Assembly: GCA_014360905.1 (NCBI GenBank)
Contig: JACIWW010000004.1
Location: forward strand, 71,994-135,993
DNA length: 64,000 bases
Direction: 5' to 3'
From: Chloroflexota bacterium
GTDB taxonomy: Bacteria > Chloroflexota > Anaerolineae > UBA2200
In this document: piece after piece, positions 1 to 64,000 of the stretch
How the letters are laid out: every line of letters begins with the position of its first letter
Numbering within the stretch: the first letter of the stretch is position 1
Position numbers and translations under genes: made by a program
The notes under the pieces: generated by a model
The model's input: the letters and a program-made list of their open reading frames with translations, nothing else
What the model was told of the DNA's origin: nothing
Databases searched by the model: none

Positions 1-4
1 AGCC

Positions 5-1735
5 TTGTCCGAGCTTGCTCAGGTGGCAGTCGAGGGTGACAAAGAACTGGTAAGCGGTGGCGAGAATGTGGTTTTGGTGCTACCTGTGTTACAGCAATCT
101 GGTGGATTGCAGTACGATCAACAAGCAGATGAATATTGGTTTACCTACGAGGATGAGCAAGGTAGAAGTTGCCAGATTTGGTTGGAGAATGCAGCCAGTA
201 TGGATCGTAAGCTGCAGTTAATTGCTGACTACAACGTGCGTGGCTTGATCTTCGAAGATTTGCTGAACACACAGAATGATCAGCGCATATGGGATTTGGT
301 AGCGCATTTTAAGGAATTGCACATCCCGTCCATGGAGAGCGATTTCACCGTTGTTTGGACGGTAAAGGATCCCGCGGGTGGGGAATCCAGCCTTGAGAGC
401 TCTCTGTTGGAGGGGCAAGGGGAAGGGCCTTCTAGCGAGAGCAGCAAAGTGGCAAGCCAAGGGCTTACTGGTTCGAGTTACGTCTGGGAAGCCCCTGCGA
501 CACCGGGCAGTTATTTCATCGCGGCGGCTATTTCCGACGATGGCGGACGCACAACAAACGTGCGTAGCAATGACATTAGCCTGCTGGTTCCCAGCCCAAC
601 TCCTACACCTACACCAACTCCCACGCCTGCGCCAACGCCTACACCTACACCGAAACCAACGTCGAAGCCACAGGCAGTCTCAGCTGCTCCGAGTCGCGGG
701 CCAGGCTTTGACTATGGCATCCAGGGGGATGCGATTACCGATGCAGATCATGGTCGGCTTTTTGGGCTGATCCATCAATTAGGCTTTCGTTGGTACAAGC
801 AGCAAGTGGAGTGGTTCCGCTACAATCCTGCACCCGGACAATATGATTGGGGAGCGCTGGATCGTATCGTGGACAGTGCGAATGCTGCGGGCATCAAGTT
901 GCTATTCAGCGTGGTCAAGGCCCCAAAATGGGCTCGCCCGCCTGAAGATACCGATGAAGGCCCACCGGCTGATCCAAATACTTTTGGGACTTTCCTACGC
1001 GAAATGGCAGCTCGCTACAAAGGGCGCGTGCAAGCCTATGAAATCTGGAACGAACAAAACCTGTATTACGAATGGGGTGGCTTGGGGGGTAAGCTCAATG
1101 CGCGGAAGTACGTCGAGCTTTTGAAGGTGGCGTACCAGGCTATCAAGTCTGTGGATCCTAATGCCACTGTAGTGTCAGGGGCACTTACGCCAACGGGCTA
1201 CAATGATGGGAACATTGCCATTGATGACCGCATCTATTTGGAGCAGATGTATCAAGCGGGCTTAAAGAACTACTGCGATGCGATAGGTGCACATCCCAGT
1301 GGTTACAACAACCCGCCAGATGTTAGGTGGGAGACCTATCAAGACCCAACCGCTACCTTTAATGCCAAGGGGCATCCCAGTTGGTTCTTCCGGGGTACGA
1401 TGGAGAGCTATCGGAATATCATGTTGAAATACGGCGATGGCGCAAAACGGATCTGGCCTACAGAATTTGGCTGGGCTTCTGTGGAGGGCTTGGGCGTGCG
1501 GCCCGCTACCGGTTATGAATACGCTGCGGACAACACAGAGATGGAGCAGGCACAGTTCATCGTTCAGGCCTATCAACTGGCTAAGAGCTGGGGCTGGGTG
1601 GGACCCATGTTCCTGTGGAACCTCAACTTTGGCCCCATTTGTGGGCCTCAGAATGAAAAGTCCGCTTTCGGGATTATCCGACCGGATTGGAGCATGCGTC
1701 CGGCATTTGCTGCTTTGGTCAATATGCCCAAATAG
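5..1735 (+). CDS. Secreted multidomain glycoside hydrolase, GH5-like TIM-barrel. The 5' end lies outside the window. An N-terminal domain of unknown type is joined by a Pro/Thr linker to the catalytic domain, which carries an AYEIWNEQN motif.
   Basis: Long ORF running off the 5' edge of the window. PTPTPTPTPTPAPTPTPTPKP linker. An EIWNE(P/Q)N motif of the kind seen in clan GH-A / GH5 acid-base sites. Paralogous to the next ORF. Confidence 0.55.
   Translation: MSELAQVAVEGDKELVSGGENVVLVLPVLQQSGGLQYDQQADEYWFTYEDEQGRSCQIWLENAASMDRKLQLIADYNVRGLIFEDLLNTQNDQRIWDLVAHFKELHIPSMESDFTVVWTVKDPAGGESSLESSLLEGQGEGPSSESSKVASQGLTGSSYVWEAPATPGSYFIAAAISDDGGRTTNVRSNDISLLVPSPTPTPTPTPTPAPTPTPTPKPTSKPQAVSAAPSRGPGFDYGIQGDAITDADHGRLFGLIHQLGFRWYKQQVEWFRYNPAPGQYDWGALDRIVDSANAAGIKLLFSVVKAPKWARPPEDTDEGPPADPNTFGTFLREMAARYKGRVQAYEIWNEQNLYYEWGGLGGKLNARKYVELLKVAYQAIKSVDPNATVVSGALTPTGYNDGNIAIDDRIYLEQMYQAGLKNYCDAIGAHPSGYNNPPDVRWETYQDPTATFNAKGHPSWFFRGTMESYRNIMLKYGDGAKRIWPTEFGWASVEGLGVRPATGYEYAADNTEMEQAQFIVQAYQLAKSWGWVGPMFLWNLNFGPICGPQNEKSAFGIIRPDWSMRPAFAALVNMPK
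590..670 (+). repeat. Low-complexity Pro/Thr-codon tract (ccN-acN repeats) encoding an interdomain linker.
   Basis: Directly visible cct/cca/ccc-aca/act/acg alternation. Codons vary, so it is not an exact tandem DNA repeat. Confidence 0.6.
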
Positions 1736-1781
1736 TGCGTCTGCATCAGCAACTTCGCAACCTGGCTGCAAAGACAGGTCG

Positions 1782-1813
1782 CAGAGCACGGGAGTTCCCC
1801 GTGCTCTGTTTGT
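1782..1813 (+). terminator. Probable intrinsic terminator: an 11-bp GC-rich stem (cagagcacggg / cccgtgctctg) followed by TTTGT.
   Basis: Inverted repeat seen directly downstream of the stop codon at 1735. Confidence 0.45.
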
Positions 1814-1858
1814 GCTCGGCCTATAAGTGAACGGTAAAATACGTGAAGGAGCATTTTT

Positions 1859-3262
1859 GTGACTGAGACAAGACCAACTGGCTTGCTTCCAAACCAAAGC
1901 AAAGGATCGGTAATTTTATGGCTTGCGCTTGCCATGGTGATCATTGGAGTGATAGGACTGATCTGGCTGCTGTTCTTCAACCAACCTGCCACGCCCTCCG
2001 TTCCCGTTGCTACCCGTACGCCACGCCCAACGTTTACCAGCGTGGCACAGGTAACTCAACCCACTTTGCTGCCAGCAACTGCTGCGCCTGCATCGCCTAC
2101 TGCAACACCGATGCAACCAACGGTAATACCTGCGTTGCCGACCATTACTCCTGTGCCACCGACGGCGACATCAGCGGGACCAACCCCAATACCTACGGCC
2201 ACCCCCTTGCCCCCAGTTCCACCGCCAAAGCCCATGCGCATGAACTCCCCCGAATATGGCATGCAGGCTTTCTTGTGGTGGCGCCCGGAGGTTGCCAGCC
2301 GGGATATGGGCATGATCAAGGAAGCCGGCTTTACCTGGGTCAAGCAGAATATTGGCTGGCGCGATGTGGAGGGAGCAGCCAAAGGCGTGTTCGATTGGAG
2401 CCGAGTGGATTGGATCGTGTATGAGTGTAACAAGCTCGGGTTGGACCTCCTGGTACGCATAGACCATCAACCTCAATGGGCTGGAGGCAATTTTCCAACC
2501 AATGGCCCACCCAATAATTATGCTGATTTGGGTGATTTTCTGTACACAATGGCCAGCCGATACAAAGGGCGTATTCGCGCCTACGAGATCTGGAATGAGC
2601 CCAATCTGGCCCGTGAGTGGGGCGGCCGTCCTCCTAATGCAGCGCAGTACGTGCGGTTGTTGCGGGAAGCATTTCGGCGCATCAAGCAAGCGGATCCGAC
2701 TGCGATGGTGATTAGCGCGGGACTGACACCAACAGGAACCTACTCTCCTGAAGCCACACCTGACGATGTCTATCTGGAGCAGATGTACCAGGCGATGGGA
2801 GGCAACAGCGATGGCTACTTTGATGTGTTGGGAGTCCATGCTGCGGGCTATAAGGCACCACCGGAGTTAAGTCCTGACGAGGCTGCACAGAACCCTTACT
2901 ATGGCGGTCAACGCTTCTTCTGTTTTCGACGGGTTGAAGATCTCCGCCGCATCATGGAGAAGTACGGCGATGCCGACAAACAAGTTGCTGTGCTTGAATT
3001 TGGTTGGACGAGTGACCCAATTCACCCTGACTATTCGTGGCATGCTGTCGATGAGGAGACGAAAGCAGATTATTTTGTGCGGGCATATAAATGGGCAAAG
3101 GAGAATTGGTCGCCCTGGATAGGATTGATGAGCCTCATCTACATCGCTGACCCGGATTGGACGCCAGACGACGAACAATATTGGTGGGCCATCTCTGAGC
3201 CTGGCTACCCAGAGTTTCGTCCACGTCCTGCGTACGTTAAGCTGAAAGCAATGCCGAAGTAG
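1859..3262 (+). CDS. Membrane-anchored GH5-like glycoside hydrolase. N-terminal TM helix, long Pro/Thr/Ala linker, then a catalytic domain with an AYEIWNEPN motif. Paralog of the upstream ORF.
   Basis: 467-aa ORF. Hydrophobic N-terminus ILWLALAMVIIGVIGLIWLLFF. The catalytic domain aligns by eye with ORF 5..1735 (YKGR..AYEIWNE, GLTPTG, YLEQMYQA). Confidence 0.55.
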   Translation: MTETRPTGLLPNQSKGSVILWLALAMVIIGVIGLIWLLFFNQPATPSVPVATRTPRPTFTSVAQVTQPTLLPATAAPASPTATPMQPTVIPALPTITPVPPTATSAGPTPIPTATPLPPVPPPKPMRMNSPEYGMQAFLWWRPEVASRDMGMIKEAGFTWVKQNIGWRDVEGAAKGVFDWSRVDWIVYECNKLGLDLLVRIDHQPQWAGGNFPTNGPPNNYADLGDFLYTMASRYKGRIRAYEIWNEPNLAREWGGRPPNAAQYVRLLREAFRRIKQADPTAMVISAGLTPTGTYSPEATPDDVYLEQMYQAMGGNSDGYFDVLGVHAAGYKAPPELSPDEAAQNPYYGGQRFFCFRRVEDLRRIMEKYGDADKQVAVLEFGWTSDPIHPDYSWHAVDEETKADYFVRAYKWAKENWSPWIGLMSLIYIADPDWTPDDEQYWWAISEPGYPEFRPRPAYVKLKAMPK

Positions 3263-3307
3263 TTAGGACTCTTTACGTGGTGATCACGAGGCGAGTTTAC
3301 ACTTTCT

Positions 3308-3336
3308 TTGACAATAGAGGTCATCTGCGATATACT
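3308..3336 (+). promoter_or_regulatory. Sigma70-type promoter: TTGACA, 17-nt spacer, TATACT. It sits upstream of murA-mreB.
   Basis: Exact -35 consensus and a 5/6 match to the -10 at 17-bp spacing, about 75 bp upstream of the murA start. Confidence 0.5.
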
Positions 3337-3412
3337 CATAGCTGGTGAAGTCCATTTGCACAGGAATGTCTTTCAACTAATTAGCTGACAATGTTGACAG
3401 CGTGGTGAGGGA

Positions 3413-4675
3413 ATGCGTATCGTAGTAGAGGGTGGTCATAAGTTAGAAGGCGAGGTATCCATTTCTGGTGCTAAGAACGCCGCTTTGCCCATTTTGGCAG
3501 CGACGTTGCTCACTCCCGATGAGTGTCTGCTGGAAAACTTGCCGGATATCGAAGATATCCGCACCATGATCGCATTGTTGCGCAGCCTGGGAGCTAATGT
3601 CAGGGTGGAGAGTGCCCACAGTGTGGCAGTCAAGACAGGGAATTTGACGCAGTCTTCTGTTCCGCCCGATCTGGCCACCAAGATGCGAGCCAGCTTCCTC
3701 ATTGTGGGTGCACTGCTGGGACGTCTAGGACAGGCTGAGGCACCTCATCCCGGTGGCTGTGCCATTGGTACCCGACCTGTTGGTGTTGACTTAAAGGGTT
3801 TTCAGGCGATGGGCACCAAGGTGGACCGTCTGAATGGCAATTATGCTCTGCGCGTACGTAAGTTGACTGGCGAGAGGATTTCTCTGGACTACCCCAGTCA
3901 CACGGGTACAGAGAACCTCATGCTGGCTGCATGCCTGGCAGACGGCACTACCATTATCGAGAATGCCTCTGTCGAGCCAGAAGTTGTTGACCTGGCTAGC
4001 TTTCTCAATGCGATGGGTGCGCGCATCTACGGTGCTGGTACGGGCATTATCCAAATCGAGGGTGTGCGTAGATTGCACGGTGCTGTTTATCGCGTGATGC
4101 CAGATCGTCTGGAAGCAGGGACTTTTGCCATTGCTGCCGCGATAACGAAGGGAGACGTAACCATCCAAGGGCGTGTTGCGCGATATTTGGGCGCTTTGAG
4201 CAGCAAACTCACCGAAGCAGGCATATTGGTAACTGCGGAAAAGGAAATATACCGAGTAAAGGGCCGCGAGCGCCTTTCCGCTATTGATATACAGACCTTC
4301 CCTTATCCAGGCTTTCCGACCGACTTGCAGGCTCCTACAGGCGCTTTGTTGACACAGGCGCATGGCGAGAGTTCAATCCATGAGACAATGTACGATGGCC
4401 GCTTACTGTATGCGGGTGAATTGCAGAAAATGGGTGCCGATATCAAAGTGGAAGGACAAACCGCCTTGATCAGAGGGCCAAGCAAGCTGCGAGGTTGTGA
4501 AGTAAGGGCATTAGACATCCGTTCGGGTGCTGCGGTGATCTTGGCCGCTCTTGTCGCAGAGGGGAAGACTGTGGTTTCGAACATGGGCTATGTAGACCGT
4601 GGCTATGAGGGAATTGACCAGAAACTGAATTCACTAGGAGCCAGGATTCAGAGGGTTGCAGAAGCTGGCCAATAG
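3413..4675 (+). CDS. murA: UDP-N-acetylglucosamine 1-carboxyvinyltransferase MurA.
   Basis: 420 aa. N-terminal [21 protein letters not shown] and overall co-linearity with E. coli MurA from memory (RGYE..KL..LGA at the C-terminus). Confidence 0.9.
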
Positions 4676-4707
4676 GTTTTTGCACTGATAGAGCAATAGG
4701 AGGTTGA

Positions 4708-5712
4708 ATGCTCACAAAGCAGATAGGCATTGATCTTGGTACAGTAAATGTGTTGGTATTTGTGCGCGGCAAAGGCATTGTGCTGCGTGAGCCTTCTGTA
4801 GTCGCCGTTTCTACCAATGACAGCCGTATTGTGGCTGTGGGTGAAGAGGCTCGCCTGATGCTTGGACGTACACCAGAAACGATTGAAGTGATACGTCCCA
4901 TGCGCGGGGGCGTCATCGCTGACTACGTCGTCACGGAAGCCATGCTCCGCTATTTCATTGCCAGGGTTTGTGGGCGTTTTCGTCTGCTCCGTCCAGAGGT
5001 AATGATTAGCGTGCCAGTGGGGGTTACGAGCGTGGAAAGCCGTGCGGTGAAGGATGCGGCTATCCAGGCAGGAGCCAAAACTGCTTATCTGATTCCAGAA
5101 CCACTGGCTGCTGCTCTTGGTGCTGATATGCCGGTTCATACTCCAACGGGCAACATGGTCGTGAATATCGGTGGAGGCATTAGTGAAGCAGCTGTTATAT
5201 CAGTCAATGGGATTGTCGTTGCGAACTCTGTTCGCGTCGGTGGTATTAAGATTGACGAAGCCATTGCAACTTATATACGACGCAAGTATAATTTGTTGGT
5301 CGGAGATCAAACTGCCGAGGAGATCAAGATTCGCATAGGCAGCGCGTTGCCCCTCGATGAGAAATTGAAAATGGAGATACGTGGTCGGGACCAGGTGACC
5401 GGTTTGCCTAAGACGATTACCATCAGCTCTGCTGAGATCACGGAAGCCATAGTCGAACCTCTGGCTGCTATCGCTGCCAGTGTGAAGGCAGTCCTAGAAA
5501 AAACCCCGCCTGAACTGGCTTCGGATATTATTGATCGCGGTATCGTTATGACTGGTGGAGGCGCATTGCTGCGTAACGTGGATCGTTTCTTGACTAAGGA
5601 GACTGGGGTGCCTTGTCACGTGGCAGAAGATCCATTGGCATGTGTAGCGATAGGTGCTGGGAAAGCTCTGGAACGGTACAATATATTGAAACGCAGTTTG
5701 CCTGCATTGTAG
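4708..5712 (+). CDS. mreB: Rod-shape-determining protein MreB (actin-like ATPase).
   Basis: 334 aa. IGIDLGTVN phosphate-1 motif. Typical MreB length. RBS aggagg upstream. Confidence 0.85.
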
Positions 5713-5784
5713 ATTCTGTCAGCACCCGTTGGGCCGGTGAAGCAGATATAGGGCTTGTGTACGTGCATCCTTGCATGTAGGGAG

Positions 5785-6417
5785 TTACATCTGTTCGAGG
5801 TTAAGATAATAGGTCATGCTCTGTAGGCCGATGACCGGGTCTATGTAATGTACTTGCACGCTAGGTGGCAGACGCAAAGGGATGGGGGCATAGCTCAAGA
5901 TAGCCTTGATGCCGGCATTGACTAGAGCGTCAGCGACGCCTTGAGCTTCGCTGGCTGGTACAGCAATGATGGCAATGCGTATCCCCTGCTCCTGAATTAC
6001 TTCGTGCAGCTTGGTAACATCGAGGACTTTCAATCTCCCAATCTGACGCCCGATTTTCTGCTTATCCTTGTCTAGGACAGCCGTGATTTCAAAACCACCT
6101 TCTTCAAAGCCGCTGTAGCGCATGATGGCTCGTCCGAGATCACCAGCACCGATCAAGGCTACCTTCCAGCGTTGGCTTACTTGCAAAATTTGCCGTAGTT
6201 GTTCCTGCAGGTGTTGGACACTGTACCCAGTCCCTTGTTTGCCAAACTCGCCGAAATAGGACAGGTCTTTGCGTATCTGGGTGGAACTGATACCCAGCCT
6301 CTCTCCCATCTCTTGCGATGATGTCACAGTTTGTCCTTGTTCAGCCATCAAGTTCAGCGTGCGTAGATACAAGGGTAAGCGTCTGATAACAATCTCCGGG
6401 ATTTCCAAGGGATTCAT
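5785..6417 (-). CDS. rex: Redox-sensing transcriptional repressor Rex.
   Basis: 210 aa. N-terminal winged-helix IPEIVIRRLPLYLRTL plus a Rossmann GxGxxG motif (ALIGAGDLGRA), typical of Rex. Confidence 0.85.
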   Translation of the reverse strand: MNPLEIPEIVIRRLPLYLRTLNLMAEQGQTVTSSQEMGERLGISSTQIRKDLSYFGEFGKQGTGYSVQHLQEQLRQILQVSQRWKVALIGAGDLGRAIMRYSGFEEGGFEITAVLDKDKQKIGRQIGRLKVLDVTKLHEVIQEQGIRIAIIAVPASEAQGVADALVNAGIKAILSYAPIPLRLPPSVQVHYIDPVIGLQSMTYYLNLEQM

Positions 6418-6625
6418 CGGTGCCTCCTGGAGCGTGATACATCTTCTCTAGTAGGGGTCTGTAGTATTATATATTTTAGCACAAATCTGGCATTTGCCCA
6501 AAATTAGGCGAGCTTCGCTAAATATGTTGCTTGTATCAAATGTGTTTGCTTCGTTCTGAGCTCTGACCGATGTACGGGAATGTTTACAAGGAATTGCCGC
6601 GGGATCAGTAGCAGCGCATGAGGAG

Positions 6626-7072
6626 GTGATGGGCATGCCATTCAATTGCAGGGAGCATTTCATACGCCTGGTGGTGGGGGCCGCAATGCTCTGTATTTTG
6701 GTCAGTTGTAGCTCTACGGACCTACCTCCTGAAGGCAAAGACGCGCTAGATGAAGCCATTGCTCGACTGGCTGGTACGAAGGTAAGCTACAACATCGTAT
6801 CTGCTCAAAAAGCACCGGGAACACCAGGAGAACAGGTCGTTGTCCCCCAGCAGTCATCCAATACTGGAATCTTCGCCTGTCCACCTGATTCCGGCGATCG
6901 AGAAACCTGGTGCGTGGTGATTGGTCAGGAGGTTACAGACAAGATAGGACGCCATTACTCCCACTTCTTGCTCAGAAGACTGGGCAATTCCTGGTATGTG
7001 GAGGAACTGACCGAGGCAGAGGCGCGCCGTTTTGAGTACGTTGGCTGCAGCAACTGGAATGCCCAGCGTTAA
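6626..7072 (+). CDS. Hypothetical lipoprotein (signal peptide with an LVSC lipobox-like motif).
   Basis: 148-aa ORF with a hydrophobic N-terminus and a Cys after LVS. No family recognised. Confidence 0.4.
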   Translation: MMGMPFNCREHFIRLVVGAAMLCILVSCSSTDLPPEGKDALDEAIARLAGTKVSYNIVSAQKAPGTPGEQVVVPQQSSNTGIFACPPDSGDRETWCVVIGQEVTDKIGRHYSHFLLRRLGNSWYVEELTEAEARRFEYVGCSNWNAQR

Positions 7073-7079
7073 AAACCGA

Positions 7080-8675
7080 TTACGTGCCGAACTTCATGTC
7101 AGGCGGGCTGTATGCTCGTGTCCAGATATCAGCATATGCAGCAACTTCTGCTTCCCACCGTTCATCGCCCCAAGCTAATTCTGGCTGGACGATGGCGCGA
7201 ATGCGCTCCATAAGAGGCAGCGCACCGTGTGGCAAAAGCAGACCAATGCGCACCCGTCGCAGTAGTAGATCATCCAGATGGACCACTCCTTCATGGCGCG
7301 CTGCCCAGCGCAGCTCGGCCCATAGCGTATCTGTTTCTGGGATAATATCCAACTCATCGGGTTTAGCTGCTGCTACAAGTGCCGCAGCATGCATACCATA
7401 GCGCCCTAAAAGGCGTTGGCGTGCATACGTGTCCAGCTTTGTGGAGCCATTTAGGTCGGGTGGCACCGGATCAAACATGGGAGCATGGCCATCGGGATTG
7501 GGCATCGCGGACCAGACACGTTGCGCTGTGCGCAGTGCGTCCAATGCCATCGGACGGAAGGTGGTCAGCTTACCCCCAGTGATCGTAACCAGCCCATTCT
7601 CCTCTAAGACAATGTGGGCACGCGATTCTTTGTGTGGATCCACCCCTTTTCCCGAGGCAACGATAGGGCGTACCCCAGAGAAGGTCGCCATGATATCCTT
7701 TGTCTGCAGACGCAAAGACGGGAATTTGGCTTCCAATGCCTCCATAATGTATTCGATCTCGTTGGATTCCACACGGGGTTCTTCGTCAAGCGGCTGCCTG
7801 TGATCCAGATCTGTGGTCCCGGCAAGTGCAGCTCCCTCCCAGGGGAGGACGAATACAGGGCGCTTGTCGCGAGGATGAACGAGGGTGATCGCCTGTGCCA
7901 CAGGCAGGCGCCAGGCAGGAAAAAGGAGATGGCTGCCACGCGAGGGGCGAATGCGCGGTTGTCCACCCACCTGAGTGCGTAACTGGTCGGCCCAGGCACC
8001 TGTCGCACTGATTACCACTCGCGCCTCTAGCTCCAGCGTGCGTTCAGTCAGCCTGTCACGCACCACCACTCCCCTCACTTTTCCGTCATGTCCTAAAAGC
8101 AAGTGTTCTGCTGCGGCATAATTCAGAGCGACACCCCCAGCATCTACTGCTTCAAGGATAAGTCGCAATACAAGCCGTGCGTCATCCGTCACGGCGTCGA
8201 AGTAACGGTATCCACCCTTGAGCCTTTCTCGATTGATATGGGGCGCAAGCATGAGAAAATCATCGCCTTTGTAATAGCGATGCGCCCATTTGTGCCCAAA
8301 CAAATCGTATGCTGCCAGCCCGATAGCTGCAGTGCTGTGGCTTGGGGACTCTCCTCGATAGATCCCAAACAGAAAACCTAGGGGATTAATCAGCCCTGGA
8401 GCCTGGTTCATCAGCCATTCTCGCTCCCGCACGGCTTGGCGTGTTACGCTATACTGTCCCTGCGCCAGATAGCGGAGACCACCGTGAACCAGTTTGGTCG
8501 AACGGCTGGAAGTGCCCCAGGCGAAATCATTCTTCTCAATAAGCAGCGTGCGCAGGTGCAGATGTGTTGCCTGGCGTAGAATACCTGCACCTGTGATACC
8601 GCCCCCAATAACGATGAGATCCCAGGGCTGATCGAGTTGGGACCAGACATCGTTGCGCCAATCACCTTGCCACAT
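7080..8675 (-). CDS. glpD: FAD-dependent glycerol-3-phosphate dehydrogenase (GlpA/GlpD family).
   Basis: 531 aa. DLIVIGGGITGAG dinucleotide-binding motif and an STKLVHGGLRYL motif characteristic of the GlpD family. Confidence 0.8.
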   Translation of the reverse strand: MWQGDWRNDVWSQLDQPWDLIVIGGGITGAGILRQATHLHLRTLLIEKNDFAWGTSSRSTKLVHGGLRYLAQGQYSVTRQAVREREWLMNQAPGLINPLGFLFGIYRGESPSHSTAAIGLAAYDLFGHKWAHRYYKGDDFLMLAPHINRERLKGGYRYFDAVTDDARLVLRLILEAVDAGGVALNYAAAEHLLLGHDGKVRGVVVRDRLTERTLELEARVVISATGAWADQLRTQVGGQPRIRPSRGSHLLFPAWRLPVAQAITLVHPRDKRPVFVLPWEGAALAGTTDLDHRQPLDEEPRVESNEIEYIMEALEAKFPSLRLQTKDIMATFSGVRPIVASGKGVDPHKESRAHIVLEENGLVTITGGKLTTFRPMALDALRTAQRVWSAMPNPDGHAPMFDPVPPDLNGSTKLDTYARQRLLGRYGMHAAALVAAAKPDELDIIPETDTLWAELRWAARHEGVVHLDDLLLRRVRIGLLLPHGALPLMERIRAIVQPELAWGDERWEAEVAAYADIWTRAYSPPDMKFGT

Positions 8676-8760
8676 TGTTATGCTCCTAAAAATGGATTCA
8701 GGTACGGGATGCCCAAAAACGTGCTACAGCGCAGCCAGCATCCCCATCATTCCTATGCTT

Positions 8761-10362
8761 CTATTGCTCAATCAGTTTCTTAGGGTTCATGATACCATCT
8801 GGGTCAAAGCATTGGCATAGAGCGTGCAATGCCGTCATGCCCAATGCGCCCTTCTCCGCAGCAAGATAGGGCAAATGGTCAGTGCCGATGCCATGCTGAT
8901 GAGTGATCGTTCCACCGGCCGCTACAATCGCTTTGCTGGCCGCTGTTTTCAAAACTTGCCAGCGGCGCAATGTTTCCTCAGGGTCACCACTCTCAGGGAT
9001 GCGGTAGAGATAGGTGGTATAGACATTAGAGCCCCATGGATAGGTGTGAGAGAGATGGCTAAACACAAGCACTCGCTCTCCAACATCCTGCAATCCATTG
9101 CGCAGAGCTTGTTCAATCACCTCAACCATGTGGGTGATGTTGCTCCATTGCGTGGCAGTTTCCAAGGTATCGAGGGCGTAGCCCATCTCCCATAGGGTAT
9201 TGCGCAAATACGGTGTGCGGAACCTGCTCTTGCGCCACTGATTGCCAAAGAGCTGTCCGAGGTGCATACCGCGGTATTTCCTGGCCACGGCCAGTGCTTC
9301 CTCGCGGCCGAGCCGCACTGACGTGGTGCTTCCTGTGATGCCTATGATGAGCATACAGCGCTGCTCACCAACTCCGCGCAGCCGCAGCAACTCCTTGAGC
9401 AGGCGAATAACTCGTTCGTGACCAGCTAGTGCGAGCGTTGTTTCGGTCTCAAGGGGTGTGCTCAAGCGCAGCATGGATAGCGGAAGCCGCGCTTGCATCA
9501 TCTCACGCACTGCTTCCTGACCCTGCCCAAAGTCTGGGAAAAAGACTGCGCGAAATTCTTCACACTCCGGTAACTTCCTGACGCGTACGGTTGCTTCGGT
9601 AAGGATGCCCAATCGTCCTTCAGAGCCAAGCACAATCTCACGCAAATCTGGCCCAGCTGCCGAGGCAGGGAATGGAGGCAAGATCATGGTGCCAGCAGGG
9701 GCTTCTAGTCGTCCTCCAGCGAACATCGCCTCTATCCGGCCATAGCCCAGTGATTGCTGGCCATTCGAACGGGTGACGATCCAGCCGCCAAGACTGGACA
9801 GTTCGAAGGACTGTGGAAAATGCCCCAGAGTAAAGCCGCGTGCTCGAAGCTGTGCCTCTAAATCAGGGCCGAAAACGCCTGCTCCAAAAGTAGCTAGGTG
9901 GCTGATCTCGTCGAAATGCAGCAATCGGTTCATTCTGCCCAAATCCACAGTCAGTACTGGCGCGTCTCCAGGTAAGACATTGATATGCCCAACCACGCTG
10001 GTTCCCCCACCGTAGGGAATCAGATGGGCTCCAACGCGGGACGCGTAGGCGAGTAGCTCTCTGACTTGATCATTCGTGGTGGGATAAGCCACTCCGTCGG
10101 GAAAGGCTGGAATACGCCCACTGCGCAGGGCAATCCAATCCGGCAGGCTCTGGCCACGAGCATGGTATACACGCTCGAGCGGGTCTGTGTTCACTAGGGG
10201 ATGGGGTGGCAGGCGGGAGTCAGGTACTGAGGCAATTACCTTATCTAAAGTAGCATCACGAGGTGGTGAAGCTGGCCCAATCCTTTCTTGCAAGAAAGGT
10301 ACTGCTGAATCCGGCAAGGGATAGACAAACGTCTCATCGCCCCATCCATTCCATCGTCTCAT
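8761..10362 (-). CDS. FAD-linked oxidase of the VAO/PCMH family, most similar in layout to alkyl-dihydroxyacetonephosphate synthase (AGPS-like).
   Basis: 533 aa. N-terminal RRWNGWGDE motif, which I recall from AGPS homologues. FAD-binding PCMH-type domain (YGGGTSVVG). C-terminal HQHGIG motif. Confidence 0.55.
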   Translation of the reverse strand: MRRWNGWGDETFVYPLPDSAVPFLQERIGPASPPRDATLDKVIASVPDSRLPPHPLVNTDPLERVYHARGQSLPDWIALRSGRIPAFPDGVAYPTTNDQVRELLAYASRVGAHLIPYGGGTSVVGHINVLPGDAPVLTVDLGRMNRLLHFDEISHLATFGAGVFGPDLEAQLRARGFTLGHFPQSFELSSLGGWIVTRSNGQQSLGYGRIEAMFAGGRLEAPAGTMILPPFPASAAGPDLREIVLGSEGRLGILTEATVRVRKLPECEEFRAVFFPDFGQGQEAVREMMQARLPLSMLRLSTPLETETTLALAGHERVIRLLKELLRLRGVGEQRCMLIIGITGSTTSVRLGREEALAVARKYRGMHLGQLFGNQWRKSRFRTPYLRNTLWEMGYALDTLETATQWSNITHMVEVIEQALRNGLQDVGERVLVFSHLSHTYPWGSNVYTTYLYRIPESGDPEETLRRWQVLKTAASKAIVAAGGTITHQHGIGTDHLPYLAAEKGALGMTALHALCQCFDPDGIMNPKKLIEQ

Positions 10363-10473
10363 ACGGGTTACCTCCTTTGGCAGCCTTGCTCCTTTGCTAA
10401 ATTATAATGTTCAAGCCCGTCTTGACCGCGGACGGGTATGCGAGGCTTTTGTTTTTGTTCCTGCTAAACTGAC

Positions 10474-11202
10474 TTACTGGGATGACATGGCCCGTGCAAA
10501 TTCAGCGACGGCCTCATCAGAGAGCGGGTCATGGCCCATCGCCAAGAGCACGGCCAGTGGCACGGATATATGATGGGCTCCAGCCAGCAGCGTTTTGACT
10601 GCTTCTTCTGGCGATTTGATGCTGGCTGCCAAAACCTCCGTGCCCCGATCGACAGCCTTGCAGATGCGCACCAGTTCCTTGACAAAAGCCAAGCCATCGC
10701 CGCGCAAGCGTGTGGTCCGATTCACGTAGGGCAGCAGATATGTCGCGCCAGCTTCGCAGGCCAGGTAGGCCTGTGCCGGGCTAAACAGCGCTGTAACTGC
10801 TACAGCGACTCCCCGATCTGAGAACTCGGCTACAAGGGCCATGTTCTCGGTGGAAGCGGGGATTTTGAGCCCTATTCGACCTAGATGCGGGGGGAGATCC
10901 TGATCATCCATTGAGTTATCCACCCATTTGGCAAAGTGCTTGTCGTTTTCTTTCTGGAATTCGTCGTTTAGACGGAGAATCTGCTCAGCCTCTGCTCGCC
11001 GCTCCGAAACGGTTGGTGCGGTCAGTTGATAAAATACGTTTCCCGAACAGATATGGCACAATTCGCGGAGAACTTCCGTTGTCGGGCGCTTTACTTTAGC
11101 CAAGAGCGCCGGGTTTGTGGTGATGCCGCGGACAAAGCCCAGGCTCATTGCCTGACGCGCTTCATCCGGAATCGCAGAGTCGAGATAGATGCTCAAGAGC
11201 AC
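10474..11202 (-). CDS. tal: Transaldolase / fructose-6-phosphate aldolase family protein.
   Basis: 242 aa. LDSA...GITTNPALL N-terminal signature of the short Tal/FSA family. Confidence 0.75.
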   Translation of the reverse strand: MLLSIYLDSAIPDEARQAMSLGFVRGITTNPALLAKVKRPTTEVLRELCHICSGNVFYQLTAPTVSERRAEAEQILRLNDEFQKENDKHFAKWVDNSMDDQDLPPHLGRIGLKIPASTENMALVAEFSDRGVAVAVTALFSPAQAYLACEAGATYLLPYVNRTTRLRGDGLAFVKELVRICKAVDRGTEVLAASIKSPEEAVKTLLAGAHHISVPLAVLLAMGHDPLSDEAVAEFARAMSSQ

Positions 11203-11266
11203 CTCCTATGGAACGCTAAAATAATATATATGCACATTGCGAATGTTGCATTTTGCTCGATAGCCA

Positions 11267-12364
11267 TTAAATGCTCTTCAAACCATGCCCAGTTAGGGGC
11301 AGTACTGTCAGTTCCTGCGCACGGAAGCGCTGACGTAACCGCAACAGAGCAGCAAAAGGCACAGCAGCCGTCGGTTCTACATACAGACCACGCCTAGCCA
11401 AAGCTTCTCTTGCGGCAAGGATCTCCTCGTCATTCACAGTCAACACAGCCCCACCGGATTCGCGCACAGCCCTCAATACATACCTACCCCAAGCTGGTCG
11501 GGTGACCGAGATGCCCTCTGCTATCGTCTTGTCAGGTTGTACCTCTTGAGTATCCTCCCATCCATTCTGCCAGGCTGTAAACACAGGAGCACAAGCCTGC
11601 GCCTGCACGGCAAAGAAACGCGGCATGGTGTGCAGGGCTCCTGCCTCCTGCATTCTCTTCACTGCCATGTAGGTGGAAGCAATCAGCGAGCCATGTCCTA
11701 CGGGGAGGAGCAGATTGTCGGGCATGCGCCCACCCAACTGCTCAAACAACTCGTAGCCCATGGTCACCACGCCCTCGAGGAACATGGGGTGATATGCATG
11801 GCTAGCGTAGTACGCTCCGGCGCTGACCGCCTGTAAAACCGCCTCCGTTGCGCGTGGACGAGGCCCCTCTATAGGGACGAATTCTGCCCCATAAACCTCG
11901 ATCTGAGCACGTTTTGCGGTTGAGGTATGTGCTGGGGCAAAGATGCGCACTCGCAACCCCGCTCGCGCGCCATAGGCTGCTAATGACGCTCCAGCGTTGC
12001 CGGATGAATCATCCACGACATCGCGAATACCCCACGCGCGCAGGAAGCTGACCAACAGAGAGCTACCCCGATCCTTGAACGAACCGGTGGGGGACAAAAA
12101 CTCTAGCTTATACCCCACATGTAGGCCATCCCACTCCTCTAGTAACAGTGGGGTATTGCCTTCGCCCATGCTCACTGGTTCAGCATTGGGGGCCATAGAG
12201 GGAAGGAGTTCGCGATAGCGCCATACCCCTGTTTCTTGTGGGCGGACAGCCGCAAGGCGGAACTCAGGGACGTCTTCTACGAAAAGCGGCTGACCACACG
12301 GACAACGCCAGCGCGTCGTTGGCCAGGTTTCTCTGTATCCGCACACAGCACAGTAAAAGTTCAT
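11267..12364 (-). CDS. PLP-dependent threonine-synthase-like enzyme with an N-terminal Zn ribbon.
   Basis: 365 aa. CxxC...CxC ribbon at the N-terminus. SFKDRGSS PLP-lysine motif of fold-type II (TrpB/ThrC) enzymes. Confidence 0.55.
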   Translation of the reverse strand: MNFYCAVCGYRETWPTTRWRCPCGQPLFVEDVPEFRLAAVRPQETGVWRYRELLPSMAPNAEPVSMGEGNTPLLLEEWDGLHVGYKLEFLSPTGSFKDRGSSLLVSFLRAWGIRDVVDDSSGNAGASLAAYGARAGLRVRIFAPAHTSTAKRAQIEVYGAEFVPIEGPRPRATEAVLQAVSAGAYYASHAYHPMFLEGVVTMGYELFEQLGGRMPDNLLLPVGHGSLIASTYMAVKRMQEAGALHTMPRFFAVQAQACAPVFTAWQNGWEDTQEVQPDKTIAEGISVTRPAWGRYVLRAVRESGGAVLTVNDEEILAAREALARRGLYVEPTAAVPFAALLRLRQRFRAQELTVLPLTGHGLKSI

Positions 12365-13419
12365 GCGGCTCCTACGTCCGCTAGCACCAACGCTAGCGCA
12401 CCGATCAAACCTGCATCATCTCCGAGTGCAGCAGGGACAATGCGAATATCACGCTGTGCTGCAGCGATAACCCGTTCCGCGATGACAGCACGCATTGGCG
12501 CAAAAAGCAGCTCGCCAGCCTTGCTCACACCACCTCCTACGATGATACACTCTGGATCGAAGGCATGGATAAAGGAAACCAGCCCGATACCCAGGTAGAA
12601 GGCAGCGCGTTGCATGACTTGCAGAGCCAGCGCATCTCCCTTTTGAGCAGCCTCGACCACTTCTTTAGCGGTGATGCGCGCGGTCTCATCCCTGACCATT
12701 TCCCATAGCAGCGAGGATTCGCCTTCTTGCAACAATTGCATCGCATGACGGGCAATCGCCGGCCCCGATGCTAATGCTTCCAGACAGCCAATATTTCCGC
12801 AGTTGCACCGTGGTCCATTGGGCTCCACGATGATATGCCCCAATTCTGTTGCCCAGCCATGAGCTCCTAGCAACAGACGTCTGTCCTCAATGACCCCGGC
12901 TCCGATCCCTGTGCTAATGGTCAGATAGATAAGAAAATTTGTCCCCTGACCTGCGCCAAAGCGATGCTCCGCCAAGGCGGCGAGCTTGGCATCATTGCCC
13001 ACATAGATAGGTACATGCAACTCCTGTGCCAGCATGTCACGAAGTGGCCAGTTCTCGAAACCGGGCAAATTGGCTGCTTTGGCGATCACACCGGTGCAGG
13101 GATTCACCGCGCCCGCCGTGGCAACTCCGATACCCAGAACCTGGCTACGCTCAACTTCTTGCAGCGCTTGGCCAATGCAATCCACCAGACGGGACATGAC
13201 ACGGTGGGCTCCTTCGTGAGCCTGGGTCAGAGTGCTGACGCGTTTGAGCACTGTACCCTTTTCGTCAGCCAAAACGGCACGTATCTGGGTCCCACCTAGA
13301 TCCACGCCCACGACGAATCTTCTCATAAGAGCTCCCTTGCACCGAAGTGACATCAAGTATACTGTCATCCTGAGCGTCCGGCAAATGTCGCTCATTGAAT
13401 TACCAACTTGCTGCTCCAC
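12361..13419 (-). CDS. ROK-family sugar kinase (glucokinase-like).
   Basis: 352 aa. VGVDLGGTQIR ATP motif and a CNCGNIGCLEA ROK Zn-binding motif. Its stop overlaps the start of the next gene by 4 nt. Confidence 0.65.
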   Translation of the reverse strand: MEQQVGNSMSDICRTLRMTVYLMSLRCKGALMRRFVVGVDLGGTQIRAVLADEKGTVLKRVSTLTQAHEGAHRVMSRLVDCIGQALQEVERSQVLGIGVATAGAVNPCTGVIAKAANLPGFENWPLRDMLAQELHVPIYVGNDAKLAALAEHRFGAGQGTNFLIYLTISTGIGAGVIEDRRLLLGAHGWATELGHIIVEPNGPRCNCGNIGCLEALASGPAIARHAMQLLQEGESSLLWEMVRDETARITAKEVVEAAQKGDALALQVMQRAAFYLGIGLVSFIHAFDPECIIVGGGVSKAGELLFAPMRAVIAERVIAAAQRDIRIVPAALGDDAGLIGALALVLADVGAA

Positions 13420-13532
13420 TTTGACTCCAAAAGAAAGCCGTGTTACACTTCAGACCAAGACAACTGCTTCATCCGTGATAGGCCATTAGTTAGCCGGCCC
13501 GATGTGAATTATGCGGAAGGGAGAGACCGAAA

Positions 13533-14759
13533 ATGAAAGCAGTGATGTTTCAGTTTAGCATTCCCCGTTATTTGCTCACCTTGGCCCTTGGCCCGCTCAT
13601 CTCTTCAGCCTACTATAGCCCTCTCTCCTGTGTACAACTTGTCGAAGTGCCCGAACCGCGCCTGCTGAACGACCACTGGGTCAAAATCAAGACTCGATAT
13701 GGCGGCATCTGCGGCTCAGATATCAATCTAGTGCAATTGTGCGATAGCCCTTCTTCTTCCCCCTATTCCTCCTTGCCTTTTATTTTTGGGCACGAGAATA
13801 TGGGCGTGGTTGCTGAAGTGGGGACAGCTGTGGAGAACCTGGCTGTTGGTCAACGCGTCATTGCGGATCCTTTGCTGCCTTGCCCCACTCGTGACCTTGA
13901 GGAGTGGTGCGCCCATTGTCAGCAAGGAGAATGGCCCCGCTGTGAGAATTTCCGCATGGGCACGCCAGGTGTGGGGTTCCAGTTAGGCAATAACATCAAG
14001 GTGGGCGGGAGCTGGGCTCCGTATTACCTGGCTCATCCCTTCCAACTCTTCCCTGTGCCAGACAATGTTTCAGATGAGAATGCGATCCTGGTAGATGCTT
14101 TTGCTTCTGCACTGCACGCGGTGATGCGCAATCGACCGGTAGACCAGGAGATAGCCCTGGTTATAGGCGCAGGGATGATGGGATTGGGAGTGGTAGCCGC
14201 ATTGCGTGTCACAGGGTTCAAAGGCTCGCTTCTGGTGGTAGCCAAGTATCCTTTCCAGGCTGAATTGGCCCGACACTATGGCGCGGATGAGATCATTGAC
14301 AGCCGCTGCGATGTCTATGCGGTTATGGCCGAGCGGACCGGTGGCACGTTACACAAACCAGTGCTGGGCAAGCGCGTCATGATGGGCGGTGGGGCACATG
14401 TGGTCTATGAATGTGTCGGGATGGATGAGACCCTCGATGATGCCTTGCGCCTGGCTCGTCCCGGCGGCAAAGTAGCGCTGATTGGCTTGATTGGAGCAAC
14501 CCAAAAAGTGGATTGGACCTTTGCCTGGCTAAAGGAGTTGACTGTGGCCGGCACACTGTGTTCCAGCACCGAAGAATACGCCAATGAGCGCAAGCGGTGC
14601 TATCAACTCATCCTGGATTGGATGTCCAAAGGCCAATTGGACCTGACTCCATTGCTCACCCATCGCTTCCGCTTGGAAGAATACAAAAAGGCACTAGCGA
14701 TGTCCTTTCACAAGAGTCAACATGGCATGGTGAAAGCAGTGTTTGAGTTCGTGGGTTAG
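13533..14759 (+). CDS. Zn-dependent alcohol/polyol dehydrogenase (MDR superfamily) with an unusual N-terminal insertion.
   Basis: 408 aa. GICGSD and GHE..G Zn-binding motifs. CxxC..C structural Zn site. GAGMMG Rossmann motif. Confidence 0.7.
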   Translation: MKAVMFQFSIPRYLLTLALGPLISSAYYSPLSCVQLVEVPEPRLLNDHWVKIKTRYGGICGSDINLVQLCDSPSSSPYSSLPFIFGHENMGVVAEVGTAVENLAVGQRVIADPLLPCPTRDLEEWCAHCQQGEWPRCENFRMGTPGVGFQLGNNIKVGGSWAPYYLAHPFQLFPVPDNVSDENAILVDAFASALHAVMRNRPVDQEIALVIGAGMMGLGVVAALRVTGFKGSLLVVAKYPFQAELARHYGADEIIDSRCDVYAVMAERTGGTLHKPVLGKRVMMGGGAHVVYECVGMDETLDDALRLARPGGKVALIGLIGATQKVDWTFAWLKELTVAGTLCSSTEEYANERKRCYQLILDWMSKGQLDLTPLLTHRFRLEEYKKALAMSFHKSQHGMVKAVFEFVG

Positions 14760-14819
14760 CAACTGATCCTCTCGCGAGCAGTTCGTATAGGAGGGTATCT
14801 TGTCAAGGAGGAGCGAAAA

Positions 14820-15257
14820 ATGAAACTAGGCAGTCCAGAATATCTCGAAGAGGTCAAGAGACGCAGCAATGCCGATGCAACCTATTGCCAGATGATCAAG
14901 AACGATTACGAGTCCTATACCCTGGTGCTACAAGCCGAACCTAACAAGGGGGTCCAGGACACTCTGAGCATTGGCTTCCAGGTAGATCACGGACAGATTT
15001 CTGACATCTGGGTGGGGGAACGCCAGACTGATTTTATCCTGAGTGGGCCTTATGGTGTATGGGTGGACATTTTGCGAGGTGCATTGAATCCCAACAAAGC
15101 GCTGACGATGCGCAAGCTTAAGATCAAAGGGAATATCCTGCAATTGCTGCGGGGGGCTGATTCTACCATCCGCTGGGTGGAAATTCTGCAGACTATTCCA
15201 ACAGAGTTCGAAGGCGCATACGCTCAATATAACTTTTCAGGACGAGCTACTGTATAG
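14820..15257 (+). CDS. Small SCP2 (sterol-carrier)-like domain protein. The assignment is tentative.
   Basis: 145-aa ORF with a strong RBS (aaggagg). Size and amphipathic pattern are compatible with SCP2. I have no motif-level proof. Confidence 0.3.
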   Translation: MKLGSPEYLEEVKRRSNADATYCQMIKNDYESYTLVLQAEPNKGVQDTLSIGFQVDHGQISDIWVGERQTDFILSGPYGVWVDILRGALNPNKALTMRKLKIKGNILQLLRGADSTIRWVEILQTIPTEFEGAYAQYNFSGRATV

Positions 15258-15311
15258 TTGCAATTCGTTGCACGCTGCAGCATTGTTTTTGCAGAGTGAT
15301 AGGAGGATTCG

Positions 15312-16175
15312 ATGGAAATTAACCTAACCGGCAAAGTAGCGATTGTGACAGGTGGCGCTTCTGGCATTGGGCGCGGGATCGCCGAGATGTTTGCCCGGCT
15401 CGGAGCAGCAGTGGTCATAGCCGATCTTGACTTGTCTGCAGCCAACGATGTGGCTAACGCACTGCAAGCGACTGGCCTTCGCGCTATGGCTGTGGAAGTA
15501 GATGTACAGAATGCCAGCCAGGTGGAAAACATGCTGGATCAGACTATAGAGCATTTTGGCCAGGTGGATATTCTGGTCAACTCAGCCGGAGTAGGTTCGG
15601 AATCGCCGATCATCGAAATGCTAGAAGAAGAATGGGATTGGGTGCTAGGCGTCAACCTAAAAGGCACCTTCCTCTGCACCCGCGCAGTGGCCAAATGGTG
15701 GATAGAACACAAACACCCAGGAAAAATCATTAACCTGTCCTCTATCAATGAGACGGTGCCATTGGCTGGTGAAGCGCACTATTGCGCCTCTAAAGGCGGG
15801 GTCATGATGTTCACCCGCGCTGCTGCTCTGGAGTTGGCACCATATGGCATCCACGTCAATGCCCTGGCGCCGGGCATGATCGAAACTGCGCTGACCGAGG
15901 AAATTACTCTTATCCCCGAACTACGTCATGCGCATCTCAAACAAATCCCCTTTGGACGCTATGGACAGCCCGAGGACGTGGCCAAAGCGGCGGCTTTTCT
16001 GGCTTCGGAGTGGTCGGATTGGGTGACCGGCCATAGCCTGTTCGTGGACGGTGGGATGCATCTTATCGGTGAGGAAAGCTACTTGTGGGCTATCGAGCGT
16101 GCTATGATGCACCATGATCGTATCCCGAAGGTGCCTATGTGCTGGCCCCCTGGGGCATTGGGAGATAAAGCCTAA
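15312..16175 (+). CDS. Short-chain dehydrogenase/reductase (SDR) family oxidoreductase.
   Basis: 287 aa. TGGASGIGRG cofactor motif, NSAG, and a YxxxK catalytic pair (YCASK). Confidence 0.8.
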   Translation: MEINLTGKVAIVTGGASGIGRGIAEMFARLGAAVVIADLDLSAANDVANALQATGLRAMAVEVDVQNASQVENMLDQTIEHFGQVDILVNSAGVGSESPIIEMLEEEWDWVLGVNLKGTFLCTRAVAKWWIEHKHPGKIINLSSINETVPLAGEAHYCASKGGVMMFTRAAALELAPYGIHVNALAPGMIETALTEEITLIPELRHAHLKQIPFGRYGQPEDVAKAAAFLASEWSDWVTGHSLFVDGGMHLIGEESYLWAIERAMMHHDRIPKVPMCWPPGALGDKA

Positions 16176-16178
16176 AAC

Positions 16179-16676
16179 GTGGGAGTAAAACGTAAGGGGA
16201 GAAGGGAACAGAACATGGCGGGGGCACGTACAAAGTGCGTGGGTGAAGATAAAGGATTCAAGGTAGTAGCATGGCTATTGGCATTGACGGCGTTGTTGAC
16301 CGTCGTTTTTTGGGTTGTCTTTTTCGCTGACTATGCTGCACAGGATGAATCATACTTCGCCCAGCAATGCGGCGCATGGCTGCTCTGGGAGCGTTCGTTC
16401 CCTGCTGCTGACCTCTGGATGGCCTCTGCCTGCCTTGTCGGGGCGGTTGGACTGTGGAAACGTCGGCCGTGGGGATTGCTTTTTGCCCTGCTGAGCGGCA
16501 GTGCACTCATCTTCCTGGGATTGATGGACGCCTTGTTCTTCTTACAGAATGGACTGTACTGGCCGGTCAACGCTGATGTGATGATTGAAGCAGTTATTCA
16601 CTTGTGGGCGCTGACTTTCGGGCCATTCGTTATTGCCTATACGTGGCGGCGACGCCAGCAGTTGCTGGCTGAGTAG
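16179..16676 (+). CDS. Hypothetical integral membrane protein (about 4 TM helices), probably translationally coupled to the SDR gene.
   Basis: 165-aa ORF starting 4 nt after the SDR stop. Several hydrophobic segments. Confidence 0.45.
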   Translation: MGVKRKGRREQNMAGARTKCVGEDKGFKVVAWLLALTALLTVVFWVVFFADYAAQDESYFAQQCGAWLLWERSFPAADLWMASACLVGAVGLWKRRPWGLLFALLSGSALIFLGLMDALFFLQNGLYWPVNADVMIEAVIHLWALTFGPFVIAYTWRRRQQLLAE

Positions 16677-16974
16677 TATAGCCTGTCCCACAGTTACCGC
16701 CTGGATGACTCGGGCAAGAGTCTGCTGCGCACTTCGTATCGCAACTGAGGATGAGTACACGGCCCTTCCGTATTATTCCTTAACGCGGGCTACTGGTACT
16801 GGATGACCGACACGGTCGTTGTGCTACCCCCATCACCACAATACGATGTCCACCTTGACCATGAGGAGCTACCCATAACACGAGGGCAGAGGGGACTTGT
16901 ACGCACCCTCTGCCCCTTGGCACATTGGGAAGCAAAGTGCTTATAATTCACATGGGGAGCCTAGATAATAACAA

Positions 16975-17298
16975 ATGCGCGGAGATGAATGTATGGGATC
17001 TACAAACGGAATGAACCTCATTGTGTTGAAATGCCCACAGTGTGGCGCAAGTCTCCCACCAGGAGCGGCAGACTACACGGTCTGTCAGTATTGCGGCTCA
17101 AGCCTTGTCTGTGGAAGCCGAGGCAGCGAAGGTGGTGCGCCCTCCTATGGGCATCCGCGAAGCGCTGTAGGGACTCGTAGTGCCGCGTTACTGCGCTCAA
17201 GCGCAGAACCTGCAGATTCTGAGCTACGAACCACCGCCCGATTTCCCTCGGCTGGCCAAGTCCGAAGCCGCCATCAGCGGTGGCTCGGCGGAAAGTAG
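16975..17298 (+). CDS. Zn-ribbon protein (CPQCG...CQYCG). The ORF as drawn probably runs past a frameshift and its tail is non-coding-like.
   Basis: Clear CxxC-x16-CxxC ribbon in the first 45 aa. After about aa 60 the composition turns R/S-rich. Confidence 0.35.
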   Translation: MRGDECMGSTNGMNLIVLKCPQCGASLPPGAADYTVCQYCGSSLVCGSRGSEGGAPSYGHPRSAVGTRSAALLRSSAEPADSELRTTARFPSAGQVRSRHQRWLGGK

Positions 17299-17515
17299 CA
17301 AGTTGCGCATTCGTTACAATTGGCGGGGACAGCAGTTCGACGAGGACATCTACGGCATGGTGGAGATCTTCCGCGCCCCGCTGACCACGATGTTCGGCGC
17401 GGCTGAGATTATTGTCTGGTTTGTGGATGCGCTTTTCTCCTTCCGCACTGCAGATGAGGAACTTTCCCTTAAACTTGTTCATTTGACACTCCTTTTAAGC
17501 GTAAAAGCGCACTGA
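17180..17515 (+). CDS. C-terminal continuation of the Zn-ribbon protein in the +1 frame (GTG at 17180 as drawn by the ORF finder).
   Basis: Protein-like composition (YNWRGQQFDEDIYGMVEIF). The frame-2 stop at 17168 sits immediately upstream, and the two frames overlap by 119 nt. Confidence 0.35.
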   Translation: MPRYCAQAQNLQILSYEPPPDFPRLAKSEAAISGGSAESSKLRIRYNWRGQQFDEDIYGMVEIFRAPLTTMFGAAEIIVWFVDALFSFRTADEELSLKLVHLTLLLSVKAH

Positions 17516-17791
17516 CAAGGACTGAAGACACTTGGGGAAAAAGCAAGGGCATGGTAAAATGGAGGTGGCGGTGCTATGGACAGTCAAGGGGTCTATGCTC
17601 GATGCTACTGATATAATGATACCACAGAAATAGGGAGAGGGCAAATCAGCGAGATTCATGACAGATTGTTGGCTCAGAACAAACGCAGTGTACTGTGCAT
17701 GAGTAGTCTGGATCCCGTCTTGATCGGGCTCGTGCAATAAGAAACCGTATCTTACGCAATTATCTAACCGCACTCGTAGAAAGGGGATAGG

Positions 17792-18739
17792 ATGAAAACG
17801 ACTTTGCTCATAGACAGCACGACGACCATACCCCAGAGCGTTATAGACGAATATGGAGTTCCGATGATTCCTGTGCCTATCCAGGTTGCAGGCAGGGAAT
17901 ATCGCGACGGAGTTGACCTTACCCTGGAAAGATTCTGTGATCTGTTGGAAACCTCGAAAGATCGTCCCACCACGGCCGTACCTGGCTTGGGAGAATTCGT
18001 CTCCTTTTACGAACAACTGTTGCAAAGATACAAAAACATTGTGTATCCTGCTCCCAGCCCCAGGCTCACTGGTATCTTCAATGCTGCAGTCCAGTCGGCA
18101 AGGAGCATCGAGGGAGCCAAAATTGTGGCAGTAGACCCTCCTGAGGAATGGGGCACCGAATTATACGTGGTTCATTCTGACGATCCCCAACTGCGGGAGC
18201 GACTGTCCAAGGTCAGCAAGGAAGATGCTCCAGTGATCGCTGTCGTGAACACCGGCTACGTCTCAGGCGCTGCGGGTTTGATTGCAATGGAAGCACTCAA
18301 AGCCATTCAGGAGGGACTTGAGCTGGACGAAGTGGTCTATAGGATGGCTGCAGTCAAACCCCAAACGGGCATTTACTTTATCCTCACAACCCTGGACTAT
18401 GTGGTAGATCGCGTGGGACATTTGCGCGCGTTGATCGGCACCTTGCTCAAAATAAAACCGGTATTGGCCATCAGGCAGGGCATGGTTGAGGAAGAAATCA
18501 AGGTCAGAGGCGAAGGCAAGGCGAAAAGAGCGCTGATTGAATTGCTGAAACAACGCGTAGGCGATAGAGAAGTAGATGTGTATGTGCTACATTCGCTGGC
18601 GCAGGCAGAAGCAGAAGATCTCTTGGAACAAGTAAAGAGCGAACTAAACGTCAGAAATTGGTGGCTTGGTGGTATCGGTTGTGCGGTCAGCCGATACACT
18701 GGCCGGGGCGGACTGGGGATTGCTTTCATCGCAAGGTAG
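17792..18739 (+). CDS. DegV-family fatty-acid-binding protein (FakB-like).
   Basis: 315 aa. N-terminal LLIDSTTTIP pattern typical of DegV (IDS..DLP). Paralog of the ORF at 50479..51318. Confidence 0.75.
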   Translation: MKTTLLIDSTTTIPQSVIDEYGVPMIPVPIQVAGREYRDGVDLTLERFCDLLETSKDRPTTAVPGLGEFVSFYEQLLQRYKNIVYPAPSPRLTGIFNAAVQSARSIEGAKIVAVDPPEEWGTELYVVHSDDPQLRERLSKVSKEDAPVIAVVNTGYVSGAAGLIAMEALKAIQEGLELDEVVYRMAAVKPQTGIYFILTTLDYVVDRVGHLRALIGTLLKIKPVLAIRQGMVEEEIKVRGEGKAKRALIELLKQRVGDREVDVYVLHSLAQAEAEDLLEQVKSELNVRNWWLGGIGCAVSRYTGRGGLGIAFIAR

Positions 18740-20587
18740 GTTGCTCTGGACATCCATGACGGGCTGTTCCGTAGATTCCCCGAGGAGCCTTGCCTGCTCA
18801 ATGTATTCCAGCGATTGATGCCGGAAGTAGGTATTGTACAGTTCCGCATAGTGGCCACCTGCGGCCAACAATGACACGTGGTTGCCTTCTTCGATGATCT
18901 GGCCATCGCGCAGCACGATGATGCGATCTGCGTGGCGCACAGTGGAGAGACGATGGGCAATTACGATAGCCGTCCGATCACGCATCACTTCCTTCAATCC
19001 TTCCTGAATCTGTGCCTCGGTGAATGGATCCACGCTCGCTGTGGCTTCATCGAGGATGAGTATGGCTGGATCCTTGAGCAGCACGCGGGCCAGGGCGACC
19101 AGTTGCCGTTGCCCCATAGATAGGTTAGCGCCTCGCTCACCGACATCCGTATCCAGACCAGAGGTTAGGTCGTTGATCCACTCCCCGTTGCCGATGCGCA
19201 TAGCGGCTTCTTGTACCTCTTCGTCGCTTGCTTCTGGGCAGCCATAGCGGATATTGTCGCGCACTGTGCCGGAGAAGAGGAAGGGCTCCTGTGGCACCAG
19301 CCCAATGTGACGGCGGTACTGGCTGAGGTCCAGTCGGCGGATATCTCGTCCATCAATGAGCAGATCTCCTCCTTGAAACTCGTAAAAACGCGCGACCAAG
19401 CGTGCCAGGCTCGATTTGCCTGCACCCGTGTGTCCCACAAACGCCACGGTTTCTTTGGGCTGAATGAGCAGCGAGAGATCTGGTAGCACAAGATCATCGC
19501 GGTGATAGGCAAAGCGCAAGTGCCGAAATTCTATCCGACCTTCCAACTCTGGCACTGGCTCGGCGGCTTCCTGCACCACGTTCGGTTCCGCATCAATCAA
19601 GGCGAAAACTCGCTCTGCTGCGGATAGCCCATCCTGGAACTGGCTCCAAAAGGAGGAGATGTTCATGATGGGCCACCAGAAGAAACCTATAGTTTGCATG
19701 AAAAGCACCCAATTGCCGGGGCTGACGGCACCTGCGCGGGCGGCCAATCCCCCTGCGTAAACCAATATGGCTGTGCCAATCCCTGACGCGATGCCCATAA
19801 TGGGAAAGATAGTGTTGAGGGTCAAGCCACGCCGCAGTCCAACCTGGAAAGCCTGTCGGTTCTTGGCTGAGAAGGCGTCGTACATTGCTTGCTCCTGCCG
19901 GAAGCTTTTGGCAATCATGATGCCACTGATGCTTTCTTGGATTTCGGCGTTGATCTTGGCCGTGACTTGTTTTGCGTGTAGGGTCACGCGCCGTGCCACA
20001 CGACGGAAACTGAGAGCGATGGCAGCAGCAACGGGCGTCATGAGCAATAACAGGAGAGTCAGTCTTGGCTCAATCCGCAGCAACCAGATGGATAACAGTA
20101 CAACCAGCAATACCTGGCTGAGCAGGTCTATGCTCAAGGTGACCACGGTAGAAAAATCCTGCGTATCCGACGTGATACGACTGACGATCTTGCCTGATGA
20201 ATGCTCATCGAAGAAGGAGAGGTCATGCCTGACCGTGGCATTGAACACATCCTCGCGCAATTTGAGCACCACATCCCCCACGACGCGCGCGGAAAACCAC
20301 TGGCGGATGTAGTTGAACACCCAAGCCGATAATCCTAGCAGCAACACGCCTCCAGCAAGGAGCCAGATGACCTGCATGGAAGGACGCTTCATCAGACCGT
20401 CAATGGCACGTGAGATGAGGATTGGCCCGCCAGTTGTGGCCACAGAGTTCAACGTCAGCGTGATGGCCACCAATGTCATCTTGCGCGCATGGGGTCGAAA
20501 ATAGCGAATGATGCGCTGGAGCAACTCTCGGTCGCTATAAGTGCGGTCGTAAGCCTCGGTGTCGAGTCCGTCTAAGATAAAACCCAT
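18644..20587 (-). CDS. ABC exporter, fused permease plus ATPase (type I exporter, MsbA-like). One half of a heterodimer.
   Basis: 647 aa. Six-TM N-terminal half. Walker A GHTGAGKSS, signature LSMGQRQ, Walker B ILILDEATASVD. Low-complexity C-terminal tail. Confidence 0.85.
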   Translation of the reverse strand: MGFILDGLDTEAYDRTYSDRELLQRIIRYFRPHARKMTLVAITLTLNSVATTGGPILISRAIDGLMKRPSMQVIWLLAGGVLLLGLSAWVFNYIRQWFSARVVGDVVLKLREDVFNATVRHDLSFFDEHSSGKIVSRITSDTQDFSTVVTLSIDLLSQVLLVVLLSIWLLRIEPRLTLLLLLMTPVAAAIALSFRRVARRVTLHAKQVTAKINAEIQESISGIMIAKSFRQEQAMYDAFSAKNRQAFQVGLRRGLTLNTIFPIMGIASGIGTAILVYAGGLAARAGAVSPGNWVLFMQTIGFFWWPIMNISSFWSQFQDGLSAAERVFALIDAEPNVVQEAAEPVPELEGRIEFRHLRFAYHRDDLVLPDLSLLIQPKETVAFVGHTGAGKSSLARLVARFYEFQGGDLLIDGRDIRRLDLSQYRRHIGLVPQEPFLFSGTVRDNIRYGCPEASDEEVQEAAMRIGNGEWINDLTSGLDTDVGERGANLSMGQRQLVALARVLLKDPAILILDEATASVDPFTEAQIQEGLKEVMRDRTAIVIAHRLSTVRHADRIIVLRDGQIIEEGNHVSLLAAGGHYAELYNTYFRHQSLEYIEQARLLGESTEQPVMDVQSNLPCDESNPQSAPASVSADRTTDTTKPPISDV

Positions 20588-20599
20588 CTCTTCTCCTGC

Positions 20600-22354
20600 T
20601 CAATCGTAACGCGCAAAAATGCGGCGGTATGTTTCGCAGCGTGCCATCAGCTCTTCGTGCGTGCCTTGATCTACCAATTCGCCGCGGCGCAAGACCAGAA
20701 TATGATCGGCCCAGCGTATCTGGCTCAGTCGGTGGGTAATTAGGAATGTAGTCCGCTGGCGGCTGATGCGCCGCATAGCGCGTTGAATGAGATCCTCTGT
20801 AGCGCTATCAATCGCGCTAGTGCTATCATCCAGGATCAGAATGCGCGGGTTGGTGAGAAAGGCACGAGCAATTGCAATGCGTTGGCGTTGTCCACCAGAG
20901 AGATTCACGCCACGTTCACCCAGTTCGGTGTCGTAGCCATTGGGTAGATGGGTGATGAACTCATCTGCCTGTGCCTCGTGAACTGCTCGTTCAATTTCCT
21001 CTTGCGTGGCGTCGGCACGCCCAAAGGCAATGTTGTCGCGGATACTACGCGAGAAGAGGAAGACGTCCTGTTCGATGGCCGAAATCTGCGAACGCAGCGA
21101 CTCCAGGCTCCAATCCCGCACATCCACGCCATCCACCAACACCCGGCCGCAGGTGACATCGAAAATGCGGTTGATAAGCCTGGTGAGAGTGGTTTTTCCG
21201 GAGCCTGTTTCTCCCACAATAGCGACTGTCTCCCCTGGATAGGCGGTGAAGTTGATGTTCTTCAGCACAGGCTGACCGTTGTAACTGAAACTGACGTTTT
21301 CGAACGTGACCTCGCCACGAATGGGTCGAGCAACGCCCGCTTTGTTCTCATCCAGATTCGTTTCCGTATTGATGAGTTCAAGGATGCGCTCCGCCGAAGC
21401 GATCCCGAGCTGTACCAAGTTGAAGGTGAAGATGGAAGTGAAAGTGACAAAACGCAGCGCACCCATCAAGCCCATGAAGGATACAACCTGACCCAGAGTG
21501 ATCACATTTCCGCGCCAAAGCGACAGAGAATCCAATAGCGCTGCCGCCCAGGCGATGCTGAAGACCAGCATGGGCAGATAGCGAGCTTCGATCTCCCCTT
21601 CTTTGACAAAGTAATCGCGGTAGAGGCGGGCATCGCGTGTGAACTTGGCCCATTCGTGCCGCTCCTGGACATTCGCTTTGACCACTTCGATGCCCGCGAT
21701 GGCTTCCGTGAGCCCAGCGTTCATCACGCCGAATTGCTCCCGCAAGGCCATGCTAACCGGTTTGAGGCGGCGGTTATAATCTGCCACAGTGATTACCAGG
21801 AAGAAGAGGAAGACAAACGGAACGAGCAGCAGCCGCGGATTAAGGCGGGCAATTAGGACGATAGGCAAAACCGTGCCGAGCATCGAATCCATAATCAGCA
21901 TCACACCCGGGCTGAACATCAAATTGAGCATATGCACATCGTTAGTGGCACGGGCCATGATGTCCCCAACGCGCTGTCGCCCGTGAAAGGTCTGGCTCTT
22001 GCCCAGCAAACTGATGTAGAGTTCTTCGCGCGCATCGCGTTCGATGTACTGCGCTAGGAATTCCATAGAATAGTTGCGCAATAGACCGGTCAGCCCTTGT
22101 CCAATGGCGGATCCAACAATGCTCAGTGCCACGCCAAGCAATGCCATAGTGCTCCAACCGGTCGTCGTGATCACATCAAAGGCTCGCCCGACAAAGACCT
22201 GGATATAACTGTAGAACGCGTTGTTAAGGACCGCAGCCAATAACCCAAACACCGGCAGGTGTAGATAGCGTAGCACGTGCGCCACAATCCAGCGTACTGG
22301 CCCCGAACGGGGATAACGGTATTCATTTGCAACGGTGAATTCCCGCTTCTCCAA
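20600..22354 (-). CDS. ABC exporter, fused permease plus ATPase, partner of the gene above.
   Basis: 584 aa. Walker A GETGSGKTT, signature LSGGQRQR, Walker B ILILDDSTSAIDS. A 13-nt gap separates it from the downstream partner. Confidence 0.85.
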   Translation of the reverse strand: MEKREFTVANEYRYPRSGPVRWIVAHVLRYLHLPVFGLLAAVLNNAFYSYIQVFVGRAFDVITTTGWSTMALLGVALSIVGSAIGQGLTGLLRNYSMEFLAQYIERDAREELYISLLGKSQTFHGRQRVGDIMARATNDVHMLNLMFSPGVMLIMDSMLGTVLPIVLIARLNPRLLLVPFVFLFFLVITVADYNRRLKPVSMALREQFGVMNAGLTEAIAGIEVVKANVQERHEWAKFTRDARLYRDYFVKEGEIEARYLPMLVFSIAWAAALLDSLSLWRGNVITLGQVVSFMGLMGALRFVTFTSIFTFNLVQLGIASAERILELINTETNLDENKAGVARPIRGEVTFENVSFSYNGQPVLKNINFTAYPGETVAIVGETGSGKTTLTRLINRIFDVTCGRVLVDGVDVRDWSLESLRSQISAIEQDVFLFSRSIRDNIAFGRADATQEEIERAVHEAQADEFITHLPNGYDTELGERGVNLSGGQRQRIAIARAFLTNPRILILDDSTSAIDSATEDLIQRAMRRISRQRTTFLITHRLSQIRWADHILVLRRGELVDQGTHEELMARCETYRRIFARYD

Positions 22355-22620
22355 TACTTACCCCAGGTTGAGATGTCCAGGTGACAAAGCCAGAAATAAA
22401 TTGTACTGCGAACCAGAGTATAGGCAAATTTATTTTGCGCTTGCGCAGCGTTTATCTCATGCTTGTTACCTGTTCAGCAATGTGGATAGCATTCTACAAT
22501 CGAAGCAATCTATCAAATTCGCACACGGAGAGCTTTTTGCAGAAATGGGCTTAATGGGATAAATTGAGTTCCAGATAAAGGGCTATTGCGTGGGTCAGAG
22601 ATAGCAACTAGGAGGAAAAG

Positions 22621-22833
22621 ATGCCTATTGAAGGATATATTGAATACAAGCCGCGGGAATACTGTAAGGATGTGCAATGCCCGGTGCAATTAGCGCTGGA
22701 TGCACAGGCACCCAGCTCAGAAGAGACCGAGCGTATCCGGAAAACATGCCGCATGGATTGCAAACACACCACATGGGAATTTCACCACTGGCTGATAGAG
22801 AAGGGGTATTTGATCGTTCGCCCTGAAAGGTAA
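22621..22833 (+). CDS. Small Cys-containing hypothetical protein (70 aa; CKDVQC...CRMDC).
   Basis: Consensus RBS aggagg 7-12 nt upstream of the ATG. Four Cys in two pairs. No family recognised. Confidence 0.4.
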   Translation: MPIEGYIEYKPREYCKDVQCPVQLALDAQAPSSEETERIRKTCRMDCKHTTWEFHHWLIEKGYLIVRPER

Positions 22834-22951
22834 AGTTTGACAGATTTAGGATTATGGCGTATCTTGGCAGTGCTCGCCAGGCGCGGCACCGTTCTATTCA
22901 TAAGCATACGCACCAAGTTGGAACCATTCGATCAGGTAGGAGGGAATTGAG

Positions 22952-23746
22952 ATGGACTGGGGAATGAAAAATCGTCTCTCGCAATTGATCCAACCAGATG
23001 GACACTGTTTTTTCTTGCCGATAGACCATGGCTATTTCCAAGGGCCAACTCGCAAACTGGAAAAACCGGGCGAAACGGTTAAGCCACTTCTGCCGTATTG
23101 CGATGCTCTCTTCGTTACCAGAGGTGTGTTACGCGCATGTATAGATCCTGCCAACAGCAAGCCCATTATCTTGCGCGTATCCGGTGGTACAAGCATGGTC
23201 GGGAAGGACCTGGCTCATGAAGGGGTCACCACTTCGGTACGTGAGGCTATCCGTCTGAATGTGGCTGCAGTGGGGGTGTCCATATTCATCGGTAGCGACT
23301 ATGAACATGAGACGCTCATGAACCTGGCAAATCTCGTCAATGAATGCGAGGATTACGGCATCCCCGTTATGGCAGTTACGGCGGTAGGCAAAGAATTGGA
23401 AAAGCGCGAAGCGCGCTATCTCGCTTTGTGTTGCCGCATCGCAGCCGAATTGGGCGCCCGTGTGGTCAAAACCTACTGGTGCGAGGATTTCGACAAAGTG
23501 GTGAATGGTTGCCCTGTTCCGGTGGTCATGGCTGGCGGCCCAAAATGTGAAACAGAGCTCGAGGTATTCGAGTTTGTCTATGATGGCATGCAGAAAGGGG
23601 CCATAGGGATCAACCTAGGCCGTAACGTTTGGCAGAATGACCATCCAGTTGCTATGGCCAGGGCCTTGCGTGCCATTATCCACGAAAACGCTACGGCTAA
23701 GGAAGCTCACGACCTGTTCAATGACATTAAGTCTGGCAAGCAATAG
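22952..23746 (+). CDS. Class I aldolase of the DhnA/FbaB/LsrF family.
   Basis: 264 aa. DHG motif near the N-terminus (LPIDHGYFQGP) and a conserved VVKTYW lysine region typical of DhnA-type aldolases. Confidence 0.6.
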   Translation: MDWGMKNRLSQLIQPDGHCFFLPIDHGYFQGPTRKLEKPGETVKPLLPYCDALFVTRGVLRACIDPANSKPIILRVSGGTSMVGKDLAHEGVTTSVREAIRLNVAAVGVSIFIGSDYEHETLMNLANLVNECEDYGIPVMAVTAVGKELEKREARYLALCCRIAAELGARVVKTYWCEDFDKVVNGCPVPVVMAGGPKCETELEVFEFVYDGMQKGAIGINLGRNVWQNDHPVAMARALRAIIHENATAKEAHDLFNDIKSGKQ

Positions 23747-23764
23747 ACCCTCACATAAAGAGGT

Positions 23765-24811
23765 ATGGTGTATAGCGAGGATACCATGCGTGTAGCTGTG
23801 TATTACAATAACCAAGATGTGCGCCTGGAAGAAATGCCTACGCCTCAGATTGGCCCAGGCGAGGTATTGGTCAAAGTGATCGCCAGCGGAATCTGCGGCA
23901 GCGATGTGATGGAATGGTATCGCATCAAAAAGGCCCCCAGAGTGTTGGGACACGAGATCACGGGCGAGATCGTTCAAGTTGGGGAGGGGGTGAAAAACTA
24001 CCAAGTCGGCGATAGGGTTTTTGTCTCCCACCATGTCCCCTGTAACACCTGTCGTTACTGTCTGAGCGGCTATCACACAGTTTGTGAAACGCTGCATACT
24101 ACCAATTACGATCCAGGCGGCTTTGCTGAATATATCCGTGTTCCGCCGCTCCAAGTTGAGCGAGGTATTTACTTGTTGCCCGATGAGGTATCGTTTGAAG
24201 ACGGTGTGTTCATTGAACCGCTAGCCTGCGTGGTGCGTGCCCAAAGGATGGCCCGTCTTCAGGTGGGACAAACTGTGCTCATCCTCGGCAGTGGCATGTC
24301 GGGACTGCTGCATGTAGCGCTGGCACGTGCATCTGGAGCAACAAGAATCATTGCCACGGATGTGAATGACTACCGCCTTCATGCGGCACAACGTTTTGGG
24401 GCTGATGTTGTCATGCATGCCACTGAGGATGTATCTGCCCGTTTACGTCAAGTCAATGACGGTAGGCTGGCAGACCTAGTGATTATCTGCACCGGAGCTT
24501 ACGCTGCCTTCATACAGGCATTGCAGTCTGTAGAACGTGGTGGAACAGTGCTGTTCTTTGCTCCCACAGAGCCTGGTGTTACTGTTCCCGTCCCGGTCAA
24601 CGATTTTTGGCGCAATGGCATTACGCTAATGCCCTCTTACGGCGCTGCACCATTTGACCTTGCTTTGGCCCTGGAGTTGATTCGCGCACGCCGGGTGCCC
24701 GTGCGAGATATGATTACCCATCGCCTCAGTCTGGCTGAAACAGGGCTGGGTTTCCGACTTGTCGTCGAAGCCAGAGAATCGCTCAAGGTGATTATTGAGC
24801 CTCAAAGGTAA
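23765..24811 (+). CDS. Zn-dependent alcohol dehydrogenase (threonine/sorbitol dehydrogenase-like MDR).
   Basis: 348 aa. GICGSD, GHE.TGE, CNTCRYC structural Zn site, GSGMSG Rossmann motif. Confidence 0.7.
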   Translation: MVYSEDTMRVAVYYNNQDVRLEEMPTPQIGPGEVLVKVIASGICGSDVMEWYRIKKAPRVLGHEITGEIVQVGEGVKNYQVGDRVFVSHHVPCNTCRYCLSGYHTVCETLHTTNYDPGGFAEYIRVPPLQVERGIYLLPDEVSFEDGVFIEPLACVVRAQRMARLQVGQTVLILGSGMSGLLHVALARASGATRIIATDVNDYRLHAAQRFGADVVMHATEDVSARLRQVNDGRLADLVIICTGAYAAFIQALQSVERGGTVLFFAPTEPGVTVPVPVNDFWRNGITLMPSYGAAPFDLALALELIRARRVPVRDMITHRLSLAETGLGFRLVVEARESLKVIIEPQR

Positions 24812-24917
24812 CACACCAGGAAGAATTAACGACTGATTAAGATGACCAATGGAGGAACCTAGCACTTGTGGACCCCCCATCAACCAAGCTAAACGCTCTT
24901 TGTACTGGAGGTTATGA

Positions 24918-25895
24918 TTGGATGCCATGACTTTGCATCACGATAGCATCATTTTCGATGGGCATTGCGATACATTGCTCGAGGTCTTGGCGGGAAAACG
25001 CAAATTGAACGAACGTTCCACAAAGGGTCATATTGACCTGCCTCGCTTGCGTGAAGGTGGAGTAACCGCTCAAGTTTTTGCTCTCTTCATCGAAGACCAG
25101 TACCTGCCAGCGAGGGCAGCCGTGCAGACCTTGCGTTTGTTGGATGCGCTTTATAGTGAACTTGAGATCAATGCCGATTCGCTTCTGTTGGCCACGAAAG
25201 CAGAGCACATTGAGCAGGCGAAGAAAACGGGCAAGGTGGCTGCGGTGGTGGGCATCGAGGGTGCAGAGTCTCTTGAAGGGGACCTACATCTGCTGCGCAT
25301 GTTCTACCGTCTGGGAGTACGTTTGCTCACAATAGCCTGGAGCCGTCGCAACGAGGCTGCGGATGGCGTTCAGGAAGCGCGTACGGGCGGCGGCCTGACC
25401 AACTTTGGCTTGAAACTAGTCGAAGAATGCAATCGCTTGGGTATCATGGTTGATGTCTCACACCTTTCTCCCGCTGGGGTCAGAGATGTTTTGGAAGCAA
25501 GTTCTCAGCCAGTTATTGCCTCGCATAGCAATGCCTATGCCCTGTGCCCACATCCCCGCAACCTGACTGATCAGCAATTGGTTGCTTTGGCAGAGAAGGG
25601 CGGTATGGTCGGGGTCACCTTTGTGCCCTCTTTTATCGCAGAAGACCGAAAAGAGGCTAGTTTGGAAAAGTTGCTCGATCACATCGATCACATTGTCCAG
25701 GTTGCTGGCATTGACCATGTGGGCTTGGGCTCTGACTTCGATGGGTTCAGTCCACCTCCGCCCCTTGGCCTGGAGGATGTAACCTGTTTACCTGGTATCA
25801 CGACTGGTTTGCTCCGCAGAGGATATGCGGAAAATGAAGCGCGCAAAATACTGGGAGGTAATTTCCTGCGCGTATTTCGCCAAGTAGCAGGATAA
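24918..25895 (+). CDS. Membrane dipeptidase (peptidase family M19, renal-dipeptidase-like).
   Basis: 325 aa. HxD (FDGHCDTL) and HIDLPR motifs with C-terminal HVGLGSDFDG, as in the M19 family. Confidence 0.8.
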   Translation: MDAMTLHHDSIIFDGHCDTLLEVLAGKRKLNERSTKGHIDLPRLREGGVTAQVFALFIEDQYLPARAAVQTLRLLDALYSELEINADSLLLATKAEHIEQAKKTGKVAAVVGIEGAESLEGDLHLLRMFYRLGVRLLTIAWSRRNEAADGVQEARTGGGLTNFGLKLVEECNRLGIMVDVSHLSPAGVRDVLEASSQPVIASHSNAYALCPHPRNLTDQQLVALAEKGGMVGVTFVPSFIAEDRKEASLEKLLDHIDHIVQVAGIDHVGLGSDFDGFSPPPPLGLEDVTCLPGITTGLLRRGYAENEARKILGGNFLRVFRQVAG

Positions 25896-25960
25896 CCATA
25901 GAGGATACAGGCTTTTTCGTTCGTAATTCAGTTGCGCTATAATGTGTCATCACTTGCTTT

Positions 25961-27169
25961 ATGGAGGAACGCAGAACTGTGAGCGTATTTCATAACATGA
26001 ACGAGCTTCAGCCGTCTCGCTTGATGACCTTGATCTTGTTGATTGCAGTAAGCACGGTTTTCGGTGTGGCTTGCGGTTCAAGTTCTAATCCTGGAAACAT
26101 CCCCCCCACGAGAACGCCTAAACCAACCTTTACCATTGAGGTACATGCTCCGACGCCGTATCCTTCACCAACTCCAGAGCCATCGCCCACGCCGACTGCT
26201 ACTATTACTCCCACGCCTACACCGACCGTGAATCCGTATTTCAACCCACTGACTGGCGAGTTGGTGCAGAATCCCTCAGTACTACAACGGCGCCCGCTCC
26301 TGGTACGCATTGGTAATGATCCCGAGGTCCGCCCGCAATCAGGGCTTTCTGAAGCGGACATGGTCTATGAAGAGGCAATGGATGGCTGGACGATAACCCG
26401 TCTGACGGCTATTATCTGGAGCAAGGACCCCAGAGAACTGAAGCCGGTTCGCAGTGCACGGCTGTTCACTATTGATTTGGGCTACATGTTCGACGGAGCC
26501 CTTGTCCACTCTGGCGCCAATGACCAAGTTCGATGGTTGATCTCACGGTCCACTATTACTGACCTGGATGAGTACTTTCATCCAGATCCCTACTATTGGC
26601 TCCAGCCTCAAGGCAAATGGAAAGCTTACCCATGGATGGGACGAGTAGCAACGAGTGCACAAAGGGTTCGGGATTACCTAGCCAAGACAGGCAAAGAAAA
26701 AGCGGTACGCCTTGAAGGCTTCTCCTTCTCTGCAGCAGATGACCCGCCTCCCAAGGGCGAGCCTGCTACCTATATCCTGATACCTTATCCGCGAAGGGCT
26801 CTTGTTGAATACCGTTATAACTCGGATGAGCGTGTTTACAAGCGCTTTGTCCAAGGCGAGCCTCATACGGATGCATTGAATGGGCAGCAGCTTAGCGCGG
26901 CTAACGTAATTGTTCATTATGCAAAGTATGAGGAGACGGATGTCAAGGATGTCAATGGTGCTCCCACCTTCAATATTGTATTTTCTGGTGAGGGGCGCGC
27001 ACAAATATTCCGCGATGGGGTGATGATTGAGGCGAAGTGGGTCAAACCAGGTACGTTGGATTTCTGCAAATACGTATACCTAGATGGGACGCCGGTGCCG
27101 TTACGACCCGGTCAAACATGGGTGGAGGTAGTGCCTACTGACTATCAAATTACCTACAAAGCCGACTAA
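25961..27169 (+). CDS. DUF3048 (YerB-like) lipoprotein with a Pro/Thr/Ser linker.
   Basis: 402 aa. Lipoprotein signal MTLILLIAVSTVFGVAC; the true start is probably at the internal Met. PT-rich linker. I recall the C-terminal domain as YerB/DUF3048-like. Confidence 0.45.
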   Translation: MEERRTVSVFHNMNELQPSRLMTLILLIAVSTVFGVACGSSSNPGNIPPTRTPKPTFTIEVHAPTPYPSPTPEPSPTPTATITPTPTPTVNPYFNPLTGELVQNPSVLQRRPLLVRIGNDPEVRPQSGLSEADMVYEEAMDGWTITRLTAIIWSKDPRELKPVRSARLFTIDLGYMFDGALVHSGANDQVRWLISRSTITDLDEYFHPDPYYWLQPQGKWKAYPWMGRVATSAQRVRDYLAKTGKEKAVRLEGFSFSAADDPPPKGEPATYILIPYPRRALVEYRYNSDERVYKRFVQGEPHTDALNGQQLSAANVIVHYAKYEETDVKDVNGAPTFNIVFSGEGRAQIFRDGVMIEAKWVKPGTLDFCKYVYLDGTPVPLRPGQTWVEVVPTDYQITYKAD

Positions 27170-27224
27170 ATACCCTTGTGAATCTATAGCAGATGCAAAT
27201 GTGCTACCGCAAAAGGAATGGATA

Positions 27225-27280
27225 GGGCTCCCATACCCAATATTCGAAGGTAAGGTATGGGAGCCGCTTTTGTTGGCTTT
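27225..27280 (+). terminator. Intrinsic terminator: 12-13-bp stem (gggctcccatacc / ggtatgggagcc) followed by GCTTTTGTTGGCTTT.
   Basis: Perfect inverted repeat followed by a T-rich tract, about 55 bp after the stop at 27169. It lies between convergent genes. Confidence 0.55.
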
Positions 27281-27324
27281 GGGATAACCTCAGAAGAGGT
27301 TCACACGCAGTGTGTGGGCCTCTT

Positions 27325-29238
27325 TTAGCGCCAAATTCCTTCCATAGCATGTCCTACCATCGTGGACGCTGGTTGCAGATCCAAGGCCTTAGCAATGGTG
27401 GGGGCAATGTCTAGGATATGCACTGAGGGTATCATTCTTCCCGATATCAAGCCATTGCCAGCAGCAATAAAAATGCCATGCATCTCATCTAACCCTGCAT
27501 CGAAGCCTACTTCGGCATAATATGGCGAGGGCAACAGAACTTTTTTGACCCACAATTCGTCGGACAAGGAATAACCTGGTGCTGCTTGAGCAAATACATC
27601 GCCGGAACAGGGCGCGTCCAGGTGGATTGTGCTCAGATCTTGCTGACCGAGGATACGCGTAAACACTTGCTGTCCATTCTCATCTTGTATTCCCTCTAGT
27701 GCTTGTATAATCTGTTCCTGTACCTTTTCATAATCCTCTGGTGCCACCGCCCCTGGCCATTCTCTGCCTTGCAAATTGATGTAGATGTGAGCGCTGCCTC
27801 CGCTGGTCCAAGCCCAGGCCTTGCTCTTATTTTCGTCCACTTTGTCTCCTGTTGGGCTGGTTTTTGTCTGTAGCAGTCGTACATTGAGCAGGATTCTATT
27901 CACATGTACTGTCGTGTGCACCGGTATCATGCCATGAGCCGATAGAACGAAGATGGCGGAATCCGCAAGGTTGACAAGTCCTAGCAGGTTTTTGAGGTTT
28001 CCATCGGCTACAGTATGTGCTTTCTGCAAATAAGATGCGTATAACTGCGCCTTGTCCGCATCGTATTCCTTTTGATGCTCATCCACCAGAAGGAAAGGAC
28101 GGGCACACTGAGCGATAATATCTTGTACAGTGAGCAACAAATCAGGGTGGTATGTTTGGTATACGTACAGCACGACATCCATCATCCATTTGGCCCTGCG
28201 TTCGGCCATTTCGTAGTATTGTTGCGGTGAGAGCCAGCCTTTCTGCAGGGCTTCGATATCAGGAGCAGGAGGGGGGAAGCCAAACTCGGCATTAATCGCT
28301 TTCAACAAGTCCGCTGGATAGGCCTGGTTATAGCAAAGACGACTTTGGTACACGGTGGCTGTAATGCCTACAGAGGCAGTAAACTGAAAATAAGCGCCGC
28401 TATGTAAACGAGGGCTGACCGTTGCGGAAGCCCATTTGCCCATGCGGAGCTCGGTGCATCCATTTGATACATCGTGGTCATCATCCAACAGCAACAGGTC
28501 ATAGTGATCAGCGGCGTCATCTTGGGTATCCACGGCTAAAACATGAAACACAGCCACAGTGCTGCCTTCTTGGCTTGTGATATGCAATGCTCCCTCCTTC
28601 AACGGGCTGAAGGAGGGGGGAGGGTCTCTCCAGTTGCTTGCTTCCTGCAGCGTGATGACATGCTGTGCGGCCGGGATATCGCTCTCGGCGGTGGTAATCA
28701 TGTAGTCAGCATGCACATCGGGTCTGTCAGGGAAGGCAACTGGCCAAAACAACGTGGCAGTCGTCAAACCACTGCGCATCGCTGTGCGCCAAATCGGTTC
28801 TGGCAGCGCAGAGATTTCTTCCCATAGGTCGTCGTGCCTTTGAAAGATGTTCTGTGTCAGAGGCAACTTATCGGCCACTAGACCGATTTGGCTAGGGAGA
28901 ACTCCGGTGCTCAATGAGAGATAAGTGATAGTTGGCAAAGCCGGGTCTACAGTTTGCATATATGCCGCCGTGACGCCACGCTGGGACAGCATGGCGAGAT
29001 TGGGCATTGTGCCTTCCTGCATATAGCTATTTAGCCAATCAGGGCGCGCGCCGTCCAGAGCGATGACCACTGCTCCCTTTTCCCCTCTGCCACTTGTGGT
29101 AAGATGCGCCTCCAGTGCTGCTAAGGTATTCACAGTGGGCAAGACTGCTGGAATAGGCGCACATGCTTGAGCGGGCTGGCATGAATTGGCCAGCAGAATC
29201 CAAATGACTGCCCATATCAAGATAGTCCTGTTTTTCAT
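27325..29238 (-). CDS. Exported type I phosphodiesterase / nucleotide pyrophosphatase (alkaline-phosphatase superfamily).
   Basis: VIALDGARPDW metal-site motif of the ENPP/AP superfamily. I moved the start to the internal Met giving signal peptide MKNRTILIWAVIWILLANSC; this also removes an 83-nt overlap with the upstream gene. Confidence 0.65.
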   Translation of the reverse strand: MKNRTILIWAVIWILLANSCQPAQACAPIPAVLPTVNTLAALEAHLTTSGRGEKGAVVIALDGARPDWLNSYMQEGTMPNLAMLSQRGVTAAYMQTVDPALPTITYLSLSTGVLPSQIGLVADKLPLTQNIFQRHDDLWEEISALPEPIWRTAMRSGLTTATLFWPVAFPDRPDVHADYMITTAESDIPAAQHVITLQEASNWRDPPPSFSPLKEGALHITSQEGSTVAVFHVLAVDTQDDAADHYDLLLLDDDHDVSNGCTELRMGKWASATVSPRLHSGAYFQFTASVGITATVYQSRLCYNQAYPADLLKAINAEFGFPPPAPDIEALQKGWLSPQQYYEMAERRAKWMMDVVLYVYQTYHPDLLLTVQDIIAQCARPFLLVDEHQKEYDADKAQLYASYLQKAHTVADGNLKNLLGLVNLADSAIFVLSAHGMIPVHTTVHVNRILLNVRLLQTKTSPTGDKVDENKSKAWAWTSGGSAHIYINLQGREWPGAVAPEDYEKVQEQIIQALEGIQDENGQQVFTRILGQQDLSTIHLDAPCSGDVFAQAAPGYSLSDELWVKKVLLPSPYYAEVGFDAGLDEMHGIFIAAGNGLISGRMIPSVHILDIAPTIAKALDLQPASTMVGHAMEGIWR

Positions 29239-29260
29239 GGTTGCTCTCCCGCACGGCAAA

Positions 29261-30664
29261 TTACCTGGCGAGCAGGTTGTCTGCAGCAACATCTGCAGCC
29301 GCAAGAGCCTCTGCTGGCTCGGCTTGGCTTTGGCATACAGCAAAGGCAGCGTTCACAAGCAATTCGCGAATGCTCTGCCACTTGGGCACGGCCGGCTCCG
29401 ATTGGGCATACGCCATCAATTGGCAAGCTGCCTCATATTGCGGGTTTTGTTCGAGGTAGCTTTTCATCTCCTCGATCTCTGGACTGGACTTGTGCAGTGG
29501 AAGGGAACCGCAGGACAAGGCCCACTGCACGTCATTCTCGCGCTGCAAAAACCACTTGAGAAACAGCCAAGCGGCCAGTTGCTGCTGAGGTGTGGTGCGC
29601 ATTATGCTCATGGCGTAGCCTTGCACATCTACGACTGGTTCGTCCGTGAGATAGGGCATGGGCGCAATGCTCCAGGTAAACTCGGCTTTCTTAGTCTTGG
29701 GATTCAAAATCGCTTGTGAATATTTAGGCAGGTCGCGTGTTGAGCCAAACGCAAACAAGATCTTTTCTGCAGCAAAATCCGCCAGGATTGTGTCTGGCTC
29801 GGGTGCATAGTAGGCACAGCCATCTTGAATCAAATCTCTCAAGACGGATATGGCGGAAATGACCGGTGAACTGTCCAGTATAGCCTCTCCGCTGCGTAAA
29901 TCAATAGGCGTACCTCCCAAGCCTGCAATCCAGTTGACTAGCACAGGTCCATTGGCGGCATACGCATAGCCCCACGTAGCGGTTTTTTTGTCTCGAGCCG
30001 TATTGCACAGTACCCTGAATTCATCCCAAGTCTGAGGAGGGCTCTCAACTTTGAGTTTTTTCAACCATGTTGCGTTGTAGAACATTACCATAGCATTGCT
30101 ATCGAAAAACAACCCGAGGGGTTGCTTGGTATGGACGGAGAAACACCCGGTTTCCAATGCAATGGGCCACAGGTCGGCCAGCTCCGCCTCACTCAATCCA
30201 TGCTGGGCATTAGCGATGTATTCAGTTATTGGCACGACCGCATTAGCCAGAGCATACTCGGCAATTTGCTCACATGATGCGATGACGATGTCCGGAGGAG
30301 TTCCTGCGGCGATAGCAGCCTGCACTTCCTTATGCAGTGGGCGATGGAATTCTACGCGTACTCGTATGCCATAGGTGTTGCTTATCTGGAAAGTAGAGGC
30401 CAAGGCAAGCAGTGTTGTCTCTCTCTCAGCGGTAAAGGAATGCCATAAATGTATCTCACAGCCTGAGGGATCGAGTACCTCAATAGGAGGCGTTGTAGGC
30501 GAGGGCGCGATCGTGGGCAATACTGTGGGGGGAGGAGAAGGTAGTGGCTCGGGCGACAATGGTGACAATGCACAGGCCCCTACCCCGCTCGTTAATAAAA
30601 CGAACACCAGTGTAATGAACCATTTCTTGTTCTTCATCGAAAGTTCCTTCTCGATCATAGGCAC
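29261..30664 (-). CDS. Extracellular solute-binding lipoprotein of an ABC importer (family 1, carbohydrate type).
   Basis: 467 aa. Lipoprotein signal ending GVGAC. Pro-rich linker. The size and W-rich composition are typical of sugar-binding proteins. Confidence 0.7.
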   Translation of the reverse strand: MPMIEKELSMKNKKWFITLVFVLLTSGVGACALSPLSPEPLPSPPPTVLPTIAPSPTTPPIEVLDPSGCEIHLWHSFTAERETTLLALASTFQISNTYGIRVRVEFHRPLHKEVQAAIAAGTPPDIVIASCEQIAEYALANAVVPITEYIANAQHGLSEAELADLWPIALETGCFSVHTKQPLGLFFDSNAMVMFYNATWLKKLKVESPPQTWDEFRVLCNTARDKKTATWGYAYAANGPVLVNWIAGLGGTPIDLRSGEAILDSSPVISAISVLRDLIQDGCAYYAPEPDTILADFAAEKILFAFGSTRDLPKYSQAILNPKTKKAEFTWSIAPMPYLTDEPVVDVQGYAMSIMRTTPQQQLAAWLFLKWFLQRENDVQWALSCGSLPLHKSSPEIEEMKSYLEQNPQYEAACQLMAYAQSEPAVPKWQSIRELLVNAAFAVCQSQAEPAEALAAADVAADNLLAR

Positions 30665-30998
30665 CGATAGTGAACTCTGTAATGTAAAGCACCTGATTGT
30701 GGGTAGGATTATAAAACAGAATTAATCTGTGCACAAAGTTCGGGAATAGAAAGGTACACACGATACGTTCTGGAATAAAGGCGTTAGTTCGCACAACTAC
30801 TTGGTACGTTATCCTGAAACACCATTCTGAGACGCGAAGCCCCCCTATTTCTTAGAGACTGAAAGTGTTGAAAAGGCTCTTGTCATACTGAGGCACAAAA
30901 GCCCATTAACGATGCGGAACGAGGGATTCTTCTTCACTCAGATGTCGCCCTGAGAGGTAAAGGGATGACAGTGGAGGGCTTTGCCAACACCCTCAGCG

Positions 30999-31027
30999 TT
31001 GCCAAGTGATGAGCAAGATGGTATAAT
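30999..31027 (+). promoter_or_regulatory. Sigma70 promoter with an extended -10 element: TTGCCA, 17-nt spacer, (TGg)TATAAT.
   Basis: Near-consensus hexamers at correct spacing, 20 nt upstream of the NUDIX start. RBS aggagg at 31036-31041. Confidence 0.5.
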
Positions 31028-31046
31028 GGGGTTGCAGGAGGTGAAT

Positions 31047-31493
31047 ATGCATCGTGAGTACCCCAAGGCTCCCATTGTGGGCGTGGGAGCCGTGGTGGTC
31101 AGACAGGAAAAGGTCCTATTGATCCGTCGCGCTAATACCCCTAACCGAGGTCAATGGAGCATCCCCGGCGGAACGGTCGAATTAGGCGAAACCTTGGCTC
31201 AGACTGCCATTCGGGAGGTACGCGAGGAGTGTGCAATCGAGATCGAGCCCGGCGATGTGCTCTCCGTATTCGATCTGATTCAGCGGGATACAAACGGACG
31301 CATCCGTTATCACTATGTGCTGATAGACCTCGCGGCCCGTCATGTAAGTGGGGAAGCAGTTGCAGGGACCGACGCGGTGGAAGTGTGTTGGGCAGATGAA
31401 ATGGACTTGGGAAGATTAGACATTATCCCACGCCTCCTGCCTGTCTTGCGCAAAGCACTGCAACGGGAAAGCCAGCTACCCAACAGCCACTGA
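31047..31493 (+). CDS. NUDIX hydrolase.
   Basis: Nudix box GGTVELGETLAQTAIREVREECAI. I chose the start at the Met that is preceded by an RBS. Confidence 0.75.
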   Translation: MHREYPKAPIVGVGAVVVRQEKVLLIRRANTPNRGQWSIPGGTVELGETLAQTAIREVREECAIEIEPGDVLSVFDLIQRDTNGRIRYHYVLIDLAARHVSGEAVAGTDAVEVCWADEMDLGRLDIIPRLLPVLRKALQRESQLPNSH

Positions 31494-31512
31494 AAGGTCA
31501 AGAAGGTGCAAA

Positions 31513-32610
31513 ATGGCGGTAGAACTCGGTATTGTAGGGTTGCCTAATGTGGGCAAATCCACGCTTTTCAATGCCTTGACCAGGGCGCATGCTCTTGTAG
31601 CAAGTTATCCCTTCACCACTATCGAGCCCAATATTGGTGTGGTTCCAGTGCCTGATGAAAGGCTGCACAACATTGCCGCCATCGTCAAGCCGGAAAAGGT
31701 CGTCCCTAGCACGTTGCGCGTGGTGGACATTGCCGGGCTGGTCAAAGGGGCAAGCAAAGGGGAGGGACTAGGCAACCAGTTTTTGAGCTACATTCGTACA
31801 GTGGATGCCATAGCCATGGTAGTGCGCGCCTTTCGCAATCCCGACATCCCCCATGTTACTGCGGAATTAGACCCTATCCAAGACGTTGAGACTGTGCAGC
31901 TCGAACTCATACTAGCTGATGTGGCTACGGTAGAGCGACGGCAGGAAAGAACAAAAAGCGCAGCAAAAGGCAAGCTTGCTGAGTTCGAAGCCGAACTCGC
32001 TGCTTTGGAAGCATTGCGTCAGCATCTCAATCAGGGGCTCCCAATCCGTGGCGCAACCTTGTCGCTACTGGAAATGGAACTGGCCCGTGAAATGAATCTG
32101 TTGACAGCAAAACCTTGTCTCTACGTAGCAAATGTGGGTGAAGAGGATTTGCCTGATGGAGGTCCCTTGGTAGAGCCATTGCGGCGCCTGGCTGCTAAAG
32201 AAGGAACAGAACTCGTGGTCATCTGTGCCCAGTGCGAGGCGGAGTTGACAGAATGGCCCGATGAAGAAGCCATTGGCTACCTACGTGAGTTAGGAGTGCA
32301 AGAACCAGGCCTCAATCGCTTCATCAAGTCCGGATACCGTCTCTTGAATTTGATCACATTCTTCACCATCACTGGCGGAAAAGAAGTGCGTGCCTGGCCT
32401 ATCCAGCGCGGCACTGCTGTCATCGAAGCTGCTGGCCGCATCCACAGCGATATGCAGCGCGGCTTTATCCGTGCTGAGGTGATGAGTTACAACGATCTGG
32501 TTCAGTCTGGCTCAGCGACTGCAGTGCGCGAAAAAGGTTTGTTGCACCTGGAAGGTCGGGATTATATCGTGCAGGATGGGGACATCATTCATATACGTTT
32601 TAGCGTTTAA
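31513..32610 (+). CDS. ychF: Ribosome-binding ATPase YchF (Obg-family GTPase).
   Basis: 365 aa. GIVGLPNVGKSTLFNALT G1 motif. C-terminal TGS domain. Confidence 0.9.
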   Translation: MAVELGIVGLPNVGKSTLFNALTRAHALVASYPFTTIEPNIGVVPVPDERLHNIAAIVKPEKVVPSTLRVVDIAGLVKGASKGEGLGNQFLSYIRTVDAIAMVVRAFRNPDIPHVTAELDPIQDVETVQLELILADVATVERRQERTKSAAKGKLAEFEAELAALEALRQHLNQGLPIRGATLSLLEMELAREMNLLTAKPCLYVANVGEEDLPDGGPLVEPLRRLAAKEGTELVVICAQCEAELTEWPDEEAIGYLRELGVQEPGLNRFIKSGYRLLNLITFFTITGGKEVRAWPIQRGTAVIEAAGRIHSDMQRGFIRAEVMSYNDLVQSGSATAVREKGLLHLEGRDYIVQDGDIIHIRFSV

Positions 32611-32753
32611 GAACATGTGAATTGGCTCGTAGTGAGCGCTTTAGCACTTAAAAGACGAAGCCCTCATAAGCATAGCCGAGTGGTACGCTCCATCAACACG
32701 AAAGCTTTTTAACGCAATCCGTCCTTTACTGACCGGTTATTTTCAAACGTTCA

Positions 32754-33902
32754 TCATTTGCTGGCCTCGAGCACTTGCCGTGCAATGACCAGGCGCTGGA
32801 TTTCACTTGTCCCCTCGCCAATCGTGGTTAGGCGGTTGTCACGGTAGATGCGTTCGACATCGTACTCCTTCATATAGCCGTATCCGCCGTGAATCTGGAT
32901 GGCTTTGAAACAAGCCCGTTCGGCAGCCTCAGAGGCATACAACTTAGCCATAGCCGCTTCCTTGGTAAAGCGCACTCCTTTATCCTTGAGCCAAGCAGCG
33001 CGGTATACTAGCAATCGCGCCGCCTCGATCTCGGTCGCCATATCGGCGATCATCCACTGGATAGCCTGGAATCGAGCAATAGGTTGGCCAAACTGCACAC
33101 GCTCCTTGGAGTATTTAAGCGCTGCTTCAAAGGCGCCCTGTGCCAGCCCAACAGCCATAGCGCCAATGCTGATGCGTCCGCCATCCAAAGTGATCAAGAA
33201 CTGCTTGTACCCCTCACCTGGTTGGCCAAGCAGGTTTTCCTTCGGCACACGGCAATCTTCGAAGAAAAGCTGCGAGGTAACCGACCCCTTGAGCCCCATC
33301 TTCTCTTCATCGCGTCCAGGGCGAAAACCTGGTGTTCCCTTTTCTACGATAAAGTTGCTAATGCCCCGTGTGCCGGCCGACTTATCCGTAACCGCAGCAA
33401 TGATGACCACATCAGCAATGGAACCAGAGGTGATGAAAATTTTTTGCCCATTGATCACCCAGTGATCTCCGTCCAAGACCGCTGTGGTCTTGATGGCAGC
33501 AGCATCGGAACCTGCTTCTGGCTCTGTAAGGCCAAAGGCAGCCAGTCCTTGGCCAGAAGCCAATTTTGGCAGGTATTTACGTTTTTGTTCCTCGGTGCCA
33601 AAGCGGTAGATGGGATACAAACCCAAGGAGGTATGAGCGGCTAAAGTGATTCCAATGGATCCCGAGACACGAGAAATCTCTTCCACAGCAAGGGCATAAG
33701 ATATAGTATCCGCGCCAGAACCTCCATACTCTTCGGGAATGGGCAAGCCCATCAGCCCCAGGCTACCCATCTTGCGGATGATCTCCCAGGGGAATTGCCC
33801 AGTTGCATCGATTTCTCTGGTGATTGGCCGGATTTCCTTTTCGGTGAAATCATGCACCATTCTGCGGATCATCTGTTGTTCTTCAGTCAGTTCAAAGTCC
33901 AT
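32754..33902 (-). CDS. Acyl-CoA dehydrogenase.
   Basis: 382 aa. LTEEQ..IR N-terminus. YGG..D and C-terminal TIGEGTSEIQR motifs of the ACAD family. Confidence 0.85.
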   Translation of the reverse strand: MDFELTEEQQMIRRMVHDFTEKEIRPITREIDATGQFPWEIIRKMGSLGLMGLPIPEEYGGSGADTISYALAVEEISRVSGSIGITLAAHTSLGLYPIYRFGTEEQKRKYLPKLASGQGLAAFGLTEPEAGSDAAAIKTTAVLDGDHWVINGQKIFITSGSIADVVIIAAVTDKSAGTRGISNFIVEKGTPGFRPGRDEEKMGLKGSVTSQLFFEDCRVPKENLLGQPGEGYKQFLITLDGGRISIGAMAVGLAQGAFEAALKYSKERVQFGQPIARFQAIQWMIADMATEIEAARLLVYRAAWLKDKGVRFTKEAAMAKLYASEAAERACFKAIQIHGGYGYMKEYDVERIYRDNRLTTIGEGTSEIQRLVIARQVLEASK

Positions 33903-33991
33903 TCAGCAATCTCCCTCTTCTGTTAGCATAGACCAAGCAATTCTGAATACTAGTTTTCGCTTATTACTCCTCACTCATTACTCGCTATCCG

Positions 33992-34759
33992 TCACTTGCC
34001 AATCGCAATGCCCGTTGGGTCTATCTCCCGCAGAATGCGACGTTCTTCGGCAGTAGGTGGTTCCGTCATCTCGACGTGCTCTGGAATCAGGATCTCAAAC
34101 TCACTATTCTCCTGAATTTGTTCTATGGTTACGCCAGGATGGGTTGCGAGGAGCATGAGCCTTTTGGTCGTCTCATCGAAGCCATAAAGGCCAAGCTGTG
34201 TAATGACTCGGTACGGCCCGGTGCCTGCAGGCAGACCAGCCTTCTCTCGTGCGCCAGGCCCTGTCAGATAGCCTGGTGTTGTGATGAAATCTACCTTCTT
34301 CAGAAAGCGTCGTTTTTCCTGACGCATCATGATAATAGTCCGCCAGGAGAAAGACCCCACATCATTCGCGCCACCACTGCCAGGTAGGCGGGCTGTAGGG
34401 TGATCATGCTCACCGATAACCGTGGTATTGATGTTGCCATACATATCAATCATCGCTGCGCCAAGGAAACCGTAGTCGATGTATCCCGACTGTGAGATAG
34501 ACATCACGTCGTGCATGCTAGAAGCAGCAACAGCCTGGTAGAAAGTCCGTGATTCACCAACCGAGATAGGCAAGACCGGTACTCGCGGCCCTATTCCGCC
34601 GGCTTCGAAGATGATCAGTAGGTTGGGAGCGTGTGTCCGTTGTGCCAGCATGCCTGCAATCATTGGTAATCCTGTCCCCACAAAGGCAGACTTTCCGTCT
34701 TCCAACAACCTGCTGGCTACCACGGCTAATAGTTCTGTGGGCGTATAGTCTGCTTGCAT
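33992..34759 (-). CDS. Family I CoA-transferase, subunit B (glutaconate or 3-oxoacid CoA-transferase beta-like).
   Basis: 255 aa. Conserved glutamate region EAGGIG...PISVGE typical of beta subunits. Confidence 0.7.
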   Translation of the reverse strand: MQADYTPTELLAVVASRLLEDGKSAFVGTGLPMIAGMLAQRTHAPNLLIIFEAGGIGPRVPVLPISVGESRTFYQAVAASSMHDVMSISQSGYIDYGFLGAAMIDMYGNINTTVIGEHDHPTARLPGSGGANDVGSFSWRTIIMMRQEKRRFLKKVDFITTPGYLTGPGAREKAGLPAGTGPYRVITQLGLYGFDETTKRLMLLATHPGVTIEQIQENSEFEILIPEHVEMTEPPTAEERRILREIDPTGIAIGK

Positions 34760-34762
34760 GAT

Positions 34763-35860
34763 TTACTCCTCCTTCTTCAGCCAGGGTGCCCTCATGGGTG
34801 CTCGCAGTTCCTCCACCTGCTTCAAATATTGCAGCTTGCGTAGCCCTCCTACGAGTTCTAGATACTCGTTAAAATCTTTGGTCCCGTGCACATATTTATC
34901 AAAATATTCTTTGGTGCCTTCTGGTGTTTTGGACAATTGTAGCCACTCACCAATATGCTCCTCATCAAAGAAATAGCGCAGGGGCATCTGGCATGGATGG
35001 GAACCATAGGGCACTTCCACCACTGCATCCACAAGGAAGAACGGGATGACAGTTCGCCACGGGGTCCTGCGGATCTCTGACTCGGGGATAATCTCCTCTG
35101 TAGTCAAAATCAAACGCCTTGCTGCCCGAGCGAGCTCGAAGTCTTCGATCAGTGTGCCGTCAATTTGGGCATTGCCGTATATATCGCAGCGCGGCACATG
35201 GATAAAAACCACATCAGGATAGCAAGCAGGCAAGAGACAGATCGGCTTGCCACTAAATGGATCTTTCACGACTTTGGCTGAACTGTGCTTAAGCGTGTCC
35301 GTGCCAAGCATGTTCCGTGTGGGAATAAAGGGCACGCCCATCATCCCGGCAAGAAAGCGCCATTGATAGGCAGCATTGCTCAGCTCTGCGATAACCCTGC
35401 ACTGCCCCGTCTCTACAGCTCGACGCGAAGCGGGTGATAAACCACGTAGTTCGTGGCCAAAAGCATAGGCCACTTCGATGCGATCCACACAGCCCGAACC
35501 AATCAAGATGTCCGCATCATGTACCGCCGTCTTGCCAGCCAGGATTAGGTTTTTCTTCCGCTGGCGGATGATCTCGTACACGGCAGCCATGGAAACGCGG
35601 ATGTGGCCAAATCCACCAAAGGCAATGTAAGCGCCATCGAAAACGTATTTCGCCACGGCTTCCGCTATGGTCGTGCGCTTGTCTTTCAGATTCCGCGATT
35701 TGTTTTCGCGGATCCAAGCACGATGCTCGTCTGGGTCATGCCAGCCCACTAACTCTCCGCAGCCTTCTGCTAGGATCTCCATACCCTCCTCCCTGTTACA
35801 GGATTCCGCAAGACCCCAAAAGGGTTGAGAAACGCCTCTTGGGGTCTCGTGATCGCTCAA
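34763..35860 (-). CDS. Family I CoA-transferase, subunit A.
   Basis: 365 aa. Pairs with the downstream B subunit across a 3-nt gap. GGFG motif. Confidence 0.7.
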   Translation of the reverse strand: MSDHETPRGVSQPFWGLAESCNREEGMEILAEGCGELVGWHDPDEHRAWIRENKSRNLKDKRTTIAEAVAKYVFDGAYIAFGGFGHIRVSMAAVYEIIRQRKKNLILAGKTAVHDADILIGSGCVDRIEVAYAFGHELRGLSPASRRAVETGQCRVIAELSNAAYQWRFLAGMMGVPFIPTRNMLGTDTLKHSSAKVVKDPFSGKPICLLPACYPDVVFIHVPRCDIYGNAQIDGTLIEDFELARAARRLILTTEEIIPESEIRRTPWRTVIPFFLVDAVVEVPYGSHPCQMPLRYFFDEEHIGEWLQLSKTPEGTKEYFDKYVHGTKDFNEYLELVGGLRKLQYLKQVEELRAPMRAPWLKKEE

Positions 35861-36351
35861 GCGTTAACTGGTACAAAGTGCACAATATCCAGAATGGATC
35901 CCTCGCGTTCACGCTTAGGTTTGAAAACGGCTTTGACTCTCATGCCAATAGTCAGTTCATCAAGGCCCACCTTGCCTAAACGATGGACCAACACGCTATC
36001 CGCACCATCCAACTGGATAAGAGCCAGGATTTCTGGTTCCTCAAGCGGAGAACCATCAGGAGCGATGAGCAAAACGGTGAAGCTCTGTACTGTCCCTTCA
36101 GGGCCTACCTCCACCCATTCATCCAGTTTCGAGAAACAGCGTTCGCAATAGATGGCGGGGGGCACGTACGTGTAATCGCATTCTGGACAGTGCGTGCCCA
36201 CGAAACGGGCATTGTCCATCATCTCGCGGAAGAATCTCTCGCCCGCCAGGCCGCAAGTGTAGCGTCCTTGGATGGGCATATCTCCGCGCCAAACTCTTGC
36301 TTGAATATTCTTGTCTACTTTCTCTAGCAAGGCCATGGGTTTCCTCCTCAC
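35857..36351 (-). CDS. DUF35 protein: rubredoxin-like Zn ribbon plus OB fold (thiolase scaffold subunit).
   Basis: 164 aa. CPEC...CERC ribbon followed by an OB-fold-like C-terminus. 4-nt overlaps with both neighbours. Confidence 0.7.
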   Translation of the reverse strand: MRRKPMALLEKVDKNIQARVWRGDMPIQGRYTCGLAGERFFREMMDNARFVGTHCPECDYTYVPPAIYCERCFSKLDEWVEVGPEGTVQSFTVLLIAPDGSPLEEPEILALIQLDGADSVLVHRLGKVGLDELTIGMRVKAVFKPKREREGSILDIVHFVPVNA

Positions 36352-36857
36352 TCAACAGGTTTGAAGTAGAGGATATCGGTGATGGCGCCGATGCGTTCCG
36401 CGGCAGGTTTCCATACCGCCTTGACTTTCATGCCAATTTTGACCTGTTTGGGGTCTACCTCGCCCAGCAGGTGCAAAATACCCATGCCTTTGGACGCCCC
36501 GGCGATCTCGATAACGGCTGGGATCAGCGGTTCTTCAAGACGTTCCATATCCCATCGCACATGGCAGATAGAGAAGGTGTTCACCACTCCGTGATCCTCC
36601 AGGTACACCCATTCGTCCATGGGTCGAAAGCACCACTCGCAAAAGATGCGCGGCGGCACCACGGTGCGCCGGCAGCGGTGACAGTGTACTCCAATAATAC
36701 GTCCTTCCTTTAGCTCTGCCAGATAGCGGCCAATGGCAATGCCTGCATCCCAGGCATATTGCGCATTTGGCTTCCATTCAGTGAAAAGTACCTTTCTCTC
36801 CGTAAAGTCGGACTCGCGTAGCCCTACACCAGGAAACTCTTTGATCTTGGCAGTCAT
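36348..36857 (-). CDS. DUF35 Zn-ribbon/OB-fold protein, paralog of the gene above.
   Basis: 169 aa. CHRC...CEWC ribbon. Same architecture. Confidence 0.7.
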   Translation of the reverse strand: MTAKIKEFPGVGLRESDFTERKVLFTEWKPNAQYAWDAGIAIGRYLAELKEGRIIGVHCHRCRRTVVPPRIFCEWCFRPMDEWVYLEDHGVVNTFSICHVRWDMERLEEPLIPAVIEIAGASKGMGILHLLGEVDPKQVKIGMKVKAVWKPAAERIGAITDILYFKPVE

Positions 36858-36866
36858 TTTCTCCTC

Positions 36867-38039
36867 CTATCCCCCAATCCCCAGGATGATCACGGTGCCT
36901 ACCTGCATCAGGTCACCCCAAGCCTGGGCCAGCCCAGTGATGGGTTTGCCGGGCACTTGTCGTTTGCCAGCCTCGCCCCTTAGTTGCCAGAAAATCTCAG
37001 CGACCTTCATCAAACCTGCAGCGGCGATGGGGTTGCCCACTCCCAACAGTCCACCCGAAGGGCAGACGGGCATGTTGCCAGTACGCGCGGTCACGCCTTC
37101 CGCGGTTAGGCGTGGGGCTTCACCCTTATCCGCCAGAAGCAATCCTTCCAAATGGTGCAGCTCCTTGTAGTCGAACGGATCGTAAGGCTCAACGACATGG
37201 ATCTCTTTGCGTGGTTCGCGAATGCCAGCCATCTCATAAGCCATGCGCGCGGCATACTCCACGTACTTGGGATAGTACAGGTCTCGGTTCGTCCAGTACG
37301 CAGTGTCCAATGACCATCCCACGCCTTTGATCCACACTGGTTTATCTGTGATACGCTTGGCTACGTTTTCTGCGGCAAGTACCACGGCCACAGCGCCATC
37401 CGTGACGGGGCTTACATCCAATCGTTGCACTGGCCAGGCCAACACCTCGGAGTTCAAAACATCCTCTACCGTGATATTCGGATCGCCCAGCAGCGCGCAA
37501 GGGTGATCAGCCGCATTGCGCTTGTTCTTCACCGACACCAGAGCGATATCTTTTTTCTGCAGGCCATATGTCTGCATGTAGCGGTTCATTTCCAAGGCAA
37601 AAATCCACAGCAAGTTAGGTCCCAGCGGACGCTCGGTGGTGTGGTCGAAGATGGTAAGAAACGCTCCCTGTGGATGAGGCTGGCAACTGGACATCTTTTC
37701 CTCGCAGACGACCAGGCAGACATCGAACAGGCCAGAGGCGACATGATACCAGCCCTGAATCGGAGCAAACACCCCAGTGCCACCCCCCACATACGAGCGC
37801 ATGAATGGCTTGCGCCAAGCTCCCGCTCCATCGCTCAGGTACTCGCCCTTCATGTGCACGGCGTCAAAAGCATCTGGAGCGGTGCCAAGCGCCACGGCAT
37901 CCACATCATCCAGGGTGAGCTCACAAGAATCCAGCGCCATTTTCGCAGCCTCGTAGGCTAATTCCCTGCCGGTTTCCTGGGCGCGTCGGACGAACTTGGT
38001 CATTCCTGCACCAACTACGGCTACCTTTCTCAGACCCAT
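36867..38039 (-). CDS. Thiolase-fold protein of the SCP-x / lipid-transfer-protein (archaeal-type thiolase) class.
   Basis: 390 aa. VAVVGAGMTKF N-terminus and overall thiolase fold. It lacks the canonical two-domain biosynthetic-thiolase motifs. Confidence 0.7.
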   Translation of the reverse strand: MGLRKVAVVGAGMTKFVRRAQETGRELAYEAAKMALDSCELTLDDVDAVALGTAPDAFDAVHMKGEYLSDGAGAWRKPFMRSYVGGGTGVFAPIQGWYHVASGLFDVCLVVCEEKMSSCQPHPQGAFLTIFDHTTERPLGPNLLWIFALEMNRYMQTYGLQKKDIALVSVKNKRNAADHPCALLGDPNITVEDVLNSEVLAWPVQRLDVSPVTDGAVAVVLAAENVAKRITDKPVWIKGVGWSLDTAYWTNRDLYYPKYVEYAARMAYEMAGIREPRKEIHVVEPYDPFDYKELHHLEGLLLADKGEAPRLTAEGVTARTGNMPVCPSGGLLGVGNPIAAAGLMKVAEIFWQLRGEAGKRQVPGKPITGLAQAWGDLMQVGTVIILGIGG

Positions 38040-38051
38040 TTTGACCTCCTC

Positions 38052-39203
38052 TCAATTGCACAGGATGACTGCGGCGCCGCTTGTTGTGGGCAAACCACGC
38101 CAAGCGAAAGCCAGGCCAGCCTCTACATCGGGCAGTTGATGCTGGCCCGCCTCGCCGCGCAGTTGCAGCACTACTTCTAGCAGCCGTGCCAATCCAGAAG
38201 CATCCAGCAAATGACCCATCCCCAAGCTGCCCCCAGAAGGATTCACCGGAAAATCGCCCCCAATCTCAGTAGCCCCATCCTCGGTCAGCATCCCGGCTTC
38301 CCCTGGACGACAGAGGCGTAACGCTTCCATATGCTGTAGTTCTTTGTAAGAGAATGTATCGTCAATCTCGGCAAAATCTAATTCCTGCCAAGGAGTTCGG
38401 ATGCCAGCCATCCGGTAGGCCGTCTCTCCCGCTTTTGCTGCATAGATAGCGTTCATCCAATCCCTGTTTTCCAGAGAGAACGAATCGTTGCACCACCCTA
38501 CACCTCGAATCCATATGGGTATATCGCTCAGTTCTTCCGCTCGTTCTCTTGCAGCCAGGACCATGACAATGGCTCCATCCGCACGGGGACTCATATCCAG
38601 TCGCGAAAGGGGATAGGAGACTATCTCAGATTGCAAGACATCCTCGATAGCAATGTTGGCTCCGTACGCAGCAAGGGGATTGTACAAGGCGTTGTGCTTG
38701 TTCTTCGCTACTACCAGCGCGCATTGTTCCCTGGTAGTGCCCGTCTCACACAGGTAACGGTTCATCTCCAAACCAGCAATGAAATGGGGATTGACCTGCA
38801 GGGGTCGGTTGTACACCGGGTCCATCGCAAAGGCCATGATTTCATCGGGAGTAAGGATGTTCGATGCCTTGCTATGAGCCTCCACTGCCACAATGTCCAT
38901 CGCCCCGGTGAGGATCTGTAGGTACGCGGCAATGAAACCATGCAAGCCTTCTCCGGAAATGGTATGGACTGGTTTCAGCACCGCCCCCAGTTGGTCGGGG
39001 ACATACTCATCGAAAATGCTCGTGCCTTCCGTGAAATCCTCCGCTACAGTCACAAAACTCTCGATATCGCGGCGCGGATCTACGCCAGCATCTTCATACG
39101 CTTTGACCGCTGCCTCGTACATCAGTTCCTTGTATGACACTTCTGGCGTCAAGGCACGGAAACCAGAATAGCCTACGCCAATAATAGCTACTTCTCTAGG
39201 CAT
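38052..39203 (-). CDS. Second SCP-x-type thiolase-fold protein, paralog of the gene above.
   Basis: 383 aa. VAIIGVGYSGF N-terminus. Same family. Confidence 0.7.
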   Translation of the reverse strand: MPREVAIIGVGYSGFRALTPEVSYKELMYEAAVKAYEDAGVDPRRDIESFVTVAEDFTEGTSIFDEYVPDQLGAVLKPVHTISGEGLHGFIAAYLQILTGAMDIVAVEAHSKASNILTPDEIMAFAMDPVYNRPLQVNPHFIAGLEMNRYLCETGTTREQCALVVAKNKHNALYNPLAAYGANIAIEDVLQSEIVSYPLSRLDMSPRADGAIVMVLAARERAEELSDIPIWIRGVGWCNDSFSLENRDWMNAIYAAKAGETAYRMAGIRTPWQELDFAEIDDTFSYKELQHMEALRLCRPGEAGMLTEDGATEIGGDFPVNPSGGSLGMGHLLDASGLARLLEVVLQLRGEAGQHQLPDVEAGLAFAWRGLPTTSGAAVILCN

Positions 39204-39308
39204 AGCAGACCTCCTCTCTGAGTAGTGAATGGGGCACAGAATACTGTTTCAGCTCTCGATACGCTTCACCTCCTCTCCTGGAACAAGGATTCCCGATCCC
39301 GTTCTTGA

Positions 39309-40625
39309 TCATCTACCGAATCTTGTGTTGAGCACGTCCTGTAATGTGGGCCGTCCAATCTCCTGCAGTTCGTAGCGCACGCGTTGCGTCGGGCGGTTGA
39401 TCTTGACCACGCGCCGCAGATCAATAGGCGTGGCAACGATGACCATGTCGCATGGCGTGACATTGATGGTTTCTTCCAGCTCCTGAATTTGCCTGGCTCC
39501 ATAACCCATAGCCGGCAGCACAGAGCCGGTATGAGGATATTTCTGATAAGTCTCTGCGATAGAACCAACTGCATAAGGTCGCGGATCTACGATTTCTGCC
39601 GCCCCAAAGCGCCGCGCAGCCACAACGCCCGCGCCATAGGACATCTCGCCATGAGTCAGAGTAGGACCATCCTCCACAACCAGGACTCGGCGTCCTCTGA
39701 TTGCCTGTGGGTCATCAACAAATATGGGGGATGCCGCATCCACCACGACAGCACGGGGGTTCACGGCCAAGATGTTGTGTCGGACTGTCTCCATCTTATC
39801 TGGCTCTGATGTATCGATCTTGTTGATGACGACCACATCTGCCATGCGCAAATTGGCTTCGCCAGGGTGGTACCGCAGCTCGTGTCCAGCTCGATGGGGA
39901 TCCGTAACAACGATATGCAGATCAGGCTTGTAAAATGGCAAATCGTTGTTGCCGCCATCCCACAATAGGATTTCGGCCTCTTGTTCCGCTTGACGCAGAA
40001 TTCGTTCGTAATCCACACCTGCATAGACAATAGTGCCTCTATCCAAGTGAGGCTCGTATTCCTCGCGTTCTTCGATGGTGCATTCATACTTGTCCAGGTC
40101 TTCATAACTGGCAAACCGCTGATAAACCTGTTTAACCAGATTGCCATAGGGCATGGGATGTCGCACGACAACTACCTTTTTCCCCATCTGACGCAGGATA
40201 TCCGAAACACGGCGCGTCGTCTGGCTCTTTCCACTGCCGGTACGAACAGCGCAGACGGAAACTACCGGCACTTTGGCTTTCAACATAGTCTCTTTGCTCA
40301 TCAAACGGAAATCTGCACCTACAGCCAAGACCTGTGACGCTTTGTGCATCACGTATTCATGGGGCACATCGCTGTAAGCAAAAACTACCTGGTCTATATC
40401 CCGCTCGCGGATGAGCGTTTCGAGCTCGCTTTCAGGATAAATGGGAATGCCAGCGGGATAGAGTTTACCAGCCAGCTCTGGGGGGTATGTGCGTCCCTCA
40501 ATATTGGGTATCTGCGTGGCAGTGAAAGCAACCACCTCAAAAAGGGGGTTATCACGGAAACAAACGTTAAAGTTATGAAAATCGCGCCCTGCAGCGCCCA
40601 TGATCAACACGCGTGTCTTCTTCAT
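39309..40625 (-). CDS. P-loop NTPase, tentatively of the cyclic 2,3-diphosphoglycerate synthetase-like family.
   Basis: 438 aa. Walker-A-like AVRTGSGKSQT in the middle of the protein. The family assignment is from memory of the architecture only. Confidence 0.35.
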   Translation of the reverse strand: MKKTRVLIMGAAGRDFHNFNVCFRDNPLFEVVAFTATQIPNIEGRTYPPELAGKLYPAGIPIYPESELETLIRERDIDQVVFAYSDVPHEYVMHKASQVLAVGADFRLMSKETMLKAKVPVVSVCAVRTGSGKSQTTRRVSDILRQMGKKVVVVRHPMPYGNLVKQVYQRFASYEDLDKYECTIEEREEYEPHLDRGTIVYAGVDYERILRQAEQEAEILLWDGGNNDLPFYKPDLHIVVTDPHRAGHELRYHPGEANLRMADVVVINKIDTSEPDKMETVRHNILAVNPRAVVVDAASPIFVDDPQAIRGRRVLVVEDGPTLTHGEMSYGAGVVAARRFGAAEIVDPRPYAVGSIAETYQKYPHTGSVLPAMGYGARQIQELEETINVTPCDMVIVATPIDLRRVVKINRPTQRVRYELQEIGRPTLQDVLNTRFGR

Positions 40626-40668
40626 CGAAGCATCTCCTCTTAATCAAGCAGCCCCAAAAGCCTTACTG

Positions 40669-41589
40669 CTAGGAAGCCCCGCATTCCGCAGCAAGCAAGG
40701 CACCAGCCGCAATGCATACCAACCGCGTCTCAGGCGGGTCAGCTCGTGAACCAACCACCAGTGGTGCTTTGCCCCCGACCACCAGGCCAGCCATGCGGCC
40801 TCCAGCAAAGTAGGTAATCCCTTTGGCCATGATGTTAACCGATTCCACATCCGGCCCCACCAGCACCTCAGCATAGCCCGCTACCGGCCCGCCGCGGCCA
40901 CGCTGTCGCGCAATCTCTGGCGACACGGCCGTATCTAAGAGAAAAGGCCCATCAACAAGCGCACCCTCGGCCAGCCACCGGTCTTGCATGGCCACAATCT
41001 CTGCAATTTCAACCGTCACAGGCAATTCTGCAAAAACCTCATCAGTTGCTGCCAGAAGGGCCACTTTAGGCTGTTGAATGCCAAATCCACGCGCCACGGC
41101 GATGCTATTGCTGATAATCTCGATCTTTTGCTCTTTGGTAGGATAAAGCACGACACCGCCATCCGCGATGAAGAGCAAGCGGTCGAAGCCAGGCACTTCA
41201 AAAACGCCTACGTGAGAGATAAGGCGGTTCGTTCGCAGCCCAGCCTCACGCGCCAATGCCGCGCGGAGAAAGGTGCTGGTTGGCAATTGCCCTTTAATCG
41301 CTACTTTGGCATCGCCCGTGGCTACAAGGCGCATGCTTTTCTCAGCTGCTACTGCCTCATCCAGCTCATCCACGATGTGCATCGTGGCGAGATCTAAGCC
41401 ACGTTCACGTGCTATCTCGTGGATGCTCTGAGCACACCCAACCAATGTAGCGTCAATAATGCCGCGTACTTGAGCCTCACAAGCAGCTTGTAAAACTTCA
41501 TATTCATGTGCTGCAGTGATCACCACCGGGACTGGCCCCACGGCAGCGGCTGCTGCGAGCAATTCCTGGTAATTTTTGATGGGGGGCAT
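40669..41589 (-). CDS. Phosphate acetyl/butyryl-transferase (short Pta/Ptb family).
   Basis: 306 aa. Size and GD.K..IKG style motifs of the Pta_PTB family. Confidence 0.65.
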   Translation of the reverse strand: MPPIKNYQELLAAAAAVGPVPVVITAAHEYEVLQAACEAQVRGIIDATLVGCAQSIHEIARERGLDLATMHIVDELDEAVAAEKSMRLVATGDAKVAIKGQLPTSTFLRAALAREAGLRTNRLISHVGVFEVPGFDRLLFIADGGVVLYPTKEQKIEIISNSIAVARGFGIQQPKVALLAATDEVFAELPVTVEIAEIVAMQDRWLAEGALVDGPFLLDTAVSPEIARQRGRGGPVAGYAEVLVGPDVESVNIMAKGITYFAGGRMAGLVVGGKAPLVVGSRADPPETRLVCIAAGALLAAECGAS

Positions 41590-41643
41590 TCCAAAGGCTC
41601 CTTTGACCTTGGATAGAATGTAATCAGATTGTAAAGGCGTTGC

Positions 41644-42354
41644 TCACGAACGTCCCCGATAGGCCAATTTGGCCAATAGAATACCCACTTCATACATCAG
41701 CAACAAGGGCAGCATCACTAACCCCATATTAAAGGGATCAGGAGTAGGTGTGATGACTGCTGCGAGCACTGCAATAATCAGAATAGCGAATTTACGATTC
41801 TGTGACAGGAATTGGGGCGAGATGATGCGTAAGCGAGCCAAAAAGTAAAGGATCAACGGTGTCTCAAAGATAACCCCAGACCAAAAGAGAAGCGTTGTCA
41901 CAAAGGAAATATATTCGCCGATGGTCCACTTGGCCTCCACCAGATCACCGCCGAAGGAGACCAAATAACGCAAAGCAAAGGGTAACAATACGAAATAGGT
42001 GAACAGCACTCCCAGGATGAAAGACAGTGTGGCTGCTGGAACGATAATACGCACGTACAGTCGCTCGCTGTTCCGGAGCCCTGGCCATACAAATTGGATC
42101 GTTTGATATACGATAACCGGCATCGCCAAAATGCTGCCAGCCAAAAGCGCCACTCTGAAATAGGTGACAAACATTTCCGTGGGCCGTAAAAAAACTGGCT
42201 TGATTCCTGCTGGAGCGATGAGGATGCGCATGATCTGAGTAGTGAAAGCAAAAGACAGGGCAGTCGTGATCGCTACCGCGATCAGGCATTTCATCAGCCG
42301 CTGACGCAGCTCCTCAAGGTGTTCGATGATGGTCATCTGCACTTCATTTGCCAT
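41644..42354 (-). CDS. tatC: Twin-arginine translocase subunit TatC.
   Basis: 236 aa. HLEELRQRL N-terminal motif. Six hydrophobic helices. Confidence 0.85.
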   Translation of the reverse strand: MANEVQMTIIEHLEELRQRLMKCLIAVAITTALSFAFTTQIMRILIAPAGIKPVFLRPTEMFVTYFRVALLAGSILAMPVIVYQTIQFVWPGLRNSERLYVRIIVPAATLSFILGVLFTYFVLLPFALRYLVSFGGDLVEAKWTIGEYISFVTTLLFWSGVIFETPLILYFLARLRIISPQFLSQNRKFAILIIAVLAAVITPTPDPFNMGLVMLPLLLMYEVGILLAKLAYRGRS

Positions 42355-42432
42355 AGACGCTAACCCTTAGCTCATCCTCCTCGGCTAAGCTGTTTCTAGT
42401 AAGTACCTCACCTCTGGCTCACAGCGTTACGC

Positions 42433-42852
42433 CTACTCTGTAGACACTGCGCCTCGATTCGACACCAGTGTGCCTAGCACACCATTGACAAAACGTCGCG
42501 AACTATCGCTCCCAAAGAGCTTGGCGAGTTCCACTGCTTCATTAATCGCCACTTTAACTGGCGTTTGCCCATCCACCGTTATTTCGTAAACGGCAATGCG
42601 CAATATGTTCCGGTCCACAATAGCCATCTGCTCCAGAGGCCAATCGGTTGCAATGTTCTGGATGATCTCATCCAGTTCCTGAAGGTGCTCTAATACCCCC
42701 AACACCAATTGTCTGGCAAAAGTCCTCCCCTCAGCAGGCAGGGGCTTCTCTTCGAGACGCTGTGCCAGAACTTGTTCTGCGGGATGGTTTACACTATCTA
42801 CTTCGAACAAGGTTTGCAGGGCCACGATGCGGGCCTGACGTCTGGTCTTCAT
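42433..42852 (-). CDS. nusB: Transcription antitermination factor NusB.
   Basis: 139 aa. RRQARIVALQTLFEVD N-terminus. Confidence 0.85.
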   Translation of the reverse strand: MKTRRQARIVALQTLFEVDSVNHPAEQVLAQRLEEKPLPAEGRTFARQLVLGVLEHLQELDEIIQNIATDWPLEQMAIVDRNILRIAVYEITVDGQTPVKVAINEAVELAKLFGSDSSRRFVNGVLGTLVSNRGAVSTE

Positions 42853-42861
42853 TTTCGAACC

Positions 42862-43197
42862 CTAGGCTTCGCGAGCCTCCACATCCACGATGTGCACATT
42901 CACTTCACTAACAGCCATGCCCACGATTTCACGGATCGCACGACTCACTTTGGACTGTATTTCTCGACTTAATTGCAGCATATTGACATCGGTAGCAGCT
43001 ACAATGTAAATATCCAGAATCACTGCGTCATCAATGACCTGCACCTTGACACCCCCGCCTTGGCGTGCACTCCAAAGCCGATGCACTCCCAGCGGGCTCA
43101 TTTGCACCACGCCTGGTACTGAGAGCGTGGTCTGTCGGGCAATCGTTGCCAAGACTGTCGGAGAGATCACTACTGTGCCCAATTTCCGTTCCACCAC
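42862..43197 (-). CDS. Asp23/Gls24-family (alkaline shock) protein. The start was placed at an internal GTG to avoid running through the fabG 3' end.
   Basis: Conserved Asp23 core (GTVVISPTVLATIARQ ... VNVHIVDV). The drawn ORF extends 147 nt further upstream with a non-protein-like N-terminus. Confidence 0.6.
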   Translation of the reverse strand: MVERKLGTVVISPTVLATIARQTTLSVPGVVQMSPLGVHRLWSARQGGGVKVQVIDDAVILDIYIVAATDVNMLQLSREIQSKVSRAIREIVGMAVSEVNVHIVDVEAREA

Positions 43198-43225
43198 TGT
43201 GCCTTCTCCTTTGCAATCACTGCCG

Positions 43226-43975
43226 TCATTGCATTGCCAAGCCGCCATCCACAGACAACACTTGTCCTGTGATATAACTGGCCTCGTCCGAAACCAGAAA
43301 AGCCACGGCATTGGCAATGTCCTCTGGAGATCCGGGACGCCCAAGGGGCGTCATTTCTATACCTTTTGCGACTAGCTCTGGGGGCAAGATAGCGGTCAGA
43401 TCCGTAGGGATGTAGCCTGGGGCTACTGCATTGACCGTGATGTTGCGCACCCCCACTTCCTTGGCCAATGCCTTGGTAAAACCAACCAGACCTGCCTTGG
43501 CGGCGGCATAGTTTGCCTGACCCGGATTGCCAGCCAACCCGGCGATCGAAGTGATGTTGACGATACGGCCGTAACGTTGTTTGAGCATCGGACGCTGGGC
43601 TGCTTTGGTGCAATTGAAAGCCCCTTTCAGATTGGTGTTGATTACTACGTCCCAATCCTCTTCAGACATACGCACCAACAGGGTATCACGGGTAGTACCC
43701 GCATTATTGACCAAGATATCTAATCGACCAAAGTGATCCAATGCACTCTGAATCAGCCTTTGTGCGTCGTCGTAGATGCTGACATCAGCCTGCACAGCGA
43801 TCGCCTCCCCCCCTATGGCGCGGATGTGCTGCACCACTTCCTCTGCCGCAGCCTGATTGCTGCGGTAGTTAACCACCACTTTTGCTCCCAAGCTGGCCAG
43901 TTTAATGGCAATGGCTCGACCAATACCACGGGATGCTCCAGTTACGACTGCTACCCTGCCGTCTAATTCCCTCAT
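43226..43975 (-). CDS. fabG: 3-oxoacyl-[ACP] reductase FabG.
   Basis: Start taken at MRELDGRVAVVTGASRGIGRAIA. NNAG and YxxxK (YAAAK) motifs. Follows fabD. Confidence 0.85.
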   Translation of the reverse strand: MRELDGRVAVVTGASRGIGRAIAIKLASLGAKVVVNYRSNQAAAEEVVQHIRAIGGEAIAVQADVSIYDDAQRLIQSALDHFGRLDILVNNAGTTRDTLLVRMSEEDWDVVINTNLKGAFNCTKAAQRPMLKQRYGRIVNITSIAGLAGNPGQANYAAAKAGLVGFTKALAKEVGVRNITVNAVAPGYIPTDLTAILPPELVAKGIEMTPLGRPGSPEDIANAVAFLVSDEASYITGQVLSVDGGLAMQ

Positions 43976-44958
43976 GTTTCCACCAACATTTCGATTTCTT
44001 GCACAGTGCCCGCGTTGAGGATGCACACGCTACGGTCAATACGCTTGATCAGCCCGCTCAATACATCCTTTGGCCCAATCTCGACGAAAGTTTGCACTCC
44101 GTGAGCAATCATATAGCGCACAGATTCCACCCAGCGCACAGGCGAAGTGAGATGCTGCACCAGTTCACGACGGATATCCGCTGGCTCCACAATAGCGGAG
44201 GCAGAGACATTGCTCACAATGGGCACTTGAGCTTTGTTCAGGGTCAACCCATTCACGATAATAGCAAAGGATTCTGCTGCAGGCTCCATCAATGGGGAAT
44301 GAGAAGCAATATTTACCGCTAACGGAACAACCCTTTTCGCCCCTCTTCCCATAGCCAATTGCAGTGCCTTTTCTAGCGCAGGTTTACTGCCCGACAGCAC
44401 AATTTGCCCCGGTGCATTATCGTTGGACACCCATACGTTGCCTACTTCCTCGCAAATAGCACGCAATGGTCCAACTTCAAGACCCAACACCGCGGCCATA
44501 GCTCCTGGCTTTTTGTCTCCAACTTCTTTCATCAAACGCCCTCGCTCGCGAACTAGCCGCAGGGCTGAGGCGAAATCAAGCACCCCGGCTGCAAACAAAG
44601 CCGTGTATTCACCCGTACTGTGCCCAGCCACAAAGGCTGGGGTTCTGCCTTGGAACCAGCCCTCAGAGGTCGGGCGTTTTGCCTCTACCTGCTCTTGCAA
44701 AACAGCCCATAATGCTGCGCTGACGGTGAGCATGGCTGGTTGAACATTGACCGCATCCATCAGTTCGTCATCTGGCCCCTCGAAACACAATCTAGAAAGG
44801 GGGAAATGAAGGATGGCATCCGCTTCTTCAAAAAAGCACTTTGCTGTCGGGTAGCGGTCATACACATCGCGGCCCATGCCTACATATTGAGAGCCGCTGC
44901 CAGGAAAGACAAAAGCCAATTTGTTCTGTGTTGCTATGGACACTGCCTCGCTGTTCAT
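43972..44958 (-). CDS. fabD: Malonyl-CoA:ACP transacylase FabD.
   Basis: 328 aa. FVFPGSGSQYVGMG and GHSTGE active-site serine motif. Confidence 0.85.
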   Translation of the reverse strand: MNSEAVSIATQNKLAFVFPGSGSQYVGMGRDVYDRYPTAKCFFEEADAILHFPLSRLCFEGPDDELMDAVNVQPAMLTVSAALWAVLQEQVEAKRPTSEGWFQGRTPAFVAGHSTGEYTALFAAGVLDFASALRLVRERGRLMKEVGDKKPGAMAAVLGLEVGPLRAICEEVGNVWVSNDNAPGQIVLSGSKPALEKALQLAMGRGAKRVVPLAVNIASHSPLMEPAAESFAIIVNGLTLNKAQVPIVSNVSASAIVEPADIRRELVQHLTSPVRWVESVRYMIAHGVQTFVEIGPKDVLSGLIKRIDRSVCILNAGTVQEIEMLVET

Positions 44959-45917
44959 TGAGAGCTACAGCTATCGGTGACATGGCGCGGCAAATGCAGC
45001 AAGAGATCCTCAGCCTCTGAGATGATGCGTTCGATTAATTCAGCAACGCTAGGAATATCATGAACCAGGCCACAACTTTGCCCAGCCATAAAAGACCCTT
45101 CTACTACATTCCCTTCCACAGCCGCCAGACGCAGCTTGCCTGTTCCAAACTCGATGAGCGCCTCTTCACTAAGCTCCTGCTTCTCCATCTCCTCGAATTT
45201 GCGTGTCATGGGGTTACGCAGAGCACGCACGGGATGGCCCAGGCTATGCCCCGTGGTGATCGTGGCTCTGTCGCCAGCTTTGACAATCATGTCCTTGTAG
45301 TTCGGGTGCACTGTGCATTCTTTCGTACAGATAAAGCGCGTGCCCATTTGTATACCGACTGCTCCCAACGCAAGCGCTGCTACTAAACCGCGCCCATCAG
45401 CAAATCCCCCTGCCGCTATAACAGGAATCTGCACTGCATCTACAACCTGGGGTACCAGGGGCAATGTCCCCACATCTCCGATATGCCCCCCCGATTCGCT
45501 GCCCTCTGCTATCACCGCATCTGCACCAACTCGTTCGAGTCGTTTGGCAAGCGCTACGGATGCTACCACCGGTATCACCAGGATGCCCGCTTGTTTCAAT
45601 ATGGGAATGTAAGCGCTGGGGTTCCCTGCTCCCGTGGTGACCACTGGCACCTTTTCGCGCACGCAGATCTGGAAAACATCCTGAGCAAAGGGGGAAAACA
45701 TGGGTACGTTGACCCCGAAGGGCTTACTGGTGCACCTCTTGATCTCACGTATCTGCGCCTCAACCAAATCAGGCGGGGCATTCCCTGCCCCCAGGATGCC
45801 TAAAGCTCCTGCTTCAGAGACCGCAACTACCAGAGGAGGGGTTGAAACCCAAGCCATCCCCCCTTGCAGAATTGGATGTTCAATGTCTAGTAAGTCACAA
45901 AGAGGCGTTCTAATCAT
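44955..45917 (-). CDS. fabK: Enoyl-[ACP] reductase II FabK (FMN-dependent, nitronate monooxygenase fold).
   Basis: 320 aa. HPILQGGMAWVS N-terminus. Position immediately upstream of fabD, as in Streptococcus/Clostridia FAS clusters. Confidence 0.7.
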   Translation of the reverse strand: MIRTPLCDLLDIEHPILQGGMAWVSTPPLVVAVSEAGALGILGAGNAPPDLVEAQIREIKRCTSKPFGVNVPMFSPFAQDVFQICVREKVPVVTTGAGNPSAYIPILKQAGILVIPVVASVALAKRLERVGADAVIAEGSESGGHIGDVGTLPLVPQVVDAVQIPVIAAGGFADGRGLVAALALGAVGIQMGTRFICTKECTVHPNYKDMIVKAGDRATITTGHSLGHPVRALRNPMTRKFEEMEKQELSEEALIEFGTGKLRLAAVEGNVVEGSFMAGQSCGLVHDIPSVAELIERIISEAEDLLLHLPRHVTDSCSSQ

Positions 45918-45989
45918 GTAATTCCCTTCTTGCCTTGATGCCGTCTGCCTCGAGCTAACAGAAAGGCTCGTTAGGCAAGGTTTCGATGC

Positions 45990-46190
45990 CTAAGATTCTT
46001 TTTTAGTCTTGGTCTTGATCTCGATGACCTCGGTGCCCTTGTAACTGCCACAAGATGGGCACACGTGGTGCGGACGACGCAATTCATGGCATTGCGGGCA
46101 GGGCACCAATTTAGTCGTTTTCAACGCCAGATGGCTGCGCCTGCGATCACGTCGTCCTTTCGATATTTTCCTTTTCGGTAATGCTCCCAC
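45990..46190 (-). CDS. rpmF: 50S ribosomal protein L32.
   Basis: 66 aa. PKRK.S..RR..RRSH N-terminus. CPQC...CPSC Zn ribbon. Confidence 0.85.
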   Translation of the reverse strand: MGALPKRKISKGRRDRRRSHLALKTTKLVPCPQCHELRRPHHVCPSCGSYKGTEVIEIKTKTKKES

Positions 46191-46216
46191 GACGTAAATA
46201 CTCCTTTCCAGATAGG

Positions 46217-46735
46217 CTACAACAAGCCATGCAAGATCATCAGTCTGGGATCGCTCTCCTCATACTGACAATCACATGGCCCCTCATTCAGATTTTTTCC
46301 GCACTGCGGGCATAAACCTCGGCATTGTGGGCTACACAACGGCGCTATAGGTACGCCTAGCAGCAAGTTCTGACGCACCACCTCCGTAAGATCAAGAATG
46401 TGATGCAAATCCGTCCTGGTCGCCTCGTCCTCACCGACCTCAAGAGGCAGCAGTGCGCCGGTCAATATATCTACAGAAGGACGGAAATGCTCCTCTAATT
46501 CCAGCACAACGGACACGGTAACCGGTGTCAAACACCGCCGACAAGGTACTCGGATCTCCGTCTGCAAGTGACCTGTCACAAGGATCCCACTGCCAGTACG
46601 CAAGAGCCTAACCCTGCCAAGCAGCATTGAAACAATGTCTAAATCCTCGTCAATGCCAGTGATGTCCTCGTCGAGATCATATTCCCTGCTAGCACCAGCA
46701 GGAGATTTGAGCAATTGAGCTACATTGAAGCGCAT
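46217..46735 (-). CDS. yceD: YceD/DUF177 family protein (large-subunit rRNA accumulation protein).
   Basis: 172 aa. Conserved position immediately upstream of rpmF. C-terminal CxxC...CxxC. Confidence 0.75.
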   Translation of the reverse strand: MRFNVAQLLKSPAGASREYDLDEDITGIDEDLDIVSMLLGRVRLLRTGSGILVTGHLQTEIRVPCRRCLTPVTVSVVLELEEHFRPSVDILTGALLPLEVGEDEATRTDLHHILDLTEVVRQNLLLGVPIAPLCSPQCRGLCPQCGKNLNEGPCDCQYEESDPRLMILHGLL

Positions 46736-46860
46736 AGCATCAACACCTATTCAAAAATACATGTGCCAAGGCGTTAGCCGCAGGACGCATTGTAGGACAC
46801 AGAAGGTATTGTGTCAAACATCGCAGCATAGACATCGGGTCTTTAATGAGTTTGCTCCGC

Positions 46861-47325
46861 TTACTCCGAGGATGATGGCATACGTCTCCTGCGCAGTTGC
46901 TCTAGACCATTGGAAGTGGTCTTCAGCAAAGAAGACAGCTCAGTCTCCAATTGGCTGAGGATGCCAATGGCATACTCATCTGCACCCTTGCAAATGTCTT
47001 CCGCTTGGCGCCTGGCCTCTGCTCTAATGCTTTCTGCCTCAGCGCGTGCTGCCGAAACGATCTCGTGCTCATCCACCAAACACGCGGCTTTTTCATGCGC
47101 TTCTTCGATAATGCGTTCGGCCTCCTGTGCAGCCGTGGTTAATATCCTTTCTCGATCCTGAAGCAGGTCATTCGCGCGTTTCACTTCCTGGGGAATAGAA
47201 ACGCGCATTTGGTCAATGAGATCGAAAAAGGCATTTTCATCCACAACGGTTTTGGCCGTAAAGGGGATACGCCAGCCTCCGTTGACAAGAGCTTCCAACC
47301 GATCAACAAGGGTCAGGATGTCCAT
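46861..47325 (-). CDS. Hypothetical coiled-coil protein.
   Basis: 154 aa, charged and Ala-rich heptad-like composition. No family recognised. Confidence 0.4.
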   Translation of the reverse strand: MDILTLVDRLEALVNGGWRIPFTAKTVVDENAFFDLIDQMRVSIPQEVKRANDLLQDRERILTTAAQEAERIIEEAHEKAACLVDEHEIVSAARAEAESIRAEARRQAEDICKGADEYAIGILSQLETELSSLLKTTSNGLEQLRRRRMPSSSE

Positions 47326-47471
47326 AGTGACTACCGCCTTTCACAGAAGGATATAAACCCCGAAAAGCTCACGCACATGGTATACACTTAAAACGCGCAC
47401 ATAGGGCTCTCATGCCTGCTATGCAATAAAACTGCACAGGAACTGTCTTTGCTCGGTCTTGAAATCAATCC

Positions 47472-47999
47472 CTAATCCCGTAAGGACACAATCTGCACCT
47501 TCGAACCCGCATCTGACCCGAGGAGATGAAATTTCTCTTTCAAAGCCTCGGCTACATGCTTTGGAACCATGGCATCTATGCATCCTCCCACCATGGCAAT
47601 TTCCTTGATAACGCTGGAACTCAGAAAAGTGTATTCCTGGCTAGTAATCAAACACACCGTGTCGATCTCAGGGGCCAGCTTTCGGTTCGTCAATGCCATC
47701 TGAAACTCCAACTCGAAATCCGACAAAGCTCTCAACCCGCGCACAATAACACGTGCTCCGACACTGCGAGCGAATTTGACCGTCAAGCCGCTATAAGCCT
47801 GAACAGTAACATTCGGTAGCTCCTTCAGTGCTACCTCCGCCAAGGCTACCCGTTCCATGGTTGAGAACAGTAGATTCTTAAGCGGGCGATCATAGACCGC
47901 CACGATCAAGCGTTCAAAGAGAGGTGCGGCGCGGGTAGCGATGTCTATATGGCCATTGGTGATAGGGTCAAAAGTGCCCGGATAGATTGCTGTAGTCAT
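47472..47999 (-). CDS. coaD: Phosphopantetheine adenylyltransferase CoaD.
   Basis: 175 aa. AIYPGTFDPITNGH HxGH-type motif. Confidence 0.9.
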   Translation of the reverse strand: MTTAIYPGTFDPITNGHIDIATRAAPLFERLIVAVYDRPLKNLLFSTMERVALAEVALKELPNVTVQAYSGLTVKFARSVGARVIVRGLRALSDFELEFQMALTNRKLAPEIDTVCLITSQEYTFLSSSVIKEIAMVGGCIDAMVPKHVAEALKEKFHLLGSDAGSKVQIVSLRD

Positions 48000-48012
48000 C
48001 CCTTCCTCTTTC

Positions 48013-50442
48013 TCAGCTTAGATCGGTTTCCCTCCCCCAGAACTCACGTACTCTTTGCGCCAGCAATTGATGCTCGGGTTGGGACATGGTGGGATCCTGG
48101 TAAAGCAAATCTTGCGCTGCGCGACGTGCTTGCTCCAGGATACGGACATCCCCCATCTTTGCCACCTTCAGGTCAGGCAATCCGCTTTGGCGCGTCCCAA
48201 AGAATTCGCCAGGGCCACGCATCTTGAGGTCTTCTTCGGCCAACAGAAAACCATCGTTTGTTGTTTCGATGATCTTCAGCCGATGTTCGGCTTCAAAAGA
48301 CGGTGACTCGGCTAACAGCAGACAGTATGACTGATGTTCGCCGCGCCCCACGCGTCCACGGAACTGATGAAGCTGAGCTAGGCCAAAGCGATCAGCTCCT
48401 TCGACCAACATCACGGTGGCATTTGGCACATCAATTCCCACTTCGACTACCGGAGTTGTCACTAGTATATCATATTCTCCATTGCGAAAGCGCGCCATGA
48501 CTTGTTCTTTGTCTGAACTCTTCATTCGCCCATGTAATAACGCCAATTTGAGGTCAGGGAACACTTCATCCCGTAGACGCTCGTACTCATCCACTGCCGC
48601 TTTGGCTTCGATCTTCTCGGACTCCTCAATCAACGGGCATATGATGAAAGCTTGCCGACCCTTTTCGATCTGCCCACGCAGAAATGCGTATGCTCGCTCT
48701 CTTTCCCGAGGTGCAAGCCATTTGGTGATGATTTTCTGGCGATGAGGAGGAAGCTCATCAATAACAGAGAGATCTAAATCACCGTAGATGGTCAGGGCCA
48801 GAGTGCGAGGGATTGGTGTTGCACTCATCACCAACATATGGGGATTATACCCTTTCTGGCGCAAGGCAGCTCGCTGGGCAACGCCAAAGCGATGCTGCTC
48901 ATCCACAATCGCCAAACCCAGATCTTTAAAAATAACCCCTTCCTGGATTAGAGCATGAGTACCAACGATGATATCTACTTCGCCACTTGCGATCTGACGG
49001 CGCCCTTCCTCTTTCTCTGCCTGGCTTAAACTACCTATCAACAACCCAATTCGTGTCTGAGCCATTAGATGAGCAGCCATCTCTGCATGACCTTGGAGTG
49101 CGTCTGCTGCATTCTGCAGCAGGATACTTAGTGTTCGGCAGTGTTGTTCAGCAAGTACCTCGGTTGGAGCCATCAGTACCGCTTGCATGCCATTTGCCAC
49201 CGTTACCAGCATCGCTCCGAGTGCTACAACTGTCTTACCAGAGCCCACATCGCCTTGCAAAAGGCGACTCATAGGATGGGGGCGTTGTAAATCTTCCGTG
49301 ATTTCCCGCAAAGCACGCTGTTGAGCTGCAGTCAATTTGAATGGCAAAGCATTTACAAAAGCGTCTAATAGCGCTTGATCTACAACCATCGGTCGGCCTG
49401 GCTGCTTTTGCCAGGCAATACGTTGGCTCATCACTCCTAATTGAATCAGGAGAAACTCTTCAAAGCAGAGCCGTTGACGAGCACGCGCCAAGGAATCCCA
49501 GCTATCGGGGAAATGCACCTGCTGAATAGCTGTGGCTGCATCAACCAAATGATAACTCTGACACAGCGAGGGAGGCAGACAATCCACCAGTCGCGAGGCC
49601 CATTCTTCGATGGCGGATTTGATCAAGGAACGCATACGCCGTGCAGTCAACCCGGATGTCAAAGGATACACTGGCACTAAACGTCCTGTGTGTACCAAGT
49701 CGCCTGTCAAACGTTCCCATTGGGGAGATTGGAACGTCAAGCGGCCCAAATACTGGTCAACACGGCCGCTGAGAACAATCTGGCGACCCTTTGTCAACTG
49801 CCGTACGAGATACGGCTGATTGAACCAGATCGCTTCTACGAAGCCAGTGCCATCGGAGATTATGGCTCTGGTCAGAGTCTTACCACTACGTGTTTGTTGG
49901 TTTTGCGCTTCCTGCACTATGCCAATAATCGTTACTTCCTCGCCGTACCTGAGTTCGCGGATGGTTTTCAGATTACTGAAATCGTCATAACGGCGTGGAA
50001 AAAGGTAGAGCAGATCTTCCACTGTATGCACGCCAAGGTGAGCTAACCTACGAGCCAAAGCAGATTGCACGCCTCGTACAACGGTCACTGGAGACTTGAG
50101 TCCAGAGCTGGATTGCACTGGCCGGGTCCGCTCCTTGCGCTGTGCATTGCTCTGCGCAGGCTGATGCTCTTCCCTTGCATTTTGTCCACCGATGGAGGAT
50201 TGCAGCATTTCCAGAGTCTCCTGGATAGCAGCGAAGCGCTCCGCAATAGGCTTTTGGGCGTATCCCTGAAGGCGTGCAACGACCTCAGTCACCTGATTCT
50301 GCCGGTCCGGGGGTTCTGCTTCAGCCTTTTGAAGCCAGGTAGCCACAAATTTGTCCAATCCGCCAATGACAATGCGGTTCTGGCAACCATCGGTGCGTTC
50401 TTCGCTCAGTATTTTGATCAACTTATCGAAATCTAAGCCCAT
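48013..50442 (-). CDS. recG: ATP-dependent DNA helicase RecG.
   Basis: 809 aa. Wedge domain, then DExH helicase motifs (GDVGSGKT, DEQHRFGV). 13-nt gap to coaD. Confidence 0.9.
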   Translation of the reverse strand: MGLDFDKLIKILSEERTDGCQNRIVIGGLDKFVATWLQKAEAEPPDRQNQVTEVVARLQGYAQKPIAERFAAIQETLEMLQSSIGGQNAREEHQPAQSNAQRKERTRPVQSSSGLKSPVTVVRGVQSALARRLAHLGVHTVEDLLYLFPRRYDDFSNLKTIRELRYGEEVTIIGIVQEAQNQQTRSGKTLTRAIISDGTGFVEAIWFNQPYLVRQLTKGRQIVLSGRVDQYLGRLTFQSPQWERLTGDLVHTGRLVPVYPLTSGLTARRMRSLIKSAIEEWASRLVDCLPPSLCQSYHLVDAATAIQQVHFPDSWDSLARARQRLCFEEFLLIQLGVMSQRIAWQKQPGRPMVVDQALLDAFVNALPFKLTAAQQRALREITEDLQRPHPMSRLLQGDVGSGKTVVALGAMLVTVANGMQAVLMAPTEVLAEQHCRTLSILLQNAADALQGHAEMAAHLMAQTRIGLLIGSLSQAEKEEGRRQIASGEVDIIVGTHALIQEGVIFKDLGLAIVDEQHRFGVAQRAALRQKGYNPHMLVMSATPIPRTLALTIYGDLDLSVIDELPPHRQKIITKWLAPRERERAYAFLRGQIEKGRQAFIICPLIEESEKIEAKAAVDEYERLRDEVFPDLKLALLHGRMKSSDKEQVMARFRNGEYDILVTTPVVEVGIDVPNATVMLVEGADRFGLAQLHQFRGRVGRGEHQSYCLLLAESPSFEAEHRLKIIETTNDGFLLAEEDLKMRGPGEFFGTRQSGLPDLKVAKMGDVRILEQARRAAQDLLYQDPTMSQPEHQLLAQRVREFWGRETDLS

Positions 50443-50478
50443 AGTTCTCGCATATCCACAGCAGTGAATGCTCGCGTT

Positions 50479-51318
50479 TCATCCTATCCCTTCGTAGACC
50501 ACTACACCCAAGGCATCTGGCCCTAAATAAGTAGCAAGAGTCGCTCCATAGGGTTTGATATCTAGATTCTTTTGAGGAAAGGCATCGGAAAGACGCTCAA
50601 AAAGCATTTGTGCATCATCTGAGGAACGTCCTTGCAGGATTACGACTTTTTCGAAATATGCGAACTCAGCTACAAACTCAAAGAGACGATCTACTGGCCG
50701 TCCTCGGGAGCGAACTTTATCCAGCGGCATGATCTCGCCTTCTTCCACAATCATGAGCGGTCTAGGGCCTGGAAAACTATCAGCAAACGAGCGCCTCCTG
50801 ACGGAATGAACGTATCGTTCCAGATACTCCAAGTTTTCGGCGAAAAAGACCATATAAAGGCGAGGAATCATCCCCCGGATTAACCGCACAATCTCTGCAA
50901 CTGGGGTTCCTCGTTGGGCAGCCTCGGCAGCAGCTACTACCAGAGTCTCAAGTCCCCAGGATATCATTCGTGAATCAAAGACCGTGATCTTACTCCGGCC
51001 TAGAAATGCTCTGGTTGCTTCTTGGGCTGCCTGTACTGTTTTATTCAGTCTTGAGGAGAGATGGATGGACAAAATCTGGTCTGTGTTCTTCATCAATTGG
51101 CTGTACACGCGCTGGAACTCCTCTGAAGGAGGAGGTTCAGCAGTGGGTAGAAACCTGCTTTTGCTCAGTTGTTGGTAAAATTCGTTCCGATCTATGTCTA
51201 CTCCATCAGAGTAGACCTTGGACCCAAAATTGATCTTGATAGGCACGACAGTTATACCTAGTTCAGCGGCAAGGAGTGGTGAGATGTCGGAAGAACTATC
51301 GGTCACTATCCTGATCAT
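50479..51318 (-). CDS. DegV-family fatty-acid-binding protein (FakB-like), adjacent to the FakA-like gene.
   Basis: 279 aa. IVTDSSSDI N-terminus typical of DegV. Confidence 0.8.
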   Translation of the reverse strand: MIRIVTDSSSDISPLLAAELGITVVPIKINFGSKVYSDGVDIDRNEFYQQLSKSRFLPTAEPPPSEEFQRVYSQLMKNTDQILSIHLSSRLNKTVQAAQEATRAFLGRSKITVFDSRMISWGLETLVVAAAEAAQRGTPVAEIVRLIRGMIPRLYMVFFAENLEYLERYVHSVRRRSFADSFPGPRPLMIVEEGEIMPLDKVRSRGRPVDRLFEFVAEFAYFEKVVILQGRSSDDAQMLFERLSDAFPQKNLDIKPYGATLATYLGPDALGVVVYEGIG

Positions 51319-51336
51319 GCTCGCGTCCTCCTCTAA

Positions 51337-53025
51337 TTATTCCACTGAAATGATATAGTGGTAATACGGTTGCTGGCCTTCCACCAACTCGACTTCTTTG
51401 TCTGGGTAGCGCTTCGCTATCCAGGAAATAAGACGCTCAGCTTGCTCCTGAGTGACTGCCTCGCCCCAGTAGACGGTTATGATCTCGTACTGCTCCATAT
51501 CTATCCTCTGCAACACGGCCTGTGTTACCTGTTGCAGGTCATCGTTAGCCTCAACCAGCTCACCATTGAGCAATCCAATGAATTGCCCCCTCTGAACTTG
51601 CAGACCATTGATTTGAACCGAACGGATGGCATTGGTGATCTCTATGGTCTGGATTTGAGAAGCTGCTCGCTCCATCAGGTCTGCGTTGGTTTTCAGGTCG
51701 CTCTGGTAGTTAAAAGCTAATAGAGCTCTGATACCTTGCGGTATGGTCTTGGTTGGAACAATCACGACTTCTTTTTCGGACATCCGCTGCGCCTGTTGCG
51801 CGGCCAGGATGACATTGGGATTATTTGGCAAGACAATGACCTTATCAACGGGCAGGCTGGATATGGCTTTCAGCAGCTCTTCAGTGCTAGGGTTCATAGT
51901 CTGCCCACCAGGTACCGTTGCTCCTGCTCCTAGGCTTTCGAACACCCGCCTAAGTCCATCTCCATTAACCACTGCCACAATTTCAATATCGCTTAGCGGT
52001 TGGGTTGTGGAAACAGGGCGTTGCTCCTGCCTCTGTTGTGCCAGAAATTGCCGATACTGTACCTGCATGTTTTCCACCACTACATCGCGCAGAGTTCCCT
52101 TGCTAGTCGCGTAACTGATGATACGCCCAGGATCGTCTGTATGCACATGTACTTTGATGGTGTGCGCATCCCCAACAACTAGAACGCTTTCGCCCATACT
52201 CTCTATCGTGGCTTGGATATCTTCAATAGGTAAATTCTCCCCCTCGATAAGAAACTGTACGTCGTAACCATATTCACCCTCAGAAAGTGCTCCTTGCTCC
52301 AACTTTGTCGCTGCTCTGATTTCTAGCCTTAGCGGTATTTGCTCTCCGCGCAAGTGGCGCAAAAACCCCTCTAGAATGACGTATAGGCCCTGTCCGCCGG
52401 CGTCAACCACGCCCGCTTCTTTGAGCACAGGCAGCAGTTCGGGCGTGCGCGCTAAAGCATCCTTGGCACGTTCTACCGTCCGTTCCAGCACGTACAGGGT
52501 GTCATTGCTGTCCGCTACAGCGGACATAGCTGCTTCAGCAGCCTCACGCACAACGGTCAGAATTGTCCCTTCAACTGGCCGCATCACCCCTTTATAAGCA
52601 GTCACAGCACCTTCGCGCAAAGCAAGTGCCCAGTCAGAAGCAGTAGGTTGCTCTTTGCCATCCAGGTACTTGGCAATTCCCCGCCATATTTGGGAAAGGA
52701 TCACGCCCGAGTTACCACGTGCACCCATTAGCGCTCCATGCGCCAAAGCACGAGTCACAGCCGCGATCGAGTTCTCCGAAACCGTAGATATTTCCCGTAG
52801 AGCAGCCTGCATGGTCAAATACATATTGGTACCCGTGTCACCATCGGGCACGGGATAGACATTGAGCGAATTGATGAAGTCGATATGTGCCTCTAACCAG
52901 GCCGTGCTGCTTTCGATGAGTCTCTTTAGCTCCTGTCCATCGCAAGCGATTGGTCTATCCTCTTTCCTATTCGTAGGTGGTAACGAATGCCTGCTCGTCT
53001 TGCCTACGTCATCTTGTCCGGTCAA
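51337..53025 (-). CDS. DAK2-domain protein YloV, the likely fatty-acid kinase catalytic subunit (FakA-like).
   Basis: 562 aa. N-terminal Dak2 domain (DGDTGTNM). Conserved operon context asp23-yloV-degV-recG as in Firmicutes. Confidence 0.8.
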   Translation of the reverse strand: MTGQDDVGKTSRHSLPPTNRKEDRPIACDGQELKRLIESSTAWLEAHIDFINSLNVYPVPDGDTGTNMYLTMQAALREISTVSENSIAAVTRALAHGALMGARGNSGVILSQIWRGIAKYLDGKEQPTASDWALALREGAVTAYKGVMRPVEGTILTVVREAAEAAMSAVADSNDTLYVLERTVERAKDALARTPELLPVLKEAGVVDAGGQGLYVILEGFLRHLRGEQIPLRLEIRAATKLEQGALSEGEYGYDVQFLIEGENLPIEDIQATIESMGESVLVVGDAHTIKVHVHTDDPGRIISYATSKGTLRDVVVENMQVQYRQFLAQQRQEQRPVSTTQPLSDIEIVAVVNGDGLRRVFESLGAGATVPGGQTMNPSTEELLKAISSLPVDKVIVLPNNPNVILAAQQAQRMSEKEVVIVPTKTIPQGIRALLAFNYQSDLKTNADLMERAASQIQTIEITNAIRSVQINGLQVQRGQFIGLLNGELVEANDDLQQVTQAVLQRIDMEQYEIITVYWGEAVTQEQAERLISWIAKRYPDKEVELVEGQQPYYHYIISVE

Positions 53026-53078
53026 AACCTTACCTCCATCCCAGCGCTCATAGTACGTGATGAATTGCTCGTCACGTC

Positions 53079-53441
53079 CTACTCACTGCTGTTCGTGCTG
53101 ACTCTCAGACCCTGTATGTGAACGTTGACTGCCCCAATAGGAACACCTAGAGCTTTCTCTACGCGGAATTTGACATTTTCCATAATGTTATGCGCTACTT
53201 CGCTAATGCGGACCCCGTATTCCAAAACCACGTATAGGTCAATGATGATCCGCTGTTCTACCACCTTAACTTGTACACCTCGGCGGTAATTATCGCGGTG
53301 CAATATCTCCGCCAGACCGCTGCGGAGTGTAGGGCATGCCATGCCTACTACGCCATAGCACTCCAGCACTGCTGCAGCTGCTAGCCCTGCAATAGCTGCA
53401 GGTGAAACTTCAATTCGGCCTAATTTGCGCTCTTCAGCCAT
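53079..53441 (-). CDS. Asp23/Gls24-family protein.
   Basis: 120 aa. KLGRIEVSPAAIAGLAA core. Precedes the FakA-like gene as in staphylococcal asp23-fakA. Confidence 0.8.
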   Translation of the reverse strand: MAEERKLGRIEVSPAAIAGLAAAAVLECYGVVGMACPTLRSGLAEILHRDNYRRGVQVKVVEQRIIIDLYVVLEYGVRISEVAHNIMENVKFRVEKALGVPIGAVNVHIQGLRVSTNSSE

Positions 53442-53547
53442 TTATACACTCCCTGCTCCTCGAAAAGATGCGGAAACAGCGCTCAGCATGTCATGCTTCA
53501 TTAGCGCTCTTCATGACATTGAGCACATTCTCCTTTGCCATAAAAAC

Positions 53548-53576
53548 TTGCCTAAAATGCGTTTTTGTGGTAATAT
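53548..53576 (+). promoter_or_regulatory. Sigma70 promoter with an extended -10: TTGCCT, 17-nt spacer, (TGg)TAATAT. It sits upstream of rpmB.
   Basis: Hexamers at 17-bp spacing, about 50 nt upstream of the L28 start. Confidence 0.5.
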
Positions 53577-53627
53577 ATAGTGCTTTTTCCAGTATATTTT
53601 ATTTACATGCAAAAGAGGTAATGTCCA

Positions 53628-53810
53628 ATGTCAGTAAAATGCGATATCTGTGGAAAGGGACCACAGTACGGTCATAACGTAAGCCATTCCAAAAGAGCTA
53701 CGAATCGTCGCTGGTTGCCCAATATCCAAAAAGTAACCGTTCGAGATGGCAATACAATCAGGCGTCTGAACGTGTGCACGCGCTGCCTTCGTACATTGCA
53801 TAAGGCTTAG
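53628..53810 (+). CDS. rpmB: 50S ribosomal protein L28.
   Basis: 60 aa. [11 protein letters not shown]...[11 protein letters not shown] signature. Confidence 0.85.
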
Positions 53811-53827
53811 CTCCTCGCTGTCCTCGG

Positions 53828-53857
53828 AAAGCCAGCACCCGCAAGTGCTGGCTTTTT
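53828..53857 (+). terminator. Intrinsic terminator: aaagccagcac, a ccgcaa loop, gtgctggcttt, then TTTTG. It may act bidirectionally (A-rich 5' flank) for the convergent rpe gene.
   Basis: Perfect 11-bp stem and a T-run, 18 nt after the rpmB stop. Confidence 0.6.
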
Positions 53858-53874
53858 GCTTGAAACACCTTCGA

Positions 53875-54549
53875 TCAGACTTCGATGCTCCTCCGTATTC
53901 TGGAAATTGCCTCTGCCACAGGCTCTTTCGTACCAAATATAGCCTGTCCAGCTACAAGCACAGTGGCTCCTGCTGCTACAACTAACGGCGCAGTCTGAAA
54001 ATCAATCCCTCCATCTACCTGGATAGCCGCGAACGAGCGGCGTTCATCCAGCATGTGCTTTACTTGTCGAATCTTATTGAGCATGCTGGAAATAAACTTT
54101 TGTCCGCCGAAGCCGGGATTGACCGTCATCACCAGAACCGAATCCACATCTTCTAGAATCTCTTGCAAAGACATTGCTGGCGTGGCCGGGTTGAGCACCA
54201 CGCCGGCTTTTGCACCATAACTCTTGATCTGTTGGATCGTACGGTGCAGATGTGGACAGGCTTCCACGTGCACGAGGATCCAGTCTGCTCCTGCAGAGAT
54301 AAAATCAGCAATGTAACGCTCTGGCTCTACGATCATGAGATGGGTAGGCAACGGCAAAGAGGTGACGCGGCGCACAGCTTCAACAATTGCGGGGCCAAAT
54401 GTGATATTGGGCACAAAACGACCATCCATCACATCAATGTGAATGTAATCAGCCCCTCCTGTCTCAGCCTCTTTCACCTGTTCCCCAAGGCGTGTGAGGT
54501 CTGCGGACAGAATGGATGCAGCTATTTTGACTGGTGGTCCACCCTTCAT
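53875..54549 (-). CDS. rpe: Ribulose-phosphate 3-epimerase.
   Basis: Start taken at MKGGPPVKIAASILSAD. HIDVMDG, VNPGFGGQ and DGG motifs co-linear with E. coli Rpe. Confidence 0.85.
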   Translation of the reverse strand: MKGGPPVKIAASILSADLTRLGEQVKEAETGGADYIHIDVMDGRFVPNITFGPAIVEAVRRVTSLPLPTHLMIVEPERYIADFISAGADWILVHVEACPHLHRTIQQIKSYGAKAGVVLNPATPAMSLQEILEDVDSVLVMTVNPGFGGQKFISSMLNKIRQVKHMLDERRSFAAIQVDGGIDFQTAPLVVAAGATVLVAGQAIFGTKEPVAEAISRIRRSIEV

Positions 54550-54587
54550 AAGGCCATAATACTCCGTTTTTGCCAAAAAAGCAAGAA

Positions 54588-55637
54588 CTAATCCGTTTTT
54601 CGCTGACGCGATCGCAGTTGGCCACATCCCGCCTGTATATCAATACCACGCCCCAATCGCACGGTGTTCGCGATCCCCATGCGATTCAGCTCGCGTCGGA
54701 AGGCAAAGATTCGCTGTCGTGTGGAGGGCTGATAATCGCATTCTCCAGTAGGATTAAGCGGGATGAGATTCACATGGCAGAGCAAGCCGCGCAGCAGTTG
54801 GCCCAGTTCCCTCGCTTGCTTTGGGTCGTCGTTAACGCCCTGAATCAGTGCATACTCAAAACTTACCCGCCGTCCGGTTCGCTGCACGTATTCTTGACAG
54901 GCTGCGAGCAACTCTGCTAACGGATAACGTTTGTTGATAGGCACCAGATGGTCTCGCAGCTTGTCGTTAGCTGCATGTAGCGAGATCGCTAGCCCCACAG
55001 AAAGCTCTTCCTGAGCCAAGCGACGAATGCCTGGCACCAACCCAACTGTGGAGATAGTAAATCGCCGTGCTCCCAGGTTGAAGCCTCGATGGTCATTCAA
55101 AACCCTTATAGCATGCAAGGTCGCTTCGTAGTTGGCCAGAGGCTCGCCCATGCCCATGAACACTACATTGGTAACGGTGGCTCCCCGCTCTCGCAGTTGC
55201 TGAGCAAAATAGAGCACCTGTCCCACGATTTCGCCGCTGCTCAGGTTGCGCTTGAATCCGCTTTGGCCCGTGGCACAAAACGGGCACCCCAATGCACAAC
55301 CCACTTGGGTTGAAAGGCACACCGTATGACGCCCCTCATAATGCATGAGCACGCTCTCTATCGTCTCACCGTCCTGCAACTGCAACAATACTTTTGTCGT
55401 CAGACCATCAGCAGAGGTTAGGGTTTCTAGAGGCAGCAGTGGCTGGATGATAGCCAGGTCATTCCACTTGTGACGTAGAGGCAACGGCAGATTGGTCATG
55501 GCGGTAAAATCGAACACCAACTCACGGTAGATCCATGCGAAAAGCTGCTGAGCGCGGAACGAAGGCTCACCCTGTTCGGTGACCCAGGACGCTAGTTGTT
55601 CATAAGACCAATCAGTGAGCAAAATGCTCGCTGTCAT
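54588..55637 (-). CDS. rlmN: 23S rRNA/tRNA m2A methyltransferase RlmN (radical SAM).
   Basis: CLSTQVGCALGCPFCATG radical-SAM cluster motif. PSFRAQQLFAWIY N-terminal region. The start is uncertain (alternative at 55685). Confidence 0.8.
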   Translation of the reverse strand: MTASILLTDWSYEQLASWVTEQGEPSFRAQQLFAWIYRELVFDFTAMTNLPLPLRHKWNDLAIIQPLLPLETLTSADGLTTKVLLQLQDGETIESVLMHYEGRHTVCLSTQVGCALGCPFCATGQSGFKRNLSSGEIVGQVLYFAQQLRERGATVTNVVFMGMGEPLANYEATLHAIRVLNDHRGFNLGARRFTISTVGLVPGIRRLAQEELSVGLAISLHAANDKLRDHLVPINKRYPLAELLAACQEYVQRTGRRVSFEYALIQGVNDDPKQARELGQLLRGLLCHVNLIPLNPTGECDYQPSTRQRIFAFRRELNRMGIANTVRLGRGIDIQAGCGQLRSRQRKTD

Positions 55638-56442
55638 CCCGCAATCCTTCACGCCAGGCTCGATGCAGTGCAGCAACGTCTTCATAGACTAGATCGGGCA
55701 TAAGCGATGAATGAGCCAACTGCTGACGGTCCGTCACCCCGCTCAGTACGAGGATAGTGACTAGTCCCATTCGCCGCCCGCCCAGAATATCTGTATCGAG
55801 ACGATCGCCAAGCATAGCCGTTGTCTTCGGTTCAGCCTGTAGTTTCTGAAAGGCGATCTCAAAGATGATTGGCTGTGGTTTGCCGATAATCAGTGGGGCA
55901 GTGTCCGTAGCGGTTTCAATCGCCGCCAATAGTGCTCCCGCACCTGGAGTCAACTCGCCTTCAGAAGGGAAAGTCTTGTCCGGATTGGTACCAATGAACA
56001 GAGCACCTGCTCGGATGGCGCGAGCCGCAGTTGTCATCTTCTCATAATTGAAATGGTAATCGAGCCCCACCACCACATACGCGACGTCGCTATCTTTGCT
56101 GAGCACAAATCCCTTCTTCTTTAATTCGGCTCGCACACCATGCTCACCAATGAGATAGACCTTGGTGCCAGGTGGAGCGACTCTGGCCAAATACATGGCA
56201 GTGGCCTCACCTGAAGTCAAAATTTCTTCCTCCACTGTTTGTATGCCCATGCGCGCTAATTTGGCAACGTATTGCGACGCTGTGAGTGTCGAATTGTTTG
56301 TGAGCAGGAGGCAATGCACGCCTATCTGACGCAGAAAATGGAGAAATTCGCCTGCCCCTTGGATAGGCGCATTCCCGCGGTAAAGAACTCCATCCATATC
56401 AATGATCAAACTGCGCAGTTGGGTCAACTTGGGAATAGTCAT
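55612..56442 (-). CDS. HAD-superfamily hydrolase, subfamily IIA (NagD-like sugar-phosphatase).
   Basis: 276 aa. IIDMDGVLYRG motif I. LTNNS. C-terminal GD..DTD.LGG. Confidence 0.75.
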   Translation of the reverse strand: MTIPKLTQLRSLIIDMDGVLYRGNAPIQGAGEFLHFLRQIGVHCLLLTNNSTLTASQYVAKLARMGIQTVEEEILTSGEATAMYLARVAPPGTKVYLIGEHGVRAELKKKGFVLSKDSDVAYVVVGLDYHFNYEKMTTAARAIRAGALFIGTNPDKTFPSEGELTPGAGALLAAIETATDTAPLIIGKPQPIIFEIAFQKLQAEPKTTAMLGDRLDTDILGGRRMGLVTILVLSGVTDRQQLAHSSLMPDLVYEDVAALHRAWREGLRDDSEHFAH

Positions 56443-57818
56443 CTTGCTTTGTTCATCCCTTCAGAGGCTTGTTGTTCTGCTTGTATTCGCTCCAAGAGCC
56501 TTCGATAATCGGCATCTGTGTCAATGTCGCAGCAAATTTCCGGAGACTCCACTTCGACAGGCACCACCTTATCTTCAAAGCGTGCGATTACCTGCCGCCC
56601 GCCTATGTCCCCATGTAGAGCTTTCAGCTCGGGAAAAAGGCAGCGGTCGAACAGAGCAGGCGGGCTGCGCCGACCCTCACAGGAGGAGGCGACGATTGGC
56701 TTAGTCGTGCGATAGTACGCTAGTAAGATGCGCTCAAGTGCTGAACTTGTCACTAGTGGCTGGTCAGCCAGGACAAACAGGGCAGCTTCTGATCGGCGAT
56801 CAATCGCCTCAAGTCCGGCACATATAGAGGAACTCATACCTGCTTCCCACTTCTCATTCCACACTGTGCGGCAAGCCGATGGAATGCACGGCGTGATTTG
56901 CTCTGCGGAGCATCCAAGGACGACTATGACCTCGTCTACGCTGGTAGCCATCACCGCATCCAGCACATGCTCAATCATGGTTTTTCCCGCAATGGGCAAA
57001 AGTTGCTTGGGCATTCCGAAGCGTTTTGAAGCTCCAGCCGCCAGGACGACAGCCGAGACCCGACGCCAGCATTCCATGACGGGGTTATCAGTTGCCGCTG
57101 CACCGATAAGCACCCTATCCAGGGGGGAAGCAGCCTTAATCTGGCGCGCTATTTGGCGGGCAATAGCAAGTGCCCTATCATCCTGCACCTTATTGATGAA
57201 AGGCATCACACGAGCATGAGCAGGAGCCCCTTTGAGTGCCCCCTGTTCATGGACAAGGAGTTTTGCCAGAACCGAAGCGTTGATCACTTCCCCAGGTGTC
57301 AAGCCAGTCAGCTCGGCAACCAGTTGAGGACGGTGAACCGCTTCTTCGCCAAGTGTACTGCCAACCACATCTACCCCCACGACGGGCACGAACAGAGTGG
57401 TCTCGATGGGCACTACTGGCTCATAGGCTGCGGGAGCTTTGAGCGACCGCCCCTTGGCTCCGTCAGCCTCAATGATGATTGCATCTGCTAGATTTATCAG
57501 AGTCTCAACTAAACCTAGATCAATGCCCTTCAGTTTGTTCTCTGTCTCAAGACGCTGGGCAGCCAATGTGATCAGGCTGTTATGGTGTAGAGACTCCTTG
57601 ACTAGACACAAAGCTTCTGCTGGGTCGCTAGATACAACCAAATCTTCCATTGGTCCAAGGGATGGTGGGCGTATCATGGTCGTGGTGGTCACGATCACGT
57701 GCCAGCCAAGGCTGACCAACTCACGGCCTAAGCGGCACATGGCCGTGGTCTTCCCTCCTGCTCCCACGAAGGAGATCACGTCGCCCTTGTGAACTTGCAA
57801 TGCTTCCCAGAGTTGCAT
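56439..57818 (-). CDS. Fusion protein. The N-terminal half is YqeC-like (selenium-dependent molybdenum-hydroxylase accessory family). The C-terminal half is MocA/MobA-like (molybdenum cofactor cytidylyltransferase).
   Basis: 459 aa. N-terminal FVGAGGKTTAM motif as recalled for the YqeC family. C-terminal LAAGASKRFGMPKQLL nucleotidyltransferase motif of MobA/MocA. Stop is 2 nt from the ygfK-like start. Confidence 0.5.
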   Translation of the reverse strand: MQLWEALQVHKGDVISFVGAGGKTTAMCRLGRELVSLGWHVIVTTTTMIRPPSLGPMEDLVVSSDPAEALCLVKESLHHNSLITLAAQRLETENKLKGIDLGLVETLINLADAIIIEADGAKGRSLKAPAAYEPVVPIETTLFVPVVGVDVVGSTLGEEAVHRPQLVAELTGLTPGEVINASVLAKLLVHEQGALKGAPAHARVMPFINKVQDDRALAIARQIARQIKAASPLDRVLIGAAATDNPVMECWRRVSAVVLAAGASKRFGMPKQLLPIAGKTMIEHVLDAVMATSVDEVIVVLGCSAEQITPCIPSACRTVWNEKWEAGMSSSICAGLEAIDRRSEAALFVLADQPLVTSSALERILLAYYRTTKPIVASSCEGRRSPPALFDRCLFPELKALHGDIGGRQVIARFEDKVVPVEVESPEICCDIDTDADYRRLLERIQAEQQASEGMNKAR

Positions 57819-57820
57819 CT

Positions 57821-60800
57821 CTATCCATGAGGAAAAGGTAAGAAGGGCAGAGAGGTAGTAACGCCATGAAGAATCACATACATTTCTGCCGCTTCAATCG
57901 GAGAGAAAGCCCCTTGAAATTCTTGTTTCAATGCCATTGTCTTGAGTCGGAAGTCAGAAGACGAAAAAGTCATTTTCAACCGATCATTCTCAAAAGCCAC
58001 CTCATTTGCTCCGTCAGTTGTAAAGAGATGTGCTTCCTTCCCATTTTCTCGCCTTCTGATAACCCACCCCTTGTGCATTCTCTCGATGTAGAAAGCATTA
58101 TCCTTCTCCAACGCGAAATCACCTGCATTGAAGAACAGCCTTGGCTTTTCGCGATAGGGTTTTCCTTGGTGCACACAGAAGGTAGCGCAGTTACCGCACT
58201 CATTGCAAAAATCGTCCACATGAATAATCTGCCGAACTTGCTCGAGTTGAAACAGGCGCTCCCCTGATACAACCAGCTTGCCATTGTGGCAGGAGAGTAC
58301 AGGCATTGCTGCCTTCATCGGCGAGATGATGAAGTAGGTGTAATTGGCACGGTTGGGGCAGACCTCTACACATTTGTCACAAAGGGTGGAGCATTGCAGG
58401 CAACGAGCGGCTTCGTTACGCGCCGCATCCTCGCTCAGCGTTTGCTCAACTAATTCAAAATCATTACAGCGGGCAACGTAGGGTGCCTCAGGTCTATGCG
58501 GCATTGCTTTTCTGGCACGAGCGCGTTTGATCTGCACAATCTCTGTCTCCGAGAGCTCCGCCACTCTGATCGGCAACCACTCAAAGTGGATGCCCAGCTC
58601 GGTGCAAATGGCTTCGGCAGCACGCTGCCCGTCGGCGCACGCCTCTATAACCGTAGCCGGCCCTCGCACGGCATCACCGCCGGCATATACACAGCCCGCC
58701 TGTGTCTGTCCTGTCTGGGGATCAACTGCAATAGCTCCATCTGGACGCAGAGAAACCGCGCTGCCATCGAGGAAAGCAATGTCCGGTCTTTGGCCAATGG
58801 CCACAATGATGGCATCGGTTTCGATCTCGAACTCGCTCCCTGCGATTGGGATTGGCTTCCTCCGTCCATCTGCCTCGGGATCGCCTAATCTGTTGCGCAC
58901 ACACTCTAATCCAGCCACTCGTCCGTTCTTCACGATGACCCTGGTGGGGGAGGCAAGTTCTATCAATGTGTTGCCCTCGGCAAAAAACGCTTCTTTTTCT
59001 TCCTCGGTAGCCGGCATCTCGCGTTCTGTTCGCCGATAGACCACTGTTACCGGTTTGCCTGTAATCCTTCGCGCAGTCCGAGCAGCATCCATCGCGGTGT
59101 TTCCACCACCGATGATGAGCACTTTAGAGCCCAGGTTCGGCTTCTCCCCCCACGCTACTCGTTCCAACAAATCGAGGGCAGCAAAGATGCCGGTAGCCTC
59201 TATTCCTTCGATTGTTAATGGGACATCCTTTTGGAAGCCACAGGCGATGTATACAGCATCAAAACCCTGCTTGAGCAGCTCTTCCGGCGGCGAGGTGATG
59301 GGGTGAGAAAGCTCGATGTTGACTCCCATCCGGGTGATGCGCTCGATGTCCTTCTGCACAATAGATGGGGGCAGTCGGAAAGAAGGGGCGATCGTCAGCA
59401 TGCCCCCGGGTCTATCTTTGGCTTCATAGATGGTTACCTGGACGCCGTTCAAAGCTAGGAAATACGCTGCAGCCAGCCCAGAAGGGCCACTGCCAATAAT
59501 TGCAACCCTTCGGCTACGAGTAGAACTAGCCTTATGCTCATTTTGTTCCTTCACTAGCATCGCAGCATTGCCTCTCTCAGCGGCAACTCGCTTGAGCGCC
59601 CGAATTGCCACAGGCTGTTCGTAATTGTTGCGGGTACAGCGGATTTGGCACAGGTGCGTGCAGATATACCCAGTTACGCCTGGCAGTGGATTGCGTTTGA
59701 GCACAACCTCAAGCGCACGATCGTACTCTCCCTGGGCAATCCACCAGATGTACTCCGGCACATCCTGATGCACTGCGCATTGCTCCTTACAAGGTGCTGC
59801 AATACAGTCAAACAACCCCAAGCCCGACTCAACCTTCGGCAGCCCGTACGGGTGATAACTCTTTTTATAGCGGAGATCCTGCAATGCATCGTTGGCTGCT
59901 TTCTCCAGGTTGGCCAGTTTGTCTCGGGCGAGTTCCTCCAAGCTGGCGACGCCTTGGTCATGCATCGCCTGTTCCAGATTCTCAAGAGACTGGAGAAGTC
60001 GAGAATAGCCGCCCGGTTTGAGCAGGTCAGTAACGGTCGTGACCGGATAAGCACCAGCTGCCAGGATCGTGACCACGTTAAATGCATCTGCCCCTGCCGA
60101 ATATGAGACGCGCAAGTCGCCTTTGAATTCTTGCGCTAATTTGTGGAATAGGTTCATAGTGATGGGGTAGAGGGCCCGTCCTGACATGTACATCTCGTCT
60201 CCAGGGAGAAGCCCCTTGTGGTTAGCCATCGCCAGTGTATTGCTCAACTTGACCCCAAAGGTCAGACTATGCTCAGCCGCCACTTGTTGTAGCGTCCGAA
60301 TCAATTCCACGGCGCGCTCGTATTGCAGATCATGTTCGAACACAGCATCTGGAATTTGAATCTCACGGAAACCAAGATGTTCATGGAGGATCTGCATCAC
60401 CATGTCTTTGCCCAGCAAGGTGGGGTTTAATTTCACTGTAGTGTGCAGTCCTCTTTCCTCCAGCAGATAGCGTACAATCCGTTCGATTTCATCTGGTGGG
60501 CAACCATGCATCGTGGAAAGAGTGACATTGTTAGTCAATTGAGTTGGGATCTCAATGTCGGCAAACTGGGGGAAATGTGTGCACAGGATATTCTGGATCT
60601 CCGCAATCTCCTCGGAAGCATCCACCATCCGCTCCATAAAGCGCGTCATGGGTGAGCTTTGTATTCCGTTCAAGTTATAGCCAACGCTCATGTTGAAGAT
60701 GGTTCCAAGGGGGACCTTGCCCTCAAAACCAAGCAGTCGGTGCAGGATATGAATTAGCACCCATGCCTTGATGTATTCCCGTGCGGACTGATCCAGTTTG

Positions 60801-61147
60801 AGTTCCTGCGACCACTCGACGTTATAGCCCTCATCCTCCATGTCAATGCATGGGCGAGGAATCTCGAGCTCATCCATAATCTGCACAGTCTTGAGTTCGA
60901 TAAATCGTCCGCCCGAAAGCCAAGCACAGACAATGTTCTGTGCCAACTGCGTGTGTGGTCCTGCCGCTGGGCCGATTGGAGTAGCCAGGTAATGCCCAAA
61001 CATATCCTTTACCGCATACAGGCTATCCTTTTTGGGTATGTAGAACAGAGAGCGGTGAATGCCAAAGATGGATTGGTTTCCCTCGAATTCTTTGAGTATC
61101 CAACGAAGTAAAACATCGAAAGGTTGGACACGCATTTTGTCAGACAT
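57821..61147 (-). CDS. ygfK: YgfK-like large Fe-S flavoprotein (annotated in E. coli as putative selenate reductase subunit YgfK). N-terminal DPD/DHOD-like domain, then a GltD-like FAD/NAD(P) domain, then 4Fe-4S ferredoxin.
   Basis: 1108 aa. PIGPAAGPHTQLAQN. Two dinucleotide-binding motifs (VAIIGSGPSGLAAA and a second GGGNTAMD). Several CxxCxxC clusters. Length and order match YgfK. Confidence 0.6.
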   Translation of the reverse strand: MSDKMRVQPFDVLLRWILKEFEGNQSIFGIHRSLFYIPKKDSLYAVKDMFGHYLATPIGPAAGPHTQLAQNIVCAWLSGGRFIELKTVQIMDELEIPRPCIDMEDEGYNVEWSQELKLDQSAREYIKAWVLIHILHRLLGFEGKVPLGTIFNMSVGYNLNGIQSSPMTRFMERMVDASEEIAEIQNILCTHFPQFADIEIPTQLTNNVTLSTMHGCPPDEIERIVRYLLEERGLHTTVKLNPTLLGKDMVMQILHEHLGFREIQIPDAVFEHDLQYERAVELIRTLQQVAAEHSLTFGVKLSNTLAMANHKGLLPGDEMYMSGRALYPITMNLFHKLAQEFKGDLRVSYSAGADAFNVVTILAAGAYPVTTVTDLLKPGGYSRLLQSLENLEQAMHDQGVASLEELARDKLANLEKAANDALQDLRYKKSYHPYGLPKVESGLGLFDCIAAPCKEQCAVHQDVPEYIWWIAQGEYDRALEVVLKRNPLPGVTGYICTHLCQIRCTRNNYEQPVAIRALKRVAAERGNAAMLVKEQNEHKASSTRSRRVAIIGSGPSGLAAAYFLALNGVQVTIYEAKDRPGGMLTIAPSFRLPPSIVQKDIERITRMGVNIELSHPITSPPEELLKQGFDAVYIACGFQKDVPLTIEGIEATGIFAALDLLERVAWGEKPNLGSKVLIIGGGNTAMDAARTARRITGKPVTVVYRRTEREMPATEEEKEAFFAEGNTLIELASPTRVIVKNGRVAGLECVRNRLGDPEADGRRKPIPIAGSEFEIETDAIIVAIGQRPDIAFLDGSAVSLRPDGAIAVDPQTGQTQAGCVYAGGDAVRGPATVIEACADGQRAAEAICTELGIHFEWLPIRVAELSETEIVQIKRARARKAMPHRPEAPYVARCNDFELVEQTLSEDAARNEAARCLQCSTLCDKCVEVCPNRANYTYFIISPMKAAMPVLSCHNGKLVVSGERLFQLEQVRQIIHVDDFCNECGNCATFCVHQGKPYREKPRLFFNAGDFALEKDNAFYIERMHKGWVIRRRENGKEAHLFTTDGANEVAFENDRLKMTFSSSDFRLKTMALKQEFQGAFSPIEAAEMYVILHGVTTSLPFLPFPHG

Positions 61148-61226
61148 GCCCCCTCCTATAGGCTGGCGATCTGAAATGCATATTATGGCTTGATACTCGA
61201 TACGGCAATTAGAGTCTTTGTCCTTA

Positions 61227-61466
61227 TTAGCCTTTCCTCAATGCTACGTCCTCTTCAACTTGCACAACGGCTGTGGCAATGGCCCAACTGACCAGTCCCC
61301 AAGTTCCTCCGCAGAGCACAATCGCCAGCAAAATATTTGGTAGAGATAAATTGTTTGCCCGCCATAGACCCACAAGGGTCAAAACAATTGCCAAGATGGC
61401 GAAAAAGAGCCCTACCTTAATGGGGCCGCTTAGCCGGCCTTTTCGTCCTTTCGTTCGCTGTGCCAT
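61227..61466 (-). CDS. Small two-TM membrane protein, hypothetical.
   Basis: 79-aa ORF with two hydrophobic helices, lying between the ssnA-like and ygfK-like genes on the same strand. Confidence 0.35.
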   Translation of the reverse strand: MAQRTKGRKGRLSGPIKVGLFFAILAIVLTLVGLWRANNLSLPNILLAIVLCGGTWGLVSWAIATAVVQVEEDVALRKG

Positions 61467-61496
61467 AAGTTTATTTCCTCCTAGCGCTCCGCGCTT

Positions 61497-62828
61497 CTAC
61501 AGCCGCTGCCAGAGCTTGGCTGCCAGCTCACGAGCCTTCGCCCCGATCTCCTCTTCATCCAACGTCTTCAACTCGCGTTTGTGCATGAGTACTTTGCCCG
61601 CGACGATCGTCGTGCTCACGTGAGCTCCATCCACACCGAAAATGATGTGCCAAGGCAAATTCCCCTCCGTCAGCGGTGTGGGGGGAACATAGTCCAGGAA
61701 CACGATGTCAGCATAAGCACCCGGTGTGAGCTCTCCCAGTGGTTTAGAGTAGAAAAGCCCGGCCGTCTGCGCATTGTGCTGCACAGCCATTGTCAAAACC
61801 TTATCCGCACCAAGTACCCGAGGGTCCTCGCTAGCCAGCTTGTGCAATAGATAGGCTGTTTTCATTTCGCTGAACATATTGTTCGAGAAGCCATCGTTGC
61901 CCAGACCAACCTCGATACCATTCTCCAACATCTTGGGCACATTGGCCACCCCGACGGCGTTGTTCATGTTGGAGCGCGGATTGTGCACTACCCGCGTGCC
62001 TGTTTCTCGCAGGATGCCCATCTCGTGGTCGTCTACATGAACGCAGTGCGCAGCGATGGTTTTGGGTCCCAAGATACCGCGTTGGGCTAGGCGTTCCACT
62101 ACACGCTGGCCATACTTTTTCAGAGAATCGTGCACGTCCGCAATACCTTCTGCGACATGAATGTGGAATCCAGCATTGAGCCCCCTCGCCATCTCGACCG
62201 CACGAGCCAACGTCTCGTCTGATAAAGTGAGGGAGGCATGCAATCCAAAGGTAGCGGCGAGCAATCCTTCTTTGCCTTTCACGCGTTGAATGAAGCGAGC
62301 ATTCTCATCCAAGCCTTCCTGCATCGCCTCTGGCCCATCTCGATCCGAGACCTCGTAGCACAGACAACACCGTAACCCCGCTTGAGTCACTGCCTCCGCG
62401 ATGGCATCCAGCGAGTAGGTGATAGCGTGTGGGGAGGCGTGGTGGTCAAGGAGCGTGGTCGTGCCATTGCGCATGGCATCAATCAGACACACGAGAGCGC
62501 TATAGCGGATGTCTTCGATGGTGAGTGCCTTGTCCAAACGCCACCAAAGGCGTTCCAGGATTTGCGGAAAATCGGCTGGCGGCTCTCCTCGCAGGCTCAT
62601 GCCCCGCACAAACAGGCCATAGAAATGGGTGTGGGCGCAGATCAAGCCGGGCATCACAAGCTGCCCCTGTGCATCAAGTGTATCCTCCTCAGGATACCGA
62701 GCTCTCAAGTCTGGGGTAGTTGAGACGTCTGTAATTGTGTCGCCTTCGATCCGTAATGCACCATCGGGTATGATACGCGGGTTTGCTCCAAATGTCACCA
62801 AAATCCCATTAAGGATTAGCATTTTCAC
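61497..62828 (-). CDS. ssnA: SsnA-like amidohydrolase (chlorohydrolase/aminohydrolase family).
   Basis: 443 aa. MLILNG..., VMPGLICAHTHFYGL metal-binding HxH, and a downstream HVAE motif. Length and N-terminus resemble E. coli SsnA. Confidence 0.65.
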   Translation of the reverse strand: MKMLILNGILVTFGANPRIIPDGALRIEGDTITDVSTTPDLRARYPEEDTLDAQGQLVMPGLICAHTHFYGLFVRGMSLRGEPPADFPQILERLWWRLDKALTIEDIRYSALVCLIDAMRNGTTTLLDHHASPHAITYSLDAIAEAVTQAGLRCCLCYEVSDRDGPEAMQEGLDENARFIQRVKGKEGLLAATFGLHASLTLSDETLARAVEMARGLNAGFHIHVAEGIADVHDSLKKYGQRVVERLAQRGILGPKTIAAHCVHVDDHEMGILRETGTRVVHNPRSNMNNAVGVANVPKMLENGIEVGLGNDGFSNNMFSEMKTAYLLHKLASEDPRVLGADKVLTMAVQHNAQTAGLFYSKPLGELTPGAYADIVFLDYVPPTPLTEGNLPWHIIFGVDGAHVSTTIVAGKVLMHKRELKTLDEEEIGAKARELAAKLWQRL

Positions 62829-63727
62829 TCCTTTCTACAAGTACACCAAAGCAAACGATTGTCTGTGATCTGATACGTTATCTGGCCACTGTTGCTCAGA
62901 TGGCTCAAATAAGCGTGGAGCGTTGGCAATAAAAGATAGTATTCCCGGATATTGCGGATCTTGATCCCATAGTGCTGACAGGCAGCTCTCAAAAGACTAC
63001 TGACTTCAGCGGGTGCTTGAGCGAGGTAGTTCTCGATAAAATTCAGAACATCCATTATTTGTGCGATATTGCGCTTGATAAGGCCGGCAATATCGCGTTC
63101 GAGTTGACCATGCCCCAATACGTAATACGCACAGGAATAATGGCGCAGTTTTTCCAGGCTTTCCAGGCGCTTGGTAACGCTATAGGCGTACGAAATAGCC
63201 GTGTTCGCTAATTCCGCTTCTCCAGCCAGAATATCCCCCGTGAAAAAGACATCGTTCACAATATAGCCGGTATGACTGCCCGTGTGACCTGGTAGGGGTA
63301 CAACCTGCACTGTTATCCCAGCAATCTGGATTTCACCTTCGGTCACTACCACATCTGTAACACAAGGTTGAGGGGCAAAGCGAGGCGTACCTAACTCGAC
63401 AATGGGTTCAGCCCCACCAAATACACACATAGCACCCCATACAGGACGCTGTAATACAATCGAATCATACACAGGAGCATAGACTTTAGCACCGGTATGC
63501 TCGACTAGATAAGCATTGCCTCCCACGTGGTCACCATGACCATGGGTGTTGAGAATGGCCACCAAATTGAGGCCTTGTTCTTCCAGAATCTGCAACAACA
63601 ATCGTCCAGAACGCTGCCCAACTCCTGTATCAATCAGGAGAGCTTGCTGTTCCTCGCCTATAATGAGGCCAATGTTGCTTGCACCAGGTAGGTAATAGAC
63701 GTTATTAAGGATATGTTGTAGTGGCAA
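62825..63727 (-). CDS. Metallo-beta-lactamase-fold hydrolase.
   Basis: 300 aa. LNTHGHGDHVGGN HxHxDH motif. 4-nt overlap with the ssnA-like start. Confidence 0.75.
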   Translation of the reverse strand: MPLQHILNNVYYLPGASNIGLIIGEEQQALLIDTGVGQRSGRLLLQILEEQGLNLVAILNTHGHGDHVGGNAYLVEHTGAKVYAPVYDSIVLQRPVWGAMCVFGGAEPIVELGTPRFAPQPCVTDVVVTEGEIQIAGITVQVVPLPGHTGSHTGYIVNDVFFTGDILAGEAELANTAISYAYSVTKRLESLEKLRHYSCAYYVLGHGQLERDIAGLIKRNIAQIMDVLNFIENYLAQAPAEVSSLLRAACQHYGIKIRNIREYYLLLPTLHAYLSHLSNSGQITYQITDNRLLWCTCRKE

Positions 63728-63984
63728 AGCTTCGTCCTCTGCGCTGAGTGTTCACTCTACTGAAATTATACAGGACGCCAAAGCAAAAAGCAAGATGGAT
63801 ACCTTTCGGGCGGTGCACTTTAAAGCTGATGTCCTGCTAAGCCGGTGGCTTTCTTATCACGCTGCTCTATCCCCGCATCCCGATATTTACCCAAGCTTGC
63901 AGTAGGACCTATTCCAATCATTTGGAAATGCGGGGTTTTTAGGTTATAATTATTCAACTTTTGAAGATGAAAGGAGAAAGAAAA

Positions 63985-64000
63985 TGAGAAGAGTTCTTGG
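63985..64000 (+). CDS. Start of an ORF (MRRVL...) running off the 3' edge of the window. Unknown product.
   Basis: ATG preceded by aaaggagaaag, an RBS-like sequence. Only 5 codons are visible. Confidence 0.2.

Follow-up and report, generated by a model that had tools for sequence, protein, structure and literature searches.

The stretch of DNA analysed here (the window) comprises 64,000 nt of a Chloroflexota contig, and nine minus-strand ORFs were found at 32754-41589, as a previous sequence-only reading had described; a public Chloroflexota MAG contig carries identical gene calls. In transcription order they encode a Ptb-like phosphate acyltransferase (40669-41589, 306 aa; Pfam PTA_PTB, 139 bits), a COG2403-type predicted GTPase with a Walker A GSGKS and an NKID motif (39309-40625, 438 aa), the degenerate thiolase-fold subunit ThlA (38052-39203, 383 aa; Thiolase_C_1, 108 bits), the thiolase-fold subunit ThlB (36867-38039, 390 aa), two Zn-ribbon/OB-fold proteins, DUF35a (36348-36857, 169 aa) and DUF35b (35857-36336, 159 aa, or 164 aa from a GTG at 36351), subunits A (34763-35782, 339 aa, with the ORF extending to a TTG at 35860; CoA_trans, 126 bits) and B (33992-34759, 255 aa; 1poi_B, E=6e-54) of a glutaconate-CoA-transferase-type (Gct-type, family I) CoA-transferase, and a Bcd/AcrC-type short-chain acyl-CoA dehydrogenase (ACAD; 32754-33902, 382 aa). 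The Pfam matches agree with the earlier domain list for all nine ORFs: PTA_PTB, a P-loop protein with weak cobW/MeaB matches, Thiolase_N/Thiolase_C_1 twice, zf-ChsH2 plus OB_ChsH2_C (DUF35) twice, CoA_trans twice, and the three ACAD domains.

The intergenic gaps, again in transcription order, are 43, 105, 12, 9, 11, 74, 3 and 89 nt, so the earlier statement that no gap or overlap exceeds 50 nt is wrong at two or three junctions (105, 89 and probably 74 nt). Two of these values depend on the start codon, as the 11-nt gap between duf35a and duf35b and the 74-nt gap between duf35b and subunit A are measured from ATG and would each become a 4-nt overlap from the GTG and TTG starts, respectively. 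The ATG codons at 36336 (duf35b) and 35782 (subunit A) are favoured on the basis of homologue lengths (324-349 aa for subunit A) and the public gene call. The co-directional run extends well past the nine genes, with tatC 54 nt upstream followed by 21 further minus-strand genes to 63727, and therefore orientation alone does not define an operon. The sole real boundary is at the downstream end, where ychF (31513-32610) is convergent. A simple consensus scan of the long gaps detected no promoter or terminator signals, and good RBS-like sequences lie upstream of thlA and the ACAD gene. Co-transcription of the cluster is possible.

The neighbourhood check did not bear out the nine genes as a conserved unit, since all nine occur together in only one of 82 related loci, that of the closest relative (L006; ThlB 96% identical). 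The functional unit is, with high confidence, the four-gene module thlA-thlB-duf35a-duf35b (35857-39203) and not the nine-gene cluster. The module is carried by hundreds of anaerobe genomes (at least 583 species-genome matches), and in the best 80 of these its order is fixed in every locus of sufficient length, with ThlB identities of 77-96%. ThlA and ThlB are encoded side by side in 64 of 76 loci, with a small ORF inserted between them in seven more, and thlB is followed by both DUF35 genes in 69/74. One natural protein (P0122) is a ThlB-DUF35a-DUF35b fusion in which DUF35b forms the third domain. In the same loci ThlB is 86% conserved, compared to 67% for FabG, 60% for NusB, 52% for TatC and 50% for FabD, and it is usually placed among housekeeping genes. 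Such conservation and such a setting speak against a specialised route for some exotic acid, and the dedicated pathway for an unusual acid that had been envisaged was not upheld. The literature searched yielded no module member with a tested function.

In alignments of ThlB to 7yvy, 6esq, 7pxp and a canonical thiolase encoded in one of the related loci (L082), the nucleophilic Cys is replaced by Gly, the His and Cys of HDCF by Tyr and Pro, and the GHP His by Asn. The canonical motifs VACASS/HDCF/GHP thus correspond to VGGGTG/YDPF/GNP in ThlB and to GEGLHG/DDTF/GHL in ThlA. The ThlB signature (Gly86, Tyr286-Asp-Pro-Phe and Gly-Asn336-Pro) is invariant in 82 orthologues, with no conserved Cys anywhere in ThlB, and G86, Y286, F289, N336 and P337 are all invariant in 36 B-type sequences spanning 35-95% identity. 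ThlA also lacks a Cys at the nucleophile position, has DDTF in place of HDCF, and carries a G-H-L whose His varies across the 82 orthologues. As ThlB is devoid of all residues that thiolysis requires, namely the nucleophilic Cys (Gly86), the acid/base Cys of HDCF (Pro288) and both His residues (Tyr286, Asn336), no acyl-enzyme can form, and ThlA and ThlB are almost certainly not thiolases. The earlier assignment as SCP-x-type thiolases therefore holds for the fold and fails for the enzyme, while the view that they fall outside the ordinary biosynthetic thiolases stands.

ThlB passes the cutoff of NF004721/PRK06065 (660 bits, cutoff 455), and ThlA falls slightly short of that of NF004722/PRK06066 (489 bits, cutoff 516). 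The AlphaFold model of ThlB (pLDDT 85.8) has the archaeal DUF35-associated thiolases as its nearest folds (TM 0.87-0.92), and ThlB shares 28-34% identity with the true archaeal thiolases 7yvy and 6esq but only 22-24% with Ltp2, Sal and SLP; convergence would therefore have to account for its likeness to the aldolases. The BbsB equivalog gave a score of 130 (cutoff 750), and the lipid-transfer-protein families scored far under their cutoffs. The pairing of a thiolase fold with DUF35 proved real and universal in relatives, and the doubled pair is indeed not a textbook arrangement. The CxxC...CxxC motif of DUF35a is conserved, and its best solved relative is SSO2064 (3irb, E=4e-10).

The remaining five genes are variable neighbours of the module. 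The Ptb gene lies upstream of it in 2/60 related loci, its product being closest to the NCBIfam phosphate butyryltransferase (292 bits, under the 399 cutoff), and no butyrate kinase occurs among the annotated ORFs of the window. The GTPase, directly upstream of thlA in 13/62 loci, has no NCBIfam match; its homologues (79-92% identical in Anaerolineae) are labelled 'predicted GTPase' or 'cDPG synthase', and it distantly matches cyclic 2,3-diphosphoglycerate synthetase (9sxb, E=2e-4). GctAB lies downstream in 3/54 loci. Among solved structures, subunit A is closest to GctA (1poi_A, E=1.5e-38), with AibA and IpdA next. Glu52 of subunit B (IIFEAGG), conserved in 7/7 of the orthologues and paralogues found, lines up with the Glu in the IIVESG stretch of GctB, the catalytic Glu54. 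The ACAD, the commonest accessory gene (directly downstream in 12/66 loci, and no more than 4 kb away in 19/66), scores best against acryloyl-CoA reductase AcrC (522 bits, under the 640 cutoff) and lower against the non-decarboxylating glutaryl-CoA dehydrogenase (375, under 470), and no etfAB is found among the annotated ORFs of the window. MaoC and crotonase homologues are absent from the 64-kb window and from within 10 kb in the 82 orthologous loci, and the window has no 3-hydroxyacyl-CoA dehydrogenase, so the cluster is not a self-contained beta-oxidation-like pathway. Among the orthologous loci two are linked to mutase genes. L055 is a tight operon (1-80 nt gaps) of an ACAD, a corrinoid adenosyltransferase, the methylmalonyl-CoA mutase large and B12 subunits, the complete module and a MeaB that passes its equivalog cutoff; L013 has a mutase, a methylmalonyl-CoA epimerase (equivalog passed), a mutase and thlB, with thlA absent. 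L055, where the NCBIfam subfamily cutoff was passed, and L078 also encode a 3-hydroxybutyryl-CoA dehydrogenase.

Gene order, residue pattern, conservation and fusion are direct observations, and our best explanation, to which we give a probability of about 0.4, is that the module encodes a DUF35-stapled hetero-complex for cysteine-independent enolate chemistry, most likely retro-aldol, on short acyl-CoAs. In such a hetero-oligomer ThlB, presumably the catalytic subunit, would keep the fold and the CoA-thioester site, with ThlA as a degenerate paralogue serving, we infer, as a non-catalytic structural partner. The two DUF35 proteins would staple onto the thiolase-fold subunits, as, to our knowledge, is seen in every solved DUF35 complex. 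Tyr286 and Asn336 may act as hydrogen-bond donors or base to stabilise an acyl-CoA enolate, allowing a C-C bond to be made or broken without covalent catalysis. Enolate-type lyase chemistry of some kind is probable; specifically retro-aldol cleavage is proposed tentatively, with decarboxylation as a close rival. The reaction would most likely be of the retro-aldol/aldol type, like those of Ltp2 and Sal, with a short 3-hydroxyacyl-CoA as substrate and with acetyl- or propionyl-CoA and a carbonyl compound as products. The neighbours of the orthologous group, all short-chain acyl-CoA enzymes, were counted for this explanation. In this genome, where such neighbours are optional, the CoA-transferase, its catalytic Glu intact, would activate a free acid, acyl- and enoyl-CoA would be substrate and product, in either direction, of the Bcd/AcrC-like ACAD, and the Ptb-like enzyme would turn an acyl-CoA product into an acyl-phosphate for ATP.

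The retro-aldol idea, already raised from the sequence, fits the active-site signature. Ltp2 (YDHF) and Sal (YDCY), both bound to a DUF35 domain, are retro-aldolases of the thiolase fold in which Gly replaces the Cys and the Tyr that begins this motif is the catalytic base; according to the authors of the Sal work, its Gly precludes thiolysis (PMC12329534). The paralogues Ltp3 and Ltp4, likewise 'aldol lyases', are neighbours of each other (PMC6593523). The residues that donate protons in the known aldolases are missing, with Asn336 standing where Ltp2 has Tyr344 and Sal has Gln352, and Pro288 where Sal has Cys304. The hydratase-free surroundings in the window and the 82 orthologous loci also speak against it, the loci beside methylmalonyl-CoA mutase genes would suit a decarboxylase better, and the extreme conservation and housekeeping setting would be unusual in a side-chain aldolase. 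A paralogous radiation at about 40% identity, found in Chloroflexota and Asgard archaea, keeps the pattern, with Tyr and Asn at the signature positions of the second gene in 70/70 adjacent metagenome pairs and no Cys in the first in 69/70. Beside these pairs lie genes for ACAD in 21 loci, MaoC hydratase in 21, AMP-ligase in 17 and crotonase in 12, and the 21 MaoC loci include SDR in three and 3HCDH in none, a context that resembles the ChsE/ChsH/Ltp2 logic of hydration then aldol cleavage in place of oxidation and thiolysis.

That the same four-subunit complex instead decarboxylates a short-chain acyl-CoA bearing a carboxyl group (methylmalonyl-, malonyl- or glutaconyl-CoA) is doubtful. By analogy, Tyr286/Asn336 could stabilise the enolate left after CO2 release like the His/Asn pair of decarboxylating condensing enzymes, and a condensing enzyme that loses its Cys could be left with decarboxylation alone, as KSQ/CLF illustrate. 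The L055 operon with its mutase and MeaB and the mutase/epimerase context of L013 favour this, and the module presumably sits where the decarboxylase ScpB sits in the E. coli sbm operon, but such linkage is rare (2/82 orthologous loci). The glutaconate-type transferase, the sub-threshold glutaryl-CoA dehydrogenase match of the ACAD and a reaction requiring no hydratase are likewise in keeping with it, whereas the ACAD and MaoC context of the paralogues points to hydroxyacyl-CoA substrates. The Cys-less SCP2-thiolase-like TbSLP does weakly decarboxylate malonyl-CoA, but at 0.005 s-1, and Sal does not (PMC12329534); all characterised Cys-less thiolase-fold enzymes with DUF35 partners are aldolases. 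An acetoacetyl-CoA thiolase/synthase operating without an enzyme thiol, by direct attack of free CoA or of an acetyl-CoA enolate and with the second CoA site provided by ThlA and the two DUF35 proteins, is improbable. Butyrate-type neighbours, beside which a thiolase is expected, are present (the Bcd-like ACAD, the 3-hydroxybutyryl-CoA dehydrogenases and Ptb), and in the archaeal thiolase complexes, the nearest folds, a CoA site held in common is shaped by DUF35, which also makes condensation more effective (10.1101/2024.07.05.601840). [quoted passage not shown]

It is very improbable that the module, by analogy with DUF35-mediated FAS assembly in Sulfolobus, has no catalytic role and binds acyl-CoA as a scaffold or regulator connected with fatty-acid synthesis. 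The module lies downstream of yceD-rpmF-fabK-fabD-fabG, with fabD-fabG-asp23-nusB-tatC upstream in 29 of the 52 loci where 5 kb is visible, and plsX, fabH, acpP and fabF, usual in this fab cluster, are missing from that of the window; in S. acidocaldarius, a dehydratase and a reductase resembling FabG are brought in by KT/DUF35. The fab linkage is nevertheless confined to Anaerolineae, and so looks like inherited synteny, being found in none of the loci labelled Actinomycetes, Krumholzibacteria, WOR-3, Bathyarchaeia, Symbiobacterium or Deltaproteobacteria, and invariant polar residues at the exact active-site positions suggest catalysis. Least credible is the literal reading as one operon of all nine genes, in which two functional thiolase/DUF35 pairs would be dedicated to the beta-oxidation of an uncommon acid of branched, aromatic or alicyclic structure. 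Its genes are co-directional and tightly packed, L006 keeps all nine, and the paralogous locus L165 independently repeats a Gct-type transferase, the pair, two DUF35 proteins and ACADs; yet the full set is confined to that one of 82 loci, neither thiolase-fold protein has the catalytic Cys, the window has neither hydratase nor hydroxyacyl-CoA dehydrogenase, the BbsB and lipid-transfer-protein scores are far too low, and ThlB is conserved beyond the nearby housekeeping genes.

The two proteins at the centre of the cluster, ThlA (38052-39203, minus strand) and ThlB (36867-38039, minus strand), had been taken for SCP-x-type thiolases, an identity that did not survive mapping of the catalytic sites, as both proteins are without the catalytic residues. 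The sites were located by alignment to the solved structures 7yvy, 6esq and 7pxp and to the canonical thiolase that lies beside the module in L082, an orthologous locus. That canonical thiolase reads VACASS, HDCF and GHP at the Cys, HDCF and GHP motifs; ThlB reads VGGGTG, YDPF and GNP, and ThlA reads GEGLHG, DDTF and GHL. The nucleophilic Cys of the CxS motif, present in 7yvy, 6esq and the L082 neighbour, is therefore Gly in both ThlA and ThlB, and the HDCF motif (His and acid/base Cys) and the GHP His of thiolases are missing from ThlB, with DDTF at the former site in ThlA. Across 82 orthologues Gly86, Tyr286-Asp-Pro-Phe and Gly-Asn336-Pro of ThlB are invariant and no conserved Cys was found anywhere in the protein, while ThlA is variable at all three catalytic sites, the His of GHL included. 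Without a nucleophilic Cys, formation of an acyl-enzyme by ThlB is ruled out, and a parallel case has been argued for Sal, in which the corresponding Gly means that it 'cannot catalyze thiolytic cleavage' (PMC12329534); on the aligned residues, neither ThlA nor ThlB can form such an intermediate. ThlB keeps the hydrogen-bonding Tyr286 and Asn336 where thiolases have thioester-polarising residues, and would carry out non-covalent enolate chemistry.

Relationships were judged from bit scores, NCBIfam cutoffs and Foldseek ranks. The thiolase fold itself is evident, with Thiolase_N and Thiolase_C_1 domains in Pfam and a ThlB model that superimposes on thiolases at TM 0.84-0.92. This AlphaFold model, built from a 36-sequence alignment that included paralogues, reached a pLDDT of 85.8, and an earlier one from 16 sequences of at least 82% identity (pLDDT 31) was discarded. 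Archaeal DUF35-associated thiolases come out as its nearest folds: 7yvy from P. furiosus, the thiolase that M. thermolithotrophicus has in its thiolase/HMGCS/DUF35 complex (TM 0.92), and ST0096, which is Cys-less. BbsB and SCP2 thiolases follow, and Ltp2, Sal and TbSLP are further off at 22-24% identity. ThlB is a member of NF004721/PRK06065 (660 bits, cutoff 455) and ThlA falls slightly under the cutoff of NF004722/PRK06066 (489 against 516), both families being titled 'thiolase domain-containing protein' with no function assigned. Scores are far lower against the BbsB equivalog (122-130 bits, cutoff 750) and the lipid-transfer-protein families of NCBIfam (93-169 bits, cutoffs 419-469).

The nine minus-strand ORFs described by the sequence-only reading are present at 32754-41589, and the same gene calls are found on the public Chloroflexota MAG contig as NCBI MBC7244293-301, all generically named. 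The domains it listed are borne out by Pfam: PTA_PTB in the first gene, a P-loop protein with weak cobW/MeaB similarity, two Thiolase_N/Thiolase_C_1 proteins, two DUF35 proteins with zf-ChsH2 and OB_ChsH2_C (duf35a, 36348-36857; duf35b, 35857-36336), two CoA_trans proteins and an acyl-CoA dehydrogenase (ACAD) with three domains. The spacing is less tight than had been claimed. With ATG starts at 36336 and 35782, favoured because the public gene call and homologue lengths agree, the gaps are 43, 105, 12, 9, 11, 74, 3 and 89 nt, so that the limit of 50 nt holds for those of 43, 12, 9, 11 and 3 nt and is exceeded by those of 105, 74 and 89 nt. The nine genes are the tail of a longer co-directional minus-strand run that extends up to 63727, with tatC 54 nt upstream and, past it, nusB, asp23, fabG, fabD, fabK, rpmF, yceD, coaD, recG, degV, fakA, rpe and more, so that operon limits cannot be read from orientation. 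A consensus scan of the long gaps, in itself uninformative, returned no promoter or terminator, and an Rfam search of the window gave no match.

What is conserved is the four-gene module. Scanning one genome per species gave at least 583 loci, and the analysis used the best 80; the search alignment had been narrowed, the 20-sequence set being too diverse for search patterns. Among these best 80 most are from Anaerolineae, the others coming from MAGs labelled Actinomycetes, Krumholzibacteria, WOR-3, Bathyarchaeia, Symbiobacterium and Deltaproteobacteria, labels that may in some cases result from mis-binning. Gene order, thlA-thlB-duf35a-duf35b, is identical in every one of the 80 that is long enough, thlA lying next to thlB in 64 of 76 visible loci (plus seven with a small inserted ORF) and thlB being followed by both DUF35 genes in 69 of 74. 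A natural 731-aa fusion of ThlB, DUF35a and DUF35b (P0122, a protein representative) is Rosetta-stone evidence for a putative physical complex. The flanking genes are far more labile: an ACAD is directly downstream in 12/66 visible loci and within 4 kb in 19/66, the COG2403 GTPase is directly upstream in 13/62, GctAB is downstream in 3/54 (at any position in six loci) and Ptb is upstream in 2/60. All nine genes occur together only in L006, the closest relative (ThlB 96% identical), which leaves little of the proposal that they act as one unit. Over loci carrying all the listed genes, mean identity to the window is 86% for ThlB (a value biased upward, as loci were ranked by ThlB similarity), 71% for ThlA, 67% for FabG and for DUF35a, 60% for NusB, 55% for DUF35b, 52% for TatC and 50% for FabD.

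Fusion of ThlB with both DUF35 domains is seen in P0139 as well as in P0122, the second Zn-ribbon of the latter being degenerate. Small ORFs interrupt the module between thlA and thlB in L008-L011, L033, L061 and L064, and between thlB and duf35a in L013 and L015. They had been considered as possible missing hydratases, but by eye they look PIN-like, nucleotidyltransferase/HEPN-like and GxxExxY-type and resemble toxin-antitoxin or other selfish genes. In L082 (7071-12163, labelled Bathyarchaeia) the module divergently adjoins the canonical Cys thiolase and a DUF35 gene, and the 77% identity of its ThlB to the Chloroflexota protein suggests either lateral transfer or mis-binning.

In Anaerolineae the module usually follows fabD-fabG-asp23-nusB-tatA/C. 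This linkage vanishes outside the Anaerolineae and is therefore read as inherited synteny, and a link to fatty-acid synthesis, which the yceD-rpmF-fabK-fabD-fabG synteny might have indicated, was rejected as the leading interpretation on the same ground. Across lineages the recurring neighbours are without exception short-chain acyl-CoA enzymes, including the Bcd/AcrC-like ACAD and the Gct-type transferase. A CitE/HpcH-type acyl-CoA lyase lies between tatC and thlA in eight loci, and a 3-hydroxybutyryl-CoA dehydrogenase is near the module in L055 and L078. Methylmalonyl-CoA mutase is linked to it in two orthologous loci: L055 (4934-13105) is a tight operon of ACAD, corrinoid adenosyltransferase, mutase large subunit, B12 subunit, thlA-thlB-duf35a-duf35b and MeaB, and L013 (3781-10993) has mutase, methylmalonyl-CoA epimerase, mutase and thlB, with thlA missing. 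No MaoC or crotonase hydratase was found in any of the 82 orthologous loci or in the 64-kb window.

Among the other five genes of the cluster, the CoA_trans pair has its nearest relative in glutaconate CoA-transferase GctAB, the best solved match for both subunits (1poi_A, 1.5e-38; 1poi_B, 6e-54) and likewise a two-subunit family I enzyme, and the beta-subunit catalytic Glu52 (IIFEAGG) is kept in all relatives found. With two CoA_trans subunits and this Glu the pair belongs by sequence to the glutaconate subgroup of family I and is probably a genuine transferase. An IpdAB-like hydrolase or AibAB-like decarboxylase is less likely, as both are more distant than GctAB, which matches far better, and the Glu is kept. 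It differs from GctAB in its setting, having no 2-hydroxyglutaryl-CoA dehydratase or Gcd genes nearby. The ACAD is Bcd/AcrC-like, with three domains and an AcrC score of 522 (cutoff 640); the annotated window ORFs include no etf genes. The first gene resembles Ptb (PTA_PTB domain; phosphate butyryltransferase model 292 bits, cutoff 399) with no adjoining kinase, and its identity as PlsX was rejected on the match to PTA_PTB/Ptb-like models and the lack of an FA_synthesis hit. The P-loop protein, titled 'predicted GTPase' in sources, carries Walker A and NKxD motifs and distantly resembles cyclic 2,3-diphosphoglycerate synthetase.

Many relatives without the Cys are also present among 50%-identity cluster representatives, and these fall into a B type (motifs xTGGxxG, Y-x-x-F and NP) and a degenerate A type. 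A metagenome scan seeded with B-type paralogues of about 40% identity returned 80 loci, in which all 70 adjacent pairs have Tyr and Asn at both former His positions of the second gene. That gene has Gly at the Cys position in 49 of the 70 and a Cys one residue upstream (xTCGSTG) in 21, and the first gene is without the Cys in 69. The xTCGSTG subgroup, within the paralogous loci L086-L165, retains the Tyr/Asn signature despite a Cys before the canonical nucleophile column. The paralogous pairs are flanked by one or two DUF35 genes, and their Pfam-confirmed neighbours are ACAD (21 loci), MaoC hydratase (21), AMP-ligase (17), crotonase (12), BKACE (8) and acetyl-CoA-transferase (7). In the 21 of 80 loci with MaoC, an SDR is also present in three and a 3HCDH in none. 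L165 repeats the order GctA-GctB-A'-B'-DUF35-DUF35-ACAD-ACAD. By source name, paralogues extend to Dehalococcoidia and Asgard archaea (Loki-, Frey- and Jordarchaeia), the Lokiarchaeial locus L166 having the order A'-DUF35-B'. None of the paralogues passes any NCBIfam cutoff. In L087, L088 and L089 a window-type module (ThlB about 730 bits) stands back-to-back with a paralogous A'-B'-DUF35 module.

The module would work like known thiolase-fold/DUF35 complexes, and it lies outside the thiolases, BbsAB, Ltp2/Sal and the thiolase/HMGCS complex in membership. The archaeal DUF35-associated thiolases are its closest relatives by sequence (119-172 bits) and fold (TM up to 0.92), and would share with it DUF35 as a stapling subunit and two thiolase-superfamily partners with DUF35 in one complex. 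They differ in having Cys, HDCF and GHP and forming an acyl-enzyme, in having HMGCS or SDR/MaoC as the second partner where the module has a degenerate thiolase paralogue, and in having one DUF35 type instead of two; no HMG_CoA_synt domain is present in the cluster. ST0096, the Sulfolobus tokodaii 'thiolase-like protein' (4yzo), and TbSLP (5ab4-7) are also thiolase folds without the nucleophilic Cys, of unknown or doubtful function. The former ranks second among solved sequence matches (130 bits), with Ser aligned at the Cys position, but it keeps His in HDMA and GHP, whereas SLP has YDCF and no DUF35 partner, and a hetero-pair is not known for either. Thiolase-fold subunit(s) are likewise combined with a DUF35 Zn-ribbon in BbsAB (benzoylsuccinyl-CoA thiolase) and in the PhlABC/MucABC acyltransferases, PhlABC also having an active and an inactive thiolase-superfamily subunit, but BbsB and PhlC use a catalytic Cys, absent here, and PhlA is KAS-III-like rather than an SCP2-type paralogue.

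The steroid side-chain retro-aldolases Ltp2-ChsH2 and Sal-Shy (PDB 6ok1, 9myr) share with ThlB the SCP2-thiolase fold, a Gly at the nucleophile position (Gly86 in ThlB) and a Tyr as the first HDCF-equivalent residue (YDHF/YDCY, Tyr286-D-P-F in ThlB), following the motif definition of PMC12329534. Their DUF35 partner is obligatory and they are often next to ACADs; for the module, a putative partnership is indicated by the thlB-DUF35 adjacency and the P0122 fusion. Against this, identity is only 22-24%, their structural rank is below that of true thiolases (TM 0.82-0.86, compared with 0.84-0.92 for the top five hits), and membership in the lipid-transfer-protein families is lacking. The proton donors Ltp2 Tyr344 and Sal Cys304 correspond to Asn336 and Pro288 in ThlB, so that Pro occupies the position of the Sal catalytic acid; Asn336, at the GHP-His position, is equated with Ltp2 Tyr344 and Sal Gln352 solely on residue spacing. 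Known aldolases form homodimers, and their DUF35 domain is fused to a MaoC hydratase, whereas the module encodes two unlike thiolase-fold subunits and two separate DUF35 proteins, lacks a hydratase, and belongs to an anaerobic, non-steroid host setting. Among systems of this kind, what sets the module apart is a hetero-pair of SCP2-type subunits, both Cys-less, together with two DUF35 proteins. Judged by similarity rank only, its origin appears to lie in the archaeal-thiolase lineage and not in that of Ltp2/Sal.

Two adjacent paralogous SCP-x-type thiolase-like genes are also found in ltp3 and ltp4, which may be accompanied by a two-DUF35 partner. PRK08256 and PRK07937, which from protein length we tentatively take to be the Ltp3 and Ltp4 families, score 154-169 (cutoff 436) and 93-113 (cutoff 419), respectively. 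In actinobacterial sterol catabolism Ltp3 and Ltp4 are described as aldol lyases for C24-branched side chains (Wilbrink, 2012, as cited in PMC6593523 and PMC10398937), an assignment to aldol cleavage and not thiolysis that is, in these citing accounts, genetic only, with no biochemical characterisation. Our literature search found no paper describing the present module, and the SSO2064 paper treats thiolase neighbourhoods in general terms only.

Retro-aldol or aldol cleavage is our first-ranked reading, with a probability of roughly 0.35. It is placed first because all biochemically characterised Cys-less DUF35-associated thiolase folds (Ltp2, Sal) are aldolases that use this Tyr as base, because Ltp3/Ltp4, the only genetically studied adjacent pair in the citing accounts, is assigned to aldol cleavage, and because the paralogue context of ACAD and MaoC without a dehydrogenase follows ChsE/ChsH/Ltp2 logic. 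An adjacent MaoC, typical of Ltp2/Sal, is absent from all 82 orthologous loci and the window, and occurs in 21 of 80 paralogous loci; precedent for an aldolase operon lacking its hydratase is given by atf1-chsH4 (PMC10398937). The same lack of a hydratase, together with the mutase/epimerase/MeaB operons and the Gct-type transferase, speaks for decarboxylation of methylmalonyl-, malonyl- or glutaconyl-CoA, which comes a close second, as a tentative alternative. Cys-independent thiolysis, in which cleavage would proceed without the acyl-enzyme, is improbable, and a role as scaffold slightly more so. Of the sequence-only reading, the unusual gene arrangement is upheld and the retro-aldol idea may apply; its thiolase identity and its nine-gene unit were wrong, and its exotic substrate probably is too.

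A broader and rather doubtful proposal is that ThlAB-DUF35(2) is an unrecognised cofactor-free C-C enzyme of core anaerobic metabolism, a thiolase-fold hetero-complex with no covalent catalysis, which would replace a textbook enzyme in Anaerolineae and other anaerobes; methylmalonyl- or glutaconyl-CoA decarboxylase and acetoacetyl-CoA thiolase are the candidates, and the proposal would take in the wider Tyr/Asn radiation into Dehalococcoidia and Asgard archaea. Public pipelines title ThlA, ThlB and their relatives 'acetyl-CoA C-acetyltransferase', calls that would, if the cofactor-free proposal is true, be wrong in hundreds of MAG-based metabolic reconstructions. As neither ThlA nor ThlB can form an acyl-enzyme, butyrate, PHB and mevalonate steps deduced from them in Anaerolineae, Dehalococcoidia and Asgard MAGs are unsafe. 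This large thiolase-superfamily branch, in which a fixed Gly/Tyr/Asn site goes with a degenerate partner and one or two DUF35 staples, would add to the few thiolase folds that have been turned to non-thiolytic chemistry (Ltp2, Sal), and appears to have arisen apart from these, out of the archaeal-type lineage. ThlB evolves more slowly than FabG, NusB and TatC in the same genomes, which argues that its reaction is important to abundant digester and sediment fermenters.

Elsewhere in the window, about 30 consecutive genes (32754-63727) are all on the minus strand, and the switch in orientation at about 32.7 kb, where ychF converges on the ACAD gene, falls at the cumulative GC skew maximum (30-32 kb), a coincidence that could reflect replication-related strand bias or a mere coding-strand effect. 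The yceD-rpmF-fab cluster usually includes plsX, fabH, acpP and fabF; all four are absent from 41644-46735, where the order is yceD-rpmF-fabK-fabD-fabG-asp23-nusB-tatC and fabK occupies the normal place of plsX/fabH. A fatty-acid kinase system, asp23-fakA-degV (fakB), lies upstream of recG at 50479-53441, and a second DegV paralogue is on the opposite strand at 17792-18739. At 56439-61147 a fusion of YqeC and a MobA-like NTP-transferase (459 aa) adjoins an 1108-aa protein that combines Fer4_20 with pyridine-nucleotide-disulphide oxidoreductase domains. An amidohydrolase and a metallo-beta-lactamase-fold protein come next, and this group may be a selenium- or molybdenum-hydroxylase accessory set.

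Follow-up and report, generated by a model that had tools for sequence, protein, structure and literature searches.

A lineage-typical rearrangement of 2,8-dioxopurine pathway genes places YgfK and SsnA beside a YqeC::MocA fusion in Anaerolineae

In an uncultured Chloroflexota bacterium, the minus strand between 55.6 and 63.7 kb of the window (the whole stretch of 64,000 nucleotides that was analysed) encodes, in this order, an MBL hydrolase, SsnA, a 79-aa protein with two transmembrane helices, YgfK, a YqeC::MocA fusion and a HAD-IIA phosphatase; rlmN and rpe come next. A first-pass annotation had named this same string, and every gene was recovered in place on that strand. The locus rearranges a known pathway in a way typical of the lineage and is not a new system. 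On balance, the string is probably the form that the entry module of anaerobic urate and purine breakdown by the reductive 2,8-dioxopurine pathway takes in Anaerolineae, and the hydroxylase and downstream enzymes would be encoded at other sites in the genome. Orthology, published biochemistry, recurring linkage, a canonical sister clade and a core kept across a swap of reductases count for this reading; the 74 kb empty of partners, the lack of YqeB or Xdh at the loci of the window's clade and a MocA domain that scores under its cut-off count against it.

The reductive 2,8-dioxopurine pathway was elucidated as recently as 2025, from work on gut Proteobacteria and Firmicutes (Li et al. 2025; Liu et al. 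2025). XdhD-YgfM converts urate to 2,8-dioxopurine, and YgfK and SsnA together with NAD(P)H take the latter to ureidomethyl-hydantoin (10.1101/2025.05.19.654654). YgfK is specific for the 2,8 isomer (10.1101/2025.04.24.650524), and its reductase activity has been demonstrated for the E. coli enzyme alone (10.1101/2025.05.19.654654, 10.1101/2025.04.24.650524). The link to anaerobic purine and urate catabolism that the first-pass annotation had drawn has since been established by experiment for the E. coli and Clostridium orthologues (same two references).

Both core enzymes of the window are clear members of their families. SsnA (61497..62822, minus strand) scores 569.9 bits with the NCBIfam model NF005540 (cut-off 444) and 561.8 with TIGR03314 (cut-off 455.5), while the next-best amidohydrolase model gives 290 bits where 609 would be required. 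Aligned along its entire length, it is 35% identical to E. coli SsnA, with which it shares the amidohydrolase metal ligands (HxH, His, His, Asp); H64, H66, H220, H222, H259, H280 and D310 do not vary across an alignment of 9 sequences, the E. coli protein among them. YgfK (DOPOR; 57821..61147, minus strand), a 1108-aa Fe-S flavoprotein, matches positions 1-993 of the 1012 in TIGR03315 at 1039.1 bits (cut-off 835.3) and contains the Pfam domains Fer4_20 (residues 447-525), Pyr_redox_2 (547-840) and Fer4_10 (975-998). Identity to E. coli YgfK is 39.7% over 1068 columns, and 17 cysteines are common to the two, including the cluster motifs and C981/984/987/991. Glutamate synthase and dihydropyrimidine dehydrogenase were considered for the 1108-aa protein, and those models all fell far below their cut-offs. 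To judge by the orthologues that have been characterised in E. coli and Clostridium, the window's YgfK would be an NAD(P)H:2,8-dioxopurine reductase and SsnA would open the reduced 2,8-dioxopurine ring. A dearomatising reductase, either YgfK or UacX-like, accompanied SsnA in all nine SsnA-bearing relatives compared for this feature.

The 459-aa fusion (56439..57818, minus strand) joins two domains. Residues 14-228, encoded by approximately 57135-57779, are YqeC (TIGR03172, 188.4 bits against a cut-off of 73.05; PF19842 matches too) and are 37% identical to E. coli YqeC. Residues 255-441, encoded by approximately 56496-57056, match TIGR03310 end to end (positions 1-188 of 188, 174.2 bits, E=3e-51), which is by far the best NTP-transferase model for this cytidylyltransferase domain, and also PF12804. 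Since the score lies 12 bits below the curated cut-off of 186.45, we use the name MocA-like and stop short of calling the domain a proven equivalog. The family assignments of the first-pass annotation hold in profile searches: SsnA, YgfK and YqeC pass the NCBI curated cut-offs and the MocA domain narrowly misses, and none of the alternatives it had named (a generic amidohydrolase, a GltS/DPD-type 1108-aa protein, an N-terminus outside the YqeC family) was found.

The Walker A motif of the fusion (VGAGGKT) and its LAAGxSxRxG motif are both invariant; AAG rather than AGG in the latter motif would point to CTP specificity. An AlphaFold model (pLDDT 92.9, pTM 0.90) has a MobA/Rv0371c fold in the C-domain, where Foldseek matches Rv0371c and MobA with target TM scores of 0.76-0.92, and by structure comparison a SIMIBI/G3E-type P-loop NTPase fold in the N-domain. 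The structures closest to the YqeC domain, those of the IcmF G-domain and MeaB, match it weakly (TM 0.40-0.45, 14-17% identity), and no homology to MobB was detected. IcmF, in which a MeaB-type G-protein chaperone is fused to a B12 mutase, and the MobA/MobB pair are functional analogies only: what they share with the fusion is a SIMIBI/G3E-like P-loop NTPase joined to, or partnered with, a cofactor-handling enzyme. To our knowledge no nucleotide hydrolysis or chaperone activity has been described for YqeC, and deletion of yqeC in C. difficile is not known to cause a phenotype.

The first-pass annotation had taken the fusion to be unusual; it is instead standard in Anaerolineae. A genome scan found 577 relatives, and both domains are present in all of the best 120 protein clusters. 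Among 86 related loci (80 from the scan and 6 fetched earlier), which are mostly from Anaerolineae, 77-81 carry YqeC and MocA in one ORF, and the fusion also occurs in some other phyla. These fusions usually adjoin yqeB and xdh genes: in 52 of the 86 loci the gene just upstream encodes YqeB, and 36 have an Xdh-type large subunit no more than 10 kb away. The window falls in a distinct clade, where a HAD-IIA gene comes after the fusion, and in a neighbour-joining tree fusions in the canonical context form its sister clade. Neither YqeB nor Xdh was found in the fetched 10-kb flanks of any of the 19 loci of the window's clade.

The HAD-IIA phosphatase (55612..56442, minus strand) scores 164.6 bits with TIGR01460 (cut-off 100.15) and matches PF13344 and PF13242; among solved structures it is nearest to PH1952, NagD and p-nitrophenyl phosphatases. 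It had been counted as a housekeeping gene, yet in many relatives it is covalently joined to MocA (MocA::HAD, about 35 protein clusters) or to YqeC::MocA (the triple fusion YqeC::MocA::HAD, about 21 clusters), and it adjoins the fusion in 14 of 14 HAD-linked loci. Because of these fusions we regard it as part of the unit.

A phosphatase so often fused to a nucleotidyltransferase could also point away from molybdenum: YqeC, MocA and HAD of this clade might be a diverged nucleotidyltransferase-phosphatase pair, with KdsC/KdsB-type logic, that acts on another phosphorylated metabolite tied to SsnA. The sub-threshold MocA score and the lack of YqeB at the clade's loci fit this idea as well. We nevertheless consider it very unlikely, given the end-to-end match to TIGR03310, which the homologous MocA domain of the L015 triple fusion passes (186.7 bits), a fold that among solved ones comes nearest to MobA and the MobA-fold protein Rv0371c, and the sister relationship to fusions in bona fide Xdh/YqeB loci.

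The genes are packed like an operon. A promoter-like sequence (TTGCTT, 17 nt, TATAAT; 63765..63793, minus strand), recognised by eye approximately 40 nt upstream of the MBL start codon, may drive its expression; it is missing from the consensus scan list because its -35 element matches at 3 of 6 positions. Two nucleotides separate the MBL stop from the SsnA ATG at 62822, which gives a protein of 441 aa, while the alternative GTG at 62828 would give 443 aa and a 4-nt overlap. YgfK is downstream of SsnA at a distance of 350 nt, its stop is 2 nt from the ATG of the fusion, and the HAD start overlaps the stop codon of the fusion (ATGA), so the tight spacing first reported is borne out by measurement. 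The housekeeping rRNA/tRNA methyltransferase gene rlmN (54588..55637, minus strand; TIGR00048, 409 bits against a cut-off of 290) overlaps the 3' end of HAD and is probably co-transcribed with it; its 349-aa call was taken from the identical contig L001, and the synteny is kept in relatives. The ribulose-phosphate 3-epimerase gene rpe (53875..54549, minus strand; TIGR01163, 290 bits against a cut-off of 212.6) has a promoter-like sequence of its own (TTGCTT, 17 nt, TATTAT, by eye), and co-transcription past rlmN is therefore doubtful. A GC-rich hairpin (53831-53852) followed by TTT was seen by eye 3' of rpe, and the scan found no canonical terminator.

Two further genes complete the string. 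The MBL-fold metallo-hydrolase, which leads it as first reported (62825..63727, minus strand, 300 aa), matches PF00753 (92.9 bits) and has an HGHGDH motif; no NCBIfam model reaches its cut-off, and the nearest relatives of solved structure, glyoxalase II and B3 lactamases, reach no better than E about 1e-8. Its orthologues (71-81% identical) head the string only in L005, L006 (GCA_964478075.1), L008 and L011 (JACIWX01). The 79-aa protein between SsnA and YgfK (61227..61466, minus strand) is preceded by a strong Shine-Dalgarno sequence, AGGAGG, 8 nt upstream and has a basic N-terminus, two hydrophobic spans predicted as transmembrane helices and the motif G(T/V)WG(L/V)(V/I)SWAIA. It has no match in Pfam or NCBIfam, and homologues occur in 10 related loci, which substantiates the two-TM insert of the earlier annotation: in nine they sit between SsnA and either type of reductase, and in L018, a locus without SsnA, directly upstream of the fusion. 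The MBL hydrolase, the two-TM protein and the HAD phosphatase may each have a role in the pathway.

The reductase is interchangeable among relatives and the core, including the small membrane protein, is conserved. A UacX-like protein of 363 aa (DHO_dh plus 2x[4Fe-4S]) takes the position of YgfK in L009, L010, L012-L014, L097 and L117, and L006 retains a 37-aa relic of such a gene beside YgfK. The order of genes also varies independently: L128 has YgfK-SsnA-YqeC-MocA::HAD, and L093 (GCA_014874485.1) has SsnA followed by the triple fusion. Such linkage could mean nothing if ssnA and ygfK had been inserted by chance beside a yqeC::mocA-HAD-rlmN block that is kept for unrelated reasons. Indeed, L018, L016 and L092 keep the fusion-HAD backbone without SsnA or a reductase (rlmN comes next in L018 and L092), and the fetched flanks of the SsnA/YgfK pair in L094 contain no fusion. 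Chance insertion is, in our judgement, unlikely, as it sits badly with the translational-coupling distances (2 nt and a 4-nt overlap), with linkage at both ends of the clade in differing gene orders, and with the same linkage having arisen independently in E. coli, where mocA, yqeC, ygfK and ssnA are associated too, next to xdhD.

We then come to the hydroxylase itself. The Logan contig L001 is identical to the window and runs 10 kb past its end, so that 74 kb were covered altogether. Searches by tblastn with E. coli XdhA/B/C/D, YgfM, YqeB, YgeW/X/Y, HyuA, YqeA and purine transporters gave no match at E<1e-3 in the window or L001, and with Pfam the other window ORFs selected at 90 aa or more (bar one of 91-92 aa) showed housekeeping families only. 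A PALP enzyme at 11267-12364 is not YgeX-like by tblastn. The 74 kb lack a hydroxylase, YqeB, SelD and any gene of Moco biosynthesis or of the downstream pathway, and this includes the upstream side of the operon (10 kb of L001 beyond position 64000); the lack of a Mo-hydroxylase first noted for 64 kb thus extends further. YqeB and SelD are likewise missing from the flanks of the clade relatives. Since the Se-cofactor trait is marked only by YqeB and YqeC together (PMC5029168), selenium dependence of the presumed hydroxylase is unsupported here.

Neighbourhoods of SsnA elsewhere bear on where a hydroxylase might be. Of 80 metagenome loci, 15 have an SsnA orthologue (55-69% identical to that of the window) within approximately 10 kb of Mo-hydroxylase genes, and in 5-8 of them SsnA stands next to YgeW, YqeA, YgeX, YgeY or HyuA. 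YqeB was found in none of the 80 SsnA-anchored loci. Many other SsnA orthologues are isolated among unrelated genes, and scattering is therefore normal for the group. One F420_oxidored neighbour was seen, in L158.

The first-pass annotation had left it open whether the hydroxylase is encoded elsewhere or YgfK and SsnA function independently of it. In the latter case the substrate of the two enzymes (2,8-dioxopurine, a related oxidised purine or a pterin) would enter from outside the cell or arise from a non-molybdenum reaction, and YqeC-MocA-HAD would serve unrelated Mo enzymes. The 19 clade loci without hydroxylase or YqeB nearby favour this, as do the Chloroflexota SsnA neighbourhoods without Xdh already noted by Li et al. 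2025. The module also lies inside a conserved housekeeping block (rlmN, rpe, L28, Asp23, FakA, DegV, RecG) and not in a catabolic island, and the NUDIX, His_Phos_1 and HAD genes that flank it in relatives hint at nucleotide-level substrates. However, linkage of SsnA and reductase to MocA/YqeC regardless of order (in E. coli, this clade, L128 and L093) is hard to explain without an MCD enzyme in the pathway, and SsnA orthologues of similar identity do stand beside Mo hydroxylases in the 15 loci above. We regard independence as fairly unlikely, and the comparative evidence leans towards a hydroxylase encoded elsewhere.

The closest known system is the E. coli mocA-ygfK-ssnA-ygfM-xdhD operon with its divergent yqeB and yqeC. 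Adjacent orthologues (YgfK 40%, SsnA 35%, YqeC 37%, and the MocA-like domain) and the pairing of reductase with amidohydrolase are common to both. Unlike the E. coli operon, the window has no xdhD/ygfM, yqeB, hyuA, ygeW/X/Y, yqeA or transporters within 74 kb, its YqeC and MocA are one polypeptide, ssnA precedes ygfK, there are extra MBL, two-TM and HAD-IIA genes, and the surroundings are a housekeeping block rather than a purine island. In C. difficile, UacX, a PydA-like FMN/Fe-S reductase, replaces YgfK (Li et al. 2025); this is mirrored by distant relatives of the window, although the window itself has YgfK and the Chloroflexota UacX-like proteins are named by domain content (PF01180 plus Fer4) and not by comparison with C. 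difficile UacX. [quoted passage not shown] 2016), are absent from the neighbourhood and a HAD-IIA phosphatase occupies the adjacent position. For Chloroflexota, a survey of SsnA neighbourhoods (SSN, 15-gene window) reported no Xdh and no YgfK/UacX, with a luciferase-like F420 reductase instead (Li et al. 2025). Xdh is likewise absent here, in the same phylum, but a YgfK or UacX-like reductase does adjoin SsnA in the window's clade, for which the published generalisation therefore fails.

Returning to the entry module with a distal hydroxylase, a promoter upstream of MBL would drive ssnA and ygfK together with a lineage-specific cofactor unit of YqeC::MocA and HAD-IIA. Within that unit MocA would be the Mo-molybdopterin cytidylyltransferase and YqeC a SIMIBI/G3E-like P-loop NTPase, and together with HAD they would mature an MCD-type molybdenum hydroxylase of the XdhD/DOPDH kind. 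The matured enzyme would make 2,8-dioxopurine from urate, YgfK would reduce (dearomatise) it with NAD(P)H, and ring hydrolysis by SsnA would pull the reduction forward. The hydroxylase, HyuA, YgeW/UacY, YgeY and YgeX would be distal, the pathway genes of the phylum being scattered rather than gathered in one cluster. A bolder idea, to which we give some credence while leaning against it, is that in this Anaerolineae clade YqeC, MocA and HAD-IIA, whether separate, doubly or triply fused, form one physical machine that replaces YqeB-YqeC-MocA. YqeC would then be a G3E-like NTPase chaperone at MCD synthesis or insertion, not a selenium-delivery factor, and HAD a hitherto unrecognised third component that might, for example, remove a phosphorylated by-product.

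The basic picture of the 2,8-dioxopurine pathway is unchanged by this locus. Bona fide YgfK/SsnA pairs do occur in environmental Chloroflexota, against what the published neighbourhood survey indicated, and since the pathway genes are here unlinked from the hydroxylase, surveys based on gene clusters would count too few of the phylum's degraders of urate and purines. The fusions (YqeC::MocA in at least 77 loci, MocA::HAD and YqeC::MocA::HAD in dozens of clusters) are 'Rosetta-stone' evidence for a partnership of YqeC with the cytidylyltransferase step in the maturation of the molybdenum cofactor, and the HAD-IIA phosphatase, through its fusions, and the conserved two-TM protein are new candidate partners. 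If YqeC, MocA and HAD do form one machine, the natural fusions would be the first direct handle on YqeC function, and a hydroxylase that feeds YgfK and SsnA would mature by a route without YqeB.

The locus is best read as the front end of the known 2,8-dioxopurine pathway, arranged in a lineage-specific way, and not as a new system. It consists of eight tightly spaced genes on the minus strand, at 53.9-63.7 kb of the window. An MBL-fold hydrolase with an HGHGDH motif (62825-63727) is followed by SsnA (61497-62822), a 79-aa ORF (61227-61466) that is preceded by an AGGAGG ribosome-binding site and encodes two hydrophobic helices behind a basic N-terminus, YgfK (57821-61147), the 459-aa YqeC::MocA fusion (56439-57818) and a HAD-IIA phosphatase (55612-56442); rlmN and then rpe lie 3' of the HAD-IIA gene. 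These coordinates confirm the order read in the first-pass annotation, with the MBL gene leading and a small two-TM protein between the ssnA-like and ygfK-like genes. In curated profile searches SsnA scored 570 and 562 bits (cut-offs 444 and 455), YgfK 1039 bits (cut-off 835) and the YqeC domain, residues 14-228 of the fusion, 188 bits (cut-off 73). The C-terminal half of the fusion (residues 255-441) aligned with the MocA model over its whole length, scoring 174 bits; since this is 12 bits under the cut-off, we call the domain 'MocA-like'. The glutamate synthase, PreA, chlorohydrolase and guanine deaminase models all stayed far under their thresholds. Only the YgfK model was above its cut-off for the 1108-aa protein, which rules out a glutamate synthase or dihydropyrimidine dehydrogenase, and only the SsnA models for the 443-aa protein, which rules out a generic amidohydrolase. 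The first-pass assignments of YgfK, SsnA and YqeC therefore stand, the curated profiles having upheld none of the alternative identities. YgfK has 17 Cys in common with E. coli YgfK, including a ferredoxin-type CxxCxxCxxxC, and the metal ligands of SsnA are invariant with those of E. coli SsnA; by these motifs the window proteins look intact.

The junctions between the genes are of operon type. Both MBL/SsnA and YgfK/fusion read stop, 2 nt, ATG, while the fusion and HAD genes share an ATGA overlap, in agreement with the tight spacing and 4-nt overlaps described earlier. Read by eye, TTGCTT-17-TATAAT lies upstream of the MBL gene (63765-63793, minus strand). As rpe has its own upstream TTGCTT-17-TATTAT (within 54550-54590, minus strand) and a hairpin on its 3' side, the transcription unit probably spans the MBL gene to rlmN. 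The proposal that the module is transcriptionally joined to HAD, rlmN and rpe thus probably holds as far as rlmN but not for rpe. The -35-like hexamer and spacing are identical in the rpe and MBL upstream sequences and may represent the organism's local promoter consensus. A consensus scan for internal promoters and terminators gave counts not above chance (8 vs 9.1 expected; 6 vs 9.8), and no Rfam family reached gathering score in the window or in L008, L009 and L093, three fetched loci, which counts against control by a Moco, purine or xanthine riboswitch.

To locate the remaining pathway genes we used proteins of the annotated E. coli K-12 region as tblastn queries. XdhA/B/C/D, YgfM, YqeB, YgeW/X/Y, HyuA, YqeA and the purine transporters gave no match in the window or in L001, a Logan contig identical to the window that supplies 10 kb beyond position 64000, the operon's upstream side; SelD was run against the relatives' loci only, with no match in the flanks of those of the window's clade. 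Those 10 kb hold AF_1845-like, PIG-L, spermine-synthase, Lit, HD, S1 and DksA genes, which rules out a hydroxylase just past the window end, and Pfam rules out a cryptic one among the large window ORFs (RecG, ABC transporters, FakA, GH5 etc.). The Pfam scan took in all other window ORFs of >=90 aa except one of 91-92 aa, and they are housekeeping genes (fatty-acid synthesis, thiolases, CoA-transferases, RecG, CoaD, NusB, TatC, MreB, EPSP synthase and others). The earlier remark that the 64 kb contain no hydroxylase gene is thus borne out across ~74 kb. The AF_1845 gene (346 aa, L001:8704-9744), just past window position 64000 and divergent from the MBL gene, is recorded as PF27226 and drew no match from the Pfam version we used. 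Only the window's strain (L001, L002) has it; the related loci L005 and L006 lack it at that position. A compact set at 32754-39203 (minus strand), comprising an acyl-CoA dehydrogenase, two CoA-transferase subunits, two DUF35/ChsH2-type OB-fold proteins and two SCP-x-type thiolases, is reminiscent of modules for side-chain or ketone degradation and has no connection with the YgfK/SsnA locus.

The YqeC::MocA fusion had been regarded as unusual, with a suggestion that its recurrence in related taxa be checked; it does recur and is in fact common. The best 120 protein clusters were all two-domain (about 380-510 aa), and scanning a single genome for each GTDB species gave 577 relatives. Among 86 loci examined (the best 80 of these 577 and six fetched earlier), both domains lay in one ORF in 77, or 81 if alignment overhang is allowed for. 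One-ORF fusions are mostly from Anaerolineae, the others coming from Neomoorella stamsii and from MAGs that bear the labels Acidobacteriota and delta-proteobacterium. Neighbouring YqeC and MocA genes, parted by an in-frame stop, were seen in Syntrophobacteraceae, Acidobacteriota and Caulobacteraceae MAGs (L033, at about 1.1 kb; L036 and L056, at about 10.6-10.8 kb). The fusion occurs in two contexts. A bona fide YqeB (TIGR03309, 335 bits) lies immediately upstream in 52/86 loci and an Xdh-family Mo subunit <=10 kb away in 36/86, some XdhD-like with a YgfM-like partner; these constitute the classical context of selenium-dependent molybdenum hydroxylases. In a neighbour-joining tree the window falls into a separate clade in which a HAD-IIA gene follows the fusion. 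YqeB or Xdh was nearby in 0/14 HAD-linked loci versus 52/72 of the rest (Fisher 3e-7, a descriptive value uncorrected for phylogeny), and in 0/19 of the window's clade when additional loci are counted. In five canonical-context Anaerolineae loci (L022, L043, L045, L050, L075; about 0.5-10 kb in each) FAD and [2Fe-2S] domains are fused in one subunit of about 480 aa, the Mo subunit has about 745 aa, and YqeB is divided between two genes, an XdhC-like N-half and a TIGR03309 C-half. L045 also has a 1012-aa XdhD-like protein and a YgfM-like partner; neither SsnA nor YgfK lies within 10 kb there.

The HAD phosphatase had been counted among the housekeeping genes; in relatives it is instead fused to MocA or to YqeC::MocA. 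YqeC, MocA and HAD-IIA form one ORF in L015 (2661-4934) and L051 (1638-3824), of 757 and 728 aa with the DMDG motif intact. Used as a database query, the L015 protein yielded about 21 clusters of this triple fusion (695-829 aa; P0121-P0133, P0172, P0173, P0203, P0205, P0206, P0210, P0214, P0226), which is present in at least three sequenced loci, and about 35 clusters of MocA::HAD without YqeC (444-513 aa; most of P0135-P0171, P0178, P0180, P0181, P0192). No mention of the YqeC::MocA::HAD-IIA architecture was found in the literature searched. The MocA::HAD proteins carry the JGI name '4-nitrophenyl phosphatase'. L092 has such a gene (10001-11446) on the same housekeeping backbone, with its 5' end overlapped by a gene for YqeC alone; in L093 SsnA (537 bits) directly precedes the triple fusion (10001-12253); and L128 has the order YgfK, SsnA, YqeC, MocA::HAD. 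A 274-aa ORF after the L030 fusion was rejected as a HAD. Since the fusions make HAD a covalently linked partner of MocA, HAD-IIA is, on this comparative evidence, part of the YqeC-MocA unit in the window's clade. That this unit has a role other than in Moco is highly improbable in our judgement; to our knowledge, the only known client class of a YqeC-MocA-type cofactor-maturation unit is the MCD-type hydroxylases.

In nr, an entry from a 'Chloroflexota bacterium' MAG matches the window's fusion protein at every residue. The whole block is retained in close relatives with fusions 60-78% identical (77% in L011, from the nearest GTDB species), in the order MBL, SsnA, small protein, YgfK, fusion, HAD, RlmN, Rpe, (L28), Asp23, FakA, DegV, RecG. 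Where fusions are 45-50% identical the order is RecJ, NUDIX, SsnA, small protein, a 363-aa DHO_dh + 2x[4Fe-4S] protein, fusion, (His_Phos_1), HAD. Neither hydroxylase nor YqeB was found within 10 kb at these loci; this also applies to L018 (9048-11356), which reads RecJ, 213-aa MBL, 2-TM protein, fusion, HAD and lacks both SsnA and a reductase. Mere chance synteny of the window's genes appears improbable. An interchange of YgfK with UacX, the reductase in the YgfK position in C. difficile, has been described between E. coli and that organism (Li et al., 10.1101/2025.05.19.654654), and the same swap, with the 363-aa protein as the UacX-like partner, is seen among the window's relatives. In L006 an 87-aa ORF (6042-6305) between the small protein and YgfK begins with 37 residues that share 62% identity with the N-terminal part of L009's UacX-like protein. 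This remnant looks like a relic and indicates that one reductase type was displaced by the other in place. The 2-TM protein, with its motif GTWGLVSWAIA, is kept with both reductase types and, as it precedes the fusion in the SsnA-less L018, is linked to the fusion no less closely than to SsnA. The window-type MBL was found in the YgfK sub-clade only; the MBL at the corresponding place in L018 is another protein, orthology being ruled out by the lack of tblastn similarity at E<1e-3.

In the established pathway, urate is dehydroxylated to 2,8-dioxopurine by the Mo hydroxylase XdhD/DOPDH (selenium-dependent in Clostridium), YgfK reduces 2,8-dioxopurine with NAD(P)H, SsnA then opens the ring, and HyuA, YgeW or UacY, YgeY and YgeX lead on to pyruvate (10.1101/2025.05.19.654654; 10.1101/2025.04.24.650524). 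Set against the clusters of E. coli and Clostridium, the locus stands out in four respects: hydroxylase, YqeB and downstream genes are all absent from its surroundings, its YqeC::MocA fusion comes with a HAD partner, it includes the conserved 2-TM protein, and it sits within a housekeeping block. Its YgfK also contradicts published work by which neither YgfK nor UacX occurs in the SsnA neighbourhoods of Chloroflexota (10.1101/2025.05.19.654654). From metagenomes we fetched 80 orthologues of the window's SsnA (55-69% identity): Mo-hydroxylase genes lay within about 10 kb in 15, YgeW, YqeA, YgeX, YgeY or HyuA beside SsnA in 5-8, and many others were isolated among unrelated genes. Orphans in L099, L103, L127, L132 and L156 (SsnA at about 10.0-11.3 kb, 55-65% identical) are flanked by RecJ, NACHT/HEAT, FHA or PP2C, and the gene next to SsnA in L158 has an F420_oxidored domain. 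Near-complete clusters surround SsnA 55-59% identical to the window's in L165 and L136 (Mo hydroxylase, YgeX, SsnA, YgeY, YqeA, YgeW; HyuA also in L165), with subsets of this gene set in L167, L168 and L124. No YgfK or UacX match was found in these five loci, so their reductase is of a different type. We hold a use of YgfK and SsnA independently of the hydroxylase to be unlikely though worth keeping in view. Given that the window has YgfK, SsnA and the cofactor unit, and that SsnA relatives are partly near Mo hydroxylases and in many cases isolated, we lean, somewhat, towards a pathway that is present but dispersed: the window would supply the YgfK and SsnA steps and a cofactor-maturation unit, and the hydroxylase and downstream enzymes would be encoded elsewhere in the genome.

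Finally, we looked at the predicted structure of the fusion, which was modelled with high confidence (pLDDT 92.9, pTM 0.90). In this model the C-domain can be superposed on MobA and on Rv0371c, which has the MobA fold. A sequence search of the PDB gave nothing significant for the YqeC domain, so its fold is a predicted one. When modelled alone (pLDDT 92.4) it came closest to SIMIBI-class P-loop NTPases, with modest top matches (TM 0.40-0.45) to the IcmF G-domain, MeaB, HypB, UreG, FtsY and MipZ. By analogy with these, the model fits a putative NTPase chaperone in cofactor handling. Such a role is relevant because yqeC deletion is without phenotype in C. difficile while yqeB is required (PMC11448449); the selenium-cofactor trait is marked only by YqeB and YqeC together (PMC5029168). 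The natural fusions of YqeC, MocA and HAD are the most useful by-product of this analysis, as with them the function of YqeC becomes experimentally approachable.
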